NCBI GenBank assembly: GCA_014360495.1
Contig: JACIXR010000007.1
Coordinates: 44,501-108,500 of the forward strand
Direction of reading: 5' to 3'
From: a bacterium
GTDB lineage: Bacteria > Armatimonadota > JACIXR01
Length of the DNA: 64,000 nt
In this document: positions 1-64,000 of the stretch, in pieces
How positions within the stretch are numbered: the first letter of the stretch is position 1
Layout of the letters: every line of letters starts with the position of its first letter
Program-made: the position numbers and the translations under genes
Notes under the pieces: generated by a model
Databases searched by the model: none
Seen by the model: the letters and a program-made list of their open reading frames with translations, nothing else
What the model was told of the DNA's origin: nothing

Positions 1-270
1 GCGAGATTCGTTCTCATTAAAGGAGGTCATCTCCCCTCCGACCCCATTGATGTTCTATTCGATGGAAAAAACTTCCACCGCTTTTCCTCACCCCGCATAA
101 AGAAGACCGTTCACGGCACAGGGTGCATTCTATCCTCCGCTATAGCGAGCTATTTAGCGAAAGGGGAAAGCCTTTTTGATAGCGTGAGGTCTGCCATAGA
201 GTTCACTCATTCAGCGATAGAACGGGCGGTCCTTTTGGGTAAAGGACCACATTATTTAGTGCCTTTCTGA
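1..270 (+). CDS. ThiD/PdxK-family (ribokinase-fold) kinase, C-terminal fragment; 5' end lies outside the window
   Basis: Frame-1 ORF is open from the window edge to TGA at 268-270. Translation ...KKTVHGTGCILSSAIASYLAKGESLFDSVRSAIEFTHSAIERAV carries the C-terminal GTGC motif typical of HMP/HMP-P kinase and pyridoxal kinase. Confidence 0.55.
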   Translation, partial: ARFVLIKGGHLPSDPIDVLFDGKNFHRFSSPRIKKTVHGTGCILSSAIASYLAKGESLFDSVRSAIEFTHSAIERAVLLGKGPHYLVPF

Positions 271-281
271 CGCCTCCCTTT

Positions 282-976
282 TTAACCCAATGTTATGTCC
301 CTTGCAACGGTGAGAACCCACACCCTCTCTGCTTTCGCTCTCTTTAAGACAAGCGAACAAGCGGAGGCGGTTGCTCCTGTTGTCATAACATCATCCACTA
401 AAAGCACCCGTTTCCCTTTAACTTCTTCTTTTGCTGTAAGCCCAATTGCCCCTCTAACATTTGAAAATCTCTCCTGCCTACCCAATCCCACTTGCCTCCT
501 TACCTCCCTTCTCCATTCTAAAAGAGAAGGGTAAAAAGGAAGAGAAAGCAAATCAGCTACTCCAGCTCCTAATATAAGAGCCGTGCTATATCCTCTCTCT
601 TTCAAACTCCTCTTGTGAGGTGGAACAGGGATGACGCAGTCAATTTTCCAATAAGGCGGTATCGCCTTAACCATCAAATCCGTTAGAACCTTCTCCATTT
701 CCACGATACCCCTAAATTTGAAGGTAAGAAGCATTTCCCTGAGAACTCCCTCGTATAAACCTCCAGCCCTTGCCCCGTCGAAGTGAAGGTTTAAATCTTT
801 GCAGAAATAACAAATCGGACCCTCCTGAGGAGCACCGCAGAGTTGACAAGGGTTTTTTATTTTTTTAACTTCCCGAAGGCAATCATCACATATGACAACT
901 CCCCTCTTTCCATATCCGAGGCAGAAATGGGGAAATATCAATTCTAAAAGATTCTTGATAATTTCCTTCACACACT

Positions 977-980
<4 letters not shown>
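282..980 (-). CDS. ComF-family protein (phosphoribosyltransferase domain, ComFC-like)
   Basis: 232 aa. N-terminal Cys cluster (CLGYG...CDDC...CQLCG...CYFC) and PRTase motif VLLVDDVMTTGAT. Confidence 0.8.
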
Positions 981-4007
<3,027 letters not shown>

Positions 4008-5150
4008 TTAAACCTCTCTCCTCCCATAGAACCTCCTAATCGCATTTGCTACACGAATTATTTGCTCCTCCCTCAAGTGGGGGTGGACTGGCAAGGATAT
4101 CACCTCTCTTGCCGCTCTCTCTGCCTCGGGAAAATCTCCCTCCTTGTAGCCTAAATAGGAGAAAGCGGGCTGGAGATGAAGCGGTAAGGGATAATAAATC
4201 ATCGTCTGAATTCCTTCACCCAAAAGATGCTTCCTGAGCTCGTCTCTATTCTTTGCCCTTATCGTGAATTGATGATAGGTATGATAATTTCCTTCCACCT
4301 CTTCGGGAAGGATTATCTCCTCTACATCGTTTAATAGTTGTTTGTAGAGTTTGGCGTTTTCCCTTCTCTTTTCCGTCCATTCGCTGAGATATTTCAGCTT
4401 TACAAGCAAAACAGCCGCCTGCAGCTCGTCAAGCCTGCTGTTGGTTCCGAGGAAGTTAAATAGGTAATCCTTTCCCCCATGACAACGCAAGAGCTTTAAC
4501 TTCTCGTAAATCTCTACATTTGATGTCAAAATCATCCCTCCATCGCCTATAGCCCCGAGGTTCTTCGTGGGATAAAAACTAAGACAACCAACATCTCCAA
4601 ATGAGGAAACAGGCTTCCCTCTATGAAGGGCACCTATAGCCTGTGCAGAATCTTCAATTATGTATAGGGACTTTTCTTTGGCGATTTGAGTGAAGGATGT
4701 CATATCGCAAGCCTGTCCAAATAAGTGAACAGGCATTATCGCCTTTGTCCTCCTCCTTATTCTATTTCCCACCTCCTCAGGAGAGATATTGAAGGTTAGA
4801 GGGTCAATATCGGCGAATACAGGACGAGCACCCACTATTACTATACTCTCTGCGGAAGCGACAAATGAAAAGGGAGAGGTTATGACCTCGTCTCCTTTGT
4901 TTATGCTCAGGGCGTGAAGGGAAAGGGTGAGGGCATCAGTTCCCGAGTTTACACCCACTCCAAATCGTGTTCCGCAGAGGGAAGCTATTTCTCTCTCAAG
5001 TTGAGCTACATTCTCTCCCAGAACATATCGTCCTGAGAGAATGACCTCCTCAATAGCGGGTAAAATTTGAGGCAGTAAAATCTTATGCTGGTAGGCCAGG
5101 TCGTTTATGTGAATAGTTTCTTTTTCCATCTTGGAAATTATACCTTCCAT
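4008..5150 (-). CDS. DegT/DnrJ/EryC1/StrS-family PLP-dependent sugar aminotransferase
   Basis: 380 aa. Motifs GTDALTLSL, VHLFGQACDM and SFYPTKNLGAIGDGG. Directly abuts the pyrophosphorylase gene. Confidence 0.85.
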   Translation of the reverse strand: MEGIISKMEKETIHINDLAYQHKILLPQILPAIEEVILSGRYVLGENVAQLEREIASLCGTRFGVGVNSGTDALTLSLHALSINKGDEVITSPFSFVASAESIVIVGARPVFADIDPLTFNISPEEVGNRIRRRTKAIMPVHLFGQACDMTSFTQIAKEKSLYIIEDSAQAIGALHRGKPVSSFGDVGCLSFYPTKNLGAIGDGGMILTSNVEIYEKLKLLRCHGGKDYLFNFLGTNSRLDELQAAVLLVKLKYLSEWTEKRRENAKLYKQLLNDVEEIILPEEVEGNYHTYHQFTIRAKNRDELRKHLLGEGIQTMIYYPLPLHLQPAFSYLGYKEGDFPEAERAAREVISLPVHPHLREEQIIRVANAIRRFYGRREV

Positions 5151-5218
5151 TTATTAAAAGCGTCAAATACAAATTGCGTTTTTAAGTCACATCGTTCATC
5201 ATATTTTTGGTGATTAAA

Positions 5219-7282
5219 ATGAGAAAGTTTTCTCTGATGTTTTTCCTATTGCCTTTAATATTTCAACTTAAAGCAGATGAACTTTATTTTAGAAATGGAA
5301 CGGTTCTAAAAGACTGCTTCATAAGAGACGAGGGAGTGGAAATCCTCGTGTGGAGGAACATGGAAGAAGTCGGAGGTCCTGCTCTCGTCTATCCAAGAAG
5401 CGCTATTAAAAGCTTCAAGATAGAGAGGGACGACAAATGGGATATCCATCCACCCTTACCCGACCTAAGCGTTACCTTCATAGAGATTGAACCGAAGCTT
5501 GCAGGCTTACATGGGAGGGTAAACTACGATATCTATGGCAGACCAATAATTGGGGGTGGAAAACTACCCAAGCTTCCTCCAGATGAGGCAGCGCTTCATC
5601 CAGAAAAAATAGTGAAAAACTTAAAGCTGAATTATGAAAAGGGAGAACCCTTAATGCTCACAGCCCATATAAAGAATGTTGGCTTCGCCCCCTCAAAACC
5701 TTTCAAGTATCAATGGTTGATAGACGGAAAGGTAGTCAAGGAAGGGGAATACGGCAAGCAACTGTCGGAAATGGAGGAAACAACTGTGTCTTTAAAATGG
5801 AACTGGCAAGAAGGATTTCATTATGTCACTTTCAAGGTAATCAGCGAGCAGAAGGAAATAGCGAGTATAAATAATGAAGCGACGGACCCATTATGGGGGT
5901 GGGGACTTGTCTACATCGTGAACAAAAATAGAGTTGAAGCCTGGCACCAAGTGAGAAGCGCCTATGGTACCTTCTCCTTTGAAGATTACTACCGCTGGCA
6001 TATATCCATTATGAATAAGCTCTTTGAGAAGAGCGTCTTTCCCTCGGCTCCCCAAGGAATCAAGGCAAGGGTGAGGCTTGACAGGATTATCTATTGCGAT
6101 GATGTGGAAAAAGCTCATCAATCGCTTGTGGCTCCCGATGGTATTGCCTACCACCAGGGTTGTTGGATATGGACAGATAGCGAGGAGGAGAAAAAGGGAA
6201 ACTGGCAACCTCCGAATAAAGAGTGGCGTATTCAAACGGAATGGTCTCTACCCCACGAGTTAGGACATCAACTGGGCTTAACCGACTGGTATTTTCTTGA
6301 CTACCACGGCGATGAAAATCACAAAATGGAGGATAACGGAGAGAAGATAACCCATTTTATGACTCACCCAATCACGATGATGCACTGGCACGGTCCCCAT
6401 ATCTTCTCTGAGGCTGACGCTGGCTATCTAAATATGACTTATGATAAACCGAGAGGTCATTTCGGCGACCACTATTTCGCCATTCCTCGGGAAAATTTTC
6501 TCAAAATCGTGGATATCAATGGCATAGGCGTCCCGAATGCTAAGGTTGAAATATTTCAGAGAGGAGTGGTTTTAGACCCTAAGGGAAAGCCAACAAAACA
6601 GGGAAACGCTTGGTTCTATCCAGTGATAGAGAACGGGGATTTCTCCCATCCCGTCTCCAAAGAACCGGTAATTGTAGGCTTTACAGATGAGGAAGGGGTT
6701 CTCCGCCTTCCAAACCGCCCGGTTAAAGAAGTAAAGACATTGAATGGATTTCACCGTCGCCCCAACCCCTTCGGGAACATAAATGTTGTGGGGGAGAGAG
6801 GACTTCTCTTAGTAAAAGTGACAAAATACAACAGACCTTGCTATTTCTGGCTGGAAATATACGACTTCATAGTCGCTTGGTTCAGAGGGCACAAGGATAA
6901 ATTCACAATCGTTTTGAAAACTCCCTATCGCTCAGTAGATTCCCCTCTGCCACCGAGAGATGTGAATGCAATTCTCATAGATGAAAATCACGCTAAGGTC
7001 ATCTGGTCAGCTCCTAAAGTCCTTAGAGAGCAAAATTATCTTGACCGCCCTATAGGATTTAGGGTTTATCGTCGCATCTCAAATGACGGATTGAACGACC
7101 GTCCATGGTTCCCCGTAGGGACGGTGTCCTTCAATGAGGAAAAACAAACTTATGAGTTTACAGTCGACCTTAGGGAGTATCCTCAAGATATTTACTGGTT
7201 TTCAAGGGTTAACCGCTTCGCAGTTTCAACGATAGGCGAATGCGGAAAGGAAAGCGAACTCGTGGAAACAATCCTCAAATAG
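5219..7282 (+). CDS. Secreted hypothetical protein with HExxH zinc-metallopeptidase-like motif and C-terminal FN3-like region
   Basis: Signal-peptide-like N-terminus MRKFSLMFFLLPLIFQLKA. HELGHQLGL motif. RBS GGTGA 6 nt upstream of ATG 5219; the ORF track begins at 5207. Confidence 0.5.
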   Translation: MRKFSLMFFLLPLIFQLKADELYFRNGTVLKDCFIRDEGVEILVWRNMEEVGGPALVYPRSAIKSFKIERDDKWDIHPPLPDLSVTFIEIEPKLAGLHGRVNYDIYGRPIIGGGKLPKLPPDEAALHPEKIVKNLKLNYEKGEPLMLTAHIKNVGFAPSKPFKYQWLIDGKVVKEGEYGKQLSEMEETTVSLKWNWQEGFHYVTFKVISEQKEIASINNEATDPLWGWGLVYIVNKNRVEAWHQVRSAYGTFSFEDYYRWHISIMNKLFEKSVFPSAPQGIKARVRLDRIIYCDDVEKAHQSLVAPDGIAYHQGCWIWTDSEEEKKGNWQPPNKEWRIQTEWSLPHELGHQLGLTDWYFLDYHGDENHKMEDNGEKITHFMTHPITMMHWHGPHIFSEADAGYLNMTYDKPRGHFGDHYFAIPRENFLKIVDINGIGVPNAKVEIFQRGVVLDPKGKPTKQGNAWFYPVIENGDFSHPVSKEPVIVGFTDEEGVLRLPNRPVKEVKTLNGFHRRPNPFGNINVVGERGLLLVKVTKYNRPCYFWLEIYDFIVAWFRGHKDKFTIVLKTPYRSVDSPLPPRDVNAILIDENHAKVIWSAPKVLREQNYLDRPIGFRVYRRISNDGLNDRPWFPVGTVSFNEEKQTYEFTVDLREYPQDIYWFSRVNRFAVSTIGECGKESELVETILK

Positions 7283-7339
7283 CCTTTTTCCCTTGCTTAA
7301 TTTTTTAAATCTGTTTTACTATTATTGGAGGTGATTAAA

Positions 7340-8827
7340 GTGATAAAAGCAAGGTTATTTCTTGTTGTCCTGCTCTGTCTATTCGCTATTTCCTCAAGAC
7401 CTGCCTTACTTGAGACCCTCCTTTTGGGCGATGGCTCCTTCCTTAAAGACGCTACGCCTATGCGTGCCTCCAGCGCCGACCCCAACTGGGAAAACGGAAA
7501 CGGAGATGCTCGCTACATCGCCCCAAAACAAACCTTCACCCTTGCAGAGCTGAAAGGCCCAGGTATCATCACCCATATATGGTTCACTATTTGGGCTGAG
7601 GATAAATATTTCCCTCGCTCTCTCGTCCTTCGTATCTACTGGGATGACGAAAAAGAACCATCGGTAGAATCCCCTTTAGGGGATTTCTTCGCCGTCGGAC
7701 ACGGTCTCTTAACGAACCTCAACTCTATACCTGTCCAGATTTCCTCGGAAGGTAGAGCCTACAACTGCTACTGGCTTATGCCCTTCCGCAAATCAGCGAA
7801 AATCACCATTACGAACGATTCACCTGATAAAGCCGTAGGGGCTCTCTATTATATGATAGATTGGCTGAAACTCAAATCCCTTCCCCCCGATATACCCTAC
7901 TTCCACGCCCAATATAGACAGGAATATCCCTGCCAAATGGGAAAGGATTATCTCATATTGAAAACGGTGGGTAAAGGCTTCTATGTCGGAACAGTCCTCT
8001 CCGTCCAAATGAACCAGCCGGGTTGGTTTGGTGAAGGAGACGACCGCTTTTATATAGACGGTGAGAAAATCCCTTCCATTCAAGGCACGGGAACGGAGGA
8101 TTATTTCAACGATGCTTGGGGCTTCCGCCCCTTTAATCAACCCTATCATGGAGTGAGCATCTGGGAAGGATTTGATATAGATGATAGAGGAACAGCCTAC
8201 CGCTGGCACATTCAAGACCCCATTCCCTTCAAGAAATCGCTCATGGTTACAATAGAGCATAAAGGTGCCGAATTTGATTTTGAGAACAATAGATATACCT
8301 CCGGCTTCGCCGAGAGGGACGATTTCTTCTCCTCCGTTGCGTTTTGGTATCAAACAGGAAAAGCTCCCAGATTCGCCAAAATTCCTCCCCTTGAGGATAG
8401 GTTTGTCCCCCATACCTACATTGAGGCAGAATCCCTCCTCCAAACCGCAAAGGCAAGTCCACAAGATGCCCTCCAAACGCAAGACGGAAATTGGAGCGGA
8501 GGAAAACAAATCTTCTTCACTCCTCCTAGCCAAGATGCTTCCCTTGAGCTCAGATTCTTCGTTCCCACAGATGGACTCTATGTGCTGAAGGCTGATATCA
8601 CCCACTCCTGGGATTACGGGGTTTATCAAGCATATCTTGACGATAAGCCTGTGGGCGGTGCCTACGATTTGTATAACCCAACAGTCCAAACGAAGAGATT
8701 GAAGCTGGGAGTCATCAAACTCACCTCAGGAGAACATACCCTGCGTTTCGTATGCCAAGGGAAAAGTGAAAGCTCAAAAGGTTTCTTTTTCGGCATTGAT
8801 GGAATCTATCTCCGTAAAATCAAATGA
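7340..8827 (+). CDS. DUF2961-family protein (glycoside hydrolase family 172-like)
   Basis: About 495 aa, secreted. Motifs GPGIITHIWFT, YYMIDW and GEGDDRFYIDGE...GTGTEDYFNDAWG recalled as DUF2961 hallmarks. Probable GTG start at 7340 after GGAGGTGA; the ORF track start is TTG at 7325. Confidence 0.6.
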   Translation: MIKARLFLVVLLCLFAISSRPALLETLLLGDGSFLKDATPMRASSADPNWENGNGDARYIAPKQTFTLAELKGPGIITHIWFTIWAEDKYFPRSLVLRIYWDDEKEPSVESPLGDFFAVGHGLLTNLNSIPVQISSEGRAYNCYWLMPFRKSAKITITNDSPDKAVGALYYMIDWLKLKSLPPDIPYFHAQYRQEYPCQMGKDYLILKTVGKGFYVGTVLSVQMNQPGWFGEGDDRFYIDGEKIPSIQGTGTEDYFNDAWGFRPFNQPYHGVSIWEGFDIDDRGTAYRWHIQDPIPFKKSLMVTIEHKGAEFDFENNRYTSGFAERDDFFSSVAFWYQTGKAPRFAKIPPLEDRFVPHTYIEAESLLQTAKASPQDALQTQDGNWSGGKQIFFTPPSQDASLELRFFVPTDGLYVLKADITHSWDYGVYQAYLDDKPVGGAYDLYNPTVQTKRLKLGVIKLTSGEHTLRFVCQGKSESSKGFFFGIDGIYLRKIK

Positions 8828-9570
8828 CCGTTCCACATTTATTCCTCCCGCCTAAATCCCTACAAGAAGAGGAAATCGTTATCCAGGGAGAGCGGGCATT
8901 CTATCTCCTTGATGTTCTCCGGTTAAAGAGGGGGGAAAAGCTCTATTTAATGGATGGAGAAGGGGCATATTTCCTTGCCGAGCTTGTCTCCGCGAGCAAG
9001 GGGAAGGCTGTCTTGAAAATCATAGAGAGGGAATGGAGGGAGAGAAAGCCACCTTTCATCATCTCCGTAATTCCGATTCTAAAAGGGGATAAAACCGAAA
9101 CGGCAATTCGGGCTTTATCCCAAATGGGCATAACTACATTTTTACCTTTCACAAGCGAACGAACTATTGTGAAATTGGACGAGAAAAGAAAGAGACAGAA
9201 AGAGGAAAGATGGCAAAAGCTGGCAATGGAAGAGGCAGAGCTCTCCTGTTCACCTTTTTATCCCCATATCAAAGACATTCGGGGCTTCAAAGATGTATTT
9301 GATGAACTTTCAGATGTTCCAATTCTTTTAGCCTATGAAGAAGCGACGAGGGAAGACAAGGGTTTTCTATATTCTCTTCCCGAGAGGATTGCCTTAATCA
9401 CAGGACCCGAGGGAGGGTTCAGCGAGGGGGAGATAGAATTCGCGAAGGGGAAAGGAGCATTTATCGTCTCCTTGGGCGAGAACGTAATAAGCGCGGAGTT
9501 CGCACCCATAGTATTCGCGACCTTGGTTTTGTTCTTCCATCGCTTTGACATCCCTTTGAGGGTATTATAG
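8824..9570 (+). CDS. rsmE: 16S rRNA (uracil1498-N3)-methyltransferase RsmE
   Basis: 248 aa. Motif ITGPEGGFSEGEIEFA and overall RsmE-like layout. ATGA overlap with the upstream gene. Confidence 0.85.
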   Translation: MTVPHLFLPPKSLQEEEIVIQGERAFYLLDVLRLKRGEKLYLMDGEGAYFLAELVSASKGKAVLKIIEREWRERKPPFIISVIPILKGDKTETAIRALSQMGITTFLPFTSERTIVKLDEKRKRQKEERWQKLAMEEAELSCSPFYPHIKDIRGFKDVFDELSDVPILLAYEEATREDKGFLYSLPERIALITGPEGGFSEGEIEFAKGKGAFIVSLGENVISAEFAPIVFATLVLFFHRFDIPLRVL

Positions 9571-9590
9571 AATAAAGGAAAAAGGAGGCG

Positions 9591-10376
9591 ATGAACCCTT
9601 TGGTTATCTCCCTAATTGGCGTTGGAAAAATGGGCTCCGCTTTGCTCAAAGGATGGATTAGAGGGGGAATGAAAAAAGAGGAAATCATCATATATGATAA
9701 AATGACAACCGTTCTGGAACAATTTGCCCAGCAAGCCGAGATCGCCCCGAATTGTATAAAAGCCGTTGAGAAGGGAAATGTAATCGTTATAGCGGTAAAG
9801 CCAAAGGATTTAACTCCCTTATTAGAGGAAATTGGAGAACATTTAAAGGACAAAATATCCATAAGCATAGTGGCGGGAATTGGATTGGAGGAATTGAGGA
9901 AAAAAGCTCCGTCCAAATGGGTGAGGGCAATGCCAAATATCGCCTGTGAGATTGGAGAGGGCTTTATCGCCATTTGTGGAGACGGGGAAGGGTTAGCGAT
10001 AGCAGAGAAAATATTTGGTTTAACTGGAAAGGTCGTGAAGGTTGAGGAAAGTCTGATGGACGCAATAACGGCTTTGGGAGGAAGCGGTCCGGGCTTCGTT
10101 TCCCTTTTCTTAGATGCCTTAGCCGATGGTGGTGTAAAGATTGGGCTTCCCAAGGAGCTCGCTCTCCAAATAGCAGCACAGGTCTTCAAGGGGACAGCTG
10201 GTCTCATTATGAACTCTCAAAGGCATCCGATGGAGTTGAAAGACTCCGTCTGCTCGCCAGGAGGAACCACCATAGCGGGAATTAGCAGAATGGAGAAAGC
10301 TGGTGTGAGAGGTATACTGATTGATGGAATAGAGGAAGCCTTTAGAAGGGCGAAGGAATTGCAAAAGGGAGGATGA
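9591..10376 (+). CDS. proC: Pyrroline-5-carboxylate reductase
   Basis: 261 aa. N-terminal Rossmann motif LIGVGKMGSALLKGW; C-terminal CSPGGTTIAGI... typical of ProC. Confidence 0.9.
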   Translation: MNPLVISLIGVGKMGSALLKGWIRGGMKKEEIIIYDKMTTVLEQFAQQAEIAPNCIKAVEKGNVIVIAVKPKDLTPLLEEIGEHLKDKISISIVAGIGLEELRKKAPSKWVRAMPNIACEIGEGFIAICGDGEGLAIAEKIFGLTGKVVKVEESLMDAITALGGSGPGFVSLFLDALADGGVKIGLPKELALQIAAQVFKGTAGLIMNSQRHPMELKDSVCSPGGTTIAGISRMEKAGVRGILIDGIEEAFRRAKELQKGG

Positions 10377-10379
10377 AAG

Positions 10380-10871
10380 ATGAGACTTCTGCCGATTGAC
10401 ATCTTAGAAAAGCGGTTCAACAAAAAGCTCAGGGGCTACAATCCGAGGGAGGTAGACGAATTCCTCAATGAAGTATCAAAGAGTATGGGAGAGATACTGA
10501 TGGAGAACGCCTCCCTTAAGGAGGAGCTGGAGAAGGCTAAAGAGAAGCTATCCTACTTTGAGAAAATGGAGGAAACCCTTAGAAATGCCATCGTTCTTGC
10601 CCAGAAGACGGCAGATGAGGCAGTAGTAACCGCTCATAAGAGGGCGGAGGTGATATTGGAGGAAGCAAACAATAAGGCAAGGGAGATAATAGAGAAGGCT
10701 TATTTGGAGAAGCAGGAAATTCAGCGGGAGATAGAGGAGTTAAAAGAAAAGAAACATAGCTTGAAAGCCCAAATCCTGGGCATCATCAATACAATCGCTC
10801 AACTGCTTGAAGAGGAGGAGGAATGCGAAAAGGACTCCCAATCGCCGTCATCACAATCCTCTCCCTCTTAA
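10380..10871 (+). CDS. divIVA: DivIVA-domain cell-division protein
   Basis: 163 aa. N-terminal MRLLPIDILEKRFNKKLRGYNPREVDEFL, followed by coiled coil. Confidence 0.8.
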   Translation: MRLLPIDILEKRFNKKLRGYNPREVDEFLNEVSKSMGEILMENASLKEELEKAKEKLSYFEKMEETLRNAIVLAQKTADEAVVTAHKRAEVILEEANNKAREIIEKAYLEKQEIQREIEELKEKKHSLKAQILGIINTIAQLLEEEEECEKDSQSPSSQSSPS

Positions 10872-12142
10872 TCCTAATCCTAACAAACTTTTCAACGAAA
10901 AGCCTCCACCCTCGGGTGCCGATTGAGGACCTGCGAGCTATTTCAAAACTTCTTTCCCCACTTGCCCAATGGGATTGGGGATTGGAAACTCTTAAGAGCT
11001 ATTCAGAACGCAACGATAACCCACTCCTTCTCATCCTTGTCGCAATAGCCCTGGGAGAAAGAGGAGACTATAATAACGCCGTATCCCTTTTAAAAAGAGC
11101 TGAATCACTCCTTCCCTCTGATTCCCTGCCTCCTCTCCTACAAAAACTATATGACCGAAAGGAAAATCTAGATAAGGAAACCGTTTCCCTTCTTGCCCTG
11201 GAGCTGAAAAACAGGCTAAGAGGATGGTTTAGGGATAAGCCTCTCGCTCGCCTTTACCGGCTTTCCGGCAACATCACTTCAGCGGAGAAATTGGAAGCCG
11301 CTTTAGAAAGACACAATCGCCCAATGATTTTGCGAATCGCCTTCCTCACATTTTATACCCTTCTTGTTTTCCTCGCAGGCATATTCCTCCTCATTTTTTA
11401 CTTATCAACAGCATCTAAAAGACTATCCTCCCACCCTGAACCACCACCTTCAATAAGTTGGGGATGGGCGATAGCCATCATCTTCATATTCATCATCACA
11501 CAAACGGCTATCGCCGTCATCCCTCTTTTCCTCGCTGCTCTCCCAATATACTCTACCCCTTTCTGGAGAAATTCCGTTCCCTTTTTCTACCTCCTATCCG
11601 AAATCACAGGTGGTCTTCTTATTTTACATCTAACCCTTAAACTCTTGTCCCAGAACCAGCTCAGCCTCAAGGATATCGGCTTTAAGATAGAAGGGCTGGG
11701 TAATTTCCTCTGGGGATTGGGTGGATTTTTATCCGCCTTTCCCCTCGTCGTGTCCACCTTTGCACTCTCCTATCTCCTACGCCTTTCCTCAATTAAAGGA
11801 AGAGAGGATATCCCCCTCCTTTTCCTAACCTCCTCCACTGGAGGCAAAATAGCTCTGTTTTTCCTCGTCTTTGCCCTCGCCCCAATTTTTGAGGAACTAA
11901 TGTTTAGGGGAATTCTCTATCCTTCCCTCCGCCGAGAGCTCGGCGTCACCCCAGCTATCGCTTTGAGCTCCTTCTTCTTCGCTTCAATTCACGCCAATGT
12001 CTCCCAGATTCTTCCCCTTATGGCTTTGGGAGCGCTCTTTAGCTTCCTCTATGAAAAGAAACGCTCCCTCATCCCATCCATCATTGCCCACGCCCTTTGG
12101 AATGCCCAAAATGCCCTTTTCCTCTTCCTTCTATATACCTGA
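10823..12142 (+). CDS. CPBP-family intramembrane metalloprotease (CAAX protease-like) with N-terminal TPR-like region
   Basis: 439 aa, multiple TM helices. CPBP motifs FEELMFRGILY and HALWN. Start ATG 10823 preceded by GAGGAGGAGGA, overlapping the divIVA 3' end by 49 nt. Confidence 0.7.
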   Translation: MRKGLPIAVITILSLLILILTNFSTKSLHPRVPIEDLRAISKLLSPLAQWDWGLETLKSYSERNDNPLLLILVAIALGERGDYNNAVSLLKRAESLLPSDSLPPLLQKLYDRKENLDKETVSLLALELKNRLRGWFRDKPLARLYRLSGNITSAEKLEAALERHNRPMILRIAFLTFYTLLVFLAGIFLLIFYLSTASKRLSSHPEPPPSISWGWAIAIIFIFIITQTAIAVIPLFLAALPIYSTPFWRNSVPFFYLLSEITGGLLILHLTLKLLSQNQLSLKDIGFKIEGLGNFLWGLGGFLSAFPLVVSTFALSYLLRLSSIKGREDIPLLFLTSSTGGKIALFFLVFALAPIFEELMFRGILYPSLRRELGVTPAIALSSFFFASIHANVSQILPLMALGALFSFLYEKKRSLIPSIIAHALWNAQNALFLFLLYT

Positions 12143-12173
12143 TATGTTAAACTTTTTTAGGAGAGTGATTTTT

Positions 12174-15100
12174 ATGAAAAAATCTTGCCATCTAATATAT
12201 CTTCTACTTTTGCCTATATTTTCCCTTTCCCAACCCCTTTTCACCATCCCCTTTACCTCCCAACCGCCAAAAATAGATGGCAAACTCTCTCTCAATGAAT
12301 GGCAGAATTCAGGCGCTGTAGGAATTCTTACCCCATTGGGCACAAAGAATCTCTCCCCTATCCCAACCATCTTTTACCTTTCTTACGATGACAGCAATAT
12401 CTACATCGCTTTCTCCTGCCAATCACCAAGTAAGCCTAAGGCTCTATTGAGGGAAAGGGATGGAAATGTCTGGGAAGATGACGCTGTGGAGGTTTTCCTC
12501 TCCCCCGCTTTCCCAAAATATTTACAGTTCATAGTGAACGCGGAAAACTGCATCTGGGATAGCGAGGGAAAGGATGGGAGATGGAATGGGGAATGGCAAC
12601 ACGCAGTGCAAATAACTGAAAACGGCTGGGAAGGCGAGATAGCGATTCCCTTCTCCACTCTCGGAGCATACCCCAAAGCAGGCGATAAATGGCGCTTCAA
12701 TCTGGCGAGAGATTTCTCCGAACCCAAAACAAACCCCCTCACCTTCTCGCCCTGCCAGTTCTCCTTACACGAACCCAATAATTTCGCGATACTGTCCTTT
12801 GGAACCGAAGCAGAGGCTATCCGCATCTACCCATTGGATTTGGGCAATCTTTTCCTTCCTCCATCTGCTCCAAGCTCCGGCAATATATCTATAAGAGGTG
12901 AGAGCTCGGAAAATCTTCAGCTATATGTGGCAGTTAAGAAGGACGGGGAAAGTAGAGATTTTGAATTGAGTTTATCCCCAAACAAGGAACGGGAAATCTT
13001 GTCTCTTCATTTAGAGCCGAAGGAAAGAGCTTCAATTCGGCTCATAGGGAAAAATCCTCAAGGTAAGGAGTTGGTAAATATGCAAATGGAAACCGAAAGA
13101 CCACCTCTTCTCAGTGTTTCCTTGACGAGGAGATTCCTCACCAAGGGCACTATAGAGGTCTCCCTCTCATCCGATGTCCTCGCCCAAGAGATGAGGAAAA
13201 TCATATCAACTCTTCTGAAAGAAGGGAGGGAAATCATACGAGAGGAATGGGTTGCGGAAAACGGAAAAGCGAAGGGGGAGATAAAGGTCGCCAATCTACC
13301 CGAAGGGGAATATATCCTCCAATTGAGAGCCTATGATGAAAAAGGGAATCTCATCGCCAGCCAAGAAGAAAAAATCGCAATCCCTCCGAAACCGTCCTGG
13401 CTTGGCTCCAAGGCGGGAAGGACAGACGAGGTCTTGCCCCCCTGGACGCCTATAAAGGTAAAGGGAGATGAAGCGGAAGTGTGGGGAAGGAAGTATAAGT
13501 TCTCTAAAACCGGTCTTCCTTCCTCCATCATCTCAAAAGGCAAAGAGCTCCTTTCCGAGCCCATCCAGTGGGAGATTGAAGCCGAGGGGATAAGGATAGA
13601 TTTAAAGGGGTCCAAATCGGTTGTAGAACAAAAACCCTCAGTTTATACCCAAATCTACTCCACGCCCACCTATTCCTGCAAAGCTACGCTTGAATACGAT
13701 GGAATGATTAGATTTGATGTCTCCTTCCATTCCCCTACTGGCGATTCTTTTATCCTGAAGAAGCTTCGCTTATTCATCCCCCTCAAAACCGCCTACGCTA
13801 AATACCTCCATTATTCTCCCGGTATGTGGGGGTCATCCTCAAATTCCTTTGGCATCAAGGGAGACTGGAATAGTCCGTTCCGCCCCCTCATATTCATCTC
13901 AGATGAGGAGAAAGGGCTCTGCTGGTTCACGGAAAGCGACGAGAATTTCCGTCTATCCCAGCCCGACAGGGTTATAGAGCTTAAGCGTCAAGCAGATAAA
14001 ACCTTTTTAATCATTAATATAGTGGATGTCCCAAGGGAAACCTCCTCCTATAATTTAACCTTCGGAATTCAGGCAACTCCCGTTCGCCCCGTTGCCGTTG
14101 CCTGGTGGCTGAGGGAAAGAATCTGCCACTGGGGATATTACGGAATGGAGAAAGCACCTGCCTCAGGTAGCCTGAGCATAACATATCCCGCAGAAGGGAA
14201 TATAAACCCCAAGCAAGGCTCAATTCAAGCCTGGTTGCGAATTGATTTTGATACCCAGGAAGAGGTAAAGGATGAAGCATCTCGGGGAAGTTACAACCGC
14301 AACTTCCTTGCCATCTATCTTCCCAACGGTGATACTGCCAGTCTCTACTGGAATATAGATGATAGGGGGATGCGATTCTTTGTCTACGACGCATCTCAGA
14401 AAAGCTATCCGATAATCCTCGGAGCGCCAGCGAAGCTAGATAAGGGTTGGCATCACATAGCTCTGAGTTGGGGCGATAAGATAAAAATTTTCGTTGATGG
14501 AGTTGAGACAGCGGAGCGAGAATTCTCGGGACTTTTCGGCAAGGATGTCAGCTTGGATGAAGCGAAGGTAGTCATTGGTGGAGGAAGGTGCGAGATGGCG
14601 ATTTCCCAATTTGCCATTTACAATAAACCCATAGAGAGCGTTTCTCCCGCAAATCCATTGCCAATCCAAAATGCCCTCCTTTGGGACAGCTACGATAAGC
14701 TCGTCCCCGGCGAGGGCAAGACATTCCCCGCCATCGGAAAGCCGGGAACGATAAACGCGACAATAAATTTAGAAGATAGCCCCTATGGGAAAGCCCTCTG
14801 CCTTTGGAGGAAGGATTTGCAAGGCAAATTGATGCTTGATGTTGCGAGGGAAATGGGAACAAGGACAATAGTTTTCCACGAGCATTGGACTGACATCCAG
14901 AATTACACGGAAACAACCCATTCCGAGGAGCTTCGCTCTTTAGTTGATGCGCTCCATAAGCGAGGGATGAGGCTCGCAGTCTATTTCGGCTATGAGATGG
15001 CGGACATCGCTCCTGAGTACCCTTTCTACAGCCAGGAATGCCTTCGCTGGCGTCCTGGGCAGTGGTACTACACCCGCCAACCAGAACAGAAGGATTACGG

Positions 15101-15965
15101 TGTCTGCTACAACAGTCCCTGGGCTGATTTCCTCGCCGATGGTATGGAGAAAGTACTTAAGAAATATGATATTGATGGCGTCTATCTTGATGGAACAGCA
15201 GTCCCGATGGGATGCGATAACACTCTCCATGGCTGTGGCTACTATGATGAGAAAGGAAATCTACATCCGACATTCCCAATCTTCGCCGTTAGAGATTTGA
15301 TGAAGCGAATCTATACAATCTGCTATAAACATCGCCCCAATGAACCATTCGTCAATGTCCACAATTCAACATACCTTGGTCCGCCGACCCTCGCCTTCGC
15401 CACCTCCTATTGGGATGGGGAACAGTTCGCAGGGGCTCAAAGAGACAACAAACATCCCCTTGAGCTTCTCCCTCTTGATTCATTCCGCTGCGAGTTTATG
15501 GGACACAATATAGGAGTTACCGCAGATTTCCTGGTATACGAGGGCAATCCCTTCACTTATCAAGAGGGACTCGCTATCGCTTTGATTCACGATGTATTTC
15601 CCCGCCCACCAGGATTGGGAAGCGAGGGATTCGAGCTTGCGAGCAAGATATGGAAAGCTTTTGAGAAGTTCGGGGCGACGGAATCCGAATGGATTCCCTA
15701 TTGGAAAGAGGATAGACCCGTTAAGACGAACAGCGAAGAGATATATGCGAGCACATACTTGAAGAAGGGGAAGGGAGCGATAATCGTCGTATCAAATTTG
15801 GGGAAGAAGACCCTACAAGCAGAGTTGAAATTGGATGAGAAGAGGCTCGGATTCCGCCCAAAGATAGGAGAAGAGATAATCACGGGAAACAAAATGGATA
15901 TCAAGGAAAATTCCCTCATCTTATCGCTCCCACCCTTCCGAGTGAGGGTAATATCTTTGAAGTGA
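12174..15965 (+). CDS. Giant secreted multidomain protein: CBM9/DOMON-like N-terminal domain, LamG/ConA-like domain, C-terminal glycoside-hydrolase-like TIM-barrel region
   Basis: 1263 aa from ATG 12174 (RBS AGGAGAGTG); the ORF track start 11997 is an upstream in-frame extension. Signal peptide MKKSCHLIYLLLLPIFS. CBM9-like DGKLSLNEWQNSGA...NIYIAFSC...WEDDAVEVFLSP. LamG-like ...WHHIALSWGDKIKIFVDGVE. C-terminal DIDGVYLDG region. Confidence 0.6.
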   Translation: MKKSCHLIYLLLLPIFSLSQPLFTIPFTSQPPKIDGKLSLNEWQNSGAVGILTPLGTKNLSPIPTIFYLSYDDSNIYIAFSCQSPSKPKALLRERDGNVWEDDAVEVFLSPAFPKYLQFIVNAENCIWDSEGKDGRWNGEWQHAVQITENGWEGEIAIPFSTLGAYPKAGDKWRFNLARDFSEPKTNPLTFSPCQFSLHEPNNFAILSFGTEAEAIRIYPLDLGNLFLPPSAPSSGNISIRGESSENLQLYVAVKKDGESRDFELSLSPNKEREILSLHLEPKERASIRLIGKNPQGKELVNMQMETERPPLLSVSLTRRFLTKGTIEVSLSSDVLAQEMRKIISTLLKEGREIIREEWVAENGKAKGEIKVANLPEGEYILQLRAYDEKGNLIASQEEKIAIPPKPSWLGSKAGRTDEVLPPWTPIKVKGDEAEVWGRKYKFSKTGLPSSIISKGKELLSEPIQWEIEAEGIRIDLKGSKSVVEQKPSVYTQIYSTPTYSCKATLEYDGMIRFDVSFHSPTGDSFILKKLRLFIPLKTAYAKYLHYSPGMWGSSSNSFGIKGDWNSPFRPLIFISDEEKGLCWFTESDENFRLSQPDRVIELKRQADKTFLIINIVDVPRETSSYNLTFGIQATPVRPVAVAWWLRERICHWGYYGMEKAPASGSLSITYPAEGNINPKQGSIQAWLRIDFDTQEEVKDEASRGSYNRNFLAIYLPNGDTASLYWNIDDRGMRFFVYDASQKSYPIILGAPAKLDKGWHHIALSWGDKIKIFVDGVETAEREFSGLFGKDVSLDEAKVVIGGGRCEMAISQFAIYNKPIESVSPANPLPIQNALLWDSYDKLVPGEGKTFPAIGKPGTINATINLEDSPYGKALCLWRKDLQGKLMLDVAREMGTRTIVFHEHWTDIQNYTETTHSEELRSLVDALHKRGMRLAVYFGYEMADIAPEYPFYSQECLRWRPGQWYYTRQPEQKDYGVCYNSPWADFLADGMEKVLKKYDIDGVYLDGTAVPMGCDNTLHGCGYYDEKGNLHPTFPIFAVRDLMKRIYTICYKHRPNEPFVNVHNSTYLGPPTLAFATSYWDGEQFAGAQRDNKHPLELLPLDSFRCEFMGHNIGVTADFLVYEGNPFTYQEGLAIALIHDVFPRPPGLGSEGFELASKIWKAFEKFGATESEWIPYWKEDRPVKTNSEEIYASTYLKKGKGAIIVVSNLGKKTLQAELKLDEKRLGFRPKIGEEIITGNKMDIKENSLILSLPPFRVRVISLK

Positions 15966-16013
15966 GGAATATGTAATAAAAATATTCTCATTCACCGGAA
16001 TTTTGACGAAGGA

Positions 16014-16349
16014 ATGGTAAGCGTAACAAAAGATTGCTCGGGAAAAAGACAGACAATCTACGCGGATGAAATAACCGATGAATTGAATGCAAGGCACTTC
16101 CTTCGGCTCGAAATTCACTCTAATAAGGGAACTGCCCTCTCAAAGAGCTCGTTCAGAATGTTTGTAGGCAAAAGCGAGGAAAACAATCCACGGGTTCATT
16201 TAGAACCTCAAAAGACCGCAGAGGATATAGAATACGAGAAGCAATTAAATTTCTCCCTTAGTCTAAAGAGGGATATTTGGGGAGGGGAAGTGGAGGAAAC
16301 CCTGAGTAGCTACATTGATTTGTATCAGTCTGCTGAGGGTAAATCTTAA
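16014..16349 (+). CDS. Hypothetical small protein
   Basis: 111-aa ORF with AAGGA RBS; stop lies 2 nt before the start of the downstream UroD-family gene. No recognisable motif. Confidence 0.3.
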   Translation: MVSVTKDCSGKRQTIYADEITDELNARHFLRLEIHSNKGTALSKSSFRMFVGKSEENNPRVHLEPQKTAEDIEYEKQLNFSLSLKRDIWGGEVEETLSSYIDLYQSAEGKS

Positions 16350-16351
16350 AT

Positions 16352-17482
16352 ATGACACCAAGGGAAAGATATAGGAGAACGCTTCTTTTCCAACAAGTTG
16401 ACAGGGTTCCCTTTCAGCCGGGCGGTCCAAGGGAATCAACCCTTAAAAGATGGCAGGAAGAAGGCTTGCCGAAGGATAGAAACTGGTTTGAATACCTCTG
16501 CGAGATATTGGGATTGGAGATTGAAAAAGCGAAAACCCCTTATGTGAGCCTGAGGATTTCCTTCGACCCCTGCCCTCCCTTTGAGGAGAAAATCATTGAA
16601 AGAAGGGGAAACCATCTGATAGTTCAGGATTACAAAGGGGCTATAGTGGAGATAGAGGATAAATACGATTTCTCTTATTTGAGATACGCTAAGGATTTTG
16701 TGACGAGGAAGTGGCATAAATTTCCCGTTGAGAAAGAAGAGGATTGGGATGAGATGAAGAAGAGGTTCAATCCCGATAGTCCGGAGAGGCTTGATGAGGA
16801 ATTGGAAGAGAAAGCGAAGATTTTGAGAGATAGAGACTGGGTTCTGACGATTAACATCCCTGGACCATTCTGGCAGATGAGGGATTGGTGTGGATTGGAG
16901 AACCTCTGCATATTTATGATTGAGAAGCCCAAATTCGTTCACGAGATGAGCGAGTTCTGGCGCAATTTCGTCTCAACTATCTTGAAGAGATATGTTGAGA
17001 AAATCCAGTTTGATTCGGTTATCATAAGCGAGGATATGGCGTATAAGGGAAAATCCATGATTTCCCCTCAAATGGTTAGGGAATTCTTATCTCCCTGCTG
17101 GCGGGAATGGAGCGAGATATTGCGGAAAAGCGGATGTGACATAATCATCCTGGATTCCGATGGCTATATCGCCGAGCTAATCCCTATTTGGATAGAAAAC
17201 GGGATAAATTGCACAATCCCCCTTGAGATAGCCGCGGGAAATGACCCCGTTGAGTTTAGAAAGAGATTTGGCAAGGGCATATCTTATATCGGAGGAATAG
17301 ATAAGAGAAAAATCGCAAAAGGAGGCAAGGATTTAAAAAAAGAGATGGAGAGGATAATACCATTTATGCTTAAGGATGGCGGCTATATCCCCTCCTGCGA
17401 CCATGGAGTGCCTCCCGATATATCCTGGCACACCTTCCTTGAATATTCCTATCTCCTCGCGAAATACACGGGCTGGCTCTGA
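16352..17482 (+). CDS. Uroporphyrinogen decarboxylase (URO-D)-family protein, non-canonical (possible methyltransferase-type member)
   Basis: 376 aa. N-terminal RERYRRTLLFQQVDRVPF resembles the URO-D family start, but the canonical HemE motif is not seen. Confidence 0.6.
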   Translation: MTPRERYRRTLLFQQVDRVPFQPGGPRESTLKRWQEEGLPKDRNWFEYLCEILGLEIEKAKTPYVSLRISFDPCPPFEEKIIERRGNHLIVQDYKGAIVEIEDKYDFSYLRYAKDFVTRKWHKFPVEKEEDWDEMKKRFNPDSPERLDEELEEKAKILRDRDWVLTINIPGPFWQMRDWCGLENLCIFMIEKPKFVHEMSEFWRNFVSTILKRYVEKIQFDSVIISEDMAYKGKSMISPQMVREFLSPCWREWSEILRKSGCDIIILDSDGYIAELIPIWIENGINCTIPLEIAAGNDPVEFRKRFGKGISYIGGIDKRKIAKGGKDLKKEMERIIPFMLKDGGYIPSCDHGVPPDISWHTFLEYSYLLAKYTGWL

Positions 17483-17490
17483 GGCGATTC

Positions 17491-20400
17491 CTACTTCAAT
17501 CTATAGGCGAAAACTTCACATCCGCAAGCGAGAATCGCCTCGTCTCCCTCCCAATTCAATGGATAACTCCTCAACACCTTCCCCTCCTCATCTATTTCCT
17601 CAACGCTTTCCGCCCTCTTCACTTGCCAGGGAAGGGCGTTCCAATTGATTCTCACATTGAATTGCTGACTATCGGGAAGGGGCACGAGGAGAAGTGCATC
17701 TCCTTCCTTCGTCAATCTGAAAGCCCCATTCGTCCTTATACCCTGAAAATCTATCATCTTGCCTTGCGGGTTCAATCTCGCCAAAACGGGGTCCTCTTTC
17801 TCCTCCAATGGCGCCCAGCTTATAGAAGTTATCTCGCTCCCGCTTCCCTCCAGCTTTATCTTACCAAGCCTTATTCGCCTCGTTCCATCATCAAATCCCT
17901 CCAAACTCGCCCTCTCTCCCGTCTTTGGATCCCACATCCCTACCCTAATCTCGAACTCCTCGCCAGCCTTGAACTTCTCGGGAATGGAAAATCTCGCCGA
18001 GCTCCTAATCTTTCCCTCCCATTGGGTCGTGGGAATGGGAGGCTTATGGTCCGCTTGGAACATTATCTCGCCAGCTTTATCAACGAAATGAACGAAGATA
18101 TGCATATCTTTGGGCATCGGCTTTCCCGCCTCCCAAAGTAGCGTAAGCTCCGCCTCCCTATTTCCCACATATCTCAAAGATTCCAAGCTCACCTTCACCG
18201 GTGACCTCCCGCTGACTGGGCGGGCATTTACGAACAACATTGAGGGAGAACGAGACCAATCAACAATCACTCCCTCTTTCCTCTCAATTGCCATTTCCAC
18301 AACCCCACCTTCAACCGGCACCCTCGCATAAACCCCATATTCGGGTAGGATATGCCCCTCTACCTCCCAATCCTGCTTTCCCCTGTTAACCCATACCTCC
18401 CCTCCGTTGTTCCATCTGACGAATTGCCTGTGAATATCGCCATTTACAAATTGGACATCCTCAATATCTTTCAAGGCAAGAGCTCTCATTAAATCATGGA
18501 GAAGCCAATATTTGCGAACGACATCCCTTCCGAAGGGAGCAGGAACCATAGCGGGATGTCCAGTGAGGACTTCGGTAGCGATGTAATCGTCGCTATAGAT
18601 TCCGTGCAAGCGAGAATCAAGACCCGCTACATAGCGCCCCTCATAGCCTGCGCCGTGAAGAGCGAACCTGCTGTGATGCGCCATATCATACCAGGGAATT
18701 CTCTCCGCATCCCTGCATCGTATCGGCCAAACAGCCCAGCCATAATAGCCTGGCGGAGGTATATCAACCCTCAAATGATTCGTCTGTCCGCCATCAAGCC
18801 AACCAATCAACTGGTCGTGTCCGCTCTCGGAGATTTGGGGAGCGGAATCGCCGAGAAAATCCCTTATCCATGCGAAAGCCTTCCCCCATACCTCTTTTGT
18901 GTATAGCCTCGTATAGAACTTACCATCGTGAGTCCAATAATCATAAGGACAAATAGAGGACCAAACATCTATGAAATAGGCTGTGGGAGCGAAGCCCTCC
19001 TTTATGAGCTTGAGATTCCTCTCCAAGAAGGGGAAAACCTGGTCCGCTCGCCAGCGATAGGATTGCGCCTTTCTCCCTTCATTGAACCAAGCAGGAACGG
19101 GATTGCCCTCGTGGGTGAAAGCTATCTTCTTATAGGAAAAACCCTCCGCATCGGGGTAGAAGTCAATGTAATTATCGTGAGGAGCGAAGAGAACACCATG
19201 GCTCTTACAGGTATCCACGAGATAGAGGAAATCTTCAAAGGTGCCTAAATTGGGATTGGGTGGATAGATATCGGGGAGGCGATAATCATATCCCCACCTC
19301 TGCCAATTGTGCCAGACGACGATTGAATCAGTCAATCCGTAGCGGAAAGCTCTCTTCAAAGCTTCAGCGCTATCCCTATACATCCCTCCCCATAAATCAA
19401 AGACAAAGCGTCCAGCGAGCTTGTTAACTCCTTCCGCAGGTTTCAATCCGTTTATCTCCCGCCAGAGTTTCGCTCCCCGCCAGGCGGTTTCCGCGGGGAT
19501 GAGAGAAATGACTTGATTATGGGGAGTGTGGAGGGTATAGACCTTTCGCTCTGGTGAAACTTCAAGATTGCTCGGGACCGCATCTACCCCCTCAACCAAA
19601 GATAGACCGTTTTTGAAATCTAAGCCGACGAATGAAGTTGATAGCTGATGCCCATCAAACCATAGATTGAAAGCCTTAGGCTCGACGATGACATTTCCTA
19701 CTCCAGCATAGATTTTCTCCGCCTCCTCGCTCCATTCCCCAAGGGAGATATCCTCAATGTAAACCACGAGCCAGGGGCGTGCGGAAGGCACATTCTCAAG
19801 CCAGAACTTAACCCGTAGGGCTCCATTCTCCATCCAGATATCCGTTAATAGGTCGTAATCCCCCAGCCAATTGGAGAATGAATGCCTATAAATCAAATGC
19901 CCATCCTTCTGAGTTTTCTTTACCCCTTTAAACGAACTCGCCGAGCGCCAATCGCTAACATCATCTCCTAAGACCCTTACCCTAAACCCATTGAATAAAA
20001 GGCTCTTGGAATCGCTTATGAAACCGATGACGGAGTCAAGGATTCCCTTCTTCCCCTCCCAAATCCTCACCTCATAACCTCTTCCACCTATCTCAATACT
20101 TCCCAACTTAAGATATTTAGCATCAAGGGGTGGAGGGAAAACAGCCCTTTGTGGCGGTGTGCCAACCAATAAAGTTGGCTCAGCCCAATAAGAATCGTCG
20201 CAGGTAGTATCCTTTTTCGGTCCGGGATGGGATTCCAGCTGAAGGCGAATCGCCTCTCCAGCGTATTCGCTCAAATCCACCTCTCCTTCATCCCAAACCT
20301 TCGCCGATGTATGTCTCTCATAGACAATCTTGCCCTCCTCTCCATCCGGTGCGGAGAAGGGAAGGACCCTGACCCTGAATGTTACCCCGTCGCTTGGAGG

Positions 20401-21168
20401 CTCAGTGGGGAGGTTATCCCTTATCGCATTTGCGAAGCGGAGAACAATCGGCTTGCCTTTAGGCAATTTGATGGGAAACTCAATCATTATAGTCCCGGCG
20501 AGATTATTGAACCAAGGCGGATGCATCCCAATTACTTCCCTTTCATCTCCCCTTCTCACACGCTCCCTAACTCTACAGCTCGCCCTCGTCCTTGGGTCGG
20601 TTCCTGCCATCCCAACAGGGGAAATCTGGGGTTTCTCCCCGAACACCCTCAAAATCACCCTGTAAACGGGAAGACGCCAAAGGGCGAGAGCGCTATCTCT
20701 CTTCACCTCAAATGGTTTCCAGGGAATATTTATTTTCGGTTTTGGCGGATTGGGGATATTAGTCCTCAATATGAGGATTGGATGCGCCTCATATTCTCTC
20801 CCCTCTACTTTAAAACGAACAAATGCGTGCACGGGATAATGAGCATTGTAGGTTTGGGGGGAAGGCGCGATTTTGAATTCAAGTTTAGCATTGCCCTTGG
20901 AAGATACACTGAAGGAAGCCCTTTTAGGCTCCGCCTTCCAATCATCTATCAATCCAATCTCCACATCCCCTTTTATCTCGTTCTCCCCTTTGTTCTCCAA
21001 TACAACAGAGACCGAAAAGGGTTTCTCAATAGTCGTCAGCTCGGATGGACCTTCAATCCTTGCCGTTATTGGACCCGCTGTATCAATCGGTGGGTCAAAA
21101 GCGGCAGCTTGCACAGCTAAAAGTAGCAAGCTTAAAAATGCAAATAAATAAACCTGCATTCCTATCAC
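17491..21168 (-). CDS. Giant secreted glycoside-hydrolase-like multidomain protein
   Basis: 1225 aa. Signal peptide MIGMQVYLFAFLSLLLLAVQAAA. Central TIM-barrel-like region rich in aromatics (WHNWQRWGYDY...FAPHDNYIDFYPD...YFIDVW). Confidence 0.5.
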   Translation of the reverse strand: MIGMQVYLFAFLSLLLLAVQAAAFDPPIDTAGPITARIEGPSELTTIEKPFSVSVVLENKGENEIKGDVEIGLIDDWKAEPKRASFSVSSKGNAKLEFKIAPSPQTYNAHYPVHAFVRFKVEGREYEAHPILILRTNIPNPPKPKINIPWKPFEVKRDSALALWRLPVYRVILRVFGEKPQISPVGMAGTDPRTRASCRVRERVRRGDEREVIGMHPPWFNNLAGTIMIEFPIKLPKGKPIVLRFANAIRDNLPTEPPSDGVTFRVRVLPFSAPDGEEGKIVYERHTSAKVWDEGEVDLSEYAGEAIRLQLESHPGPKKDTTCDDSYWAEPTLLVGTPPQRAVFPPPLDAKYLKLGSIEIGGRGYEVRIWEGKKGILDSVIGFISDSKSLLFNGFRVRVLGDDVSDWRSASSFKGVKKTQKDGHLIYRHSFSNWLGDYDLLTDIWMENGALRVKFWLENVPSARPWLVVYIEDISLGEWSEEAEKIYAGVGNVIVEPKAFNLWFDGHQLSTSFVGLDFKNGLSLVEGVDAVPSNLEVSPERKVYTLHTPHNQVISLIPAETAWRGAKLWREINGLKPAEGVNKLAGRFVFDLWGGMYRDSAEALKRAFRYGLTDSIVVWHNWQRWGYDYRLPDIYPPNPNLGTFEDFLYLVDTCKSHGVLFAPHDNYIDFYPDAEGFSYKKIAFTHEGNPVPAWFNEGRKAQSYRWRADQVFPFLERNLKLIKEGFAPTAYFIDVWSSICPYDYWTHDGKFYTRLYTKEVWGKAFAWIRDFLGDSAPQISESGHDQLIGWLDGGQTNHLRVDIPPPGYYGWAVWPIRCRDAERIPWYDMAHHSRFALHGAGYEGRYVAGLDSRLHGIYSDDYIATEVLTGHPAMVPAPFGRDVVRKYWLLHDLMRALALKDIEDVQFVNGDIHRQFVRWNNGGEVWVNRGKQDWEVEGHILPEYGVYARVPVEGGVVEMAIERKEGVIVDWSRSPSMLFVNARPVSGRSPVKVSLESLRYVGNREAELTLLWEAGKPMPKDMHIFVHFVDKAGEIMFQADHKPPIPTTQWEGKIRSSARFSIPEKFKAGEEFEIRVGMWDPKTGERASLEGFDDGTRRIRLGKIKLEGSGSEITSISWAPLEEKEDPVLARLNPQGKMIDFQGIRTNGAFRLTKEGDALLLVPLPDSQQFNVRINWNALPWQVKRAESVEEIDEEGKVLRSYPLNWEGDEAILACGCEVFAYRLK

Positions 21169-21207
21169 CTCTCTATCTCAATATTATAATCAATAAAGGA
21201 TATAACG

Positions 21208-23181
21208 CTATCCTTTTTTGAACTTCTCTCGCGCTTTCTCATAGCCTCCGGAATAGAGATATCTATGCCCCTCAAATAAAGCCTCAATTTCCCAAAATTC
21301 GTTTTGGGGATACCACCAGTGGTCGCCCTCAAAGGGTATCCTTATGTCCCTTATCGCCATCTCCTCGCCGTATCCCCATAATCTCAGCTCCATCTTCTCG
21401 CTCTTTAGGTTTAGCAGGGATACTTGTTGGCTTTTTGGATTCTCCCCATCAAAGTAAATCTCATCAGAACTCATTTTTCCGTTCTCCGTTTCCACAATCA
21501 CCTTATACCACCCGCTCTTGTCCATGGGATAATCAGCCTGGAAGTGAAAGGCTCTCACTGGATTGGGATGCCATACCCATCCCTCTTGATATTCGCCATC
21601 CATTTCCATGACGGGAAGCTTGCCAGAGGGAGTAAAATTTCCCCCTTCAGGACTGAATTCCCTCAAGATTTCCCCATCCCGCATAAGCAGAACCCTCTTC
21701 AATTTCCCAAGAGATGTGGTTATTATGATATGGGCATAGAATTGAGGACGGAGCTCACAAAGGCGGGTGAAATTTCCAATTTCCATGGCTATCAAGCTCG
21801 CTCTTGGATTTTGAGAGTTTGGCTTTGAGAAATAAATTGGGCTTGTTATCGCCCAATTCCCCCTTTCATCCTCAACCCTCGCGATATACCAAGCGCTTTC
21901 CCCTTCCTCAATATCAAAAATAAATGACGTCGTGTATTGAGAATATGATACGAATTCCGCCTCCTTTAAGAGGTCAGCGTAAATTCTCCCCTTCCTGATT
22001 ATCTCAACTGACTTCAAGGGATGAAGATGATGGATTTCCAACTTGCCTCTGTATTTATACTTCGCGCCGATTTCTATGACCTCGCCAACCTCTTTGCCCT
22101 CAATATTTAAGAAAGGGAAAATGGGACCGCCATTTGTTGCAAAGGTTCTCCCTTCGCGAATAGCATCAACAATTGATTTGTAATCCAACTTCCCTGCCTT
22201 AGCGTAAACCCTTCTCGCCCCCGGCGGTATTGTCTCTTTCCTCAAAAGGACCGCATCGGTGGAACCGCTGACCGCGACTTTATTCCCGAGATTCAGTATG
22301 GCGAACCAAATCAATTCCTCCGCTCTATTTGATATATCAAATGCATCGGCGCACTTGCCCAGAATCGCATCGCAAAGGCTCTCCGTTGCCCCCATCCAGT
22401 GAAGACGAGGAAGGGGCGATGTATGGGTGTAAATCACCGCTCCTCCAAGCTTGTGAACGATTTCGCAGAGATATTGAAAGGGAAGCACCGTTCGCCTCAT
22501 CTTGCTTAACTCCTCATTGGGGATGGGGTTCTCTATCCCTGGAGTGTTGGCGTGTCCGGTGAAGACGCCGGTGTGAATCTCGCTTGCGGAACGGAAAAGG
22601 AAATCTGCCCTGCTCAACTCCTCCTCAAATCCCCATTTCCCATCGGATTCCGTGATGTAATCCAAGCCCTCTGCCCTCGCTTGGAGGGCGGTGTAATGCT
22701 CGTCCACTTTTATATCTCCTGTAGGGTCGTGCCTAGTGTGAAGATGATTGTCCCCACAATACCATCCTTCTCTCTCGGGCGAAAACCATTTTTTCAGCTT
22801 AGCGCGAATCAGAATCTTCTCTCCTGCTTTAACGGATATCTTCATATCCAAGGGTAGATAATTTGGACCGCAGTAGATGTTTATTTCCGTTTCTCCCGGC
22901 GGTGATTCCAGGCTGAACTTCCCCTCAACATAAAATCTTCCATCCGAATAGAGCCCTCTTCCCACAACATCTATCTTTTTCCCATCGCTCGCCGTCGCTA
23001 TAACCCTTGCGGGAAGGGGAAAAAGCTTTTCTGTATCCAAAATCTCCACTTCTATTAACCCCTTATCCATCTTTTCAAATCCCTCTTTCCCCAGAACTTG
23101 AAATTCGCTTTTGGATGCTGAAACATCACCCATCCCCTTGAACTCAATAGAGAAGGCGAAAAAGAGGAAAATCAAGAACAT
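21208..23181 (-). CDS. CehA/McbA-like metallohydrolase (PHP-like domain), secreted
   Basis: 657 aa. Hydrophobic N-terminus; WYCGDNHLHTRHDPTGD metal-binding-like motif. Confidence 0.45.
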   Translation of the reverse strand: MFLIFLFFAFSIEFKGMGDVSASKSEFQVLGKEGFEKMDKGLIEVEILDTEKLFPLPARVIATASDGKKIDVVGRGLYSDGRFYVEGKFSLESPPGETEINIYCGPNYLPLDMKISVKAGEKILIRAKLKKWFSPEREGWYCGDNHLHTRHDPTGDIKVDEHYTALQARAEGLDYITESDGKWGFEEELSRADFLFRSASEIHTGVFTGHANTPGIENPIPNEELSKMRRTVLPFQYLCEIVHKLGGAVIYTHTSPLPRLHWMGATESLCDAILGKCADAFDISNRAEELIWFAILNLGNKVAVSGSTDAVLLRKETIPPGARRVYAKAGKLDYKSIVDAIREGRTFATNGGPIFPFLNIEGKEVGEVIEIGAKYKYRGKLEIHHLHPLKSVEIIRKGRIYADLLKEAEFVSYSQYTTSFIFDIEEGESAWYIARVEDERGNWAITSPIYFSKPNSQNPRASLIAMEIGNFTRLCELRPQFYAHIIITTSLGKLKRVLLMRDGEILREFSPEGGNFTPSGKLPVMEMDGEYQEGWVWHPNPVRAFHFQADYPMDKSGWYKVIVETENGKMSSDEIYFDGENPKSQQVSLLNLKSEKMELRLWGYGEEMAIRDIRIPFEGDHWWYPQNEFWEIEALFEGHRYLYSGGYEKAREKFKKG

Positions 23182-23184
23182 CGC

Positions 23185-24606
23185 TCAACGGAAGCGTAGG
23201 GAATAGATATCCGCATCAAGCATTACGAATCTCAACCTGATGATTTTACCCTCCAGTGAGCTCAAATCCTTCCTTCCCTTCCACCGCACAACGCCCTCTA
23301 TCTCGTCGCCATATATCGTTTCGCAATCCTTAAGGGAGAAACCGGGTATAGGCTCGCCTCTCTCGATTAGGATTTCCACAAGGATTTTGCCTCCCGCCGA
23401 TGTTGAGTAGTTAAGAACAAGCTCCTTACCCTTGAATTTTAACGGATGGGTGATAAATTCTCCCCCGGGATAGGAAGCGTGGACTGAAACGAAGCCATCC
23501 ATTCTAAGGGTGAAGCGCCTGAGACAATTTCCCTCTTGAGAATATCCCTCGCTGGAGTAAATAGAGAGCTCGTCGGGGGCATTGGCAAGCTTTGATTTCG
23601 TCACCAATATTCCCCAGGCGGTCATATTGTTCCGATTAACCCACCGCTGGGGTTGAGGTCCAGGGCGAATGAAAGCTTCAAGCCATCTATGCCAGTGAAT
23701 TCCATCCCTACTCGTCATAAAGACCCCATCTGATAACCCTCCGGGAATCTGCTTCTGACGCTCGGGGAAAAATCTCTTGGGAAAACCGAGGTAAATGTGG
23801 GGAGCGCGGAAATAGGGAATGATTGCGTTTGTATAAAGATGCTCTTTTGGAACGGAACCGTAATCAAGAAATTGTGGCTCGCTCCAATTGAGAAAATCCT
23901 GGGAGGTAGCAACCATTATGTCCCTATAGCCCTCGCGAAATGCCCTGTAATATGCGACATAACATTTCTTCACTTCGTCCCAAAAAGCAAGATTTTGGGA
24001 ATCAAAGGCACCCTTCATTAAGACGGGTTCATTTTTCATCAGCCTCCAATGGATTCCATCGGGAGATTGGAAAGCATAAAGTCCTCCCTCGCCCAATCCC
24101 AGAGCCTTATAACGAGCCTCAGGAGGGCAATTGGGGGTTTTATCCTTGAAAGGAGTGAAATTGTGGGTGCCTATTCCCTGCCAAACGATGTTGTTTTTCT
24201 TTGACCCGTTGAACTCAAACAAACCTAACTCGGGTTTAACCCAGTGAATTCCATCTTTGCTTTCAGCATAACAGGTGAACTCGGGATGCTTTTTCTTAGA
24301 AGTCTCCGGGTCATGGGAAGAACCTCTATAATACATGCGAAAAATGCCATCATCTTCAAATACGGTTACATATGCTGAGGTATTTCCTTCCCAGGGCTTA
24401 TCAAAGATTATGGCGACCTCCTGAGGTATTGGATGGTGTAGTTTGAGGGAGACTCCTTCCATCTTAGCTATGAGCCAATCGTCAACGAAGAGCTCCAAAT
24501 TTGAGCCTATATCTCTTACCGGTTCCTCATCTTGAGGCTTAGTAGCTCCCGCTAAGGAAAGGAACCAAAAGCAAGCAAGCATTATACTTTTTAAGGCATA
24601 TCCCAT
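23185..24606 (-). CDS. Secreted beta-propeller glycoside-hydrolase-like protein (GH43/GH117-like fold suspected)
   Basis: 473 aa. Signal peptide MGYALKSIMLACFWFLSLAGA. Repeated W/Y-rich blade-like segments (GIFRMYYRG, DGIHWRLM, DGIHWHRW). Confidence 0.45.
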   Translation of the reverse strand: MGYALKSIMLACFWFLSLAGATKPQDEEPVRDIGSNLELFVDDWLIAKMEGVSLKLHHPIPQEVAIIFDKPWEGNTSAYVTVFEDDGIFRMYYRGSSHDPETSKKKHPEFTCYAESKDGIHWVKPELGLFEFNGSKKNNIVWQGIGTHNFTPFKDKTPNCPPEARYKALGLGEGGLYAFQSPDGIHWRLMKNEPVLMKGAFDSQNLAFWDEVKKCYVAYYRAFREGYRDIMVATSQDFLNWSEPQFLDYGSVPKEHLYTNAIIPYFRAPHIYLGFPKRFFPERQKQIPGGLSDGVFMTSRDGIHWHRWLEAFIRPGPQPQRWVNRNNMTAWGILVTKSKLANAPDELSIYSSEGYSQEGNCLRRFTLRMDGFVSVHASYPGGEFITHPLKFKGKELVLNYSTSAGGKILVEILIERGEPIPGFSLKDCETIYGDEIEGVVRWKGRKDLSSLEGKIIRLRFVMLDADIYSLRFR

Positions 24607-24695
24607 ATTTGATATATATTATATCATAAATGAAAATAGGGGGGCTCCCCTTAAGGGGAGCCCCCTATTTTCTGATTTAAAGCGGGATAAACTCT

Positions 24696-25421
24696 CTACA
24701 TTCCATAATCCTCAGCATTTCTGCATAGAGGGTCTATGTAGATATTAGTATTACGATTTCCACTTGCGTCCATCTGCCCATCCCAATCGGGAACCTGCTC
24801 CCGCTTGAACGACTTCACATGCCCATCCACAAAGGCAATGTTAGCGGTATCGTTATGGCGAAAAGCAACCAAATGCCTCTGGTGGTCAGGCTCTTCCGGC
24901 AATGTTTGCCCACCCCAACAACAGCCATTCCTTTGAGAAATGGGATGCCATACCACATGGCATTCGCCAAACATCAATACTTTGGATGGTTGTGCGATTG
25001 AGGCAAGCGATACACCATGCGGGAACCAAAAATCCGGACCCAAGCATTTGTTCCAACCATAGCTCCAATCTTGCAATTCTAAAGGTGGCTGACCCTTGCT
25101 GGGGCATATCATAATCGCCTCGTTCTTAATGTAAGGGTAAATCCCTGCGTGCCGGTAGAGATATTGAACCGCCCAGCAACCAGGAGTTGGAGAACCACAA
25201 TAAGCGTCAGCTGTTAGGAAGAAATGCTCGTCCCAATCCTGAGCATACATCAACGCAGCGGTTGCCAGGTTCCTCATATTGCTCATACATTGGCTCTTCC
25301 TAGCCATCTCTCTCGCCCTTGAGAAAACCGGAAACAGAATGGCGGCGAGAATTGCTATGATAGCTATAACCACTAGTAATTCAATTAAGGTAAAACCTCT
25401 CTTTTTACTTTTCTTTATCAC
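24696..25421 (-). CDS. DUF1559 (H-X9-DG) protein with prepilin-type N-terminal cleavage/methylation domain
   Basis: 241 aa. [32 protein letters not shown]... and C-terminal [13 protein letters not shown] (H-X9-DG). Confidence 0.88.
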
Positions 25422-26013
25422 TTTCTATAACACCTCCTTTTTATTCTTTATTGCCCCCAATCTTCAGTTTCTCCGGTCTTTCCGGCGAGGGAGAAGCAGG
25501 GGCAAAGGCTCCTCCCTCCTTTCTAAACACTTGCTTGGCACCACCCCTTTTCATCTACGCTCATAAAAGAAGGGGGTCCAAGCCTATCTGATACTCGGAC
25601 CTCCCTTAAAACCTTTGAGGAAAGAACAAAGATATCAGAAAGCGAGTTCTCTCCCCTTCTTAGAAGGGTTCTTCTTCTCCAATTTTTAAAAATATCCATA
25701 AACATTTTTTCATCTACTAAAGTATAGGTACCTCTTTCTTTATCCCGGATATATCTATAAATATCTTACAACACGAAAACACCCTACGCAACTTTTTTAA
25801 TATTTGGGCTTTTTAAATAAAGCAATTTTGAACTTGTATGCTAACTATTAATTCCTCACCTCGTTATTTTTTCTTTTAAAATGCTATCAAAGGATAAAAG
25901 AATAGCCCGATTTGTTATAATTGATTCTTTAAATAACCTTTTAAAGGCAAGGTAGAAGTTCTTGGCGATCCCCTTTTTCTAACCCACTTCCGCTTTAGGA
26001 AACAAACTTCAAA

Positions 26014-26937
26014 TCATTTACCCTTCCCTATAATCTCAAAAAGGGTAATCTCAGGGCGGGAGCAGAAGCGAAGGGGTAGCCCTTCAGTTCCTATGCCGCG
26101 ATTCACATACAAAAGCGTCTCCCCAACCCTATACAGTCCCCTCTCATATTTTTTCCCATATTTTGAAAATGTCAACACTGCGCCATAAAACGGGATAGCA
26201 ACTTGACCGCCATGCGTATGTCCAGCGAGATAAAGGTCTATATCGTAAGCATTTAAATCCTCAATCAAATCGGGATAATGAAAGAGTAGAATAGTGAAAT
26301 CGCCACGAGCTCTCATAGCAAGGGCTTGGAGCAAAGCCGAATCATCGTTCACATCCAATCCCGCTATGTAAATATTATTGCCCGAAATGGAAATCCTTTC
26401 CCCTTCCCCCATCAGCATTTTAACTTTTAATCCCTTGAAAATGTCAACATTGGACGCAACCCCCGCATCCCAATTTCCCCTAACAGCATATATTCCGTAT
26501 TTTACTTTTAGCTCTCCAACCATCTTTCTAACCGCATCAAGAGCCTCTATTTTATTTATATAATCGCCGGTTAGGCATATTATATCGGGATTGAGAGCAT
26601 TCACAATTGAGGGAAGCCTCCTCTCATTCTTGTTCCATCCCTTGCTATGGATATCGGAAAGCTGAACAATGACTATTTTTGAACCAGTTTTGAGCTTCGG
26701 AGTTTCAATCCTAATTCTGCTCACATCTATCCAATATGGCTCAACGAAATAAGCATATAGGAGGCTTAGGATGAGAAGGGAAAATAAAAAGGTGAAAATC
26801 CAGCGAAGCCAGGGATTGGCAAATTGGCTCTCCTGCCTTTTCCCAATCCAAGCCCACAAAACCGCTATCTCAACCCCTATTATCGTGAGAACTCCGAACA
26901 AAACCAGGAAAAGCCTTATCCTCTCCTCAACTGACAA
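26014..26937 (-). CDS. Membrane-anchored metallophosphoesterase (calcineurin-like)
   Basis: 307 aa. Three N-terminal TM-like helices; motifs LSDIHS, GDYIN, GNWD and GHTHGGQ. Confidence 0.8.
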   Translation of the reverse strand: MSVEERIRLFLVLFGVLTIIGVEIAVLWAWIGKRQESQFANPWLRWIFTFLFSLLILSLLYAYFVEPYWIDVSRIRIETPKLKTGSKIVIVQLSDIHSKGWNKNERRLPSIVNALNPDIICLTGDYINKIEALDAVRKMVGELKVKYGIYAVRGNWDAGVASNVDIFKGLKVKMLMGEGERISISGNNIYIAGLDVNDDSALLQALAMRARGDFTILLFHYPDLIEDLNAYDIDLYLAGHTHGGQVAIPFYGAVLTFSKYGKKYERGLYRVGETLLYVNRGIGTEGLPLRFCSRPEITLFEIIGKGK

Positions 26938-26949
26938 ACCAGTTCTCCA

Positions 26950-29900
26950 TCATTCAAGTTTCATCAATTTATCCAGATAATTCCTTGCCTTTTTTAAATC
27001 GTCGCTTAGGAGAACGAGGGAGAATCTCTCAGCGGGAGAAATCTCTACCGCTATCTTACCTTCTTTCTGGCTTATTCTGGGAGAGGAAATCTTCCTCCAA
27101 TTCCCTTTCTCCACCTCCCCACTCTCGCCAATCAGTTTCGTCTCATCCCTTCGCAAAATCTCCACTTTCCCCTCCTCCAAGGGGATGAACAGAAGAGCGG
27201 AGGAGGAATCAATTCCCTTCCCATCAAGGGAGATAAGGATGAAATGCCCCTCGCCATTGACGATTTCCCTCCCCTTGATTTTAACCTTTCCTTGCCCTTC
27301 CACAGCGAGAGGTTCACCCTTTGATGATAAATGGATGAATCCCGTTGAACGCTCGGATAGCTCCATCTCCACTCCTTCCCATTTGTAACTTCCCGCTTTC
27401 CCATAGTTCACTAGGGTCAAAGTCCTCCCACCCTCAAGCGTAGGGATGGAAAAGGCAAGAAGCTCGGGATTCTCGGGCTCAACGGCTAAGCCCTCTATTT
27501 TTGCCATCCGCAAAACATCTTTATAAAGTCCATAAACCTCCCCCTTCATCTCCACAGGTTCCTCCACATAAAATATCTCCCCCTTCCCCAATCTAATTCT
27601 TGTAATGCCATTTTCTTCCTCCCCCTCAATCCCTTTAAGCCTTTCACCTTTCGCCTTCTTGAAGTTCTCATCTCTATCAATCTCTCCGCTAATGTAAAGC
27701 TTCCCTCCACCGCGAACGAAATCCATCAGGATGGTAAACACTTTATCGGAGATGGCGTAGGGGGAAGGATAGAGGATAAGTTCCGCATCTTTTAAGAGAG
27801 GGAGTTTGTCCTCGGTTATAATCTCAAAATCCACTTTCAATTGGAGAAGCGCCTTTATAGCTCTGCGGAAGGCATCGTGAAAGCGCATCCTCTGGCCTGA
27901 GAAAAATCCGATTTGAGGAGTGAGGAGATAAACTTTGGGCTTCTGGTATTTCGGCTGAATTGAACCGAAGAGAAGCGCCATAGCGCGCATAATATAGCCT
28001 GCCTGGCGAGGGGAGCGGTCGGCGTGAACGAGACCACAGGGGAAGATTCCCTCCATAGGGTCTCGCCAATGCCAACTGTTGAGGAAAGAAGCTCCTTCCC
28101 CAAACGCTATATGAGTTAAAAAGAGAAAGCGACGATTATATTCGTTGGTCGGCTCGTGTCCATATCCCTCAAAACCGGGATGGTTTTTTGCTCCGCACTC
28201 TCCAACGCTCAGCGGCTTCCCTAGCCACTGCATATCTATTTCCTTTAATTCCAGAGGGAAAACCGTTAAATCGCCATAGTAGTGGCGGTTGGTATAATCC
28301 ATATCCTCAGAGAGCAAAATCGGGTCGTGGATGACATCTCCCCAGCCAAATCCCTGCAAACAGCCAACTGTTATGAGAAGCCAAGGGTCGGATTTCTTCA
28401 TCGCTTCATAAAGCCTATCATACCAATTCTTCTCCCAGCGAAGATAGAATTCCGCTGTATCCCTTGCCCTCACATCGTTAACATCGGATGAGAGGGATTT
28501 TACCGCTATCTCCTCAAAGCTCTTTTCCTCCAATTTATCTCCCCACACCTCTTTCAATTTTTCAAAACTTCCATACTTTTCCCTCAGATATCTTTGAAAC
28601 TCCATTCTATGCTGGGGTGAATCCTCCCTCCGCAGAGAGGGTTCATTGCAGAGGTCAATGGTTATAAGCTTGACCCTCTTATACCTCTCAGCTATCTCCC
28701 GTGCGGTTTTCTCCTCTTCCTCCAAAGCGTTCCTATCAAGGGAGTTCCAGAGGTTAGGAGAAGCGAAGAAAATTATGTTGTGCTTTTGGGCGAGATAGAC
28801 AAGAGCGTCATTAGCCCTCTTTGCCCTCTCTGTTTCCCTCTGAGTGAAAGGCCAGAAGACACGGGATATGTGGAAGCCCCAGTCCTCCATTAGCTGGAAA
28901 TCCCTTTCCCAAGCAAGCGGAGAACAGGCGGTCACGCTATCAATCTGCCCCCACCACTCCTGTGCCCCCACTATGAATTTTGGCTTACCGCCGAAAAATA
29001 AATATGAATCTTTTATAAGCGGTCTTTTGCCCTTCATAAGATTTTCCTGCCAAATGACGAAAGCGTCCTCCATTTCGTCTATCTTGTTCCCATTCTCCCA
29101 AAGCTCGCATCCAAGATAACAGAAATCCCTCTTTTCCTCTTTGGAAATGGGATATTCTTGGGATATCTGCCTGATTTCTCCACTCTTAACCTCCACATCC
29201 ATTTCCCTCACCCATTCTTCTTTTCCTTCCTCAAACCCCAATTTAAATCTCACCCTGAATTTCCCATCATTTCTTCCCATATTCGCTATCCAAACTCTCA
29301 AATTAGCCGTTTCACCCGGACGATAACAAGCCCATTCCGTTCCCGCTCCATATAGATAAGTCTTCTTTATCAAGCTCTCCGCTAAACGAGGGAGGTAGGG
29401 AAGAAGGGCGTCCTTTGTGAACAGATTCTTGTTGTCCACACCGAATATAGCCCAGCTTGAGCCCTTATAATAGCCATCGTAGTTATGGATTATGCTGGCA
29501 AGATATCCCCTGAAGCGTCCCTGGGAATCAAAGGCATAAAGGAGCGGTAGAATGCGAGCGACATTGGGACCGAAGCCGTGCCCCGCTCCCTTGCCAATTG
29601 GTCCCACAGCAGCGAAGCCAGTGAATGGTCCCTTTAAAGCGAAATCGCTAGGGATAATCATCTGCAGGGAAGCTGGTTTAGCTAAATCGGCGTTCTCAAG
29701 GGGATGGGAAGGGTCGAAAACCCCTATCTGCTCGGGATTTGGCCACATCGCATCCTGAAGCCTTCCAAAGCGGGTGTTAATTACCTCCTGAAAGAGGATT
29801 TCCTCACCCCTCAAATCTGCTAAAATATTTATGTCCTTTATAAAAAATTTGTAAGCTTTCCCCTCTTGTTCGGTCTCCACGGAGATGCCGAAGGAAAGAT

Positions 29901-31305
29901 GGTCGGCATTCTCCGGGCGGAAATGGTCCCCCGCTATACCTCTTCCCACTGAGGGATTATCTGGCCAGTATTGAAGGTCGGCTATTGATATGTAATATTC
30001 CTTCCATTCTGATGTAAGCTCAACCCCAGAGCGCCAGCGAGAGCCATCCTTTTCCTGCCACTCAAAAAACAGCTTTTTAACCCCTTCTCCCTTCGCCTTG
30101 AAATTAGCGATTATGAAATTTGAAGGAAAGGCAGAAGGATTGACCGGTGGTGAGGAAATCGTCACCCAACCCCTCAAATCATCCACATCTACTTCCAAGA
30201 AGTTCTCGCCCTCTTCATCTTTATCCAATTTGAAGGAGGCTTCTCCCGCTGGGAAGCCCAAAGTCCATTTCTCATCTTGTGATAGGGAGAAAAGGGGATG
30301 TTTTTCCCCCTTGGGGATGGGGAGTTTTTCCTTCTCATACCAATTGCCGTCAACGAAGAATAGGGGCTTATCAAAGGCATATCCTCCAATAGTTATCATA
30401 CTTCCGCCCTCGCTCAAGAACTGCCTCACTGCTTGGGTTGCCTTGGCGGGGAAGTATGGACCATAGGGGAGGATTAAGAGGTCGAAATTTTTGGCGGAGA
30501 GAAGCGAGGGGTTTGAAAGCTCCTCAGCACCAAGAAGATAGGGGGAAAAGCCAGCCTCTTTTAAAGAGGAATATAATTCTTCAATGGAGGGAGTTCCATC
30601 AGTTTTGGGGAAATTAATTTCAGAAAAAATCGCTACATCCTTACCGATTTCCCTTTTAGATTTTATCCTCTCCATAAACTCACTCCCTTTCTCTTCCATT
30701 TTCCTAAGCTTTTCGCTGATTTCCTCATCGTAGATTGAAGGCGAATACTCACTCGCTTCATCTCCCATCTCCAATTGAACATCGTCAAACCAAGCGGTGC
30801 CATAGCCGTGAATCAGAAGGATAACCGCCACCTTGTTCGCTCCTCTGGGAACCACCGCCGTCGTCTCTATCCGTTCCCAGTCGCTATCTCCAATAATTTT
30901 CTTCTCGCTATCCTTATAGGAAATCCTTGTATCACCTGAGAAGAAACTGATTGAGCAATAAGCCCCTACTCCACCTCCTACGCCACTCGTCTTAACGAAG
31001 GCACTGAAGGTCAAATGCTGATTTGAGGCACGAATGGGAAATTCCTGATAGGCTGAATACCAACCAAGGGGCGCATCCTTAGGGATGGAAATGCGAAGTG
31101 AAAATCTTCCCGAGTGAAAAACGCTTGCATCAGTAACCGCTTCGCCGTTAGATGGTAGATTGAAACGCCAATTAGTGGGAGGAACTCCTTTTAGAGGGAA
31201 TTCAAAGCTTGAGTTAGGGAGCAGATTCAATGGCAAGCAATGAAACGAAGCAACAACCAACAATAGGGCAATAAACCCAAAATTTGCCCTCATCAACCTC
31301 GCCAT
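26950..31305 (-). CDS. Giant secreted glycoside hydrolase (clan GH-A catalytic domain) with N-terminal CBM4/9-like module
   Basis: 1451 aa. Signal peptide; N-terminal CBM-like ...FSGRFSLRI...AWFDDVQLE. GH42-like DLLILPYGPYF...GGSMITIGG. Clan GH-A NEP motif (IDLCNEPS). Confidence 0.6.
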   Translation of the reverse strand: MARLMRANFGFIALLLVVASFHCLPLNLLPNSSFEFPLKGVPPTNWRFNLPSNGEAVTDASVFHSGRFSLRISIPKDAPLGWYSAYQEFPIRASNQHLTFSAFVKTSGVGGGVGAYCSISFFSGDTRISYKDSEKKIIGDSDWERIETTAVVPRGANKVAVILLIHGYGTAWFDDVQLEMGDEASEYSPSIYDEEISEKLRKMEEKGSEFMERIKSKREIGKDVAIFSEINFPKTDGTPSIEELYSSLKEAGFSPYLLGAEELSNPSLLSAKNFDLLILPYGPYFPAKATQAVRQFLSEGGSMITIGGYAFDKPLFFVDGNWYEKEKLPIPKGEKHPLFSLSQDEKWTLGFPAGEASFKLDKDEEGENFLEVDVDDLRGWVTISSPPVNPSAFPSNFIIANFKAKGEGVKKLFFEWQEKDGSRWRSGVELTSEWKEYYISIADLQYWPDNPSVGRGIAGDHFRPENADHLSFGISVETEQEGKAYKFFIKDINILADLRGEEILFQEVINTRFGRLQDAMWPNPEQIGVFDPSHPLENADLAKPASLQMIIPSDFALKGPFTGFAAVGPIGKGAGHGFGPNVARILPLLYAFDSQGRFRGYLASIIHNYDGYYKGSSWAIFGVDNKNLFTKDALLPYLPRLAESLIKKTYLYGAGTEWACYRPGETANLRVWIANMGRNDGKFRVRFKLGFEEGKEEWVREMDVEVKSGEIRQISQEYPISKEEKRDFCYLGCELWENGNKIDEMEDAFVIWQENLMKGKRPLIKDSYLFFGGKPKFIVGAQEWWGQIDSVTACSPLAWERDFQLMEDWGFHISRVFWPFTQRETERAKRANDALVYLAQKHNIIFFASPNLWNSLDRNALEEEEKTAREIAERYKRVKLITIDLCNEPSLRREDSPQHRMEFQRYLREKYGSFEKLKEVWGDKLEEKSFEEIAVKSLSSDVNDVRARDTAEFYLRWEKNWYDRLYEAMKKSDPWLLITVGCLQGFGWGDVIHDPILLSEDMDYTNRHYYGDLTVFPLELKEIDMQWLGKPLSVGECGAKNHPGFEGYGHEPTNEYNRRFLFLTHIAFGEGASFLNSWHWRDPMEGIFPCGLVHADRSPRQAGYIMRAMALLFGSIQPKYQKPKVYLLTPQIGFFSGQRMRFHDAFRRAIKALLQLKVDFEIITEDKLPLLKDAELILYPSPYAISDKVFTILMDFVRGGGKLYISGEIDRDENFKKAKGERLKGIEGEEENGITRIRLGKGEIFYVEEPVEMKGEVYGLYKDVLRMAKIEGLAVEPENPELLAFSIPTLEGGRTLTLVNYGKAGSYKWEGVEMELSERSTGFIHLSSKGEPLAVEGQGKVKIKGREIVNGEGHFILISLDGKGIDSSSALLFIPLEEGKVEILRRDETKLIGESGEVEKGNWRKISSPRISQKEGKIAVEISPAERFSLVLLSDDLKKARNYLDKLMKLE

Positions 31306-31334
31306 TCCTTACTGGCTAGCTCAAGAACGATATT

Positions 31335-31580
31335 CTATACTCCCTTTGAGATGATGAGCATGAGGGCTTTGTAGAGCCCGAAGCCGAAGAAGAGGAGCCC
31401 GAAACCCATTAAGATGATAGGTAGAACGATGCTGGGAGCGGTTACACGACTGCGAGGGAAGCCGTATACTTGCACGCGCAATATCAAAATCAAAACCAAG
31501 AGCACAAGACCTAGCGCCAATATCGTGAAACCTTGTGCAGCTATGATAAAAGCCTGTAGATAATTCATGTGGTTAAACAC
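31335..31580 (-). CDS. Small two-TM membrane protein, hypothetical
   Basis: 81 aa with two hydrophobic helices, sitting between GH genes on the same strand. Confidence 0.4.
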   Translation of the reverse strand: MFNHMNYLQAFIIAAQGFTILALGLVLLVLILILRVQVYGFPRSRVTAPSIVLPIILMGFGLLFFGFGLYKALMLIISKGV

Positions 31581-31652
31581 CCCTTTCGGGTAATTTCTGA
31601 ATCTATTTTACAACAAATGATAAATCAAGCAAGAAAAATTTCACTTTGTATA

Positions 31653-34025
31653 TCATTTCGCTTCCTTCAACTTTAAAACTGTAAGGGAATAAGGAGGCAG
31701 GCTGATTGTAAATCTATTGCTAACTCCCTCTATAATCTTGCTTATCGGTGCAACACGCCTCGGCTGGGAGAAGCTGTTCTCCTCATCGGGGGAATTGCCC
31801 GTGAGGATTACCATTTCCCCTTGCTTCTCCAGCCTCCCGCCGTTGAGTTCGAGCTCGCCGTTCTGCCACTTATCGCTCGTGTTCACTATTTTGATGAAGA
31901 CCTTCCCGCTATTTGTATCTTTTGTGGCGGAAGCAAGGACAGGAGAAGGCATTCTCTCCTCTATCTCGTGTATTAGCTTGCCATCCAGATAGCAACTTAT
32001 CTTATTGCCCTTTATCTCTATTTTGATGTCATACCATCGCCCAGTTTCCACGCTTCCCTCCACCGTCTCGCTGACAATGCTCTTGCCTCCACCCACACAT
32101 CTCTCTATCGCATGGCGGGTATTCCCCCAACCACCTATATTCCACCAATACCAGTTGTTATCATCCTTCACAGCGAACATAATGAGGAATCCCTCAGCAC
32201 CACCCAACTTCCTCGCCTTTAGGCTTATCGTATAATCGCTCCAATTGACATCTCCATAAACAATTCTTACATCCGTTTCAAGGGATTTCTGTTGGAGAGA
32301 ATAATCCCTCACTTCCCAATCGCCGCGCACGACCCTCCATCCTTCCAATCCCTTTGAGAAATCTGCTCCAAATATCAATTTATCCTCTTTATACACCTTC
32401 AAATCCTTGAATTCCGCTTGGGTAAGCCAAGTTCCCAAGCCAATTGCTCCCTTTAGAACGGGCTTCTCATCCTCCATTCGCACCTCAACGGGAAGAACAA
32501 CATCTCCCCTATTTTCGCTGAACAACATCTGAACATAATAGGAGGGAGTGCCGTAGACATTCGCGTTATCAAAACAGATTAAGTCAGGATTCCATCTTCT
32601 GTCGTTCACATTGACGAAAAGGGGAGCATAAGAAGCCATGATAACAATATCGCTGTTTCTCTCCAATCCAGTCATAAAGGCAGCCTCGCCTATGGCTGCC
32701 CTCAAATTCCCCGTCCCGCAGTTTTGGGTTACCGCATACTCTCCGACGAAAATGCTCGGTCCATTGCGGTCGTATTTATCATAACGAGTGGAATTAGCTA
32801 TGAACCACTCAGGGGAATTATAATAATGCTCATCAACGATTTCCATAGGAGCGCTTTTAACTGGCACATTCGCGATTAAAGTCAATTTAGGATACTTCTC
32901 TTTTATGGCTTTATAAAATAAAGCATATCTTTCCTCATAAGCTGGTCCCCAATTCTCGTTTCCGATTTCAACGAAGCGTAGCTTGAAGGGATGGGGATGC
33001 CCGTTCTTCTCCCGTAGAGCCCCCCATTTGCTCGTGGTCGGACCTATGGCATATTCAATAGCCGCAAGGGCATCCTCAATCCATTCATCCATCTTCTCAA
33101 GGGGAGCAATTTCCTGATGGGACATCCCACAATTGACAGCGAGTATCGGCTCCGCTCCCAGCGCCTCGCATAAAAGCAGATATTCGTGAAGCCCGAGCCC
33201 CTCCGTCGTCCTATAACCCCAGAGATTCCATCTTCCCGGTCTTTCCGCTATATCCCCGATGGTATTCCGCCAGCGTAACGCATGGTCAAGCCGCTCTCCC
33301 TCAACGAAACAACCGCCAGGAAATCTGACGAAGGACGGCTTCAAATCCGCAAGCATCTGCATAAGGTCGGAACGAAAGGGCAGACCCTTCCACCTATCCC
33401 TTGGCATAAGGGAAACTACATCCAGCCAGAGAGTTCCCAGAGAAGTCAAATAAATGACCAGGCGTGCGGAAGGGAAGGAATCCTCAGCGTGAAGGACAAC
33501 CTGAAACTTCTTCCAACTTGAATCAATCCCCTGAATGCGGGACTGAGCGTAGACTATTCCGCTTGGATGTTCCAAACTTACAAGTATATCGCCCCTATAA
33601 TTCCCATTACAGCGAGCATAAAGGGATAAATCGTAGAGCTTCCCTTTTTCTATCTTTATTCCCCAAAAGCCGGAGTTCGCAACACCTAGCCGTCCTCTCC
33701 CCAATTTTTTAACCGAAATCTTTAAGGAGCGAGGATTAGAGGGATTAAGGGGATGAGAGGAATCAACGGATATTTCTCCTTCTGCTTCCCCCTCCTGAAC
33801 TATATACCAACCAATCGGGGCATCTCCTTCTTCAAAATCCCTGTTTCTCACCAATTCAGCATAGAGCCCACCTTCCCCTGCGTGATTGATCTCCTCAAAG
33901 AAGATACCCCAGAGAAGAGGGCTCACTTTATGCAGCGGTTTCTGTATATCAACCGAGATAACCGCTTCTCCTGCGAAAAGGGATAAGCCGATTATCAGCA
34001 GGAATATAAAGACAAGCTCTCCCAT
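31653..34025 (-). CDS. Alpha-L-arabinofuranosidase, GH51 family, with extra C-terminal domain
   Basis: 790 aa. GH51 N-terminal signature LWGIFFEEINHAGEGGLYAELVRNRDFEE; VRFPGGCFVEG; catalytic-region EIGNENWG. Confidence 0.85.
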   Translation of the reverse strand: MGELVFIFLLIIGLSLFAGEAVISVDIQKPLHKVSPLLWGIFFEEINHAGEGGLYAELVRNRDFEEGDAPIGWYIVQEGEAEGEISVDSSHPLNPSNPRSLKISVKKLGRGRLGVANSGFWGIKIEKGKLYDLSLYARCNGNYRGDILVSLEHPSGIVYAQSRIQGIDSSWKKFQVVLHAEDSFPSARLVIYLTSLGTLWLDVVSLMPRDRWKGLPFRSDLMQMLADLKPSFVRFPGGCFVEGERLDHALRWRNTIGDIAERPGRWNLWGYRTTEGLGLHEYLLLCEALGAEPILAVNCGMSHQEIAPLEKMDEWIEDALAAIEYAIGPTTSKWGALREKNGHPHPFKLRFVEIGNENWGPAYEERYALFYKAIKEKYPKLTLIANVPVKSAPMEIVDEHYYNSPEWFIANSTRYDKYDRNGPSIFVGEYAVTQNCGTGNLRAAIGEAAFMTGLERNSDIVIMASYAPLFVNVNDRRWNPDLICFDNANVYGTPSYYVQMLFSENRGDVVLPVEVRMEDEKPVLKGAIGLGTWLTQAEFKDLKVYKEDKLIFGADFSKGLEGWRVVRGDWEVRDYSLQQKSLETDVRIVYGDVNWSDYTISLKARKLGGAEGFLIMFAVKDDNNWYWWNIGGWGNTRHAIERCVGGGKSIVSETVEGSVETGRWYDIKIEIKGNKISCYLDGKLIHEIEERMPSPVLASATKDTNSGKVFIKIVNTSDKWQNGELELNGGRLEKQGEMVILTGNSPDEENSFSQPRRVAPISKIIEGVSNRFTISLPPYSLTVLKLKEAK

Positions 34026-34164
34026 TCTCTCAACTCCTTTTGCCGGGGAATTTTTTCCATTATATCAAAGAAACCAAAATGAGGAAAGAAATTTGTATAC
34101 CTTATACATTTATTTCAAATGAGTAACAGAATTAGCCCTAAGGGTGTCTAAATTAGTGAGGTAA

Positions 34165-35553
34165 ATGGATATGAGCAAAAATTTATTTGCTAACATTCTT
34201 CTCTCTTTGGCTGTAGCATTATCAGCCCAAAAAGTGAAACAAGCGAACCACCTTACGCCGTATCCAAGAAATCCCTTCATTATCAAGATAGATTTCCCTC
34301 CTGTTGAGGATAGCGGCGGTGGCATTATCGTGGCGGATTTGGATGGAGATGGGAAAATGGATTATCTAATCACACGCAAAGGCTATGTAGCAGCCTATCG
34401 CTGGGACGGCGGAAAGCTCTGGGTTAAGGAAGTGGATATCCAAGTAGGTGGACCGGCGGAAAAAGTAGGATTGCCAGGTCATCACGGTCCCGGTGTGCAG
34501 GCAGGAGATATTGATGGGGATAAAAAGACGGAAGTTCTCTTTCTCACAAGGGATAGCACTCTCCATATATTGGACGGAGTTAGCGGGAAGGGAAAATACG
34601 CGATAAAGATTCCCAACCCCGAGGGAACGGATAGATGGGAGCACCTTGTGCTGGTGAATTTGAGAGGCAAAGGGGATAAAGATTTAGTACTACAAGCCAC
34701 AAATAACAAAGGATACAGGATGGGGCGCTATGTATCAGCTTTTTCCTTGGACGATTTGCTTAAAGGAAGGGTAAAACCTATTTGGCAAAGAAATGATTTC
34801 CTCGCTTGTGCACACAACGGACTTAGAGCGGTTGATTTAGATGGCGACGGAAGAGACGAAATCATAAGCGGCTCCATTTTATCACCAGATGGTAAAGAGC
34901 TATACAGATTAGAGGTGCGAGGTCATCTTGATAGCGTTTATTTTGGGGATGTCCGCCCCGATATACCCGGCTTAGAGGTAGTTGCGCTTGAAGAAGGAGG
35001 AAATCGAACCTTCCTTTACAATGCTAAGGGCTTGATATGGGTAAAGGACTATAAAGGGCAAGAGCCTCAAAACGCAGCTATCGGTGAATTTGACCCAAAG
35101 CGTCCCGGCTTGGAGATTTGGAATCGCAGTAGATACAACACTTATCAGAAGCCATGGGTATATGATGCGCTAGGGAATATAATCGCCTCTTACGAATTAA
35201 GCGAAGTAGCTCCCCCGGATTGGCCGAAAGAGGGAATAGAGGTAATCAATGCGATTCATTGGGATGGTAGCGGTCGCCAACTTTTATGTGCTATGGACAG
35301 GCAAAAGCCGGGTGATGTTGCAATTATAGACCCACTAACTGGTAAGTTCATAGCTCGCTTCAAGGAAAAAGCCGACCGTTTATATGTAGCTGATGTTGCT
35401 GGCGATTGGAGGGAGGAAGTTATAGTCCTTTCGGGAAAGGAGCTTCATATCTATCAAAATACCGCCCCTAATCCCAATCTCAAGAGGGAACGCCTCTGGA
35501 AGAATCAATGGTATAGACGAAGCAAAGCGGTCTGGAACTACTATTCGCCTTGA
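34165..35553 (+). CDS. FG-GAP/VCBS repeat beta-propeller protein, secreted
   Basis: 462 aa. Signal peptide; repeated Ca-binding-like DLDGDGKMD, GDIDGDKKTE and DLDGDGRDE loops. Confidence 0.65.
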   Translation: MDMSKNLFANILLSLAVALSAQKVKQANHLTPYPRNPFIIKIDFPPVEDSGGGIIVADLDGDGKMDYLITRKGYVAAYRWDGGKLWVKEVDIQVGGPAEKVGLPGHHGPGVQAGDIDGDKKTEVLFLTRDSTLHILDGVSGKGKYAIKIPNPEGTDRWEHLVLVNLRGKGDKDLVLQATNNKGYRMGRYVSAFSLDDLLKGRVKPIWQRNDFLACAHNGLRAVDLDGDGRDEIISGSILSPDGKELYRLEVRGHLDSVYFGDVRPDIPGLEVVALEEGGNRTFLYNAKGLIWVKDYKGQEPQNAAIGEFDPKRPGLEIWNRSRYNTYQKPWVYDALGNIIASYELSEVAPPDWPKEGIEVINAIHWDGSGRQLLCAMDRQKPGDVAIIDPLTGKFIARFKEKADRLYVADVAGDWREEVIVLSGKELHIYQNTAPNPNLKRERLWKNQWYRRSKAVWNYYSP

Positions 35554-35584
35554 TTTAAAGAAAAGAGCCCGCTCCTATAGATGG

Positions 35585-36127
35585 TCAATATTCTATCCCT
35601 TTACGGGGTGCGGTGCCCTTCTGGTAGGGATGCCTTACCATCTTCATCTCCGTTATGAGGTCAGCGATTTGCAAAATCTCCTCAGGGCAATTCCTACCTG
35701 TTATCACTATGTCCATCTTTCCAGCGAATTCCTTCAAAAAATCCAAAACCTCTTTTTTATCCAAAAGGGAGAGATTTATCGCCCAAGTCAGCTCGTCCAA
35801 GATGAGGAAATCGCATTTTCCCTCTTCCGCCCATCTTCTCGCTAAAGCGAAACCCACCCTCGCCAATTCCCTATCCTTTTCGCTTATCTCCCTTAATCCC
35901 TTGAAATCCTTCTCCTTTTCCAAAATCTCTTTTGGGACAGCGAAGCCTTTTTCTCCAAAGGTTTTTAAAAAGAAATTATCCAAATTTGACAAAACCTTCG
36001 CCTCGGATGTTGGGAACTTAAGAAATTGAACCATTAGCACTTTCCTCCCCGCCCCAAGCGCCCTTATCCCCATTCCTATTGCGGATGTCGTTTTGCCCTT
36101 TCCTTCGCCAGTGAGAACGAATATCAT
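35585..36127 (-). CDS. cobO: Cob(I)yrinic acid a,c-diamide / cob(I)alamin adenosyltransferase (CobA/CobO/BtuR type)
   Basis: MIFVLTGEGKGKTTSAIGMGIRALGAGRKVLMVQFLK P-loop signature and LILDELTWAI. Start chosen at ATG 36127, giving an ATGA overlap with the nrdJ stop; the ORF track start 36154 is an upstream extension. Confidence 0.85.
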   Translation of the reverse strand: MIFVLTGEGKGKTTSAIGMGIRALGAGRKVLMVQFLKFPTSEAKVLSNLDNFFLKTFGEKGFAVPKEILEKEKDFKGLREISEKDRELARVGFALARRWAEEGKCDFLILDELTWAINLSLLDKKEVLDFLKEFAGKMDIVITGRNCPEEILQIADLITEMKMVRHPYQKGTAPRKGIEY

Positions 36128-38670
36128 CCCGCAGCGCAAACGCTCCAACCACAATTAGGGCATATCTTACATCCCTCCTGCTGAAGCAGTGGCGTCTGAC
36201 ATACGGGACAAAGCTCCTCATCTTCCGAGACGCTCTTTCCCTCGCTGGGACCAAGCTTCAGGTAAATGGAGGGACCCTTTGCCTTCACATCCCTCATATC
36301 CGCCAGCTCTTCTGCTTTCCCCCTGCTCTCTTTCTCCCCACCAAAGGCATAAACGCCCTTTATTGACTTGTATCTGAAAACCGTTATATCCTTACATCCG
36401 AGCTCATGGGCAAGAAGGTAAGCCTTCTTTATATCCTCAACAGTTGCACTTGCGGGAAAGTTTATCGTTTTTGAAACGGAAGAATCGGTCCATTTCTGTA
36501 TCTCAGCGAGCGCCTTTATGTGGTCCTCCGCGGAAATATCAAGGGAAGTAACGAATACACGCTTCAAATGGGGCGGAATATAGGGGAGATTCTGACAGGA
36601 GCCCTCGTTCTCTGCGACATCTCTAATTAGCGCCTCGTCAAAAAGCCCTTCCCTTTCCATCAACTTCTCAAACACAGGATTCACATAGTAGAATGTGCCG
36701 ATTGAAACCCTTTTCTCATAAACGAGGCTGAAATTCGGCTCTACTCCAGCTGAACACCCAGCAATCATAGAGATGCTACCCGTGGGAGCAACGATTGTGG
36801 TATAGGCATTTCGCAAGCCATAAGCCTTTATCCCCTCCACAATGCTTTGCCAATCTTGACGCCAGCTCTCCTTTTCATAGAATCCCCTAAAGGGAAGCTT
36901 CCCCTCGGGGAAGAAGCTCTTCTTAAAGTAAGGGAAACTACCCCTTTCCTTAGCGAGTTGAATAGAAGCCACCTTTGAGTGGAAGTTGACGAACTCCATC
37001 AACCTTCCCATCCAATCCCTTCCCTCTTCGGAATCATAGGGAACCTCTAATTCATAGAGAAGGTCGGCTAAACCCATAATCCCCAAGCCTATTTTTCTCG
37101 TGTTTAGGCTCATTTCCTCTATCTCTGGGAGAGGATAATGATTGACATCCAGGATGTTATCAAGGAACTTGGTTGCCAGTTTAATAACTCTTGCGAGGTC
37201 ATCCCAATCTATTGATACCTCCCTGACTCCATTACGCTCCCTAACCCTTACGAAAGCCCAGAGGTTTATTGAACCGAGGTCGCAGGATTCGTTGGGATAT
37301 AAAAGCGATTCCCCACAGGGATTAGTTGTCTCAATTGGACCCAGGGTCTTGAGGAAAGGATTGTATTTGTTCGCGTTATCGGCGAAGATGACACCCGGCT
37401 CGGCTGATTCCCAGGCTTGATAGGCGATGAGGTCAAACAACGCATGCGGGTCAATGTATCTCATAACCTCACCAGTGCGGGGATTGACAAGTGGGTAAGG
37501 TTTTCTCTCCCGATAATAATCCCAGAACTCTGGCTTTATGAGGACGGAGATGTTGAAATTCCTCAACTGAAGATTTCCCCTCTTCGCGGTTATGAATTGC
37601 TCTATGTCGGGGTGGTTGGAGTTCAAAATCCCCATATTCGCTCCCCTTCTAATTCCGCCTTGCTTTATTACCTCCGTCATCTTATCAAAGAGGGTCATAA
37701 ATGTGACTGGTCCGGAAGCTGTTCCCGCAGTGCTCTTGACGAAATCTCCCGCTGGTCTCAGCTTGGAGAAGTTATATCCGACTCCACCGCCGGATTTGAA
37801 AATCAAGGCTGCGTTCTTAAGCGTCTCCATAATGGAGTAAAGGCTATCATCTATATCCAAAACGAAGCACGCGAGCCCCATCCCTAATTCCCTGCCGAAG
37901 TTGGCGAGAGCGGGCGTATTGGGGAAAAATTTCCTGTCCACCATTATCTGATAATAATCCTCCAGCTCCTTCTCATAATCATCAAACTCGCCCCTGCTCA
38001 ACATGTCAAGCAATTGGGAAAGGGGAATCTTCACCTTCCCCTTTTTATTAAATCTCTCATACATCCTGAAGAGCGCCTCTATATGAAAAGGATTAAGGAG
38101 ATACTTGCCTATCCTCAATTTCCCCTCATATTGCGTTGGAGAAAGCTTCTCCTTCGGCAGTGGCTTTCCACCCCTCTGGAAAACCCTCTCATCATACATT
38201 ATAGATGGCAAAACGACATGGGTCGCCACCCTCTGGAACAGCTCCTTAGGGGATTCTATTACCTTCCCTTGAGGGTCTTTCCTAAGATATCGGGAAGCGA
38301 GAACTCTGAGCCCATTTATATCAAACCTCTTATCAACCTCGTCTATCTCTGTTTTATTGAGGATTTGCTGCTTCTCCTTGCGAATTTCCGCCCTTTTCCT
38401 TCTATATAAAATATAGGCTTTAGCTACCCTCGCCTTCCCTTCCTCTATTAGGACTGCCTCAACTATATCTTGAACCTCTTCAACTTTAGGAATTTGCCAA
38501 GGCTGAAGCTTCTTCTCCAATATCTCCACAACCCTCTTGCTAAGCTTATCAGCGAGCTCGTAGTCGGGCTCTCCCACCGCCTCCATAGCCTTGAAGATAG
38601 CGTTTGTTATCTTCTCTCTCTCAAAAGGGACTACCTTTCCATCTCTTTTCTCAATTTTCTCTATTCTCAC
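36124..38670 (-). CDS. nrdJ: Ribonucleotide reductase, adenosylcobalamin-dependent (class II), with N-terminal ATP-cone and C-terminal Cys-rich zinc ribbon
   Basis: 848 aa. ATP-cone N-terminus (IEKRDGKVVPFEREKITNAIFKA); active-site NPCGE motif; C-terminal CPVCQ...CKICPNCGWSVC. No nrdB-like partner adjacent, and the next gene is cobO. Confidence 0.75.
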   Translation of the reverse strand: MRIEKIEKRDGKVVPFEREKITNAIFKAMEAVGEPDYELADKLSKRVVEILEKKLQPWQIPKVEEVQDIVEAVLIEEGKARVAKAYILYRRKRAEIRKEKQQILNKTEIDEVDKRFDINGLRVLASRYLRKDPQGKVIESPKELFQRVATHVVLPSIMYDERVFQRGGKPLPKEKLSPTQYEGKLRIGKYLLNPFHIEALFRMYERFNKKGKVKIPLSQLLDMLSRGEFDDYEKELEDYYQIMVDRKFFPNTPALANFGRELGMGLACFVLDIDDSLYSIMETLKNAALIFKSGGGVGYNFSKLRPAGDFVKSTAGTASGPVTFMTLFDKMTEVIKQGGIRRGANMGILNSNHPDIEQFITAKRGNLQLRNFNISVLIKPEFWDYYRERKPYPLVNPRTGEVMRYIDPHALFDLIAYQAWESAEPGVIFADNANKYNPFLKTLGPIETTNPCGESLLYPNESCDLGSINLWAFVRVRERNGVREVSIDWDDLARVIKLATKFLDNILDVNHYPLPEIEEMSLNTRKIGLGIMGLADLLYELEVPYDSEEGRDWMGRLMEFVNFHSKVASIQLAKERGSFPYFKKSFFPEGKLPFRGFYEKESWRQDWQSIVEGIKAYGLRNAYTTIVAPTGSISMIAGCSAGVEPNFSLVYEKRVSIGTFYYVNPVFEKLMEREGLFDEALIRDVAENEGSCQNLPYIPPHLKRVFVTSLDISAEDHIKALAEIQKWTDSSVSKTINFPASATVEDIKKAYLLAHELGCKDITVFRYKSIKGVYAFGGEKESRGKAEELADMRDVKAKGPSIYLKLGPSEGKSVSEDEELCPVCQTPLLQQEGCKICPNCGWSVCAAG

Positions 38671-38689
38671 TTAAAGCACCTCTCTAATT

Positions 38690-40411
38690 CTATTTCTTGA
38701 ATATCTTCAGAAGTTCGTCAAGCGGGAGGCAGTTCACGATGTCCTCCTTTTCGAGCCAACCCCTCCTCGCCGTGGAAACGCCATACTCTATGAGATTTAA
38801 CTGGTCTATGCTATGCGCATCCGTGTTAATTGCGAACTTCACCCCTTTGCCCTTACCAGCCCGGCAGAGTATGTCGGGCAAATCCATCCTATCAGGGAAG
38901 GCATTTATCTCCAAAATCGTCCCCGTCCTTACTGCCTCATCTATCAATATCTCACCATCCACCTCGTAAGCATCCCTCTTGCCGATAAGCCTCCCAGTGG
39001 GATGCCCGAGGATATCCACGACCTCCCTCTCCATCGCCTTGCAAATCCTCTCCGTCATCACCTCTTTCGGCTGCTTGAAGGCGCTATGAACAGAGGCTAT
39101 CACGAAATCCAACTGCTCCAAGACCTCCTCATCTATGTCAAGCGTCCCGTCCATCCTTATATTGACTTCAACCCCTGCAAGAACCCTTATCCCTTCCAAC
39201 TCCTCATTTAATTTCTCTATCTCCTCTTTTTCCTTCAGGATTTCCTCCTCATCCTGCCCTGCTGCCACCCCCAACCCCTTCGTGTGGTCGGCTATCCCTA
39301 TATATTCATAGCCCATTTCCCTTGCTGCCAAAGCCATCTCCTTAATAGTGAAGTTCCCATCTGAATGTTTTGTATGGATATGTAGGTCTCCCCTTATATC
39401 CTTAATCTCCACCAACTTGGGAAGCTTCCCTTCCGCAGCCGCTTCTATCTCCCCTCTATCCTCCCTCAGCTCGGGAGGAATCCATGGCAAATTTAGTGCA
39501 CCATAAACTTCCTCCTCGGTCCTTCCCGCTATCTTCTCATCCCCTCTAAAAACTCCATATTCGCTGATTTTCAATCCCATATCCTGGGCTATCTTCCTTA
39601 AATGAATGTTATGTTCCTTCGAACCAGTGAAGTATTGGAGAGCGGCACCGAAGCAATCCGGCTCCACCACCCTCACATCCATTTGAATGCCCATCTCAGT
39701 GATAACGCTCGTCTTCGTCTCCCCTTTAGCTATAACCTCCCGCACAACTGGGAGGGAGACGAAGGCATCCATAACCTCCAAGGGCTGAGTAGAGGTAACC
39801 AAAATATCTATGTCCCCTATAGTTTCCTTCATTCTCCTAACAGAGCCAGCGGGCTCTATCTTATCTATTGGCGCCCTTTCCTTCAACCATTCCACTACTT
39901 GACGGGCGAATGGCAAGGCGATGCCCAAGGGAACACGCTCACCAAATCTCCTCAATCTCTCTATTCCCTTTAAGATATTCTCCTCCGTCTTCGGACCGAG
40001 TCCAGGGAGTTGGCGCAATTTCCCCTCCCTCGCCGCCTGCTCCATCTCCTCTATTGATTTTATTCCAAGCTGATTATAAACGAGCCATGCGGTTTTAGGT
40101 CCAACCTCGGGAATCTTGAGAAGTTCAACCACTCCCGCGGGAATGCTTGCCTCCAACTCCTCGAGATAGGAAAGCCGCCCCGTCTCAATGAGTTCCCCTA
40201 TTTTCTCCGCTATGCTTTTGCCGATGCCGGGGATTTCCTTGAGGCGCCCCTCCCGATAAACCTTCTCTATCGGCTCGGAAAGGGACTCCACAACCAAAGC
40301 CGCTTTCTCGTATGCCCTCACTTTGAAAGGATTCTCACCCTTAATATCCAATAGCTCGGCTATGCGATAGAAAATTTGAGCGATTTGAGCGTTGGATATG
40401 GGCATAGCCAA
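38690..40411 (-). CDS. polX: DNA polymerase X family protein with C-terminal PHP domain
   Basis: 573 aa. N-terminal AQIAQIFYRIAELLDIKGENPFKVRAYEKAA (Pol beta-like HhH region); C-terminal PHP motifs GDLHIHTKHSDG and GIADHT. Confidence 0.88.
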   Translation of the reverse strand: MAMPISNAQIAQIFYRIAELLDIKGENPFKVRAYEKAALVVESLSEPIEKVYREGRLKEIPGIGKSIAEKIGELIETGRLSYLEELEASIPAGVVELLKIPEVGPKTAWLVYNQLGIKSIEEMEQAAREGKLRQLPGLGPKTEENILKGIERLRRFGERVPLGIALPFARQVVEWLKERAPIDKIEPAGSVRRMKETIGDIDILVTSTQPLEVMDAFVSLPVVREVIAKGETKTSVITEMGIQMDVRVVEPDCFGAALQYFTGSKEHNIHLRKIAQDMGLKISEYGVFRGDEKIAGRTEEEVYGALNLPWIPPELREDRGEIEAAAEGKLPKLVEIKDIRGDLHIHTKHSDGNFTIKEMALAAREMGYEYIGIADHTKGLGVAAGQDEEEILKEKEEIEKLNEELEGIRVLAGVEVNIRMDGTLDIDEEVLEQLDFVIASVHSAFKQPKEVMTERICKAMEREVVDILGHPTGRLIGKRDAYEVDGEILIDEAVRTGTILEINAFPDRMDLPDILCRAGKGKGVKFAINTDAHSIDQLNLIEYGVSTARRGWLEKEDIVNCLPLDELLKIFKK

Positions 40412-40423
40412 TCCCCTCCCACA

Positions 40424-43054
40424 TTAATCCTCCGCTTCGCTAAGGAAGGAAAGCCGCTCCAAGAGGAGCTGCTTCCTCTCCAACAGTTCCTGCCTTATCG
40501 CCTCCTGCTTCTCTAAAATCGCCTGCGGCGCGCGGGAACGGAACAGCTCGTCTTGGAGCTTCTTCTCCACCTTCTCCAACTCCCTCTCCACTTCCTCCAA
40601 TTCCTTTTTCGCCCTCTTAATTTCCTCCTCCACATTGGCTGTCTTCTTCACCTCAAGAAGCAAATCCACACTCCCCACCCTTGACCTCATATACTTCCCC
40701 TCCGAAGGTAAGCTCTCCAAAACGCTTATATCACTCAATGTGCAGAGGTTCTTTATTATCTCCTTCTCCTCCTCAGCGATATGCGGAGTCTCTGCCTCGT
40801 TGTAATAGAGGAGAAGTTGGGGCTTCGCGCGATGGACGAATCCCAACACTTTCCTCATATTCCTCGTTTCCTTAACCACCTCTTGGAAGAACTTGACCCT
40901 CTCCTCAATCTCCTCATCAAGTGGATATCTCTCCTCGTCAGGCCAATCAGCAAGGGATATGCTATCTCCTTGATGGGGTAGCTTCTGCCAAAGCTCCTCT
41001 GTGACAAAAGGCATAAAGGGATGGAGTAAACGAAGGGAGGTGTCCAGCACTTCTACAAGGATTGAGCGAACAACTTCATCTTCCATTCTTTGCTTTGATA
41101 TCTCAATATACCAGTCACAGAAATCGTCCCAGAAGAAGTTGTAAATTGCGAGGGCGGCGGAATCGAAATTATAGCTCTCCAATCCCTTTGTCACTTCCCT
41201 AATAGTCTTGCGAAGCCTCGTCAGTATCCATTTATCAAATGTATCCTTAATCTCTAACTCTTCTATGGGCTTTACCTCTCCAGTTATGTTGAGGAGAACG
41301 AATCTCGTGGCGTTCCATATCTTGTTGCAGAATGTCCTCGCCATCTCTATTCTGTTGGTAGAGAAGCGGAGGTCCTGACCGGTTGAAGCCTGAACGGCGA
41401 GACCAAAGCGAACAGCATCAGCACCGTATTTATCAACGAGCTCAAGAGGGTCAATTCCCGTTCCCAATGATTTGCTCATCCTCTTCCCCTTCTCCGTGAG
41501 AACTGTGGGATGAACATAGACCTTCTCAAAGGGGATATCCCCCATAAACTCCAAACCCATGATTATCATCCTACCAACCCAGAGGAAAAGGATATCCCTC
41601 GCGGTAAAAAGAACATCCGTAGGATAATATTTAAGAAGGTCGTCCGTTTCCTCCGGCCAGCCCAAAGTAGCAAAAGGCCAAAGAGAAGAGGAAAACCAAG
41701 TATCCAAAACATCTTCCTCCTGCCTCACCCTCTTTCCGCATTTCGGACACTTCGTCATCTTCTCCACAGAGGCAAAATATTGGTTGCAGGAAACACACCT
41801 ATATAATGGCAAGGGATGCCCCCACCATATCTGACGAGATATGCACCAGTCCTTTATATTTCTAAGCCATTCCAAAAGTATATTCTTAAACCTCTCAGGG
41901 ATTATCCTTACCTCTTCCTCCTCCAAAACCTTAATCGCCGGCTTCACCAATTCGTCCATCTTCAGGAACCACTGCTCAGATAAATATGGCTCTATGACGC
42001 TTCCACATCTATAGCAATGCCCTATTACAGTAATATAGGGCTCGCTCTTCTCCAATAAAGCCACCTTCTCCAATTCCTTCACAATCCTCGCCCTGGCGGC
42101 GAACCTATCCATCCCCTCATATGCCTTGACCTTAACAATCCTTCCCCTCTTATCCATAATCACGAACTTCTTCAATATATCCTTCGGCTCAAAGCCGTGC
42201 CTCAAGGCAACCTCATAATCATCCATATCGTGGGCGGGAGTTATCTTAACCGCTCCAGTCCCGAATTCAGGGTCAACGAAGGGGTCAGCTATCAAGGGGA
42301 TCTCCCTTCCCGTAAAGGGGAGGACGAACTTCCTACCAACCCATTCCTTGTATCTTTCATCATCGGGATGCACGGCAACCGCTACATCGCCCAGCATTGT
42401 TTCTGGACGAGTCGTGGCAACGGTTATGAAGAAAGAGCCATCATCCACAGGGTACTTTATGTAGTAAAGAGTTGTCTCTTCCTCCCTGTTCTCAACCTCG
42501 AGGTCGGAGAGGGAAGTTTGACAGCGGGGACACCAATTGACCATCCTTAACCCCTTATATATAAGCCCTTTCTCGTAAAGCCTAACGAATGCTGTTCTGA
42601 CCGCCTTTGAATAATCCTCATCAAGAGTGAAGCGGAGCCTGCTCCAATCAAATGAATAGCCCATCCTCTTGAACTGCTTTATAATCGTGTCCCCATATTT
42701 TTCCTTCCACTCCCAAACCTTTTTCAAAAAGGCTTCCCTTCCTATATCAAATCTCGTCTTCTTCTCCTTAGCTAACTCCCTCTCAACCACATATTGAGTG
42801 GCAATGCCGGCGTGGTCGGTGCCGGGGAGGCAGAGAGCCGAATAGCCTCTCATCCTTTTATACCTAATAACGATATCCTGAAGGGTGTAATTGAGGGCAT
42901 GACCCATATGGAGGGAGCCGGTTATGTTTGGTGGGGGAATCGTTATGCTGAACTTCTTCCCTTCGCCGGAGGGACGGAATAAATCCTTCTCCTCCCAATA
43001 CTTATACCATTTCTCCTCTATGGATAAGGGGTCATAGCGAGTGGAAATGCTCAC
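40424..43054 (-). CDS. valS: Valine--tRNA ligase
   Basis: 876 aa. [15 protein letters not shown] (HIGH motif), KMSKS, C-terminal coiled coil. Confidence 0.95.
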
Positions 43055-45462
43055 TCTTCATCACCCCTACTTGCCAAGGCGGGTGCTTTATCCCTCGCCA
43101 AGGCGATTTCTAATACCTCGTCCATATGCTCAACGAATTTGAAATCCAATTCCTCAAGCACCTTCGGGCTGACCTCGGCAAGGTCCTTTTGATTCTCCTT
43201 GGGCAAGATAACCGTCTTTATCCCCGCTCTATGAGCGGCAAGAACTTTCTCCTTCACACCTCCAATTGGCAAGACTTTCCCTCGGAGGGTGATTTCTCCC
43301 GTCATAGCGACATCCTTCCGAACGGGGATTCCGCTGAGGGCTGATGCAAGAGCACAGGCAATCGTTATTCCTGCGGATGGACCATCCTTGGGAATAGAAC
43401 CTTCGGGAACATGGATATGAATATCGGTCTTCTCCTGAAATCTCTCATCTATCCCCAGCTGTTTTGCCCTTGAGCGAATGTATGAAAGAGCAGCCCTTGC
43501 TGACTCCTTCATAACCTCACCTAACCTACCCGTTAGAATAAGCTCTCCCTTTCCCTTGAGGACGGCAACCTCAACTGAGGTAGTATCCCCTCCCACAGGA
43601 GTCCAAACCAAAGCCGTCGCCACTCCAACCTCGTCCTCCTTCTCAGCCACTCCATATCGGAAGCGAGGGGCACCAAGATATTCGGGTATTGCCTCCGCAT
43701 CTACAATCGTCTTTTCCTCCTTCCCCTCCGCCACCTTTACCGCCACCTTCCTGCAAATATTCGCAATCTCCCTCTCAAGATTCCTCACTCCCGCCTCTCT
43801 CGTATACTCCCTTATGATTCTCATAAGGGCATCATCGGTTATCTCCAACATATCCTCCTTCAAACCGTGCTCATTCCTCTGCTTGGGAAGAAGGAAATAT
43901 TTAGCGATGTTTAGCTTCTCCTCCTCAGTATAGCCGGGAAACTCTATCACTTCCATCCTATCCTGAAGGGCAGGTGGGACGGTATCCAACACATTTCCCG
44001 TGCAGATAAACATAACCTCCGAGAGGTCAAAGGGAACCTCAAGATAATGGTCGGAGAAGGCGTAATTTTGCTCGGGGTCGAGCGCCTCAAGGAGGGCTGA
44101 GGAAGGGTCGCCGCGAAAATCTATTCCTATTTTATCAATCTCGTCAAGCATAAAGACGGGATTTTTCGTCCCAGCTGTCCTTATCCCCTGGATTATCCTT
44201 CCCGGCAGGGCACCCACATAGGTCCTCCTATGCCCCCTTATCTCGGCTTCATCCCTCACTCCACCGAGCGATATCCTGACGAACTTCCGTCCCATTGCCC
44301 TTGCTATTGAACGCCCTATGGAGGTCTTTCCCACACCGGGCGGACCTATGAAGGCGAGAATGGGTCCTTTCGTTTTATCCCTCAACTTCCGCACGGCGAG
44401 GAACTCCAAAACCCTTTCCTTCACCTTCTTCAATCCATAATGGTCCTCGTCCAAAACCTTCCTCGCATATTCTATATCCAAGTTATCCTCCGTGCGTTTA
44501 TTCCAGGGAAGCTCAACAAGCCAATCCAACCATGTCCTAATGACCGCAGCCTCGGGAGCGATGCTCGGCATCTTGGACAATCTCTCCAACTCCTTCATCG
44601 CCTTCTCCTTCACTTCCTCCGGCATCCCCGCCGCCTCTATCCTCTTCTTATATTCTTCATACTCCGATACCCCCTCCTCCTTCATCCCCAATTCCTCCTG
44701 CAGAGCCTTGAGCCGCTCCCTCAAAATAAATTCCCTCTGCGATTCCCCTATCTCTTTCTCCACCTTGCTCTTTATCTTACCCTCTATCTCCTGCACTACC
44801 AGCTCCTTCCTCAGAATGGTTGCGAGCTTCTCTAAACGCTCCCTCACGGAAAGAGTGGCAAGAAGCGCTTGCTTATCCTCTAAGCTTATGGAATAAGGCG
44901 GTCCAAGATAATAGGCAATCAAATCCGCTACCCTTGATGGGTCTGTTATCGTCTTTATCTCGCCGACCAACTCGGGTGGAATCGTCTCAGCCACAGGTGA
45001 GATATTCCTGCTCATCCTCCAAAGCTGTTCAAAGAGGGAAATCACAAGCCTCCTGTTCGCCTCAAGCTCCTCCGGCGAATCCTCAACTATATCATTAAGC
45101 TCCTGAATCCTAACTAAAAAATAGGGGTCGGTTTGCAAGAACTCCTCTATCTTTACCCTCTTAACTCCACCAATAAGCGCCCTCACAGTATTGTTGGGAA
45201 GGGGCAACATCCTCACTATCTCACCCACAACCCCTATATCATAGAGGTCCTCTGGACCGGGGTCGTCCTCATCGGGGTCCTTTTGCGCCACCAAAACAAT
45301 GAGCTTGTCCTTTTGAACCGCTTCCTCAATTGCTTTATATGAGCGCGGACGCCCAATCTCAAGGGGAGCTAAAATGTTGGGAAATATCACCGTCCCCCTC
45401 CTCAGAGGGATGAGGGGAAGTTCAGAAGGAATTTTCCTTTCTTGCTCTTTTTCCTCTGGCAT
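43051..45462 (-). CDS. lon: ATP-dependent Lon protease
   Basis: 803 aa. Walker [10 protein letters not shown]; protease active-site region KDGPSAGIT. 4-nt overlap with valS. Confidence 0.95.
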
Positions 45463-45476
45463 ATTAGATTCACTCC

Positions 45477-46703
45477 TTACGATACCGCAGTTTCGCCTTC
45501 AAATTCAATAAGGGGAGGATTCAAACCCCTTACCACATCTTTATTGATGATACAGCGTCTCGCTCCCTTCATAGAGGGAAGCTTGAACATAACATCAAGC
45601 ATAATCTCCTCCAAAATGCCCCTCAACGCCCTCGCGCCCGTTCCTCTCCTTATCGCCTCCCTCGCAATCTCATCAATTGCCTCCTCCTCAACTATAAGCT
45701 CAACCCCTTCCATCTGAAAGAGAACCTGATATTGCTTCAAGAGGGCGTTTTTAGGCTCTGTGAGAATCCTCTTCAGCTCTTCAATTCCCAAGGGGTCAAG
45801 CACAGCGACGACTGGCAATCGCCCTATGAGCTCGGGAATGAGCCCAAACTTATGTAAATCCTCGGGGAGGACCTTATGCATAATATCCCCATGCTCCTCT
45901 TCCTCCTCAACCGCTCTAAAACCTATAGCGGAGCTCTTTGTCCTCTGCTCTATTATCTTGTCCAATCCCTCAAAGGTCCCACCGCAGATGAACAAAATAT
46001 TTGTGGTATCAAGAGGAATGAACTCCTGATAGGGGTGTTTTCTTCCGCCTTGAGGAGGGACATTCGCTATCGTTCCCTCCAATATCTTGAGAAGCGCCTG
46101 CTGAACTCCCTCACCGGATACATCCCTCGTTATAGAGGGATTCTCCGATTTCCTCGCTATCTTATCAATTTCATCTATATACACAATCCCCCTCTTTGCC
46201 GCTTCAAGGTCCCAGTCAGCAGCTTGAATAAGACGAAGAAGGATGTTCTCCACATCCTCGCCCACATAACCTGCCTCAGTTAAAGTAGTGGCATCGGCGA
46301 TGGCAAAGGGAACATCAAGGCGCCTCGCAAGTGTTTGGGCAAGGAGCGTCTTGCCTACCCCTGTGGGACCTATAAGCAAAATATTGCTCTTCTGAAGCTC
46401 GACATCGTCCCTATTAGAAGAGGATATCCTTTTATAGTGATTATAAACCGCGACCGACAAAATCTTCTTCGCTCTATCTTGTCCCACGACATACTGATTG
46501 AGGAAATCGTAAATTTCCTGGGGCTTGGGAAGCTTTCCGCTATAGCTAGTCCTTTGCGGTCTGAAGCCATGCTCCTTCAAGAGCTCGCTCGCTATCTCAA
46601 CGCAATCGGGGCAAATAGCTCCTTTCTCCCCTATGATTAAACGACCTACCTGGCTCTCCGTTCTTCCGCAGAATGAACATCTTCTTTCCTCAAGCCGGCT
46701 CAT
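45477..46703 (-). CDS. clpX: ATP-dependent Clp protease ATP-binding subunit ClpX
   Basis: 408 aa. N-terminal zinc-binding CSFCGR...CPDC; Walker A GPTGVGKT. Confidence 0.95.
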
Positions 46704-47311
46704 TTCGCCACCTGAAGCTCCTTCGTCTTGTCCCGAGGATAGATTATGTTATCAATTAGCCCGTATTCCTTCGCTTCAAGAGCTGACATATAATAGTCCC
46801 TCTCCGTATCCCTCTCTATCTTCTCAATCGGCTGACCGGTGTGATGAGCGAGAATCTCGTGGATTATCCTCTTTAGCCTCATTATCTCCTCAGCCTGTAT
46901 TTTTATATCCGTAGCTTGCCCGAAAATTTGCCCCCAGGGTTGATGGATGAGTATGCGGGAATAGGGAAGGGCAAATCTCTTGCCCTTAGCTCCTCCGGCA
47001 AGCAGGACAGCAGCTATGGAAGCAGCCTGTCCAATGCATATCGTTGAGACATCCGGCTTGATGAACTGCATAGTATCGTAAATCGCCAATCCGCTTGTTA
47101 CCTCCCCGCCAGGGGAATTGATATAGAGGTCTATATCCTTCTCCTTGTCCTCCCTTTCCAAATAGAGAAGCTGAGCAATGACGAGATTAGCTACCTCACT
47201 GTTAATCGGCGTCCCGATGAAGATAATCCTATCCTCTAAAAGGCGAGAGAAGATATCGTAAGCTCTCTCTCCGCGCGCGGACTGCTTTATTACAATGGGC
47301 ACAAGGCTCAT
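46700..47311 (-). CDS. clpP: ATP-dependent Clp protease proteolytic subunit ClpP
   Basis: 203 aa. Typical ClpP sequence ([10 protein letters not shown]..., [19 protein letters not shown]). Confidence 0.95.
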
Positions 47312-48606
47312 TTCTCTTCCTCCTTTTTAATTTTAACCGATTTCTTGAGAAATTCAAGAATCTTCCTCAAATAGATACCACCGACCACCTCATCCATCCT
47401 TCCCGTCTCCTCCAGAAGGCGCCGCATACTCTCCTGCGGCACCTGATTCGCCTCCGCAAGCTCCTCAACTCTCTTATTTATGTCCTCTTCGCTGACAGAA
47501 ATCCCTTCCCTCCTACCAATTTCCTGCAGGATGAGCCTCCTCACAAGTATATCCCTTGCATCTCTTTCCAGCTCCATCTGCAATCTCTCCAAAGTCATAT
47601 TATTCTCCGAGAGATAGGTATCCAAATCATATCCCCGCCTCTCCAAGCTCTCCATTAAGCGAGCGAACCTTTCACTCACCTCCTCCTGCAACATCGGCTC
47701 GGGAAATTCAACTTGAGAAAGCTCTACGAGGCGGGTAAAGATTTCCCTTTCCAGCTGCTCCTCTGCGAGCTTCCTCGCTTCTTCCTCCAATTCCTTCCTT
47801 ATGTTCTCCCTCAATTCATCCAAAGTATTGAACTCGCTCGCCTTGCGAGCGAACTCATCATCCAATTTGGGAAGAACCAGCTTGCTTATCCCCTCCACCC
47901 TCACCCTGAGCACGGCACTTTTTCCCGCCAGCTCGGGATTATTGAAATCGGGAGGATACTGCACTTCAATTTCCTTCTCCTCTCCCACCTTCATCCCCTC
48001 AAGATGGACATCAATGGGAGGAATGAGGTTTTCATCTCCAACTATTATTCTATCCTTCTTCTCCTCCCTGTAGGGTTGTCCATCAACATAAACTTGGATA
48101 GCAACATCCACCACATCTCCTCTTTTCACTTGCTTTCTTTTCAGAGGTTGCGTCTCCGCAAAGCGATGGCGAAGGACATCCAATTTATTCTCAATATCCT
48201 TTTCCTCTACCTTTATTGGCTTATATTCCACCTCAATGGTATCGTAGGGAGGGAGGTTTACGGTGGGTTGGGTATAAACTTTAGCGTTGATGAGGACATC
48301 TTCTCCCTCATCAAACTTCTCAATCTCTATCTCGGGATTGGTATAGGGATGGATATCCTTTTCCTCTATAACCTGCTTATAGACCTCTTCAGCCAATATC
48401 CGACCGGCTTCCTCCTTGAGGTAAGTCTCCCCGATGTATCGGCGGACCAAGGTCAGGGGGGCTTTGCCCCTTCTGAAGCCAGGGACCTGCACTCTTTTTC
48501 TAAAATATTCAAGCGCCTTACTGATTGCCTCCTCCGCTTTTTCCTTTTCAACCTTGATATTGAGAGAGATATAGCAGGGGGCTAACTTCTCAAGGGATAC
48601 ATCCAT
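47308..48606 (-). CDS. tig: Trigger factor
   Basis: 432 aa. Ribosome-binding motif region GFRRGKAP; central PPIase-like domain. 4-nt overlap with clpP. Confidence 0.9.
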
Positions 48607-48634
48607 AATTGGCTTTTCCTCCTTCTAAAAAATT

Positions 48635-48710
48635 TGGAGCGGGCGACGGGACTCGAACCCGCGACCTTCGGCTTGGAAGGCCGATGCTCTACCATGTGAG
48701 CTACGCCCGC
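48635..48710 (-). tRNA. tRNA-Gly (anticodon UCC), CCA encoded
   Basis: Reverse complement GCGGGCGTAGCTCACATGGTAGAGCATCGGCCTTCCAAGCCGAAGGTCGCGGGTTCGAGTCCCGTCGCCCGCTCCA. Folds as a cloverleaf by eye: 7-bp acceptor, anticodon loop CTTCCAA, T-loop GGTTCGAGTCC. Confidence 0.9.
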
Positions 48711-48712
48711 TC

Positions 48713-48800
48713 TGGTGGGCGAGGGGAGAGTTGAACTCCCACAGGTGTTGAACCCATCGGATCCTAAGTCCGACGCGTCTACCAGTTCCGCCACTCGCCC
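48713..48800 (-). tRNA. tRNA-Leu (anticodon UAG), type II with long variable arm, CCA encoded
   Basis: Reverse complement GGGCGAGTGGCGGAACTGGTAGACGCGTCGGACTTAGGATCCGATGGGTTCAACACCTGTGGGAGTTCAACTCTCCCCTCGCCCACCA. Anticodon loop CTTAGGA, long variable arm. Confidence 0.88.
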
Positions 48801-49093
48801 CTATTTTATATTATAGTATCATATAATATCAAGAGACAAGCTAATCAACAAGATGTATGATTCCATAACATTTGAGACTCCTTAGGAAATCCTCCCGCAC
48901 ACCCACTTGATAACCTCTATCCACAAATTTCTTTGTCCTTTAATTTGTTCTTCCCGAAACACCGAAAGCTTCCTTTGTCGATTCTACTCCTACTCATATC
49001 TACCAAGTTAACTTCTTAATATCCAAAATCGCCTACCATCCATTCTTTTTATATATTCCTTTATTTTTCGCAATTAATCGGCTTTTTTACAAC

Positions 49094-50389
49094 TTACATC
49101 GTGGGGATATTTCCCGGAACGGGTTGGGACTGCTGAGGACCTTGTGGCTGGGCTTGCGGATATTGTGGCTGAGTTTGAGGACCTTGCGGCTGGGCTGGTT
49201 GTGTTTGCTCTGGTTGAACCTGCTGAGGCAGGGCTTTCAACGCCTCCTGCGCTCTCTTTATCGCTTCCTCTGGGGATATTATCCCTTGAATTGCGGAGGA
49301 AATGAATCTCGCCACAACTTGGTTCTCGCTAGGATATTGACGAAATGAGGGACAGGGATTGGCAAAAGAAAGAGCCAAAGCCTCTATATCCTTGTTGTTC
49401 ATCTTCTGAAGATATGACACTAACTTGATGAACGCCTTCCCCTCCTTCACCATAGGGGAACTCGCTAACAAAGCTATACCCTTTACCCTGCCAAGCGAAA
49501 CAGCAGGCTTTTTCTCTAAATCGTAGGTATCTTGGGAGGGAGGAATCAAGGCGACCTCCACTCCCGCGGGAAGCTCATCTCCCCATACAACAGCGAAAGC
49601 ACATCCACCTCCCTTAACCGCCTGCTTGGCTTCATCCTCTCCCGCTTCATAGGATAATGGGTCTATTAAATCCTCCTTAGCGAGAGTAGAAAGGGCTATG
49701 AGCGCTCGCCTTGAGACATCGCTGAAGTTAGGCTTATCCTGGAAATAGGAGCTTCCTCCATAAATTGCGGAGAAGAGCTCAAAATCCTCCAAGAGATTAT
49801 CGCCCCTCATAGGGAGGAATAAGGGATAACGCACTCCCCTCGCCTTGAGCAAACGCATCATTTTCGCCCACTCCTCAAAGGTTGCAGGAGCCCTGGGAGG
49901 CACACCTTTTTCTAAAAGGAGGGATGTATTTATCAGGAGGACTTTCCCCTTCCCTCCCAAGGGGAGGGCATAGATGTTTCCGTCCTGGGAGAATGCGGAG
50001 GCAAGGGATGAGGCTGAGCTGGGCAAAATGTCCCCAATTGGCTGAAGCTTTCCCTGCTGAGCCATAGCGGTTATCTCGCCCGCCGTTCCCACATAGAGGT
50101 CGCAGTCGCTTTGCATGGAAACGAACTGGACATCTATCCCCAATGCATCTCTTAAAATGTTCGCCGCATCGCTCAAAACCCCATAATCCGCGAGGTCCTC
50201 GGGGAGAACAGCTATCCGCAAACCAGTGGGCGTAGGAGGGGAAGTGGGTGGAGAAGAAGGGAAAAACTCACTTGGAGCTTTCGTCTCGGGAGTCTGGGGC
50301 GGAGATACAGTGAACTTCTCCACGCATCCCATCAAATCCAAGAGCAAAATAAAGATGAAGAGGAAGAGAAACACTCTCATAATCTTCAT
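49094..50389 (-). CDS. Extracellular solute-binding-protein-like lipoprotein with Pro/Gln-rich C-terminal tail
   Basis: 431 aa. Lipobox-like LLLDLMGC; Pro/Thr/Ser linker; C-terminal tail PQQVQPEQTQPAQPQGPQTQPQYPQAQPQGPQQSQPVPG. The solute-binding fold assignment is tentative. Confidence 0.5.
   Translation of the reverse strand: MKIMRVFLFLFIFILLLDLMGCVEKFTVSPPQTPETKAPSEFFPSSPPTSPPTPTGLRIAVLPEDLADYGVLSDAANILRDALGIDVQFVSMQSDCDLYVGTAGEITAMAQQGKLQPIGDILPSSASSLASAFSQDGNIYALPLGGKGKVLLINTSLLLEKGVPPRAPATFEEWAKMMRLLKARGVRYPLFLPMRGDNLLEDFELFSAIYGGSSYFQDKPNFSDVSRRALIALSTLAKEDLIDPLSYEAGEDEAKQAVKGGGCAFAVVWGDELPAGVEVALIPPSQDTYDLEKKPAVSLGRVKGIALLASSPMVKEGKAFIKLVSYLQKMNNKDIEALALSFANPCPSFRQYPSENQVVARFISSAIQGIISPEEAIKRAQEALKALPQQVQPEQTQPAQPQGPQTQPQYPQAQPQGPQQSQPVPGNIPTM
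49135..49218. repeat. Imperfect 42-bp tandem duplication (coding; yields the 14-aa QP-rich repeat of the lipoprotein tail)
   Basis: gaggaccttgtggctgggc... at 49135 and gaggaccttgcggctgggc... at 49177 on the + strand. Confidence 0.5.
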
Positions 50390-50967
50390 TTTTCTTTCAC
50401 CTCTTTCTTGAATCTTTCCAATAGATTTAATGTTATTGCGTCGTCAGGGTATTTCTTCACCGCCTTCTCCAAAACCTCAACAGCTTCTTTTATCTTCCCC
50501 TGATTGTAGAGGGAATGGGCAAACATTCGCCAGACATAGGGAGGAGGTGAATAATCGGTGCAGGCTTTTCTGTAATATTCCTCCGCTTTTTTGTAATCCT
50601 TTCTCCTGAGATAGAAAAGCCCGATGTCGCTATAGGATTCCCAGGAGGGCGCCTTCTTCACCGCTTCCTCAAGCCATTTCCTCGCCTCCTCTTCCCTTCC
50701 CATACTATCGGCAAGCCAAGCGGATGTCAAATAAGCATCAACGAAGGAGGGGTCTAAAGTGATGATTAGCCTGTTTATTTTTATGCAGTAATCATATTCT
50801 CCCTCATGCCAGCAGTCGTCGCATCTTGCCCAGAGATAATCAACGAACTTATCTCTCATAGAGAGGAGAGGCTGTTTCATTTCCTTTGATTGGAAAAGGG
50901 AGAAGAGGAGAAGCCAAAAGGCACCTCCTCCAGCAAGGCAAAAGAGTTTTATATTTCCTTTCTTCAT
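50386..50967 (-). CDS. TPR-repeat protein with N-terminal signal/anchor
   Basis: Start chosen at MKKGNIKLFCLAGGGAFWLLLF; the ORF track start 51090 adds a 41-aa extension. TPR-like helices (...KDYKKAEEYYRKA...GKIKEAVEVLEKAVKKYP). ATGA overlap with the downstream lipoprotein gene. Confidence 0.55.
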   Translation of the reverse strand: MKKGNIKLFCLAGGGAFWLLLFSLFQSKEMKQPLLSMRDKFVDYLWARCDDCWHEGEYDYCIKINRLIITLDPSFVDAYLTSAWLADSMGREEEARKWLEEAVKKAPSWESYSDIGLFYLRRKDYKKAEEYYRKACTDYSPPPYVWRMFAHSLYNQGKIKEAVEVLEKAVKKYPDDAITLNLLERFKKEVKEK

Positions 50968-51174
50968 TTTCCTCTCCTTCCTTTCAATTATTAGAAATAT
51001 TTTAAATGAAAAATAAATAAAAATAAATAGTTTACTTGGTTTTGTTGCAAAATTGATATAGCCCCATAGGTACTGCTCTAATCGCCCCAAACTCGCTCAG
51101 CACATTTACAAATTTTCCGAACAATATTTATCAACAAAAACCTTTGACCTCTGTCCGAAATGCTTTAATAAAAG

Positions 51175-51203
51175 GTGTGCCCGCCCCCTGGGGGCGGGCA
51201 CAC
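51175..51203. promoter_or_regulatory. Perfect GC-rich palindrome (13-bp arms, 3-nt spacer): candidate operator or hairpin
   Basis: gtgtgcccgcccc-ctg-ggggcgggcacac. Lies in the divergent intergenic region between the TPR gene and mtaB. Confidence 0.5.
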
Positions 51204-51442
51204 TTGAAAGGAAAGGAGGTGAAAAAGATGAGGAAGAGGCTTCACGCTTCATTTTTATTAGACTATTAAGAGGGAAAAATGTTACACCCAAATAAAATGA
51301 AAGTTTTCGTTTCTTAATGTTTATTTGGGAATCTCTTTAACTCACCCCAGAATTTATTAAAGCAATTATAATCACCATAAGCGTATATTCAACCAACCTT
51401 CCTCTTTTCTCAATATTTACATCAATACCTAAGAATAAATTT

Positions 51443-51471
51443 TTTGACGACGGATAGATTTCCTACTAAAA
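51443..51471 (+). promoter_or_regulatory. Putative sigma70-type promoter of the mtaB operon
   Basis: TTGACG (51443-51448), 17-nt spacer, TAAAAT (51466-51471); followed by AGGAGG RBS and ATG 51503. Confidence 0.45.
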
Positions 51472-51502
51472 TAATTCAAAAATTTAGGAGGTTGATTTGG
51501 AT

Positions 51503-52870
51503 ATGAGTAGTATGGTTTATGAAAATTGGCAGGAGATGCTCTTCGGCATCTCAAAAAAGCCGATAAAGTGTGGCTTAGGCTTGGAGATTGGTTCAGGGGA
51601 GGTTATCCCCGAGATTAAGCCGCATCCTCGCCCCGGAATGGAAGCCAGCCTTGATTCACTGCTTGAAGAATACAAACGCATTACAAATGATATAATGGAG
51701 AGGGCAATAAAGCTTGGATTTCCCTCCATAATGTTGGAAATAGAACATGTTGCCCAACTCACCCTTAACCCGGCTTGGGGTGAAGAGGTCGTAAAGATTT
51801 GTAAGGATATCCTCCATAAATTTCATCAAAGATACGGGATAAAATGCGCTCTACGAGCCACGATAGCTGATGTGAGGAGGAGTGAGCATAATTTGAGGAA
51901 GAGCAAGGAGACAGACCTATTATTTGAATCTTTTGAAAGATGTGCCCGAGCGGGAGCAGATGTCCTCTCTATTGAATCAATAGGGGGCAAAGAGGTCTTC
52001 AATTACGCTCTCACTCGTCAGGATTTGCCAGGCATTCTCTTCGCCATAGCTGTATTGGGAAGCAGGGATATGGAATTTCTTTGGGATAGAATCGTTGAGA
52101 TAGCGGAGCAATACGAATCCATCCCGGGTGGAGATACGGATTGTGCCCACGCTAACACCGCGATGATGCTTGCTGGCGGGATGGTAGGGGGAGACTTCCC
52201 GCATACCGTTGCCGCTCTAATTAGAGCAATGGCGGGAGCCCGCTCTTTGGTTGCGGTGGAAAGGGGAGCTAAAGGACCTCTTAAGGATTGTGGATACGAA
52301 AACCCCATAATAAAGGCAATCACTGGTGTCCCAATATCCATGGAAGGGAAAACAGCTGCTTGCGCTCATATGGATTTAATGGGAAATCTCGCCGCCTCGG
52401 TATGCGACTTGTGGTCTAATGAGGCTGTTGAGTATAGAGATATGTTTGGTGGCACAACGATTGCCGTCTTCACGGAGATACTTGGCTACGATGCTTCTCT
52501 GTTCAACACAGCCCTCGCTACAGGCTACGCTGAGTGCTTAAGAGATTTGCTGGTTGCTTCTGATAAATATCGTGACCCTCAAGCATTGGTCATCTCACCA
52601 GATGTAGCCTGGGAAATCGGAAAAGTAGTAGCCGATACCCAAGGATATTACTTAAGGGCGAAAAGGGCTGTTCTTAAGGCTGGCGAAATAATTAAAAGAG
52701 AGTTAAAGGAAGGGAATTTACAAATTCCCCAACGGGAATTAGACGCCTTAGATTCCGCTCTCCTGCAACTTTCTTCCCTTCCTGACGATGAGGAGAAATT
52801 CACTCACGATATGAAGGGCAAATACGAAACACTTGTTGAGGATTTCCTTCCATCTTCCTATGACATCTAA
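51503..52870 (+). CDS. mtaB: Methanol:corrinoid methyltransferase, MtaB family
   Basis: From the Met at 51503 the protein reads SMVYENWQEMLFGISKKPIKCGLGLEIGSGEVIPEIKPHPRPG...EYKRITNDIMERAIKLGFPSIMLEIEHVAQLTLNPAWGEEV...YGIKCALRATIADVR. This closely parallels recalled Methanosarcina MtaB (SMAYANADEMTFGVSKYPVKAGLDLEIGAG...EYERITTDVMERAV...GIKCALRHTIGDIR). Conserved Cys positions (DTDCAHAN, AACAHMD) are present. The ORF track start is TTG 51497. Confidence 0.85.
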   Translation: MSSMVYENWQEMLFGISKKPIKCGLGLEIGSGEVIPEIKPHPRPGMEASLDSLLEEYKRITNDIMERAIKLGFPSIMLEIEHVAQLTLNPAWGEEVVKICKDILHKFHQRYGIKCALRATIADVRRSEHNLRKSKETDLLFESFERCARAGADVLSIESIGGKEVFNYALTRQDLPGILFAIAVLGSRDMEFLWDRIVEIAEQYESIPGGDTDCAHANTAMMLAGGMVGGDFPHTVAALIRAMAGARSLVAVERGAKGPLKDCGYENPIIKAITGVPISMEGKTAACAHMDLMGNLAASVCDLWSNEAVEYRDMFGGTTIAVFTEILGYDASLFNTALATGYAECLRDLLVASDKYRDPQALVISPDVAWEIGKVVADTQGYYLRAKRAVLKAGEIIKRELKEGNLQIPQRELDALDSALLQLSSLPDDEEKFTHDMKGKYETLVEDFLPSSYDI

Positions 52871-52885
52871 AAGGAGGTAATGCAA

Positions 52886-54631
52886 ATGTCTATCTTTAAA
52901 AATGTTTTAGCTTCGCTTTTGAGGGAAAGAAAAAGCTTTTACCCCTGCCTCTCCGCTAATCCAACGCCTACATTTGAGCAAATGAAGGCAGTTAATAGCT
53001 TCTTCCCCGCTGCTCATAAAGACCCCGAGAAGATGTCCCATTTAGCGATTGCAGGTCATAAATTAATCGGATTTGACGCAGTAAGAATCCCCTTCTGCCA
53101 AACTATTGAAGCGGAGGCGCTTGGTTGTGAGGTTTTCCTTGGTAGCGACAACATACCAACTGTCATATCCCATCCTTATCGCATAGGGGATAAGTTTATC
53201 CTTCCCGACGATATCTTAAAAAGGGGAAGAATACCCGTCCTCTTGGAAGCAATTAAAATTATCAAAGACGAAGTTAAGGAAGTGCCCCTCATAGTTGGAC
53301 TTGTTGGCCCTTTCACAATAACCGGCTATCTGTTTGGGATGACCCAACTTCTTATGCAGATGGCTATTTCACCCGAGGAGATTCTTCCTTACATGGAGAT
53401 GGCCCTACAGGTGAATGAAATTCTTGTTAAAGCTGTTGAGGAGGCGGGTGCTGACATAATCTGTGTTGAGGATATGACCGCCTCCACTGATATGATTAGT
53501 CCAGATATGTATAAAGATTTTATTCTTCCCTATCACGAAAAACTTTTTTCCTTTATATCTCTCCCCTCAATTCTCCACATTTGCGGGAATGTTACCCCTA
53601 TAATCGGATATATGGCTGAAACTGGTGCTGACGCCTTAAGCATTGATGATAAAACAGACTTGAGGAGGGCAAGAGATATTACTAAAATGAAAGTTACTTT
53701 GCTGGGTAATCTTAATCCTTCCACTACCCTTCTTCATGGGGACGAGAAAAAAGTTAGGGAAGCAACAAGAAAAGCCATCCGGGATGGAATCGACATAGTT
53801 GCTCCTGGCTGCGCCCTCCCCCTTGGTACCCCCTCTTCTAACCTGCGTGCGATGGTTGAGGAAACGCATAAGGCAAGCCTACCAAAGACCTTCACAGGAA
53901 TATCTGCTCCCATCTATCCCTTCAGACTCTACGGAATTGAAGAGAAAAAGGGAAAAGAAATAACCCCCGAAGTGGAAACTCCCTTTCCCCGTATAAGGGA
54001 AGCAGTGCTTAAAGGTAATAAAGAAGAATGCAGGAAGGCGACCGAGGAAGCCCTTTCAATAGCCAATCCCGAAGAAGTAATAGAGAAGGGATTGGTTAAG
54101 GCAATGGATGAGGTAGGGAAATTATGGGAAGAAGGCTACTTCTTCCTTCCCCAAGTTATGCTCTCCGCTGATGCTCTAATGGAGGGGTTAGAACTATGCG
54201 AGAGGAAAATGGGGGCAAGGTTGAAGAAAAAGGGGAAAGTGGTGCTTTTTGTGGCTAAAGGCGATATTCATACCATTGGCAAGAACATAGTGAAAGCACT
54301 CCTTTCTGCTTCTGGGTTTGAAGTAATAGATTTAGGAGTGGATATTGATGATGAGGAGGTTATAAGGGCAGTGAAGAAGCATAAACCGGTTCTTTTGGGG
54401 GGTTCGGCACTTATGACCACGACTATGTCTGCATTTCCCCGCATCGCCAAAAGACTTCTGGAGGAGGGTATAGAAATCCCCTTTGCCTGTGGAGGAGGAG
54501 CAGTTAATGAGGAATTTTGTGATACATTCCCCCTGGGCATATATGGAGGTGAAGCGAGAAGGGCTCCGCTGATTGCTGAGGCAGCGTTAGAGGGTAAGAA
54601 TTGGAGAGAAATCAAAGAAATGTTTCGTTAA
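52886..54631 (+). CDS. Fused MtaA-like methylcobamide methyltransferase (URO-D fold) and MtaC-like corrinoid (B12-binding) protein
   Basis: N-terminal about 340 aa match recalled archaeal MtaA (RGRIPVLLEAIKIIKDEV; LHICGNVTPI; VAPGCALPLGTP). C-terminus has a helical cap plus Rossmann B12-binding domain with the DxHxxG motif (KGDIHTIGKN) and GGSALMTTT. AGGAGG RBS 8 nt upstream of ATG 52886; 15-nt gap after mtaB. Confidence 0.85.
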   Translation: MSIFKNVLASLLRERKSFYPCLSANPTPTFEQMKAVNSFFPAAHKDPEKMSHLAIAGHKLIGFDAVRIPFCQTIEAEALGCEVFLGSDNIPTVISHPYRIGDKFILPDDILKRGRIPVLLEAIKIIKDEVKEVPLIVGLVGPFTITGYLFGMTQLLMQMAISPEEILPYMEMALQVNEILVKAVEEAGADIICVEDMTASTDMISPDMYKDFILPYHEKLFSFISLPSILHICGNVTPIIGYMAETGADALSIDDKTDLRRARDITKMKVTLLGNLNPSTTLLHGDEKKVREATRKAIRDGIDIVAPGCALPLGTPSSNLRAMVEETHKASLPKTFTGISAPIYPFRLYGIEEKKGKEITPEVETPFPRIREAVLKGNKEECRKATEEALSIANPEEVIEKGLVKAMDEVGKLWEEGYFFLPQVMLSADALMEGLELCERKMGARLKKKGKVVLFVAKGDIHTIGKNIVKALLSASGFEVIDLGVDIDDEEVIRAVKKHKPVLLGGSALMTTTMSAFPRIAKRLLEEGIEIPFACGGGAVNEEFCDTFPLGIYGGEARRAPLIAEAALEGKNWREIKEMFR

Positions 54632-54659
54632 ATTCAAAGAATGAAAAAGTTGCAACTAA

Positions 54660-57600
54660 TTAGAAGGAGCGGGTGAGGTCGAGCCTGAGACCGACATTGT
54701 TCTTCCCCTTGAAGTTATCGGTGTAGTAGCCGGACAAGCTGAGGGAGTTCTCAGGATTTATGTTGCGAGAATAGGAGAACCTGTAGGTTATTCCACCAAC
54801 CTTGTCTCCCGCAATTGAGGAGTAGTCAAGGCTAACAGAGGTATCAAGCGTCTCATAAGCGGAAAGCTTGCCGGAGATGGCAAAAAGGCTCTTGTAAACT
54901 CCCTTATTTTCCCTCTCTATGAAGTTGTATTCGTGGCATCCCTTGAAGGAAAGCTTATCGTTGAGAGGGAATGCAATCTCCCAATTGAGCTTTCTGGTAA
55001 GCTTCTTATTTGGGTCGGGAACATTATCAAGAAGCGCAATCTTCAAGTTGAACTTCGGGGAAGGAGTGTATTGAAGTGCATACTGCTTGTTCATCTTTCC
55101 ATTCATATAATTGCTATCCAGAATGTATTCACCAGAAAGGACTGGAGAGCCCTGATATTTCAAGACGACCCTCTTGGTATTGAGGACATTTCCCTTTTGG
55201 TCCTCGGGATTTCTCAACAAAGAAAGGGTGAAGGTCTTCCCATCAAAGGGATAGACGATATCCAATCCCCTCGTCGTCTTGTCGTTCTGCCCGCTCCTAT
55301 CCTTGAAGGTGAAGCTGAGCTTATAGGGGGCACCTTGAGGTTGATAATTAGCCTGAAGCAGGCGGTAAGAGTTGGATTTATCTCCGAGGGACTGGATTCC
55401 ATATGCGAGATTGCCAGTTAAACCTGGGATGAAAGTCCTCGTTAAGGAGAATTCCTGCTTCTTTCCGTCCTTCCCGTTTTGCGTCATCTTGATGTTCTCC
55501 GCTTTAAACTGGGATTGGGAATCAAGTTTTTGAACAAGAGCTATCCTCCTGAAGCTGTGCTCCGCGCTTTCCTTAAAGGAAAAGCTCAAGGTTCCCGCTT
55601 TTCCTTTAAGCAAAGGAGAGTTGATATCAATGCTTCCTTCGTCAATTCTCTTGCCATCCTCCAGATTTTTACGAGAAAAGTTAAGGGCGTAGGAGAAGTT
55701 TTTCTTCAAAGACTGGTTAAAGTTTATAACGGTCAAATCGGACTGAAATTCCTTATCCCCTTCCTTCCTGTATCCCTGCATCCTCTGGAGTTTGAGGTGA
55801 GCATTGGCGAAGGCTTTCTCAACTATCAGGTTATAGATGTCGTTGGAACGATTAACATCGCTAACCTGCTTGGTGGAATCCAAAGTGAGATAGGCTTTCA
55901 GATTATTCTTGCCGGTGAATGCCAAGTTATGGACGCTATGGGTTGTGGATTTGCCCCACATCCCGTCGCTCCTCGTGATATCCAAGCTCTCTATCTTGGT
56001 GATGGAGGTGGAGAAGGCAAGATTCTTTGAGAGAGGCAATGCAAGGAAGAAGTCCTTCTTCTCCGCGGACCTCTCCTGGGCAAGGCGTCCCTTGTCAGCC
56101 TCTGCTAAATCCGCAAATCTCGTGAACGATGGGTCTATGGTTTGAGTTGCGAAGCGGAAAATAGGCTGGTCCTTCACTTTCAGCTCTATGCTCTTCCCGT
56201 CAATTGAACCTTGAGAGTCCCCTATCTTGCGAGAGGATAGAGAAAGGGTCAAGCCCGGCAGGAGGTTATCAAGCTTGAAATTACCGCTCAAGAGGGATTT
56301 CTTTATTCCCCATTCATTGGCAAATCTCTTCTTTTCCGGGTCGGTCAAATCTCCGAAACGCCTGAACCCCTCGCTGAACTCACTCTTATAGAACGAGATT
56401 TGCCACTTATCGCTCTTCAATTGTAGGCTGTTGCCCTTCCAACCTTCTTTCCCATCCAATAAGCTAGCGATGCTAAAGGAAGTCTGCAATTTAGGCGAGA
56501 AGTTGAACGAACCCTCAATGGTCTTCCTCGCCAACCCCTTTTCCTTTGCGAGCTGACCAGCGTCGGGCTCAGTTAAATTGCCAAAGCGAGCGAAATCCCG
56601 TCCAACTTCCTGCTTGCTGATTGAAAGGGAGAAATTCTTCCCCTTCAAGTCCAATTTCCCCCTCTCAATTCCATCCTTCTCATCTTTTATCCTCGTCTGG
56701 GAAAGGTTGAGGGTAATATTGGGGAGAAGATTCTTGGAAAGTTCCAGTGAATTCCTGCTTATCCCAATCTCCTTCGCCCATATTTTCGCTTCCGGCTCGT
56801 TCAAATCCTTCCCCCTCACGAAATCGGAGGTTATGCTTTGCTGGGTTAGACGGAGGAACTCGTTGTTATTGCCCTTTAGCTCTATCTGCCTCAATTTTCC
56901 CTCCCCTTTACCGTCGGTGGCGGATTTGTAAACAGTGGAAAGGGAAAGCGAATCGGAGAGCTTTATCTGCCCAGAGATTATCTGCTTGGTGATTCCCTTC
57001 TCCCTTGCCACTCCTTGGTTGCCCTTCGTTTGGGGGTCAACGGTTTGGCGAGTGAAGGAAAGGGAAAAAGCGGAGCTTTGGTAGCCAACTCCAAACTTCT
57101 TCGTGCCCGCCTCCTGCTTGAGGAAGGCAACATCCTTGCCGTTTAGATTATCGGGAATTCCCTGAGCGAGGAAATCCTTGTCTATCTCCTGATAGAAGAG
57201 GGTCAGCTTCCCCTTCCCCAAGGAGTAATCCAACCAGTTGGCGAAAGCCTTGCCTTTCTGGGAGGGAGCAGGGGCAGCGTTATCCCTTGTCATACCAGCA
57301 AGATAGTTATTCGTTGGTGATGTTCTGCTGAAGAAGAGGAGTCCCCTCCAAGTCGCATTGGAGCTCAACTTTGAGGTCAAGTCACTGCCGACAATCCAAG
57401 TCTCCATCTTATCCTGACCCGCTACAGCGGGGCGGAAGAAAGTAAATAGGCTGAGGGTAGATGAACCGCCGTTGAACGCAAGCTGGAGAGGCAGTCCGCT
57501 TGGAGATTGATTCTGCTTATTCGGGTCATAGTGATAAGAGACGATGAGGGTTCCCGATTTTATGTCCCCAGGGAGGAGAATCGTTCCATTAGCGTAATCA

Positions 57601-57854
57601 ATGATATAATCTACATCCCGCTTGAGGAAGCGCCCATTTGCGATTACCTTCTCGCTTCCCTCCACTATCCCCCTATGGGAGAGATAGAATACGCCACCCT
57701 TTACCACCTTCAGGGTGTCTGTGTAGAAAAGGGCTCCCTGTACGGCTGGCGCCTCATTCTGAAACCTCAAGGCTCCATTGGGCGCCGGCAATTCAAGGGA
57801 AAAAGCAAGGGAAGCTATCAAGCTAATTAAACTCAAAAATAGGAAACGCTTCAT
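54660..57854 (-). CDS. Giant outer-membrane-like protein with internal ~45-aa degenerate repeats and C-terminal aromatic residue
   Basis: Signal peptide MKRFLFLSLISLIASLAFS, taking the start at the internal Met 57854; the ORF track start is 57884. At least five repeats of type [D/E]F.RFG.L.[ED]P.... (DFARFGNLTEPDAG..., GFRRFGDLTDPEKK..., SFTRFADLAEADKG...). Ends ...GLRLDLTRSF, as in beta-barrel OMPs. Confidence 0.5.
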   Translation of the reverse strand: MKRFLFLSLISLIASLAFSLELPAPNGALRFQNEAPAVQGALFYTDTLKVVKGGVFYLSHRGIVEGSEKVIANGRFLKRDVDYIIDYANGTILLPGDIKSGTLIVSYHYDPNKQNQSPSGLPLQLAFNGGSSTLSLFTFFRPAVAGQDKMETWIVGSDLTSKLSSNATWRGLLFFSRTSPTNNYLAGMTRDNAAPAPSQKGKAFANWLDYSLGKGKLTLFYQEIDKDFLAQGIPDNLNGKDVAFLKQEAGTKKFGVGYQSSAFSLSFTRQTVDPQTKGNQGVAREKGITKQIISGQIKLSDSLSLSTVYKSATDGKGEGKLRQIELKGNNNEFLRLTQQSITSDFVRGKDLNEPEAKIWAKEIGISRNSLELSKNLLPNITLNLSQTRIKDEKDGIERGKLDLKGKNFSLSISKQEVGRDFARFGNLTEPDAGQLAKEKGLARKTIEGSFNFSPKLQTSFSIASLLDGKEGWKGNSLQLKSDKWQISFYKSEFSEGFRRFGDLTDPEKKRFANEWGIKKSLLSGNFKLDNLLPGLTLSLSSRKIGDSQGSIDGKSIELKVKDQPIFRFATQTIDPSFTRFADLAEADKGRLAQERSAEKKDFFLALPLSKNLAFSTSITKIESLDITRSDGMWGKSTTHSVHNLAFTGKNNLKAYLTLDSTKQVSDVNRSNDIYNLIVEKAFANAHLKLQRMQGYRKEGDKEFQSDLTVINFNQSLKKNFSYALNFSRKNLEDGKRIDEGSIDINSPLLKGKAGTLSFSFKESAEHSFRRIALVQKLDSQSQFKAENIKMTQNGKDGKKQEFSLTRTFIPGLTGNLAYGIQSLGDKSNSYRLLQANYQPQGAPYKLSFTFKDRSGQNDKTTRGLDIVYPFDGKTFTLSLLRNPEDQKGNVLNTKRVVLKYQGSPVLSGEYILDSNYMNGKMNKQYALQYTPSPKFNLKIALLDNVPDPNKKLTRKLNWEIAFPLNDKLSFKGCHEYNFIERENKGVYKSLFAISGKLSAYETLDTSVSLDYSSIAGDKVGGITYRFSYSRNINPENSLSLSGYYTDNFKGKNNVGLRLDLTRSF

Positions 57855-57902
57855 AGTTTCTCTCACCTCCTTGGGGACCACCATCGGGGTTCAACTCCCA
57901 AA

Positions 57903-58949
57903 TTAGAACTCAATCCTCGCTACCCCGATGACAATGCTTTTGTCCAAACGCTCACCTATCTTGGAGGGTAGAGAAGGTTTCTGGAAGGAGCTCGTTGCTT
58001 CCTTGAGAAGCTCGGAAACGGAGGTTTGGGGCTTAACCGCTACCTTTATCCCTTCAGCTGGAGAGGTTTCCTTAGCGGGTTGGGGTTGCTCTGCGACCTT
58101 TACCTCTTTCTGATTTGTCTCCACCTGTGCGGGTTTTTCGCTCGGCTGAGTTGAAGAAGTCTGGCTAACGGTTGGCTGGGAAACTTCCTCTTGTGGAACC
58201 TGAGGAACTACAACGGTTGCCTCTTGGGGAGCTTGGGAAATAGCTGGTGGAATCACAGCCTTCTCCCGCCTTGTGGTTTCCTTTACCTTCTCTTTAGGAA
58301 CCACCCTAGCCAACCTCTTAGCAGTAGCAGCAGGCTTGACCTCCCTTTTTACGGGTTCACGAGAGGACAGGATTCTTTGAGCGACTGCAGGAGTGGTGGG
58401 CGAGGTCGTGGGGTGATGGATGGGGAGAGCGAAGAAAACGAGGGAAGCGGCAGCAGCAAGAGTGGTGAAGCCAATCGCAATGCGACGCAAGAAGATGGGT
58501 CTCCTCTCTATTGCGGCGTATATCCTCTGCCTGAGATAGCGAGGAGCTTCCACCTCGGGAAGGGAATGGAGAAGCTCTTGCAGCTTCTTTTCTCCTTCCA
58601 GCTCTTCCTTGCAATCCCCGCACATAGCGATATGCTCCTCAACCTTCTCTTTCTCGGCTTCGGAGATATCGCCATCCGCATAGAGGGTCAGCAAGGGGCG
58701 AACGACCTCGCATTCCTGCTCCTTCGCAACCCTTGCCATAATCCTCTCTCTGAGGGAGATGGGAGGCTGAACCTCCTCAACCTGGCGGGCGAAGCTCTTT
58801 ACACTCTCCAGCTCCCTCAACTCGCTCCTGCACCTCTCACACTCTTGGAGGTGCCACTCAACACTTTCCCTTTCCGCTTTGGAGAGTTCTCCGTCCAAGT
58901 AGGCGGAAAGGATGGGAGAGATTTGCTCGCAGCTGATTCTTCTTGCCAT
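57903..58949 (-). CDS. Anti-sigma factor with two tandem zf-HC2 domains, one TM helix and Pro/Thr/Gln-rich periplasmic region
   Basis: 348 aa. CEQISPILSAYLDGELS...HLQECERCRSEL, then a second copy EVVRPLLTLYADGDIS...HIAMCGDCKEEL; TM helix IAIGFTTLAAAASLVFFALPI; low-complexity P/T/Q/V-rich tail. Confidence 0.7.
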   Translation of the reverse strand: MARRISCEQISPILSAYLDGELSKAERESVEWHLQECERCRSELRELESVKSFARQVEEVQPPISLRERIMARVAKEQECEVVRPLLTLYADGDISEAEKEKVEEHIAMCGDCKEELEGEKKLQELLHSLPEVEAPRYLRQRIYAAIERRPIFLRRIAIGFTTLAAAASLVFFALPIHHPTTSPTTPAVAQRILSSREPVKREVKPAATAKRLARVVPKEKVKETTRREKAVIPPAISQAPQEATVVVPQVPQEEVSQPTVSQTSSTQPSEKPAQVETNQKEVKVAEQPQPAKETSPAEGIKVAVKPQTSVSELLKEATSSFQKPSLPSKIGERLDKSIVIGVARIEF

Positions 58950-59044
58950 TTTGCATAACCTCCTTTCATTTACATATGACTATAAATTCGTTATTTCGTT
59001 ACAGAATCACCCCAATAAGGAGGCTCAATAGATCATCTTTTAAA

Positions 59045-59072
59045 TTGAAATATCGCAAAAATCTTGTATAAT
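59045..59072 (+). promoter_or_regulatory. Putative sigma70-type promoter of glyQS
   Basis: TTGAAA (59045-59050), 16-nt spacer, TATAAT (59067-59072); the ATG of glyQ is at 59084. Confidence 0.45.
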
Positions 59073-59083
59073 TAAAAAACCAG

Positions 59084-59932
59084 ATGGAATTCCAGACCCT
59101 TCTTCGAAAGTTGGACGAGTTTTGGATTAATCAAGGTTGCCTCATCCTCCAACCTTACGATGTAGAGGTTGGAGCGGGAACTATGCATCCCGCCACTTTC
59201 TTCGGCGCCCTTGGCGATTATCCTTGGCGCGTCGCCTATGTCCAGCCCTCCCGCAGACCACAAGACGGTCGCTACGCCCAGAATCCCAATCGCTTGCAAA
59301 GATATTATCAGTATCAGGTCATCGTTAAGCCCGCACCCCACGATATCCAAAACATCTACCTTGATAGCCTTGAATTCTTGGGCATCCACCTCAAAAAACA
59401 CGAAGTTCGCTTCATAGAAGACGATTGGGAATCCCCTACACTCGGCGCCTCGGGCGTCGGATGGGAGGTCTGGCTTGACGGATTGGAAATCACGCAGTTC
59501 ACCTACTTCCAACAAATGGGCGGAGTGGAGCTATCTACCATCTCCGTTGAGATAACCTACGGACCGGAAAGGCTCGCTATGTATCTTCAAAAAAGCGATT
59601 CCATTTTGGATATTGAATGGGGAAGAGGAATTAAATATGGAGATATCCACACCGCTATGGAAGTAGAACACTGCAAATACAACTTTGAATTGGCTGATAT
59701 CTCTTCCCTCCTCTCCCTCTTCAACCATTATGAGAAGGAAGCCCACTCGCTTTTAGACAAGAAATTGATATTCCCAAGCTATGACTTGGCTCTTAAATGC
59801 TCCCATATCTTCAATATCCTTGATGCGAGAGGAGCGCTAAGCGTTACAGAAAGAGCTTCCTTTATAGATAGAGTGCGAGCGATTGCAAATAGGTGCGCCC
59901 AACTTTACATCCAACAGGAGGCATCGGTATAA
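59084..59932 (+). CDS. glyQ: Glycine--tRNA ligase alpha subunit
   Basis: 282 aa. [28 protein letters not shown]...[23 protein letters not shown] is the highly conserved GlyQ core. Confidence 0.95.
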
Positions 59933-61996
59933 ATGGATTTCCTCTGGGAAATAGGATGTGAGGAACTTCCGCCTCACTTCATTCCTCAGGCGATTAAACA
60001 ATTAAAGGAAGGAGCGGAAAAGCTTCTCAATCAAAAAGACGTCTCTTTCTCAAAGATTTCCGCCTATGGAACTCCAAGACGCCTCGTCCTTTACATTGAA
60101 GATATCGCCCCAATACAAAAAGAGAAAATCTTGGAGATTAAAGGTCCTCCTTATCATATAGCATTTGATGATAAGGGAAATCCAACCCAATCTGCATTTG
60201 GTTTCGCGCGCTCCCAGGGGGTGAATGTTGACGAACTGATTGTTAAGGAGGATAAACAAGGGAAATATGTTTACGCCCTGAAAAAAGAGGCGGGACGCCC
60301 CACAGGCGAAATCTTGAAGGAAGTCTTACCGGAGCTCTTCTCCTCTGTCTTCTTGCCCAAATCTATGCGCTGGGATGCCTCAGGGCTGAGATTCATCCGT
60401 CCCGTCCGCTGGCTTCTCGCCCTCTTAGGAAATGACATCCTTGAATTGAGATTGGGCGATTTGCTCTCCTCTAATAAAACTTATTTGGAAAGATATCTCA
60501 AAGAAGAATTCACCCCTAAGAGCATTGAGGAATATTTTGAAAAATTGCGAGAGGTAGGAATAGTATTAGAACCTATTAAAAGGAGGGAAATCATCATTAA
60601 TGGAGCGAATGAGCTCGCTGAAAGCGTGGGAGGAGAGATAGCTTCCAACGATGAGTTGTTGGAGAAAGTTACCTTTTTGAACGAGAAACCCCGCCCATTC
60701 CTGGGCAGGATAGATGAACGCTTCCTCCATCTGCCCAAGGAAGTTATCATAACCGCTATGCAAAGCTATCTCAACCTTTTCCCCATTGTGGATGAGGAGG
60801 GAAAGCTTCTACCCTATTTCGTTGGAGTGAGGGACGGTGATGAGGAGGGCTTGGAGAATGTAATAGAGGGATATGAGGAGGTGTTAAAAGCTCGCTTAGC
60901 GGATGCTCATTTCTTCTTCGAAGAGGATTTAAAAGTTTCCCTTGAGGAGAGAAGCAAACAGCTGAACGGGATAATCTTCCTGGGTGGATTGGGCACGATA
61001 GCGGATAAAGTGGAGAGGATGATATCCGTTATATCCTCCCTTTCCATAGATGGTGATATTAAGGAGAAAGCTATAAGGGTTGCGAGATTATGTAGAGCGG
61101 ACCTAACCACGAATATGGTAAAGGAATTCCCCGACCTCCAGGGAATTATTGGCAGATGTTATGCCCTTCTCCAAGGGGAAGAGGAGGAGGTAGCGAGCGC
61201 TATTTACGAATCCTATCAATACAACCTCTCTCCCGATGGTATATGGACACCGCTCGGCAGGTTAATCAGTTTGGTGGATAAAATGGATACGCTCGTGGGC
61301 GCATTCAATCTCGGCTTACAGCCAACCGGGTCTTCAGACCCATTCGCATTGAGGAGGGCTTGCCAAACTGTAATAGATATCCTGCGGGATGAAAAGAAAA
61401 TCCAGTTTAAAGATTTATTAGAAAAAGTTATACAAACTTATACAGAAAAGGGAATAGAACCAAAGGGAATGGACGAGCTGCGGGAATTCATCAAAAATAG
61501 GATTGGGCTCTCCTTGAGGGATATGGGGATAAGATACGACATCGTAAACGCCGTCTTGGCGGGAGAATTAGAGGATATAAGAGATGTCTTCCAGAGAGCT
61601 CTTGCCCTTGAGGAGCTTAGAGAGAATGAGGAGTTCATACCCGCTGTTATGGCGTCGGTCAGGTTAATTAATATACTTCGTCAGGGAGAGCGGAGGGGGG
61701 AGAAAATAAGGGAAGAAGTGAAGGAGGAACTGCTTCTCCTCCCCGAGGAAAAAGAGCTTTATGAGCAGGGGAGAAAAGTCAGGGAAAAAGTGGAGGAACT
61801 CAGGCAAAATGAGGATTACAAATCCATTTTCCTTGAGCTTTCTTCTCTAAAGGATTTGATAAATAGATTCTTTGATAAGGTTTTGGTTATGACGGAAGAT
61901 GATGAGTTGAGGGCGAATAGGCTTGCCCTCGTCAACTCAATCTGGAAGATGTTTTTCCTCTTCGGCGATTTATCTCAAATCGTTATTGAGGGATGA
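59933..61996 (+). CDS. glyS: Glycine--tRNA ligase beta subunit
   Basis: 687 aa. N-terminal LWEIGCEELPPHFIPQAIKQL and C-terminal anticodon-binding/DALR-like region. Starts immediately after the glyQ stop. Confidence 0.93.
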   Translation: MDFLWEIGCEELPPHFIPQAIKQLKEGAEKLLNQKDVSFSKISAYGTPRRLVLYIEDIAPIQKEKILEIKGPPYHIAFDDKGNPTQSAFGFARSQGVNVDELIVKEDKQGKYVYALKKEAGRPTGEILKEVLPELFSSVFLPKSMRWDASGLRFIRPVRWLLALLGNDILELRLGDLLSSNKTYLERYLKEEFTPKSIEEYFEKLREVGIVLEPIKRREIIINGANELAESVGGEIASNDELLEKVTFLNEKPRPFLGRIDERFLHLPKEVIITAMQSYLNLFPIVDEEGKLLPYFVGVRDGDEEGLENVIEGYEEVLKARLADAHFFFEEDLKVSLEERSKQLNGIIFLGGLGTIADKVERMISVISSLSIDGDIKEKAIRVARLCRADLTTNMVKEFPDLQGIIGRCYALLQGEEEEVASAIYESYQYNLSPDGIWTPLGRLISLVDKMDTLVGAFNLGLQPTGSSDPFALRRACQTVIDILRDEKKIQFKDLLEKVIQTYTEKGIEPKGMDELREFIKNRIGLSLRDMGIRYDIVNAVLAGELEDIRDVFQRALALEELRENEEFIPAVMASVRLINILRQGERRGEKIREEVKEELLLLPEEKELYEQGRKVREKVEELRQNEDYKSIFLELSSLKDLINRFFDKVLVMTEDDELRANRLALVNSIWKMFFLFGDLSQIVIEG

Positions 61997-63057
61997 AAAG
62001 GATGCTCCCAAGGGAAGTTACAGAGGAGAGGGAAAAGCAATTTCTTTCTCCTTTCGCCACTCTTTCCATCAATAGCAAAGGAAGGCAAAAGCCAGAGGAG
62101 AAATGCGATATAAGAACGGATTTTCAGCGGGATAGAGACAGGATTATCCACAGCAAGGCATTTAGACGGTTAAAGCACAAAACGCAGGTATTCATCGCTC
62201 CCGAGGGAGACCATTATCGCACCCGCTTAACCCATACGCTTGAGGTCTCCCAAATAGCCCGAACGGTGGGAAGAGCACTAAGGCTTAACGAGGATTTAAT
62301 TGAAGCGATTTCCTTGGCTCACGACATCGGGCACACCCCCTTCGGGCACGCCGGGGAGGATGCACTGGATTCCATAATCAAAAAATATATTCCATCGGCA
62401 AGCTTCCGCCATAACGAGCAAGGATTGAGAGTGGTTGATTTCCTTGAGAAAAACGGAGAGGGATTGAATCTGACCTATGAAGTAAGGGAGGGCATCCTCT
62501 ATCACAGCAAGGGGATGGAGGATTTGCGGAAGGCTTTAAGGGAAAAAGGAAAAGTTACTTTAGAGGCGCAAGTCGTGATGGTCGCCGACCGCATAGCGTA
62601 TATCAATCACGACATTGATGACGCTATACGAGCGGAATTGATTAAAGAGGAGGATATCCCTCAAGAATGTTTACATATATTGGGAAGAACTCATTCAGAA
62701 AGAATCGGAAAAATGGTACGAGATGTCATAAGGGAGAGCGAGGGGAAACCCTATATAGCTCTCTCCGAGGAAATCCTCAATGCTATGGAGCTGATGAAGA
62801 ACTTCCTTTACGAAACCGTTTACCGGCATCCCCTTATTTTACAGGAATTGGAGAAAGCGAAGAGATTGCTATATCAGCTTTTTGAATTCTATATGGAAAA
62901 CCCTTCTCTCCTCCCCGCCTTCCTCCAGCCAGAGGAGGCAAAACAAGAGGATATCGCGAGGGCGGTATGTGATTTCATAGCGGGGATGACCGACCACTAT
63001 GCCTATAGAATGTTCGCCACTCATCTTCTGCCCCATAGATGGGAGGAAGGGATATGA
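61993..63057 (+). CDS. dNTP triphosphohydrolase-like HD-domain protein (dGTPase family)
   Basis: 354 aa. HSKAFRRLKHKTQVF...HYRTRLTHTLEVSQIARTVG...LAHDIGHTPFGHAGE (HD motif). Overlaps the glyS stop. Confidence 0.85.
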   Translation: MKRMLPREVTEEREKQFLSPFATLSINSKGRQKPEEKCDIRTDFQRDRDRIIHSKAFRRLKHKTQVFIAPEGDHYRTRLTHTLEVSQIARTVGRALRLNEDLIEAISLAHDIGHTPFGHAGEDALDSIIKKYIPSASFRHNEQGLRVVDFLEKNGEGLNLTYEVREGILYHSKGMEDLRKALREKGKVTLEAQVVMVADRIAYINHDIDDAIRAELIKEEDIPQECLHILGRTHSERIGKMVRDVIRESEGKPYIALSEEILNAMELMKNFLYETVYRHPLILQELEKAKRLLYQLFEFYMENPSLLPAFLQPEEAKQEDIARAVCDFIAGMTDHYAYRMFATHLLPHRWEEGI

Positions 63058-63704
63058 AGAGATTATTATGGGATGTATCCCACAGCGAATTCAGCATAAC
63101 AGACCACTATTACTTCTCGAAGCTTGAGAATTACCTCAAGCAATGGGGAGTGGAATTAGAGGAGAGGGAAGAGCCTTTGACTTTAAAAAGGCTTTCTAAA
63201 TACGATATTCTCGTCCTCTGCTATCCAGAAAAGCCCTTCAATCTGCGGGAAAGAAGGGCTATAAGGAGATTCTTAGAGAGGGGCGGAAAAGTGATAATAG
63301 CGAGCTATTATCGCTGCTCGGATAGGGTTGCCACCATCTGCAATAGCCTCACAGCAGAGTTGGGTATTAAGTTCCACGAAGATGAGGTCTTAGACCCCGT
63401 CAACTGCTTGGATAACGACCCTCTTTTATTATTGACATCCAGAATATCCCCGAAATTGAAGGGCATTTCCCGCGTATTCTTCCCCTGCAGTGCTTCTTTG
63501 GAGATAGAGGAGGGAATAGAGCCTTTGATTTTGGGTGAGGAAACCGCCCGCAGCGCGGTGCGGGGAGGGGAAGTGATTTTATCCGCAAGGGTGAGAGTGG
63601 GTAAAGGAGAGCTCGTAGCGCTCGGCACCTGCGTTTTCTGGGATAATTTCGCGATAGAGAAATTTGACAACCTCAAGCTTTGCGAGATTTTGCTCTCAAC
63701 TTAA
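63054..63704 (+). CDS. Hypothetical protein
   Basis: About 216 aa from ATG 63054 (ATGA overlap with the upstream stop); the ORF track start is 63039. No confident motif. Confidence 0.35.
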   Translation: MKRLLWDVSHSEFSITDHYYFSKLENYLKQWGVELEEREEPLTLKRLSKYDILVLCYPEKPFNLRERRAIRRFLERGGKVIIASYYRCSDRVATICNSLTAELGIKFHEDEVLDPVNCLDNDPLLLLTSRISPKLKGISRVFFPCSASLEIEEGIEPLILGEETARSAVRGGEVILSARVRVGKGELVALGTCVFWDNFAIEKFDNLKLCEILLST

Positions 63705-64000
63705 TAGATGATAAAGGAAACCACGAAAATCAAGGAGATAATGAACATCAAGGGGTGGACTTCCCTCGCCTTGCCGAGGAGGAGCTTGACGAGGGAATAA
63801 GCGATGAAGCCGTAGCCAATCCCGTGAGAGATGCTGTAGGTTAAAGGGATGGTAAGGAGAATCACGAAGGAAGGGAAAGCCTCTTCTATATCATTCCAAG
63901 GTATATCCTTGACAACCGTCATCATCAGAAAACCTACTATTATGAGGGCAGGCGCAACAGCCTCGCTTGGAACTATTGAGAGAAGGGGAGCGAAGAAGGC
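63701..64000 (-). CDS. NCS2/AGZA-family nucleobase permease-like protein, C-terminal fragment; 5' end lies outside the window
   Basis: Minus-strand frame is open from the window edge to the stop at 63701. C-terminus ...AVAPALIIVGFLMMTVVKDIPWNDIEEAFPSFVILLTIPLTYSISHGIGYGFIAYSLVKLL resembles purine-permease C-termini. Confidence 0.55.
   Translation of the reverse strand, partial: AFFAPLLSIVPSEAVAPALIIVGFLMMTVVKDIPWNDIEEAFPSFVILLTIPLTYSISHGIGYGFIAYSLVKLLLGKAREVHPLMFIISLIFVVSFIIY

Follow-up and report, generated by a model that had tools for sequence, protein, structure and literature searches.

Described gene systems for glycan breakdown include the Sus-like polysaccharide utilisation loci (PULs) of Bacteroidota, Gram-positive PULs and the CAZyme gene clusters of dbCAN. 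The array analysed here resembles them in that glycoside hydrolases predicted to be exported are clustered with carbohydrate-binding modules (CBMs) on one strand, separated by short gaps. However, it lacks a SusC/SusD pair, ABC and MFS transporters, and regulators of the hybrid two-component, ECF or LacI type; its composition shifts between close relatives, and for at least one member (D) a glycan role is not evident. We consider it probable that the array is a lineage-specific mosaic island of exported glycan-active enzyme genes, whose units were each acquired, lost or rearranged on their own.

Layout of the array and its flanks

The window (the whole stretch of 64,000 nucleotides) contains eight ORFs at 17491-34025, all on the minus strand, with sizes and order matching the earlier listing. 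Eight co-directional genes with a gap before the pilin gene, as described in the sequence-only reading, were borne out, and profile, structure and fold matches confirmed or sharpened every family guessed there. The features are as follows.

A, 31653-34025 (-), 790 aa: GH51 alpha-L-arabinofuranosidase, predicted to be exported
B, 31335-31580 (-), 81 aa: small protein with two hydrophobic segments
C, 26950-31305 (-), 1451 aa: multidomain protein, clan GH-A/GH42-like, predicted to be exported
D, 26014-26937 (-), 307 aa: membrane-anchored calcineurin-like metallophosphoesterase, YaeI/LpxG-like
D/E gap, 25422-26013 (-), 592 bp: non-coding
E, 24696-25421 (-), 241 aa: prepilin/pseudopilin-like, N_methyl + DUF1559 + HX9DG
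E/F hairpin, 24639-24666 (-): GC-rich
F, 23185-24606 (-), 473 aa: five-bladed beta-propeller with C-terminal beta-sandwich, predicted to be exported
G, 21208-23181 (-), 657 aa (or 641 aa): CehA/McbA-type PHP-domain metallohydrolase
H, 17491-21168 (-), 1225 aa: DUF5696-family enzyme with GH101/GH129-type barrel, predicted to be exported

The array genes are real, because a homologue of B (78% identity) lies again directly upstream of a 72%-identical C homologue in a relative (locus L091), and because the E-F-G-H segment is 100% identical on contigs of four independent sequencing runs. G, A and three flanking housekeeping proteins match public accessions within MBC7330117-129; PGAP names A 'alpha-N-arabinofuranosidase' and G 'CehA/McbA family metallohydrolase'. 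Neighbouring genes are closely spaced (B-C 29 bp, C-D 12 bp, F-G 3 bp, G-H 39 bp). N-terminal hydrophobic, signal-peptide-like segments are present in A, C, F and H, from which Sec-type export of each enzyme and action outside the cytoplasm are predicted. The sole lead on habitat is that the GTDB lineage JACIXR01 (a neighbouring accession prefix) is listed from an oilfield.

Next to the array, conserved housekeeping genes of this uncultured bacterium form a block (CobO, class II RNR, PolX, ValRS, Lon), and within the window the gene of a GH123_N protein converges on H. A divergently oriented neighbour encodes FG-GAP repeats and a PL11 rhamnogalacturonan-lyase C-terminal domain (RGL11_C); together with the GH51 gene, it would suit a pectin side-chain theme, which speaks against a mosaic. 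Among the eight genes and their flanks, we found no transporter (SusC/SusD, ABC, MFS), sensor or transcription factor.

Families and folds of the encoded proteins

A aligned nearly end to end with the ASD1/MgGH51 type of GH51 (PDB 6zps, 1.3e-102), including both catalytic Glu motifs (GNE and GEYA), and matched ASD1_dom (1.7e-47), Alpha-L-AF_C (5.3e-33), CBM_4_9 (9e-7) and 3keto-disac_hyd (7e-8) in Pfam. It shares the N-terminal CBM4_9-like domain of that type; the catalytic (beta/alpha)8 domain comes next, and the sandwich at the C-terminus carries an extra, inserted DUF1080/CBM66-like lectin domain at about residues 555-690 (556-689 against levanase CBM66 4b1l, 1e-4). A would act as an exo-alpha-L-arabinofuranosidase.

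C has the domain order of GH42 beta-galactosidases (TIM barrel, GATase1-like GH42M domain, C-terminal domain), and their acid/base motif NE and nucleophile Glu are retained. A CBM4-like jelly-roll (~25-180) and a GATase1-like domain (~250-310) precede the clan GH-A barrel of GH42-like architecture (~760-1100), which is followed by GH42M-like and C-terminal domains (~1150-1390). Pfam returned Glyco_hydro_42 (6.5e-7; 29.5 bits, cut-off 21), with just one third of the GH42 model covered, and GH42M (1.6e-4); the family profile (A3) matched GH42 beta-galactosidases in the PDB over two stretches (2.5e-18). Its N-terminus gave CBM-like matches in the PDB and matched the N-terminal part of the arabinogalactan endo-beta-1,4-galactanase 9fli, and CBM_4_9 was detected in 12 of 28 family members. 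Motif NEP (E888) is kept in 25 of the 28, and GE[CF/Y]G (E1036) is invariant. C differs from GH42 enzymes in being twice as long, with ~750 extra N-terminal residues (CBM, GATase1-like and other domains), in its predicted export, in motifs (NEP, GECG) closer in appearance to those of GH5, and in the rarity of its family (57 matches among 5.8 billion sequences). B, a conserved small protein with no Pfam or NCBIfam match, and C would form a unit with D, in which B would be a small membrane protein and C a giant retaining beta-glycosidase of clan GH-A (GH42-like) equipped with a CBM. D matched Pfam Metallophos (8.6e-13) and has N-terminal hydrophobic segments; its NCBIfam matches, LpxG (1.8e-35) and YaeI (5.7e-30), are each below the curated cut-off. 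Trailing C, it is probably unrelated to glycan breakdown.

H matched Pfam DUF5696 (26.9 bits, cut-off 25.6). Its (beta/alpha)8 barrel of GH101/GH129 type (~560-900) is preceded by beta-sandwich domains and followed by further beta domains at the C-terminus. The AF2 model of H (pLDDT 88.9) gave best Foldseek matches, at about 1e-20, to GH101 (3ecq, EngBF) and GH129 (5wzr and 5opq, target-normalised TM 0.68 and 0.62). The large proteins C and H both have glycoside-hydrolase folds, as had been proposed for them, rather than lacking such domains. The family profile matched NagBb GH129 in the PDB (1.5e-9), the stretch around invariant D734 (FIDVW) aligning with the NagBb nucleophile region, and E781 (ISESGHDQ), about 47 residues further on, is likewise invariant. 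H shares the barrel-plus-sandwich fold of GH129 (NagBb alpha-N-acetylgalactosaminidase, ZgGH129 3,6-anhydro-D-galactosidase) and GH101 with target-normalised TM up to 0.69, but identity is only 10-16%, and H is longer by ~550 residues at the N-terminus and ~300 at the C-terminus. Homologues occupy 569 loci in species-representative genomes, mainly of Planctomycetota, Hydrogenedentota and Acidobacteriota. These matches point to a retaining alpha-glycosidase of GH101/GH129 fold.

F is a five-bladed beta-propeller with GH130 and GH43 as nearest families; it matched neither of their Pfam models nor any other Pfam family, and its identity to GH130 and other five-bladed propellers (GH43, GH137, GH159, GH117) is 16% or less. 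Typical GH130 phosphorylases, among the beta-mannoside phosphorylases/hydrolases of that family, are cytoplasmic, whereas F is predicted to be exported. F is glycoside-hydrolase-like and belongs to a large family, of at least 8000 homologue clusters, for which Pfam has no model.

CehA and McbA are hydrolases of carbaryl, a carbamate pesticide. G matched the model of this PHP metallohydrolase family (NCBIfam NF038032, 3.1e-37; 128.7 bits, cut-off 80), and its candidate metal ligands are conserved: H148, H151, E201, H210, H253 and D309 are invariant and H146 nearly so in full-length homologues (about 15 of 1704 representative clusters). G differs from CehA/McbA in having additional N- and C-terminal domains, in being probably exported and in its location among glycosidases. 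It has no sequence relative in the PDB, and its start is ambiguous, other gene callers beginning 16 codons later. G is a candidate esterase or phosphoesterase that may remove a substituent, and would share one F-G-H unit with F and H.

Proposed transcription units and gene order in relatives

The gap upstream of E is AT-rich at first and then forms a long leader; no Rfam family or tRNA was found in it, and promoter-like matches in the scanned region were no commoner than in shuffled sequence. It is likely the promoter region of the E unit. E matched N_methyl (1e-10) and SBP_bac_10/DUF1559 (4.2e-6; 27.4 bits, cut-off 23.3) in Pfam, and TIGR02532 and TIGR04294 (HX9DG) above the NCBIfam cut-offs, giving an architecture of class III signal, DUF1559 domain and C-terminal HX9DG motif. 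The hairpin that follows has an 11-12 bp stem, the longest in the terminator scan, with a TTAA loop and a short T-run. Four relatives retain it after E, including L006, where H rather than F comes next, and it shows one compensatory swap from C-G to G-C. The hairpin probably terminates transcription of, or stabilises RNA from, a pseudopilin cassette that it would close. Its T-run is weak, and it might attenuate rather than terminate.

Because of the gene spacing and this strong conserved hairpin, the array would comprise about four transcription units: A, B-C-D, E and F-G-H. Co-directionality and the very short gaps inside B-C-D and F-G-H would also fit longer read-through transcripts.

We compared gene order in relatives. 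L094 (86-90% identity) keeps C-D-E-F-G (D at 87%), followed by an unrelated ORF in place of H that carries the PPAVVKEGDIVMDCGANTG motif and looks methyltransferase-like by eye. In L121, where E is missing, D is succeeded by F and G. L006 (79%) lacks F and G; E is directly followed by H, beyond which come URO-D and the GH123-like gene, matching the window. In L001/L004 (75%), H converges on GH51-CobO-RNR-PolX, and B-G are all missing from the 10 kb on each side. In L091, B-C is directly followed by F, with no D homologue after C. Order is in part at least transiently stable, as the five genes kept at 86-90% indicate.

In other phyla, no neighbour is conserved next to H and G homologues: clustering found no partner in more than 7 of 80 H genome loci or in more than 5 of 34 G metagenome loci. 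GH123-like genes and sulfatases adjoin H homologues in 7 of the 80 loci each, GH127 and GH106 genes lie near H homologues elsewhere, and in one lineage of G homologues an RHGA-like beta-helix protein comes next.

Possible substrates and organisation

The sequence-only reading had seen a resemblance to a non-Bacteroidetes PUL, probably for arabinan, arabinoxylan or pectin side chains. Spelt out, this would be a coordinated locus with enzymes that take apart arabinan, arabinoxylan or pectic (RG-I/arabinogalactan) side chains together. The secure GH51 assignment and the clustering of co-directional, closely packed genes for exported enzymes stand, and the kinship of C to beta-galactosidases and a galactanase, the divergent PL11-type gene, and the GH127, GH106 and RHGA-like genes near homologues elsewhere would fit. 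We nevertheless find this reading unlikely: transporter, sensor and regulator are all absent, order is unconserved even in relatives of 72-90% identity, and D is a YaeI/LpxG-like membrane phosphoesterase. GH51 is the sole pointer to arabinose, C resembling beta-galactosidases and the characterised structural relatives of H acting on alpha-GalNAc or 3,6-anhydro-D-galactose, not pectin; a plant-glycan source is an assumption, the related contigs being metagenomic.

Somewhat less probable still is an island directed at microbial or animal-type glycans with alpha-galacto-configured, substituted sugars (exopolysaccharides, S-layer or O-glycans, sulfated or phosphorylated galactans), with GH51 as an unrelated neighbour: characterised GH101/GH129 enzymes cleave alpha-GalNAc, Gal-beta-1,3-GalNAc-alpha or alpha-3,6-anhydro-D-galactose, G and D could strip ester substituents, and GH123-like genes and sulfatases occur by H homologues, but the latter associations reach at most 9% of loci, the GH123-like genes elsewhere are of a subfamily other than that of the window's gene converging on H, the window has no sulfatase, and the low identity of H to characterised enzymes makes their specificity non-transferable.

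In the mosaic reading, which we favour, the units, each gained, lost and re-ordered independently of the others, would amount to a toolbox and not to a single co-evolved pathway. This is otherwise an ordinary carbohydrate-active enzyme island of a public metagenome-assembled genome that already carries annotation; its points of interest are F and H, which come from large families without any characterised member.

Gene content and assembly of the island

The island comprises eight minus-strand genes, designated A to H in transcription order, and each open reading frame was found at exactly the boundaries that the sequence-only reading had proposed.

Table. Genes of the island (window positions, strand, length and description).
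31653-34025, minus, 790 aa: A, GH51 alpha-L-arabinofuranosidase by homology
31335-31580, minus, 81 aa: B, small protein with two hydrophobic segments
26950-31305, minus, 1451 aa: C, GH42-like giant protein
26014-26937, minus, 307 aa: D, predicted metallophosphoesterase
24696-25421, minus, 241 aa: E, DUF1559 prepilin-like protein
23185-24606, minus, 473 aa: F, predicted beta-propeller protein
21208-23181, minus, 657 aa: G, CehA/McbA-like metallohydrolase
17491-21168, minus, 1225 aa: H, DUF5696 protein with a predicted GH101/GH129-like fold

The intergenic gaps are short (A/B 72 bp, B/C 29 bp, C/D 12 bp, E/F 89 bp, F/G 3 bp and G/H 39 bp), apart from 592 bp of AT-rich DNA between D and E; GC content varies little over the window (0.43-0.50). 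F-G-H recurs on contigs of four independent runs, two of which also have a complete E; L084, the longest of these contigs, is 100% identical to the window in E, F, G and H as well as in the flanking URO-D-like and GH123-like genes. Because these independent contigs match the window, we consider the E-H part to be soundly assembled.

The N-termini of A, C, F and H are hydrophobic and signal-peptide-like, and that of G is ambiguous. It is uncertain where G and H start (window 21133-21181 and 21159-21168): G is 657 aa in the PGAP annotation versus 641 aa in gene calls on identical Logan contigs, and H starts three codons later in those calls (1222 versus 1225 aa), which is why an exact look-up of the 1225-aa product gave no match. 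The choice of start codon for G bears on whether it has a signal peptide. Public PGAP annotation already names G a 'CehA/McbA family metallohydrolase' and A an 'alpha-N-arabinofuranosidase'; these two and the window's RNR, ValRS and Lon have accessions in the range MBC7330117-129, all from one contig of 179,764 bp.

Enzyme families from A to H

Family and fold evidence, collected gene by gene, agreed with the gene-level descriptions of the sequence-only reading. GH folds and a CBM were found among the large proteins, disposing of the objection that these might lack any such domain; F and H, which that reading had called GH-like, show GH-type folds in their predicted models.

A can be assigned securely, from its sequence, as a GH51 alpha-L-arabinofuranosidase. 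Its matches to Pfam ASD1_dom (1.7e-47) and Alpha-L-AF_C (5.3e-33) are both far over cut-off, and the match to the MgGH51 structure (PDB 6zps, 1.3e-102) aligned the VEIGNE and GEYA catalytic motifs; the GH51 hallmarks of a (beta/alpha)8 barrel with the acid/base Glu of GNE, a nucleophile Glu and a C-terminal sandwich are all found in A. Its N-terminus is CBM4_9-like, and a lectin domain resembling DUF1080/CBM66 is inserted in the protein. B, with its two hydrophobic segments, matched no known family in Pfam or NCBIfam scans. A homologue 78% identical again lies directly upstream of a C homologue in the related locus L091, and because both identity and position are kept in another genome, we regard B as genuine and as linked to C.

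C is, on motifs and profile matches, a predicted giant enzyme of clan GH-A. The family profile matched GH42 beta-galactosidase structures in the PDB (2.5e-18) over part of the barrel and, separately, over the trimerisation-like and C-terminal domains. The candidate acid/base residue E888, in NEP, is conserved in 25 of the 28 family members, and the nucleophile E1036, in GE[C/F/Y]G, is invariant; in a clan GH-A TIM barrel the two would lie on strands 4 and 7. Pfam GH42 scored 29.5 bits (cut-off 21), spanning only model positions 111-240 of 376, and GH42M scored 21.7 bits, under its cut-off of 25.8; GH42M matched 12 of the 28 members at E<=0.01. CBM4_9 was likewise found in 12 of 28, with CBM-like PDB matches over residues 7-180 of C. 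The family is rare (57 matches in 5.8 billion sequences).

D is a membrane-anchored calcineurin-like phosphoesterase resembling YaeI and LpxG; it belongs to general Pfam Metallophos, and its NCBIfam scores fall below both equivalog cut-offs (LpxG 122.8 bits versus 350; YaeI 104.7 versus 188). E carries the three marks of a DUF1559/HX9DG prepilin-like protein, namely the N-methylation signal (N_methyl 41.1 bits, cut-off 21.2), DUF1559 (27.4 bits, cut-off 23.3) and a C-terminal HX9DG motif (TIGR04294, 23.5 bits, cut-off 19). The idea that the 592-bp gap encodes a regulatory RNA was rejected, as no Rfam or tRNA match was obtained in the region; promoter and terminator consensus counts in the scanned region equalled the shuffled expectation. 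Downstream of E, we observed a strong GC hairpin at 24639-24666, kept in four relatives with one compensatory C-G to G-C exchange and occurring whichever gene comes after E. This conservation regardless of the downstream gene argues that E and its hairpin form a cassette of their own.

F has no Pfam match at E<=0.01. Its single NCBIfam match is a GH130-like stretch of 60 residues (3e-7; 30 bits versus a cut-off of 450), and its profile reached 0.009 against the PDB. The AlphaFold model (pLDDT 90.9) is a five-bladed beta-propeller, the fold of GH130, followed by a C-terminal sandwich. The family comprises at least 8000 homologue clusters (at about 60% identity), and none of its best 120 members, all at 59% identity or above, has a Pfam domain. 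It spans many bacterial phyla (among them Armatimonadota, Poribacteria and Latescibacteria) and extends to at least one archaeon, on a contig carrying TFIIB, RadA and primase; the archaeal homologue suggests inter-domain transfer of the family. On archaeal contigs (L088-L090, 8001-11204), a homologue 64% identical to F adjoins a GH67N/DUF4838 protein.

G scored 128.7 bits against the CehA/McbA domain NF038032 (cut-off 80), and its candidate metal ligands are conserved: H148, H151, E201, H210, H253 and D309 are invariant and H146 nearly so, as expected of a CehA/McbA metallohydrolase. No PDB relative of G was found by single-sequence or profile search. The metagenome scan for G used an 8-sequence alignment.

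H belongs to Pfam DUF5696, with a score just over cut-off. Its family, which counts 569 loci among species-representative genomes, is at least 50% identical over the whole ~1225 residues in Planctomycetota, Hydrogenedentota, Acidobacteriota and others. The family profile matched the GH129 enzyme NagBb at 1.5e-9 and the single H sequence did so at 2.1e-5. The FIDVW segment with invariant D734 aligned opposite the nucleophile region of NagBb, and E781 in ISESGHDQ is also invariant. The NagBb nucleophile we take to be Asp435. In the AlphaFold model (pLDDT 88.9), top Foldseek matches were all GH101/GH129, at E ~1e-20 and target-normalised TM up to 0.69, so that predicted model and conserved residues together present a GH101/GH129 fold with candidate catalytic Asp and Glu. 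As a sequence family H falls outside GH129 and GH101: only a 118-residue stretch aligned to GH129, and no sequence match to GH101 was found.

Gene order in related loci

The sequence-only reading had likened the island to a non-Bacteroidetes polysaccharide utilisation locus (PUL), probably for arabinan, arabinoxylan or pectin side chains. Sus-like PULs are defined by an adjacent pair of SusC (a TonB-dependent transporter) and SusD, whereas Pfam and NCBIfam scans detected neither a TonB-dependent receptor nor SusD in the eight genes and most larger ORFs of the window; since this defining pair is missing, the island is not a Sus-like PUL. Nor did these scans reveal a transporter, sensor or regulator in the array or directly beside it, and the nearest solute-binding protein lies ~15 kb off, past housekeeping genes (49094-50389).

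We then compared gene order with related genome and metagenome loci.

Table. Gene order in related loci, with identity to the window.
L006, 79% (H): H comes straight after E and is succeeded, like the window's H, by URO-D-like and GH123-like genes; no F or G
L001/L004, 75% (H): inverted H, converging on GH51-CobO-RNR-PolX; B-G absent within 10 kb on each side
L091, 72% (C): F comes straight after B-C
L094, 86-90%: C-D-E-F-G, then an unrelated ORF with what looks like a methyltransferase motif in place of H
L121, 82-87%: D, F and G in succession; E missing

A conserved operon was rejected: window proteins compared with 80 H genome loci and 80 G metagenome loci revealed no conserved partners. 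Neighbour clustering gave the same picture, with a GH123-like protein and a sulfatase as top recurrent neighbours of H (7 of 80 genome loci each) and an oxidoreductase as that of G (5 of 34 loci). F-G as a conserved functional pair was also rejected, their adjacency occurring only in relatives at least 82% identical. Because gene order is fluid and no neighbour recurs strongly, we read the region as a variable island between the CobO-RNR-PolX-ValRS-Lon block and the URO-D-like/GH123-like genes, within which units have, judging from the compared loci, been gained, lost and inverted. Both the hairpin conserved downstream of E and the 592 bp separating D from E favour several transcription units. 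The PUL reading is partly supported.

Further genes of the window were recorded alongside the island. CAZyme-like genes with housekeeping genes in between occupy the opposite strand at 5207-15965; the DUF2961 family is presumably the GH172 fold family.

Table. CAZyme-like genes on the opposite strand.
5207-7282, plus: 691-aa protein, no family
7325-8827, plus: DUF2961 protein (2e-84)
11997-15965, plus: 1322-aa CBM9/GH123_N/GHL6 protein

A stand-alone URO-D/MtaA-CmuA-like gene (16352-17482, plus) is convergent on H, with 8 bp between the ORFs, and lies near CobO and the B12-dependent RNR; in 4 of the 80 genome loci (L006, L032, L067 and L083), Planctomycetota and Armatimonadota records among them, the H homologue likewise has a URO-D-like gene beside it. 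At 51497-54631 (plus), a gene for the methanol:corrinoid methyltransferase MtaB (Pfam 4e-196; 648 bits in NCBIfam, just short of the equivalog cut-off of 720) precedes a single-gene fusion of MtaA-like URO-D and MtaC-like B12-binding domains, placing a methanol/methyl-corrinoid system in a non-methanogen MAG that is also rich in glycan-degrading enzymes. At 54660-58949 (minus), a zf-HC2 anti-sigma-like gene has immediately downstream of it the gene for a 1074-aa protein that matches no Pfam or NCBIfam family. Divergent from the GH51 gene, a protein with an FG-GAP repeat and a PL11 rhamnogalacturonan-lyase C-terminal domain is encoded at 34165-35553 (plus); this gene is missing from the relative at 75% identity, in which GH51 and CobO are direct neighbours.

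Candidate substrates and meaning

We propose that the island is transcribed as probably about four units (A; B-C-D; E with its hairpin; F-G-H), encoding enzymes that would be exported and would each work on their own, either in the periplasm or extracellularly. On strong homology, A would remove terminal alpha-L-arabinofuranose. C may be a retaining clan GH-A beta-glycosidase anchored to the polymer by its CBM, with a putative substrate that is beta-galactoside-like at best. From fold and conserved residues, H would be a retaining alpha-glycosidase of GH101/GH129 type, and F, from its fold, a GH130/GH43-superfold hydrolase with an inverting mechanism, a deacetylase being less likely. G might remove an ester-type substituent, as its family suggests. 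E is a DUF1559-type pseudopilin of the kind accompanying exported enzymes in such genomes, with a putative role in secretion or substrate capture, and D is probably unrelated to glycan breakdown.

Pectic or arabinogalactan side chains would be consistent with A, with the GH42-like C and with the divergent FG-GAP/RGL11_C neighbour, and the presence of GH127 and GH106 close to some H homologues points in the same direction. The characterised structural relatives of H, by contrast, act on alpha-GalNAc or anhydro-galactose, and GH123-like genes and sulfatases adjoin some H homologues. Because these pointers conflict, a single common substrate is not supported.

The locus itself is ordinary and sits in a public MAG already annotated. 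Loose, fluid, transporter-less CAZyme gene clusters are common in PVC-group, Armatimonadota-like and other non-Bacteroidota degraders, so the island does not merit listing as a defined PUL for arabinan or pectin; it is a loose CAZyme gene island, an arrangement already known outside Bacteroidota. We found no papers on DUF5696/PF18952, and GH51 receives no more than a brief mention in the paper on Fervidibacter sacchari, a degrader that may be related.

A bolder reading, which we regard as possible though somewhat doubtful, is that F and H found two new GH families and that the pilin-plus-hairpin cassette is portable. Their specificities may then be new, with F as an exported propeller related to GH130 and H as the third family to adopt the GH101/GH129 fold, and the DUF1559 cassette might serve as a mobile 'front end' placed ahead of different exported enzymes. 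The value of the island lies in pointing to two large, highly conserved families without a characterised member, the F propeller, which has no Pfam model, and DUF5696; for H, a confident structure model and candidate catalytic residues are in hand for biochemistry.

Follow-up and report, generated by a model that had tools for sequence, protein, structure and literature searches.

The window, by which we mean the whole stretch of 64,000 nucleotides that was analysed, contains on its minus strand an open reading frame (26950..31305) that we confirmed as real and that encodes 1451 residues, with a signal-peptide-like N-terminus and an LCNEPS motif. The domain layout was derived from two confident AlphaFold models (pLDDT 92.7 and 89.3) combined with profile searches and fold searches, which together resolved a single catalytic domain accompanied by eight accessory modules. 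From N- to C-terminus, a CBM4/9/22-like β-sandwich is followed by a GATase1/ThuA-like α/β domain that a CBM11-like β-sandwich interrupts, then by an Ig-like domain, a (β/α)8 barrel, an α/β domain of the GH42 "trimerisation" type and a β-sandwich. The features are the following:

31234..31305, minus strand: signal-peptide-like leader MARLMRANFGFIALLLVVASFHCL, aa 1-24, read directly from the sequence; no canonical lipobox
30751..31227, minus strand: N-terminal β-sandwich of CBM4/9/22 type (NLLPNSSFE ... GTAWFDDVQLE), aa 27-185
30649..30750, minus strand: long, poorly conserved helix linker, aa 186-219 (DSSP helix 191-214 in the model)
30286..30648, minus strand: GATase1/ThuA-like α/β domain, first part, aa 220-340, with conserved DLLILPYG...GG...GGYAFD
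29806..30285, minus strand: CBM11-like β-sandwich inserted in the GATase1-like domain, aa 341-500
29362..29805, minus strand: conserved β-rich module, aa 501-648 (NTRFG..., GHGFGPN, RxPLL..D..GRxRG)
29041..29361, minus strand: Ig-like β-sandwich immediately before the barrel, aa 649-755, a GH2- and dextranase-like arrangement
27961..29040, minus strand: (β/α)8 catalytic barrel of clan GH-A, aa 756-1115, in which a helical sub-domain separates strands 4 and 5
28639..28647, minus strand: N887-E888-P889, predicted acid/base glutamate with its preceding asparagine, right after strand 4 (strand 881-887); codons verified
28198..28200, minus strand: E1036 in GECG, predicted nucleophile, within strand 7 (1032-1037) of the model; codon verified
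27481..27960, minus strand: GH42 "trimerisation"-type α/β domain (domain B), aa 1116-1275, from fold and profile alignment
27001..27480, minus strand: C-terminal β-sandwich region (GH42 domain C type, enlarged), aa 1276-1435, all-β in the model
26950..27000, minus strand: short C-terminal helix, aa 1436-1451, plus stop (DSSP helix at model residues 798-809)

The original prediction had singled out this domain combination as unusual. The layout is as it claimed, but the protein is no one-off, since about 50 full-length homologues share the architecture. Nearly all homologues have an equivalent of the leader, which appears in the model as a lone helix of low pLDDT; lipoprotein anchoring was considered and rejected, because the SFHC of its sequence is not a lipobox. 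The N-terminal sandwich had been described as CBM4/9-like, a description that holds for the fold alone; Pfam CBM_4_9 (PF02018) gave no match to this protein itself. In the helix linker (aa 186-219) not one column is conserved at 90% or more, while the CBM11-like insert holds the most conserved peptide of the family, YWxDNPSVGRG (aa 446-456). The CBM-like modules probably target carbohydrate. The GATase1/ThuA-like domain that the insert divides represents a further copy of the domain B type seen in GH42, and is probably completed by the β-rich module at aa 501-648, whose linkage to the barrel is without exception across the wider clade. The Cys-His-Glu triad of class I glutamine amidotransferases is absent from it, with no Cys or His among the invariant or near-invariant columns of aa 220-340 and 501-648, and the elbow position reads GGYAFD.

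The catalytic barrel consists of eight alternating strands and helices spanning aa 778-1077 in the AlphaFold model of pLDDT 92.7, and its best fold matches were clan GH-A barrels throughout. The paired catalytic glutamates, on whose presence the original prediction depended, were both found, and in the model one stands at the C-terminal end of strand 4, the other at that of strand 7. N887-E888 aligns with the SNEY or NNEY of GH42 and is kept in 24 of the 27 close homologues and in about 98 of 152 wider relatives, the remainder carrying G-D. E1036 is invariant in our alignment A1 and present in 151 of the 152 wider relatives. It aligns with the glutamate of the GH5 motif VTEWG (8bqa, 4m1r) and of the GH128 motif ISEF (6ub2) at marginal E-values of 0.007-0.06; this alignment needed a 13-sequence profile of aa 950-1070, a single-sequence search with the same segment having returned nothing useful. 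R815, H1008/Y1010 and W1078, the last kept in 149 of 152 wider relatives, complete the clan GH-A catalytic set. In GH5 the conserved set comprises R, H, N, E, H, Y, E and W on strands 2, 3, 4, 4, 6, 6, 7 and 8, respectively; seven of these eight are present here (R815, N887, E888, H1008, Y1010, E1036 and W1078), and the strand-3 histidine is not evident, position 851 being N, H or L across the clade.

Downstream of the barrel, the predicted trimerisation-type domain was clearly recovered by fold and by profile alignment to GH42 residues ~450-600. Its membership is stated at fold and profile level only, because the single-sequence score with Pfam GH42M (PF08532; aa 1151-1216) was 21.7 bits for a cutoff of 25.8; this model matched 10 of 27 homologues. 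The family profile aligned with GH42 3tts (451-668) and 5dfa (467-670) and with GH164 6t5o (426-636). The strands of the C-terminal sandwich (model residues 643-795, aa 1282-1434) are covered by profile alignments to GH42 C-terminal domains, as well as by Foldseek alignments that span 700-750 columns. The Pfam scan of the protein gave no match in the terminal segment (aa 1436-1451), and no recognisable sorting or anchor domain was seen there.

Family assignment placed the protein in an uncharacterised clade between GH42 and GH5. Pfam GH42 (PF02449) was the sole Pfam family to exceed its cutoff (29.5 bits versus 21), through 130 of its 376 profile positions (111-240) that correspond to strands 4-6; it reached E<=0.01 in only 15 of 27 homologues, and a barrel-only profile likewise matched GH42 over strands 4-6 alone. 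The GH5 cutoff (PF00150) was not reached (12.1 bits versus 23.5), seven of 27 homologues having E<=0.01 and a few wider relatives scoring 24-31 bits. An NCBIfam scan of the protein returned no family model, and a single-sequence search of PDB sequences gave chance-level sortase matches only. The clade comprises about 280 cluster representatives (50%-identity clusters, E<=1e-30), mainly from PVC bacteria and Armatimonadota, with Oligosphaera ethanolica DSM 24202 as its one carrier in culture, and we found no account of it in the literature on GH42-like/Glyco_hydro_42M proteins, Kiritimatiellota/Armatimonadota or DUF5696/DUF6259.

In structure, the nearest neighbours of the barrel are GH5 mannanases, the GH5 exo-mannosidase Op5Man5, GH164 and GH42, at 12-18% identity. 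GH42 enzymes (e.g. 3TTS, 1KWG, 4UCF, 8IBT, 5XB7) share the whole three-domain unit, namely a barrel whose strand 4 is followed by a helical sub-domain, the α/β trimerisation domain and a C-terminal β-sandwich, and are the best relatives at sequence level (family profile E 3.2e-18, with the acid/base N-E aligned). However, identity to them is 12-16%, the sequence likeness extends no further than strands 4-6 and domains B/C, the motif around the nucleophile is GH5-like here (GECG/GEFG), and GH42 enzymes lack the ~750 extra N-terminal residues. They are typically cytoplasmic homotrimers, whereas the protein studied here is secreted. Op5Man5 (PDB 7BOB), a GH5 exo-β-1,4-mannosidase of Opitutaceae TAV5 that is built on the GH42-type architecture, differs in having 594 residues and neither signal peptide, C-terminal sandwich nor N-terminal modules (PMC8233224). 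In sequence, the full-length family profile reached only its domain B, and that weakly (7bob, E 0.0022), and the barrel-only profile missed Op5Man5. The GH164 β-mannosidase Bs164 (PDB 6T5O; PMC7105311), whose mannose-binding residues are rich in Arg, has high fold similarity and a domain B/C match (E 1e-7, profile positions 1158-1366), but its identity is 12-13%, its barrel gave no sequence match and it is without the N-terminal 750 residues. The β-1,2-glucosyltransferase IaSGT (7VKW) and the GlmA exo-β-D-glucosaminidases (5GSL, 6JOW) resemble the whole unit in fold (Foldseek E between 1e-25 and 4e-22, in alignments of 740-880 columns), and the family profile matched their domains B/C; yet identity is 12-14%, their barrels gave no sequence match and their N-terminal regions differ. 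We take IaSGT and GlmA to be prokaryotic GH35 three-domain enzymes as classified in CAZy. Finally, GH2 enzymes (e.g. 3CMG, 6NCW, 6D50) also carry an Ig-like domain directly ahead of the barrel, but no GH2 sequence signature was present here, and the N-terminal sugar-binding and C-terminal domains of GH2 are unmatched.

On this basis, we propose that the protein is a secreted glycoside hydrolase of 1451 residues with a single active site, most likely a retaining clan GH-A β-glycosidase of the uncharacterised GH42-GH5 clade (probability about 0.8). The core of the original prediction, a secreted retaining-type GH-A hydrolase with a CBM4/9-like module and a GH42-type trimerisation domain and possibly a new subfamily, is upheld, and the two glutamates whose lack would have refuted it are present. 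The role of general acid/base would fall to E888, which comes right after N887 where barrel strand 4 ends, and that of nucleophile to E1036 on strand 7, while R815, H1008/Y1010 and W1078 would provide the usual scaffold of the -1 subsite. The active barrel would operate embedded in its GH42-type unit, preceded by the Ig-like domain and ~620 residues of non-catalytic modules. A retaining, double-displacement mechanism is expected from clan GH-A membership, and the enzyme would probably attack β-linked glycans in exo mode, from their non-reducing end, because every characterised enzyme with the three-domain unit is exo-acting.

The indicators of specificity disagree: structural neighbours point to β-mannosides, sequence to GH42, and gene context to arabinose/galactose-rich plant glycans. 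The leading candidates are a β-mannoside and a β-galactoside or α-L-arabinopyranoside. The β-mannoside enzymes among the structural neighbours make it possible, though only tentatively so, that the enzyme is a β-mannosidase or β-mannanase acting on mannan, glucomannan, the N-glycan core or β-1,2-mannan linkages. A divergent GH42-type β-galactosidase or α-L-arabinopyranosidase that trims pectin galactan/arabinogalactan side chains is a slightly less likely candidate. It would agree with GH42 being the sole Pfam family above its cutoff and, among PDB entries, the strongest sequence-profile match, with that match taking in the helical sub-domain behind strand 4 that is typical of GH42, with the name β-galactosidase given by NCBI to some homologues, and with arabinose- or pectin-related neighbours: a GH51-like arabinofuranosidase and an RGL11-like protein within the window, a GH43 gene adjoining homologue P0023 and two GH127 genes near homologue P0025. 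However, the low identity and short extent of the GH42 match count against it, the names of the homologues are Pfam-driven and not experimental, and the neighbourhoods vary between loci. Moreover, the scaffold does not fix specificity, because GH42-type scaffolds also carry mannosidase, glucosaminidase and transglycosylase activities.

We also considered a more specific version of the proposed β-glycosidase, as founding-type member of an undefined clan GH-A family with a new specificity. The CBM11-split duplicate of the trimerisation domain would pack on the barrel in cis and replace the contact from a neighbouring subunit that completes the active site in trimers of GH42, GH164 or Op5Man5 type, giving a monomeric, self-completed enzyme. 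This proposal is unlikely to be correct in full. Far less probable is an enzyme acting mainly as a transglycosylase like IaSGT, which shares the scaffold and whose structures (7vkz, 7vkw, 7x87) tie as best Foldseek match (E 1.2e-25). The multifunctional enzyme offered as an alternative in the original prediction would need a second catalytic domain within the ~750 N-terminal residues; in the GATase1-like domain 12-14% of columns are indeed conserved at >=90%, more than the 8% of the barrel, and some proteins of that fold are enzymes, but the ~1100 residues outside the barrel hold non-catalytic folds only, and the idea is unsupported, and very improbable, because no second catalytic domain was found. 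A catalytically dead binding or structural protein that retains a glycosidase fold would fit a biochemically uncharacterised clade with many binding-type modules, but is just as improbable given the strong conservation of the full catalytic set, with N-E in all canonical-type members.

If confirmed, the proposed β-glycosidase would represent a branch of clan GH-A, at family level, that experiments have yet to reach and that links GH42 with GH5 both by sequence and by structure. PVC bacteria and Armatimonadota are known polysaccharide degraders, and one characterised member would give a function to several hundred genes now called "hypothetical" or misnamed "β-galactosidase". It could add a family or subfamily to CAZy, and would probe whether oligomerisation can be replaced by a duplicate trimerisation domain within the chain. 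The protein is a solid target for enzyme discovery, and the advance would be useful but incremental, leaving general concepts unchanged and bringing no new kind of biology.

A conserved operon around the gene was looked for by all-against-all BLAST of the ORFs of 15 loci and rejected, as no neighbour was common to more than three loci. Pfam scans of 20 flanking genes and eight annotated loci showed surroundings that are variable and CAZyme-rich. The locus of the 90% homologue P0001 (JGI sample 3300025546) is syntenic.

The 1451-aa open reading frame at 26950..31305 (-) was recovered in an ORF listing exactly as the original prediction gave it, with an ATG start at 31305 and a TGA stop at 26950-26952. 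Its N-terminus (MARLMRANFGFIALLLVVASFHCL) resembles a signal peptide, and a comparable hydrophobic leader is carried by nearly all homologues, often closed by an A-x-A motif and directly followed by the conserved NL[LV]xNSSFE opening of the first domain. The gene is evidently real: at E <= 0.001, database searches returned 57 matches, some 50 of which cover most of their length, with identities from 90% down to 23%. When residues 252-1451 were scanned exhaustively against 1.84 billion cluster representatives, 280 proteins passed E<=1e-30; at looser cutoffs the number rose to 698 (E<=1e-10) and 1084 (E<=1e-3). Among species-representative genomes, full-length relatives belong to unclassified MAGs (57-73% identity), to Capsulimonadaceae and other Armatimonadota, and to Thermoguttaceae, Kiritimatiellia, Victivallales/Lentisphaerae and Verrucomicrobiota; Oligosphaera ethanolica DSM 24202 is the one carrier that is a cultured isolate.

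The structure was predicted as two overlapping pieces, aa 640-1451 (pLDDT 92.7, pTM 0.93) and aa 1-760 (pLDDT 89.3, pTM 0.84). The domain order, which rests also on the secondary structure of the models and on Pfam matches among 27 homologues (CBM_4_9 in 11/27, ABC_transp_aux in 10/27, DUF4350 in 5/27, CBM_11 in 2/27), is listed here, the last four domains being taken from the predicted structure.

Domains of the 1451-aa protein
N-terminal end, before aa 27: leader
aa 27-185: CBM4/9/22-like sandwich
aa 186-219: long helix
aa 220-340: GATase1-like domain, part 1
aa 341-500: inserted CBM11-like sandwich
aa 501-648: conserved beta-rich part 2
aa 649-755: Ig-like sandwich
aa 756-1115: (beta/alpha)8 barrel
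aa ~1116-1275: GH42 domain B, alpha/beta
aa ~1276-1435: C-terminal beta-sandwich, all-beta

In the predicted barrel, strands 1-4 span aa 778-784, 813-817, 845-849 and 881-887, and strands 5-8 aa 977-982, 1005-1009, 1032-1037 and 1072-1077; a helical sub-domain separates strand 4 from strand 5. The GATase1-like domain is conserved at least as well as the barrel: columns at least 90% conserved make up 14% and 12% of its two parts and 8% of the barrel. Many wider-clade proteins match only from about aa 508 on (part 2, Ig domain, barrel and domain B) and carry differing N-termini; some relatives of ~1030 aa retain the N-terminal GATase1-like region and seem too short for the full C-terminal domains.

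Both catalytic glutamates expected of a clan GH-A enzyme are present, as E888 and E1036. E888 lies in the LCNEPS motif, which is present in the sequence (N887-E888-P889, nt 28639-28647), directly follows barrel strand 4 and pairs in HMMER alignments with the GH42 acid/base ('vdicNEp' versus 'WHVSNEYG' and 'WHVNNEYG'). E1036, within GECG, is located on strand 7. A profile of strands 5-7 ('RHYYG...GE[CF]G') aligned with the GH5 endoglucanases 8bqa and 4m1r ('LHFYAG...VTEWG') and with GH128 6ub2 ('NLHWYG...ISEF'); these E values (0.007-0.06) are marginal, the motifs being nonetheless in register. When 152 relatives with a barrel match >250 aa were aligned to the barrel HMM, E1036 was kept in 151/152, W1078 in 149/152, W961 in 142/152, R830 in 139/152 and H1042 in 131/152. 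The expected clan GH-A -1 subsite is complete, with R815 (strand 2), N887/E888, H1008/Y1010 (strand 6), E1036 and W1078 (strand 8), and agrees with the set reported to be shared by GH5 exo-mannosidases such as Op5Man5 (Arg58, Asn155, Glu156, His240, Glu281 and Trp317 in Op5Man5 numbering; PMC8233224). No Cys or His is conserved among homologues in the N-terminal GATase1-like domain, which is therefore not an amidotransferase-type active site. Given both glutamates, the full -1 subsite set and no such second site, the protein has a single catalytic centre, and the proposed alternative of a multifunctional enzyme found no support. As a member of clan GH-A, it would act by the standard retaining double-displacement mechanism.

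In a sub-clade of the wider clade (for example P0043, P0044 and P0046, and about 48 of the 152 relatives), the acid/base 'N-E' is replaced by 'G-D' (motif NGD). R815, H1008 and H1079 co-vary with it, becoming E, G and C respectively, whereas W1078 and the nucleophile E1036 are kept. The sub-clade may use an Asp acid/base or different chemistry.

By sequence, the nearest family was GH42: Pfam PF02449 scored 29.5 bits (cutoff 21) over profile positions 111-240 of 376 only, and GH42M scored 21.7 bits, under its 25.8 cutoff. The full-length family profile matched GH42 3tts (E 3.2e-18) in two stretches, barrel strands 4-6 and domains B/C; the match of a barrel-only profile to GH42 (E 8.5e-10) was likewise confined to strands 4-6, a region that takes in the helical sub-domain typical of GH42/GH164. 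An NCBIfam scan of the protein found no model, and its wider relatives were borderline on PF02449 and PF00150 (GH5) alike (20-31 bits). Foldseek against the PDB aligned 700-750 columns, the whole barrel/alpha-beta/sandwich unit, at 12-15% identity in all cases, with GH42 beta-galactosidases (8ibt, E 1.1e-25), the beta-1,2-glucosyltransferase IaSGT (7vkz, E 1.2e-25), a GH42 alpha-L-arabinopyranosidase (5xb7), the GlmA exo-beta-D-glucosaminidases 6jow and 5gsl, and the GH164 beta-mannosidase 7omi (E 5e-21). The alignments with GH2 enzymes spanned 309-335 residues and suggest that Ig domain and barrel are arranged as in GH2. Sequence and structure differ slightly in the nearest family they give. 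The barrel and domain B unit recurs in GH42, GH164 and an unusual GH5 enzyme, Op5Man5; a C-terminal sandwich follows it in the first two and is absent from Op5Man5; GH42, GH164 and Op5Man5-type GH5 share 12-17% mutual identity, differ in specificity and are all exo-acting trimers (PMC7105311, PMC8233224). The protein therefore adds another deep branch to this group of structures; it falls between GH42 and GH5 and is assigned as a member to neither. It is of an ordinary kind, the secreted multi-modular clan GH-A glycosidase originally proposed; its clade is uncharacterised and architecturally unusual.

In the GH42, GH164 and Op5Man5 trimers, domain B touches the barrel of the neighbouring subunit and helps form the active site (PMC7105311, PMC8233224). 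Conceivably, the GATase1-like domain, as a second, cis copy of domain B, could take over this role. By analogy with the characterised enzymes of such architecture, all of them exo-acting, the target would be exo-acting too.

Comparison of flanking genes at homologue loci found no conserved neighbourhood beyond close relatives. The locus of P0001, the 90% homologue, is fully syntenic with the window (ValRS, PolX, RNR, CobO, GH51-like, small ORF, target, metallophosphoesterase, pseudopilin). Within about 10 kb of the target or its homologues, arabinose-active enzymes (GH51 in the window, GH43 at one locus, two GH127 at another), acetyl-xylan-esterase-like genes and N-methyl/DUF1559 pseudopilins recur.

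Genes in the window and at homologue loci (L numbers)
7325-8827 (+): DUF2961 protein
11997-15965 (+): 1322-aa protein with CBM9-like, GH123_N, Laminin_G_3 and GHL6 segments
17491-21168 (-): DUF5696 protein, 1225 aa
21208-23181 (-): adjoining 657-aa ORF, no Pfam match
23185-24606 (-): 473-aa ORF, no Pfam family, 2.4 kb downstream of the target
26014-26937 (-): membrane-anchored calcineurin-like metallophosphoesterase, starting 12 nt past the target stop
31335-31568 (-): 77-aa ORF lying 29 nt upstream of the target and encoding a small hydrophobic protein of membrane type
31653-34025 (-): GH51-type alpha-L-arabinofuranosidase, 790 aa (ASD1_dom and Alpha-L-AF_C)
34165-35553 (+): FG-GAP / rhamnogalacturonan-lyase-11 C-terminal-domain protein, 462 aa
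L006 12300-13697 and L019 5943-7526: homologues of the 473-aa ORF, directly adjoining a target homologue in two other lineages
L019 4413-5939: DUF2961 protein, Verrucomicrobiota MAG, two genes upstream of the target homologue
L013 5388-6869 (-) and 12799-14280 (+): 493-aa ORFs flanking the Oligosphaera ethanolica DSM 24202 homologue
L018 11190-14804 (+): second GH42-like paralogue, 1204 aa (GH42 and GH42M Pfam matches)

The 12-nt gap before the metallophosphoesterase gene holds no terminator and the adjacency is repeated in L085 and L005, so that the two genes are probably co-transcribed, in the target's lineage only. At syntenic L085, gene calling places a gene of 78 aa where the window has the 77-aa ORF. 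In four lineages, whose target homologues are 27-85% identical to the target, DUF6259/DUF5696 proteins lie <10 kb from the homologue (loci L004, L086 and L087); neither family is mentioned in the papers of the library searched. The 790-aa GH51-type protein carries CBM_4_9 at its N-terminus and a 3-keto-disaccharide-hydrolase-like (concanavalin-type) domain, apparently inserted within the C-terminal domain. Upstream of its gene, in divergent orientation, the 462-aa protein is a further pectin-related element of the locus. A three-sequence profile of the 473-aa ORF matched GH130 structures only (best E 7.7e-5, 1-2 propeller blades), among them putative glycosidases as well as beta-1,2-mannoside phosphorylases; its product may be a beta-propeller enzyme of GH130-like type, though a very divergent one.

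This GH130-like neighbour and the structural neighbours of the target hint at beta-mannosides as substrates, a tentative reading with a probability of roughly 0.30. The target's sequence similarity to GH42 and its neighbour genes of arabinose/pectin type lean instead to beta-galactosides or alpha-L-arabinopyranosides, a reading almost as likely, and the remaining probability falls to other beta-glycosides.

The 1322-aa ORF shares about 146 nt with the Rce1-like ORF before it (10823-12142), and its true start therefore probably lies further downstream; at L012, a GH123-like gene neighbours the target homologue. DUF2961 has the fold of CAZy family GH172. Both 493-aa ORFs of L013, the locus of the only cultured carrier, gave an identical Pfam result (DDE_Tnp_1_assoc, same score), which suggests that they are arranged as in a composite transposon and that the locus may be horizontally mobile. 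At L018, from an Armatimonadetes MAG, the 1204-aa paralogue lies two genes downstream of the target homologue, with a CBM9-like protein between.

Follow-up and report, generated by a model that had tools for sequence, protein, structure and literature searches.

The window, by which we mean the whole 64,000-nt stretch of DNA that was analyzed, carries two adjoining minus-strand genes at positions 35585-38670. The upstream gene, nrdJ (36124..38670), starts at GTG and encodes an 848-aa protein that its open reading frame, Pfam and NCBIfam matches identify as a class II (AdoCbl-dependent) ribonucleoside-diphosphate reductase; the downstream gene, cobO (35585..36127), encodes a CobA/CobO/BtuR protein of 180 aa recognized by PF02572 and by a structure model. 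The nrdJ stop codon TGA (36126-36124) overlaps the cobO start codon ATG (36127-36125), giving an ATGA junction at 36124..36127 that reads ...GCGGGATGATATTC; both reading frames and the overlap lie where the initial annotation had placed them. The pair closes a long minus-strand gene run, tig-clpP-clpX-lon-valS-polX-nrdJ-cobO, in which polX (DNA polymerase/3'-5' exonuclease PolX; 38690..40411, minus strand; NF006375, 588.3 bits against a cut-off of 426, and Pfam) lies 19 nt upstream of nrdJ and is probably co-transcribed with it. This 19-nt gap contains a putative Shine-Dalgarno element, GAGAGGTG (38677..38684, minus strand), lying 6 nt ahead of the GTG that starts nrdJ. For cobO, the sole Shine-Dalgarno-like sequence is a GGAG 15 nt upstream of the start, within the codons for a conserved G-W-S. 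A longer cobO reading frame, extending to a TTG start at 36154, was rejected because each of the 25 aligned homologues starts at the position of this ATG, with the pattern M-I/L-x-x-x-T/C-G-x-GKGK, and the ATG is therefore the real start of cobO. A promoter and terminator scan did not locate a promoter of the nrdJ-cobO unit, the only strong promoter-like sites being upstream of a tRNA pair at ~48,800, and gave no clear terminator after cobO, with counts no higher than in shuffled sequence. The only hits of the Rfam gathering scan of the window were two tRNAs; neither a cobalamin riboswitch nor regulatory RNA of another type was detected.

The reductase combines, in Pfam terms, an ATP-cone with the Ribonuc_red_lgN and Ribonuc_red_lgC domains. 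Its catalytic ten-stranded barrel spans residues 267-764 (36379..37872, minus strand; PF02867, 499.6 bits), and the closest solved structure is that of Thermotoga maritima NrdJ (1xjk, E 1.1e-111), a dimeric class II enzyme (PDB 1XJE/1XJK) that could be aligned with the barrel over residues 260-770. The two proteins share the ACFV, TNPCGE and C(N/D)LGSI motifs. Within the first and last of these, C268 (ACFV) and C463 (ESCDLGSI) form the active-site cysteine pair on the barrel and align with the T. maritima cysteines, and the finger-loop motif NPCGE (residues 450-454; 37309..37323, minus strand), placed by motif position and by alignment to T. maritima TNPCGE, contains the predicted thiyl-radical cysteine, C452. 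The reductase differs from the T. maritima enzyme in its short linker of ~50 residues between barrel and zinc finger and may also differ from it in having a canonical N-terminal ATP-cone.

The ATP-cone reported in the initial annotation was confirmed by PF03477 at residues 5-94 (38389..38658, minus strand; 81.4 bits, cut-off 25.8, E 7e-23), and it includes the canonical KRDG motif at residues 8-11. Such cones are present in 11.3% of class II reductases, where their role is unclear (PMC9669993). At the opposite end of the protein, the cysteine cluster that had been read as a Cys4 zinc ribbon does exist, but it contains six cysteines (C821, C824, C834, C837, C840 and C845) arranged as C-x2-C-x9-C-x2-C-x2-C-x4-C (36136..36210, minus strand) and corresponds to the known C-terminal cysteine-rich domain (CRD). 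The CRD of Stackebrandtia nassauensis NrdJd (C920/C923/C933/C936/C939/C945), for which Loderer et al. (2017, PMC5704485) modelled a redox pair beside four zinc-binding cysteines, has near-identical spacing, C-x2-C-x9-C-x2-C-x2-C followed by a last cysteine, and differs only in the final spacer, which is x5 there and x4 here. By homology, C821/C824/C837/C840 would bind zinc and C834/C845 would form the redox pair. Full-length T. maritima NrdJ likewise has a CRD (PMC5704485), and the six-cysteine domain is a known feature of ~70% of NrdJ enzymes; it is a majority feature and nothing special to this protein.

The identity of the second gene as cobO, as initially proposed, was borne out by both sequence and fold. 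PF02572 matched CobO with 176.4 bits (cut-off 25.7, E 7.8e-52) over profile positions 4-172 of 172, and Salmonella enterica CobA (4hut) matched it with an E-value of 1.7e-21. In an AF2 model with a pLDDT of 91.4, the top four PDB fold matches were all S. enterica CobA (BtuR; 1g64/1g5r/4hut), with TM scores of 0.72-0.84, and other folds followed at about 0.5. At ~31-34% identity, the two proteins share the P-loop GxGKGKTT, LDE (D111/E112), TGR (R145), a conserved His (H166) and the C-terminal GI(E/D)Y. The P-loop of CobO, GEGKGKTT, was located by alignment at residues 7-14 (36086..36109, minus strand); 26 CobO homologues show no variation at G7, G9, K10, G11, K12 or T14. The N-terminal extension of ~30 residues found in S. 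enterica CobA is absent, S. enterica residue 31 aligning with residue 2 of CobO. In CobA, four-coordinate cob(II)alamin, the species named in the title of 4HUT, arises when the lower ligand is displaced by residues of the Phe91/Trp93 type. At this site the CobO clade carries an insertion of ~15-20 residues, a loop that HMMER and MAFFT place differently; F62, in a near-invariant KGF, is a candidate Phe91 counterpart within an unreliable loop alignment, and there is no conserved Trp. [quoted passage not shown]

Each of these assignments has an alternative. The reductase could be a class I NrdA working with an NrdB encoded elsewhere, and its 378.3 bits with TIGR02506, the top class I model, do exceed the cut-off of 341.05. 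The class II model NrdJ_Z (TIGR02504), however, scored 688.9 bits (cut-off 399.95), 310 bits higher; the four top-scoring NCBIfam models are all for B12-dependent reductases, and class III models match the ATP-cone only. The initial annotation had called the reductase class II with the caveat that class I enzymes share NPCGE. That caveat was mistaken, as the finger loop reads NLCXE in 1914 of 2022 class I sequences, whereas class II has NPCXE in 3175 of 3347, 2005 of them NPCGE (PMC9669993). The Tyr-Tyr radical-transfer dyad of class I is also missing: the reductase has ITVFR at residues 762-766 (T763, V764), where yeast R1 has MYYLR and T. maritima NrdJ has ITVYR. Same-length homologues are annotated as adenosylcobalamin-dependent, the nearest named ones without exception. 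Pfam scans of 39 ORFs in the window revealed no nrdB, nrdD or nrdR, and neither nrdB nor nrdF adjoins nrdJ in the relatives examined. Based on the NrdJ_Z score, the NPCGE loop, the missing dyad, the six-cysteine CRD and the match to T. maritima NrdJ, we assign the reductase to class II, as a Thermotoga-type NrdJ with predicted AdoCbl dependence; a class I identity is effectively refuted. The original conclusion was right, and the indirect arguments first offered for it are not needed, since the direct profile and residue evidence suffices. For CobO, the corresponding alternative is that this P-loop protein of the PF02572 fold has diverged and lost adenosyltransferase activity, serving instead, for example, as an escort that binds cobalamin or as a nucleotide-dependent NrdJ regulator. 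In favour of this, CobO falls below the NCBIfam CobA equivalog cut-offs (TIGR00708, 140.9 against 167.75, a naming threshold that marks no structural feature; NF004637, 152.9 against 185), lacks the S. enterica N-terminal extension and is divergent, with an insertion, around Phe91/Trp93; an NCBIfam "P-loop NTPase family protein" model (NF005648) describes the same fold. Against this, CobO scored only 71.8 bits with NF005648, far under its cut-off of 248, the ATP-site residues common to S. enterica CobA are invariant across the clade, the fold match is specific to CobA, and source records annotate its homologues as cob(I)yrinic acid a,c-diamide adenosyltransferase. Loss of activity is therefore improbable.

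We then considered what the junction itself implies. By count over the ORF list, exactly 4 nt of overlap separate 9 of the 31 same-strand neighbour pairs of the window, including the unrelated lon/valS, so the 4-nt overlap is a default operon junction in this genome, no rarer than expected, and alone is no sign of a functional link. The overlap from which the initial annotation had deduced co-expression and translational coupling is real; the coupling was deduced from the overlap only, and such overlaps are routine here. As to other possible clients, the window encodes other corrinoid proteins, MtaB and an MtaA-MtaC fusion. Methyltransferases of the MtaB/MtaC type use methyl-corrinoid and not adenosylcobalamin, and NrdJ is therefore the only AdoCbl client visible in the window. 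No cob/cbi biosynthesis or btu genes were detected in the Pfam scans of the 39 ORFs. With MtaB and the MtaA-MtaC fusion present, CobO need not serve NrdJ alone.

The survey of relatives suggested with the initial annotation showed that the gene pair recurs, though not universally. In 15 further loci nrdJ likewise precedes cobO, and in 13 of these the genes overlap or are separated by at most 14 nt: a -4 overlap occurs in L001-L004, Sulfurihydrogenibium azorense (L089), Persephonella atlantica (L093), L115 and L062, and a gap of 1-14 nt in L008, L010, L011, L114 and L046, whereas the gap widens to 89 nt in L090 and to 265 nt in L094. The loci include cultured bacteria as well as Patescibacteria-like contigs, and across the 13 tightly joined loci NrdJ is 39% to 95% identical to the window protein. 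In the Aquificota S. azorense and P. atlantica, the two genes, their order and their 4-nt ATGA overlap are as in the window (NrdJ 65-66% and CobO 41-53% identical to the window proteins); the flanks differ, with no polX upstream in either and, in P. atlantica, a Thioredox_DsbH protein encoded downstream. More generally, the polX-nrdJ-cobO block of the window's lineage is kept in L001-L004, and the genes upstream of the pair vary elsewhere (ftsA-ftsZ in L114/L115, radC in P. atlantica). Across the loci, the identity of NrdJ to its window counterpart correlates with that of CobO (Spearman 0.87, n=15; 0.67 when the window's own lineage is left out, n=11), which fits co-inheritance. Recurrence of the pair across lineages supports a functional link between NrdJ and CobO. 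Beyond the window's lineage, the closest CobO relatives occupy six loci, four of them with nrdJ directly upstream, whereas nrdJ neighbours 5 of 70 assessable distant CobA loci among the matches listed; the matches listed from a metagenome search with the CobO alignment are distant relatives (33-44% identity). Close NrdJ homologues are found without a nearby cobO in L005, L006, L095 and L096, cobO lies away from nrdJ in a Persephonella sp. and in a Patescibacteria genome, and none of 17 CobA-like genes on viral contigs has an nrdJ-like neighbour. The NrdJ search of genome contigs yielded 5 loci, too few for a species-level survey, and the adjacency frequencies are rough.

Genes for AdoCbl enzymes often come with an adenosyltransferase gene of their own, as with PduO in pdu, EutT in eut and MMAB with the mutase; PduO-type adenosyltransferases are not known to be homologous to CobA. 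For a class II reductase, the precedent is the nrdJ-cbrS-cbrT-pduO cluster of Lactobacillus delbrueckii, which was read as cofactor supply for NrdJ (PMC5997447). As in the window, a class II reductase gene is grouped there with a cobalamin adenosyltransferase gene; the cluster differs in that the enzyme is of the PduO type, an ECF B12 transporter is included and the two genes are not overlapping neighbours. In the open-access literature we found only this PduO-type cluster and no explicit description of a CobA-type pairing with nrdJ.

Together, these data lead us to read nrdJ-cobO as a two-gene cofactor-and-client module in which CobO supplies AdoCbl to NrdJ, with a probability of about 0.8. 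In class II reductases, homolysis of the AdoCbl Co-C bond generates a thiyl radical. In this scheme, NrdJ would bind AdoCbl, and Co-C homolysis would place the radical on C452; reduction of the NDP would leave C268/C463 oxidized, and the six-cysteine CRD, with its putative zinc site and C834/C845 redox pair, would re-reduce the active site, while the ATP-cone may confer ATP/dATP control of overall activity. CobO would convert cob(I)alamin, salvaged or newly made, and ATP into adenosylcobalamin, the form required by NrdJ. Both genes would be carried on one transcript, and ribosomes ending at the nrdJ UGA would probably re-initiate at the overlapping AUG, such that CobO would be made whenever NrdJ is.

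The adjacency could instead reflect operon packing, with CobO a general housekeeping corrinoid adenosyltransferase that serves salvage or, at the cobyrinic acid a,c-diamide step, de novo synthesis and shares only a transcript with NrdJ. The frequency of 4-nt overlaps in the window fits this explanation, as do the ~93% (65/70) of assessable generic CobA loci that do not adjoin nrdJ among the matches listed, the closest cobO of the Persephonella sp. and the Patescibacteria genome sited elsewhere, and the other corrinoid proteins encoded in the window. Set against these are the tight nrdJ-then-cobO order kept in 13 other loci despite wide NrdJ divergence and differing surroundings, and the position of NrdJ as the only visible AdoCbl client, and we regard mere packing as unlikely. 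A reading that goes further than cofactor supply is that the short CobA clade encoded directly downstream of nrdJ in the window's lineage, Hydrogenothermaceae and Patescibacteria-like genomes is a dedicated NrdJ partner, kept at a fixed ratio by termination-reinitiation and handing AdoCbl directly to NrdJ to load or re-load it. Direct hand-off of AdoCbl is described for human MMAB and methylmalonyl-CoA mutase. If this doubtful proposal were true, the insertion that marks this clade, in the loop facing the corrin, would be an NrdJ-docking element.

The nrdJ-cobO arrangement is real and ordinary, sensible but unsurprising given that the same gene pair is found in published genomes of cultured bacteria, and it has little importance beyond annotation. 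With cofactor supply as the preferred reading, it places one more lineage, uncultured and apparently thermophilic, among the organisms in which a class II reductase is kept with the enzyme that makes its coenzyme. A tight, recurrent nrdJ-cobO pair could mark B12-salvaging organisms in which DNA-precursor synthesis is the main AdoCbl client, and such pairs are compact candidates for direct CobA-type cofactor hand-off to NrdJ.

We analyzed the class of the reductase encoded by nrdJ (36124-38670, minus strand; 848 codons, GTG start) by comparison with profile models, solved structures and sequence motifs. In Pfam, NrdJ matched an ATP-cone (residues 5-94), an all-alpha domain and a barrel domain. 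The top four NCBIfam models were all B12-dependent reductases, and the NrdJ_Z equivalog scored 688.9 bits (cut-off 399.95) compared to 378.3 bits for class I NrdE_NrdA. The nearest solved structure was Thermotoga maritima NrdJ (E 1e-111), with class I chains next at E 1e-70 or worse. The finger loop reads NPCGE (residues 450-454), a motif that the initial annotation had described as shared with class I. This was unfounded: NPCXE is found in 3175 of 3347 class II sequences, whereas class I carries NLCXE in 1914 of 2022 (Burnim et al., PMC9669993), and NPCGE is therefore diagnostic of class II. Furthermore, the radical-transfer dyad site, MYYLR in yeast R1, is ITVFR in the window NrdJ, resembling ITVYR in T. 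maritima NrdJ, with which the active-site cysteines also align; active-site C268 and C463 and radical C452 are all present. The closest database homologues match NrdJ in length and domains and are annotated as adenosylcobalamin-dependent reductases; those at 85-97% identity belong to unclassified bacterial MAGs, and those at ~65% to Persephonella and Sulfurihydrogenibium. The profile scores, NPCGE and ITVFR thus bear out the original assignment to class II, and the Pfam match likewise supports the ATP-cone. ATP-cones occur in 11.3% of class II enzymes, where their role is unclear (PMC9669993). Among the matches listed, all 120 NrdJ homologues carried one, and its combination with the C-terminal cysteine domain described below is thus the norm in this NrdJ clade. 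One homologue (P0067, 1282 aa) contained an intein (PF14890) and NUMOD3 domains, and is therefore a member of this clade whose reductase is interrupted by an intein.

The C-terminal tail had been annotated as a Cys4 zinc ribbon. A cysteine cluster is indeed present, but it comprises six cysteines (C821, C824, C834, C837, C840 and C845; C-x2-C-x9-C-x2-C-x2-C-x4-C) rather than four, and is the cysteine-rich domain (CRD) described by Loderer et al. for Stackebrandtia nassauensis NrdJ, where the corresponding residues are C920/923/933/936/939/945. In the model of that protein, zinc is bound by four of the cysteines, and the other two form a redox pair that re-reduces the active site. About 70% of non-monomeric NrdJ sequences carry the CRD (PMC5704485), as do 71% of dimeric class II enzymes (PMC9669993). 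The native reductant of the CRD is unknown (PMC5704485), and the redox neighbours seen in Persephonella (L093, 7151-8944; L091, 3611-7347) therefore might be candidates: a roughly 600-aa Thioredox_DsbH-family protein follows cobO there, and in one species a pyridine-nucleotide disulfide oxidoreductase precedes cobO in place of nrdJ.

We next consider the product of the downstream gene, cobO (minus strand, 3' end at 35585). CobO matched PF02572 (CobA_CobO_BtuR) end to end (E 7.8e-52), although it fell below both NCBIfam CobA cut-offs, and its sole solved relative by sequence was Salmonella CobA (E 1.7e-21). In an AlphaFold2 model built from 26 input sequences (mean pLDDT 91.4), the best four PDB matches were Salmonella CobA entries (TM 0.72-0.84), followed by thymidine kinases, KaiC and RecA at TM of about 0.5. 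CobO and the Salmonella enzyme have the P-loop, LDE and TGR in common, together with a conserved His and a GI(E/D)Y at the C-terminus. However, the N-terminal extension of Salmonella CobA is missing, Salmonella residue 31 aligning with residue 2, and at the Salmonella Phe91/Trp93 loop the CobO clade has a specific insertion where the alignment is unreliable. We file CobO as a short-form CobA-type adenosyltransferase with predicted activity.

The previously noted 4-nt overlap of the two genes was confirmed. The reductase frame ends GCG GGA TGA, its stop (36126-36124) overlapping the cobO ATG (36127-36125) as ATGA (36124-36127). All 25 aligned CobO homologues share an N-terminus at this ATG (M-I/L-x-x-x-T/C-G-x-GKGK), which is therefore the true start; a longer cobO from a TTG (to 36154) was rejected on the same alignment. 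A Shine-Dalgarno-like GAGAGGTG lies 6 nt 5' of the nrdJ GTG. Upstream of cobO no Shine-Dalgarno was found at normal spacing, the sole GGAG lying 15 nt upstream within the codons for the conserved Gly-Trp-Ser in NrdJ's tail, a layout that would fit re-initiation by terminating ribosomes.

By itself, the ATGA overlap is not meaningful for a link between nrdJ and cobO: 9 of 31 same-strand neighbour pairs in the window overlap by exactly 4 nt, including lon/valS and clpP/clpX, and it is therefore an ordinary operon junction in this genome. The pair closes the run tig-clpP-clpX-lon-valS-polX-nrdJ-cobO, with gaps of 12 nt before polX and 19 nt before nrdJ, no clear terminator or internal promoter found by scanning the run, and a convergent gene after cobO. 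Evidence that the pairing is meaningful comes from its recurrence across genomes. All four related contigs, which derive from MAGs or metagenomes and encode NrdJ proteins of 86-95% identity, keep the order polX-nrdJ-cobO and the overlap, while valS adjacency was not constant. As polX (38690-40411, minus strand; NF006375, 588 bits) encodes a PolX DNA polymerase/3'-5' exonuclease, the conserved block suggests a DNA-repair and dNTP-supply unit. Elsewhere in the window, an HD plus HD_assoc protein (61993-63057, plus strand; directly after glyQ-glyS, 4-nt overlap) has an architecture we take to be that of dGTPases/dNTP triphosphohydrolases, and would be a further dNTP-pool enzyme.

Outside the window's lineage, the 4-nt overlap recurred in cultured Sulfurihydrogenibium azorense and Persephonella atlantica and in loci L115 and L062, with gaps of 1-14 nt in L008, L010, L011, L046 and L114, and of 89 nt in L090 and 265 nt in L094 (a Paceibacterota MAG). 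Flanking genes varied between these loci (upstream, for example, ftsA-ftsZ in L114 and L115 and radC in P. atlantica), and conservation is thus confined to the pair and does not extend to a larger block. NrdJ and CobO identities to the window pair correlated (Spearman 0.87, n=15; 0.67, n=11 outside the lineage). Pairing also had exceptions in the adjacency survey: no cobO lay near the genes of four close NrdJ homologues (L005, L006, L095, L096), two close cobO genes were sited away from nrdJ, and nrdJ lay upstream in 5/70 assessable distant CobA loci among the matches listed and in 0/17 viral CobA-like loci. In the Patescibacteria-like contigs L114 (4001-6203) and L094 (6834-8480), nrdJ-cobO is directly followed by DUF4430 and DUF6580 proteins. 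DUF4430 is a relative of the cobalamin-binding domain found in transcobalamin-type proteins, DUF6580 is a membrane-protein family, and this arrangement may serve as a module for B12 uptake. The next gene in L114 encodes NrdG2, a class III RNR activase (175.7 bits, cut-off 131).

NrdJ is the only adenosylcobalamin client in view within the window. Corrinoids are handled for other purposes too, since an MtaB homologue (methanol:corrinoid methyltransferase; PF12176, E 4e-196; NF040651 648 bits, just below the cut-off of 720) is followed after 9 nt by a gene for a 583-aa protein in which an MtaA/CmuA-type methyltransferase (URO-D fold) is fused to an MtaC-like B12-binding domain (51497-54631, plus strand). 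Judged by sequence, the two resemble the methanol methyltransferase systems of methanogens, here in an uncultured bacterium; such enzymes use methyl-corrinoid, not adenosylcobalamin. The window also has a second URO-D-like ORF (16352-17482). Four large ORFs on the minus strand (1225, 657 and 473 aa, 17491-24606; 1074 aa, 54660-57884) had no Pfam match at E 1e-6; the first three adjoin a gene (24696-25421) whose product has an N-terminal methylation motif like that of type IV pilins.

NrdJ and CobO are each ordinary members of well-studied families, and public genomes from cultured Aquificota already contain the identical overlapping pair. A functionally equivalent nrdJ cluster, discussed for Lactobacillus delbrueckii (PMC5997447), carries pduO, whereas the window gene is CobA-type, a pairing not singled out in any open-access paper found. 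That CobO is a dedicated partner handing its cofactor directly to NrdJ is improbable, the data being neutral on this point. The pair is best read as a putative client and cofactor-maker module, a routine case of a coenzyme-B12 enzyme gene beside its adenosyltransferase gene: CobO would convert cob(I)alamin and ATP to adenosylcobalamin, on which NrdJ would draw for thiyl radical generation, and co-transcription and probable termination-reinitiation would tie CobO synthesis to that of NrdJ.

Follow-up and report, generated by a model that had tools for sequence, protein, structure and literature searches.

The spacer upstream of mtaB and its relatives

The window, the 64-kb (64,000-nucleotide) stretch of DNA from an uncultured bacterium analysed here, contains a spacer between a TPR gene on the left and the methanol methyltransferase cassette mtaB-mtaAC on the right (Table 1). 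Downstream of the spacer, the identity of MtaB is confirmed (Pfam, 4e-196), as is that of the fused URO-D and B12-binding protein encoded by mtaAC, which in the window has no terminator of its own and lies 28 bp from a convergent gene. On the left, the TPR gene (193 aa in public gene calls) most likely starts at the ATG at 50967, which has a Shine-Dalgarno sequence (AGGAGAGG), rather than at the TTG at 51090. With this start, the non-coding spacer measures approximately 529 bp and not the 410 bp reported in an earlier note on this DNA.

Table 1. Features in the spacer and in the neighbouring anti-sigma operon, in window positions
Feature	Position	Strand	Details
Intrinsic terminator (probable)	51166..51203	-	13-bp GC stem-loop 51203-51175, then CUUUUAUUAA
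Predicted small RNA, ~85 nt	51166..51250	-	ends predicted from promoter and terminator geometry
CU-rich invariant region, putative seed	51207..51250	-	alignment A1; includes UCACCUCCUUUC
Mini-ORF, 13 codons, probably not a gene	51228..51269	+	AGGAGGTG at 51214-51221, ATG 51228, TAA 51267-51269; length varies across loci
Candidate ECF-sigma-type promoter	51258..51286	-	-35 TGTAAC 51286-51281; 16-nt spacer; -10 AGTCTAA 51264-51258
AT-rich inverted repeat	51287..51329	.	10-bp arms at 51287-51296 and 51320-51329; immediately upstream of the unit's -35
Sigma-70-like hexamers TTGAAT-16-TATAAT	51365..51392	-	scan; inside a block conserved in close relatives
mtaB promoter, sigma-70-type (putative)	51444..51472	+	TTGACG-17-TAAAAT, consensus scan
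1074-aa outer-membrane-like gene	54660-57884	-	next after the anti-sigma gene; signal peptide, C-terminal ...LTRSF
Anti-sigma (zf-HC2) gene	57903-58949	-	348 aa; Pfam zf-HC2 5.6e-25; NCBIfam RsrA-type 77.4 bits vs cut-off 62.5
Paralogous ECF-type promoter (candidate)	58978..59003	-	TGTAAC-N16-AGTCATA; ~35 nt upstream of the anti-sigma start

Related loci come from two sources. A scan of species-representative genomes for MtaB yields three close loci (L002, L001 and L003), while L081, L082, L086, L087, L095 and others were added through a metagenome pattern scan and look-ups of homologues of the 1074-aa protein encoded near mtaB. Sequencing runs in which the window's contig occurs include SRR14699989, SRR11866714 and SRR11866715, and loci related to it are present in JGI samples 3300043540 and 3300045880 and on contigs Ga0080004_1150000 and Ga0078972_1014398. 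The conserved part of the spacer, hereafter the unit, is compared in six aligned loci: the window, L081, L082, L087, L086 and L002.

The earlier note had picked out four elements in the spacer, and all are present as described, apart from the promoter TTGACG-17-TAAAAT, which lies one base to the right of the 51443-51471 given for it. Only the 13-bp palindrome is statistically unusual. Its arms, read directly in the sequence, are perfect (GTGTGCCCGCCCC-CTG-GGGGCGGGCACAC), and arms of at least 13 bp arise in 1/300 first-order Markov simulations of the 529-bp spacer. The AT-rich inverted repeat (CCCAAATAAA / TTTATTTGGG) is not significant alone, as arms of at least 10 bp appear in 25/300 simulations (8%). 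This repeat is perfect in the window only: relatives carry CCGAAATAAA, resulting in a G-G mismatch, and in L002/L095 it is missing. An AT-rich upstream element and an insulating hairpin are possibilities for its role. The remaining element, a mini-ORF of 13 codons (MRKRLHASFLLDY) preceded by the Shine-Dalgarno-like AGGAGGTG, is taken up below.

For mtaB itself, the outcome is ordinary. Consensus promoter matches are not enriched in the region (4 found vs 3.2 expected). In alignment A3, the window, L081, L086, L002, L003 and L001 all share an unchanged -10 hexamer, TAAAAT, and have a TTG-type -35, and this conservation in six lineages backs the reading of TTGACG-17-TAAAAT as the mtaB promoter. 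The alignment supports a plain sigma-70-type promoter that belongs to mtaB and is separate from the minus-strand unit. Neither a riboswitch nor an attenuator is seen. The covariance-model scan that had been proposed as a check, the cobalamin riboswitch (RF00174) included, finds no Rfam family in 50900-51600, whether at the gathering score or at a permissive E<=10.

A fixed unit beside a movable mta cassette

When the spacer is searched with BLAST, window positions 51207-51288 match L002 in reverse, directly after the mtaAC stop codon. A tblastx comparison reveals that the mtaB-mtaAC cassette of L002 is inverted relative to the neighbouring 1074/1075-aa gene, while the small conserved segment keeps its orientation to that gene. 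It is because of this inversion that the unit in L002, and in L095, which has the same layout, abuts the mtaAC stop codon and is co-oriented with mtaAC. The window layout, in which the cassette is divergent, is also found in L081 and L086; the neighbouring segments of L086 are rearranged further. L082 and L087 have lost the cassette except for 48 nt from the 3' end of mtaAC, and they still carry the unit. Finally, the mtaB promoter is shared by L001 and L003, both of which lack the unit. Because the unit is kept with the cassette divergent, inverted or deleted, and is missing beside mtaB in L001/L003, it is autonomous rather than a cis element of mtaB. Within this clade, the mtaB-mtaAC methanol methyltransferase cassette appears as a movable block beside a fixed regulatory unit.

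Across the window and 95 fetched loci, copies of the unit occur only in the clade that carries, now or formerly, the mta cassette beside the 1074-aa gene, and they amount to five distinct sequence variants from one narrow uncultured clade. The unit is absent beside the same operon in the more distant relatives L088-L094, and distant loci with a 1074-aa protein 55-69% identical carry the promoter motif of the anti-sigma gene and no unit. A role as leader of the TPR operon downstream was also considered and was rejected, since a different gene follows the unit in every layout.

A covarying, probable terminator on the minus strand

A terminator scan detects the GC hairpin on the minus strand only. 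On that strand, the stem consists of 13 pairs, 11 of which are GC, with a loop of 3 and with CTTTTATTAA directly after it, whereas the sequence beyond the hairpin on the plus strand, TTGAAAGG, has no T tract. Over the six loci, the helix positions pair at 96.6% with compensatory changes in 6/15 pairs, a result reached by 0/500 shuffles, and a T run follows the hairpin on the minus strand in every locus (alignment A1). The stem sequences of L002 and L095 are wholly different from that of the window, and the GC hairpin and T run are still present. In terms of identity to the window, the terminator stem-loop scores 19-28/32 and the sequence beyond it 7-12/21. Both hallmarks of an intrinsic terminator, namely a stem-loop with a T tract and conservation of structure over sequence, are found at this site. 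Because the T run lies on the minus strand and the stem is kept by compensatory changes in six loci, we read the palindrome as a minus-strand intrinsic terminator, and we consider it highly probable that it serves a unit independent of mtaB.

Two roles that the earlier note had suggested for the palindrome do not agree with these observations. As the plus-strand hairpin has no U tract, the T tract being on the opposite strand only, attenuation of mtaB is implausible. As a palindromic operator of mtaB, it would lie ~240 bp upstream of the mtaB -35, its pairing is conserved and its sequence is not, and it is absent from L001/L003. The note's mention of an sRNA element, by contrast, becomes the best reading of the region, on the minus strand and as a unit independent of mtaB.

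Other structural and coding signals around the hairpin are less telling. Single-sequence folding gives z-scores of -4.7 and -5.0 for the two strands, which are similar and dominated by the two palindromes, so the strand is assigned from the T run and not from folding. A helix proposed by RNAalifold upstream of the terminator shows no covariation, and one substitution in L086 disrupts its pairing. A minus-strand ORF of 48/61 aa across the hairpin was rejected: it lacks a Shine-Dalgarno sequence, its ATG is missing in L002 and it reads through the terminator.

An ECF-type promoter motif shared with an anti-sigma operon

In all six aligned loci, conservation begins exactly at the TGTAAC of the candidate -35. 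Identity to the window is 13-14/14 in the -35 block (GGTGTAACATTTTT), 5-9/10 in the promoter spacer, the length of which is constant, and 11-15/15 in the -10 block (ATAGTCTAAT) together with a few bases beyond. The promoter geometry is invariant in the six loci, with an AAC core and a GTC core at the 16-17 nt expected of an ECF-type promoter and a deviation at the first -10 base. The exact pattern TGTAAC-N16-AGTC occurs 2 times in the 64 kb vs 0.03 expected, and none of 200 simulations contained two or more.

The second occurrence, TGTAAC-N16-AGTCATA, precedes the gene of a 348-aa anti-sigma protein with a membrane segment and two zinc-binding motifs of the anti-sigma type. The next gene encodes the 1074-aa protein, which has no family match and whose C-terminal ...LTRSF we take to resemble those of outer-membrane beta-barrels. 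This paralogous promoter is kept in the window, L082/L087, L089, L090/L091, L092, L093, L094 and L095, with diverged spacers of constant length, and the 1074-aa proteins of these eight lineages are down to 55% identical. No sigma gene adjoins the anti-sigma gene, and a search of the window by phmmer, with RpoE and SigW queries, and by regular expression returned no ECF sigma gene. Because the window holds no such gene, the link between sigma factor and promoter is one of analogy only.

The analogy is to SigX of Bacillus subtilis, for which the consensus is tgtAACnww at -35 and CGwCww at -10 (Huang and Helmann 1998, as cited in PMC8024623 and PMC12153292). The unit's -35, TGTAACATT, fits tgtAACnww, its -10, AGTCTA, fits 5/6 positions of CGwCww, and its 16-nt spacer falls in the ECF range. 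Unlike in the consensus, the first -10 base of the unit is A and not C (AGTC vs CGWC), and the window encodes no such sigma factor. By this likeness, we infer that TGTAAC-N16-AGTCTAA may be read by an ECF sigma factor.

The minus strand also carries the sigma-70-like hexamers TTGAAT-16-TATAAT. As the conserved promoter of the unit, this site was rejected: in alignment A2, its -35 is kept and its -10 is lost in L081 and L086, which have CGTAAT and CGTAGC, respectively, and the site is absent from L002, L082 and L087. The surrounding block, 51356-51395, is conserved among the closest relatives only (window, L081 and L086).

A predicted small RNA with a CU-rich seed

Between the promoter motif and the terminator lies a CU-rich stretch (GAAGCGUGAAGCCUCUUCC...CUUUUUCACCUCCUUUCCUUUC), predicted to be single-stranded, that is 40-45/45 identical between the window and its relatives. 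At four-fold degenerate sites of the flanking genes, identity to the window is far lower, with 40-51% in L002 and 68-77% in L086, so the nucleotide sequence of the stretch must itself be strongly constrained. Conservation in the unit is block-wise, which is the pattern that would be expected of a promoter, a short RNA and a terminator. Based on the geometry of the two signals, the predicted RNA would begin ~7 nt past the -10 and end within the U tract.

Within the CU-rich stretch lies UCACCUCCUUUC (complement of 51211-51222), a sequence similar to the anti-Shine-Dalgarno tail of 16S rRNA, and the putative seed of the predicted RNA includes UCACCUCC. The seed could pair over 10 nt without a mismatch with the ribosome-binding sites of the anti-sigma, 1074-aa and TPR genes, as would be expected with any strong Shine-Dalgarno sequence. 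A duplex target scan across the window is uninformative, returning long gapped duplexes with purine-rich coding DNA. No Rfam family matches the unit at its gathering score. The best is VrrA (22.8 bits vs gathering 50), the sub-threshold alignment of which runs on the minus strand through the CU-rich stretch and the terminator and is an architectural resemblance only.

To the reading that the minus-strand unit is an undescribed, ~85-nt ECF-sigma-dependent small RNA with an anti-Shine-Dalgarno-like seed, we give an even chance of being correct. After release from its anti-sigma factor, a cognate ECF sigma factor would start transcription from TGTAAC-N16-AGTCTAA near 51250. The transcript would consist of ~45 nt of invariant, pyrimidine-rich and mostly unpaired RNA, including UCACCUCCUUUC, followed by the GC hairpin and U tract, which would end it near 51166. 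The UCACCUCCUUUC stretch could then pair with the ribosome-binding sites of target mRNAs and lower their translation. Plausible targets would be envelope proteins, such as those of the neighbouring anti-sigma/outer-membrane-like operon, which has the same promoter motif.

A wider proposal, which we put forward tentatively and hold to be somewhat less than evenly likely, is that this uncultured, outer-membrane-bearing lineage has an ECF-sigma regulon with an ~85-nt small-RNA arm. In this proposal, the seed would approximate the 16S anti-Shine-Dalgarno tail, and the RNA, made from the same promoter type as the anti-sigma/outer-membrane-like operon, would exert feedback on that operon and on other strongly translated envelope genes.

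The mini-ORF as the complement of the unit

The mini-ORF and its Shine-Dalgarno-like sequence coincide with the conserved blocks of the opposite strand. AGGAGGTG and codons 1-8 complement the invariant CU-rich stretch that immediately precedes the minus-strand terminator, codons 9-13 lie over the -10 block, and the ORF stops within the variable promoter spacer. The ORF has 13 residues in the window, L082 and L087, 10 in L081 (a one-base deletion and frameshift), 22 in L086 (stop lost) and 35 in L002 (stop lost; antisense into mtaAC). Its strand has neither a conserved upstream promoter nor a terminator. In the comparison with related loci that the earlier note had called for, the pairing of the palindrome is kept while its sequence and the length of the mini-ORF are not. 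The suggested leader peptide does not survive it: the ORF ranges from 10 to 35 codons, and the module persists without mtaB (L082 and L087) or downstream of, or antisense to, the cassette (L002 and L095). There is a caution here for annotation: what looks like a strong Shine-Dalgarno sequence, a mini-ORF and a palindrome ahead of a metabolic operon may be the opposite strand of a small RNA of the anti-Shine-Dalgarno type and of its terminator.

Alternative explanations

Among the alternatives, the one that survives best holds that the unit is an orphaned terminator and 3' UTR that formerly ended either the mta operon, the arrangement of L002 and L095, or the 1074-aa gene, the arrangement of L082 and L087. 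In the window, inversion of the cassette would have deprived the unit of its upstream gene, and at most it would now be a transcriptional insulator before the TPR operon. The unit does abut the mtaAC stop codon in L002/L095 and follow the 1074-aa gene in L082/L087, co-oriented both times, and the synteny shows an inversion, with the mtaAC of the window, 28 bp from its convergent neighbour, lacking a terminator. However, this explanation accounts neither for the 40-45/45 identity upstream of the stem while the stem itself drifts, nor for conservation setting in at a two-part, -35/-10-like motif whose spacer changes in sequence at a constant length, nor for the recurrence of that motif upstream of the anti-sigma operon. 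We therefore consider an orphaned terminator unlikely, at perhaps one chance in five. A 3'-UTR-derived small RNA would be compatible with both this explanation and a small RNA made from the unit.

A plus-strand micro-protein gene is improbable, although several details recall coding sequence. In such a gene, GAAAGGAGGTGA and a gap of 6-7 nt would precede an ATG opening MRKRLHASF..., and the GC hairpin would be a stabilising 5' stem-loop. The Shine-Dalgarno sequence, its spacing and the ATG are conserved in all variants, and the first 8 codons in 5/6 aligned loci, the exception being L002, where two indels, of 1 nt ahead of the ATG and of 3 nt behind it, leave an ATG-led frame intact; L082 and L087 share a synonymous TAT>TAC change. 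Against this, the predicted lengths are 10, 13, 22 and 35 residues, the frame shifts in L081, and L086 and L002 have lost the stop codon. Most substitutions either change an amino acid or lie in blocks of invariant nucleotide sequence. Furthermore, the left flank has no conserved promoter and is wholly different among the window, L081, L082, L086 and L002, and the plus strand has no terminator, the T tract being on the minus strand.

Still less probable, and in our judgement very much so, is that the conserved segment acts at the DNA level, for instance as a recombination or protein-binding site for flipping or excising the mta cassette. In its favour, the inversion and deletion of the cassette have their junctions on or close to the unit's upstream edge, and the neighbouring segments in L086 are rearranged. 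Yet the junction is not the same from one event to the next: it is at GGTGTAAC for L002, and L082/L087 have it ~40 nt farther upstream. No second, inverted copy of the segment was found at the far end of the cassette, no recombinase gene is adjacent, and the hairpin covaries as an RNA or terminator structure would. Control of mtaB in cis by a palindromic operator, a leader peptide or attenuator and the inverted repeat has next to no credibility left. The elements do lie ahead of mtaB in the window and in L081 and L086, where the block 51356-51395 is also conserved, but the comparative data contradict such control: the module persists where mtaB is absent or inverted, L001/L003 share the promoter without the module, and no Rfam riboswitch or leader matches.

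Comparison with known small-RNA systems

Small RNAs of the CpxQ, DapZ and SroC type derive from the 3' UTRs of mRNAs. The unit is like these in that it forms the 3' UTR of a preceding co-oriented gene in L002, L095, L082 and L087 and in that its conservation falls within ~80-100 nt before the terminator. Where no co-oriented gene lies upstream, as in the window, L081 and L086, an internal promoter is required, unlike in the CpxQ/DapZ/SroC type. The conserved bipartite motif suggests that the predicted RNA would be a primary rather than a processed transcript.

If the unit is transcribed as predicted, it would represent a new small-RNA family without an Rfam match, as well as a further independent case of an ECF-sigma stress regulon that uses a small RNA, in a lineage known from metagenomes only. 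Small RNAs that depend on sigmaE and repress envelope proteins are known, such as MicA (PMC1851643) and FoxI (PMC9546586). The predicted unit resembles MicA, RybB, MicL and VrrA (RF01456, Vibrio; ~70-140 nt) in being short, in its ECF-type promoter and its GC hairpin with a U-tract terminator, in a pyrimidine-rich single-stranded region that would pair with ribosome-binding sites, and in its envelope-linked locus; as at the micA promoter, an AT-rich element lies upstream of the -35 (PMC1851643). Unlike the sigmaE-dependent small RNAs, the unit shares no sequence or covariance-model membership with them (VrrA, 22.8 bits vs gathering 50), and its promoter is TGTAAC/AGTC, which is SigX-like, and not GGAACTT/TCAAA. 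Its putative seed is an almost complete anti-Shine-Dalgarno, and the unit is a prediction from the sequence of an uncultured bacterium.

A precedent outside Proteobacteria is FoxI of Fusobacterium nucleatum, the non-coding arm of an ECF-sigma regulon, which blocks the Shine-Dalgarno sequences of outer-membrane and envelope mRNAs (PMC9546586). The sequences of FoxI and the unit are unrelated, and FoxI is experimentally validated while the unit is predicted. If the regulon proposed here is real, the design of a coding and a non-coding arm, so far seen in Proteobacteria and Fusobacteria, would reach another deep lineage with an unrelated RNA.

Arrangement of the mta cassette beside the 1074-aa gene

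Adjoining the 1074-aa gene, the mta cassette (mtaB and mtaAC, the methanol methyltransferase genes) is a structural polymorphism among the window and the related loci L081, L086, L002, L095, L082 and L087, all of which carry the unit, a candidate small RNA. Cassette and 1074-aa gene are convergent in the window, L081 and L086, while in L002 and L095 the cassette is inverted and thus co-oriented with the 1074-aa gene; in L082 and L087 it is deleted except for 48 nt from the 3′ end of mtaAC. In the two inverted loci, the original mtaAC stop codon has been lost, and the reading frame closes two codons further on, at the TAA within the TGTAAC −35 box of the unit. The methyltransferase partner of MtaB in the window is a single 583-aa fusion of an MtaA-like URO-D domain with the two MtaC-like B12-binding domains, the stop codon of which lies 28 bp from that of the convergent 1074-aa gene, and no terminator is present in this gap.

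Repeats and rearrangements around the unit

Between the unit and the neighboring TPR gene, the window contains an 87-nt segment that is inverted in L086, where it lies within an insert of ~440 bp at the mtaAC stop bordered by an imperfect duplication of ~13 nt (TTAACGAAACATT / CTAACGAAGCATT). This arrangement points to a short stretch of DNA that is mobile or undergoes recombination. In L086, tandem repeats also lie between unit and TPR gene: 3.5 copies of a 49-nt sequence, 99% matching, each copy holding a palindrome (CTCCAACCCAACAGGGTTGGAG). In relatives, REP-like palindromic units (GATTGC-hairpin-GCAATGACA) cluster directly downstream of the unit's terminator; none occur in the 64-kb window. 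The terminator hairpins of L002 and L095 are identical except for their loops, TAAT versus ATTA, which are reverse complements, as a flip of the loop inside a perfect palindrome would give. On the TPR side, the long TTG-initiated ORF (234 aa) is probably an over-extension; a Shine-Dalgarno sequence precedes the ATG at 50967, and the protein is 193 aa long in public gene calls.

Coordinates of the features discussed
Feature	Sequence	Position	Strand
Third ECF-like site	window	34123-34151	+
FG-GAP protein gene	window	34165-35553	
Long TPR ORF, start	window	51090	-
TPR gene ATG	window	50967	-
87-nt segment	window	51036-51121	
Region of the insert with the inverted 87-nt segment	L086	3740-4225	
mta cassette region	window	51290-54659	
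mta cassette region	L002	3895-7140	
mta cassette region	L095	4502-7743	
Site of deleted cassette	L082	11679-11760	
Site of deleted cassette	L087	4982-5060	
mtaAC fusion gene	window	52880-54631	+
28-bp gap	window	54632-54659	
1074-aa gene	window	54660-57884	-
Anti-sigma-type gene	window	57903-58949	-
REP-like units	L082	11935-12090	
REP-like units	L081	2288-2330, 2556-2660	
REP-like units	L086	7800-7840	
REP-like units	L087	5226-5259	
Tandem array	L086	8133-8302	
Terminator loop	L002	7237-7240	
Terminator loop	L095	7840-7843	

Anti-sigma-type protein, 1074-aa protein and a third ECF-like site

The 1074-aa protein, encoded next after the anti-sigma-type protein, starts with a signal peptide and has a C-terminus like that of a beta-barrel; it matches no family in Pfam or NCBIfam, and only 13 homologues were found among 5.8 billion proteins searched. 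The anti-sigma-type protein combines two tandem zinc-binding anti-sigma motifs (HLQECERC and HIAMCGDC) with a single membrane segment and a long tail rich in proline, and no sigma gene is adjacent to its gene in the window. A third, weaker ECF-like site reads AGTAAC and then, after a spacer one base longer, GTCTAA. About 15 nt separate it from the downstream ribosome-binding site that serves the gene for a secreted FG-GAP/rhamnogalacturonan-lyase-like protein, and it may belong to the same regulon as the other ECF-type sites.
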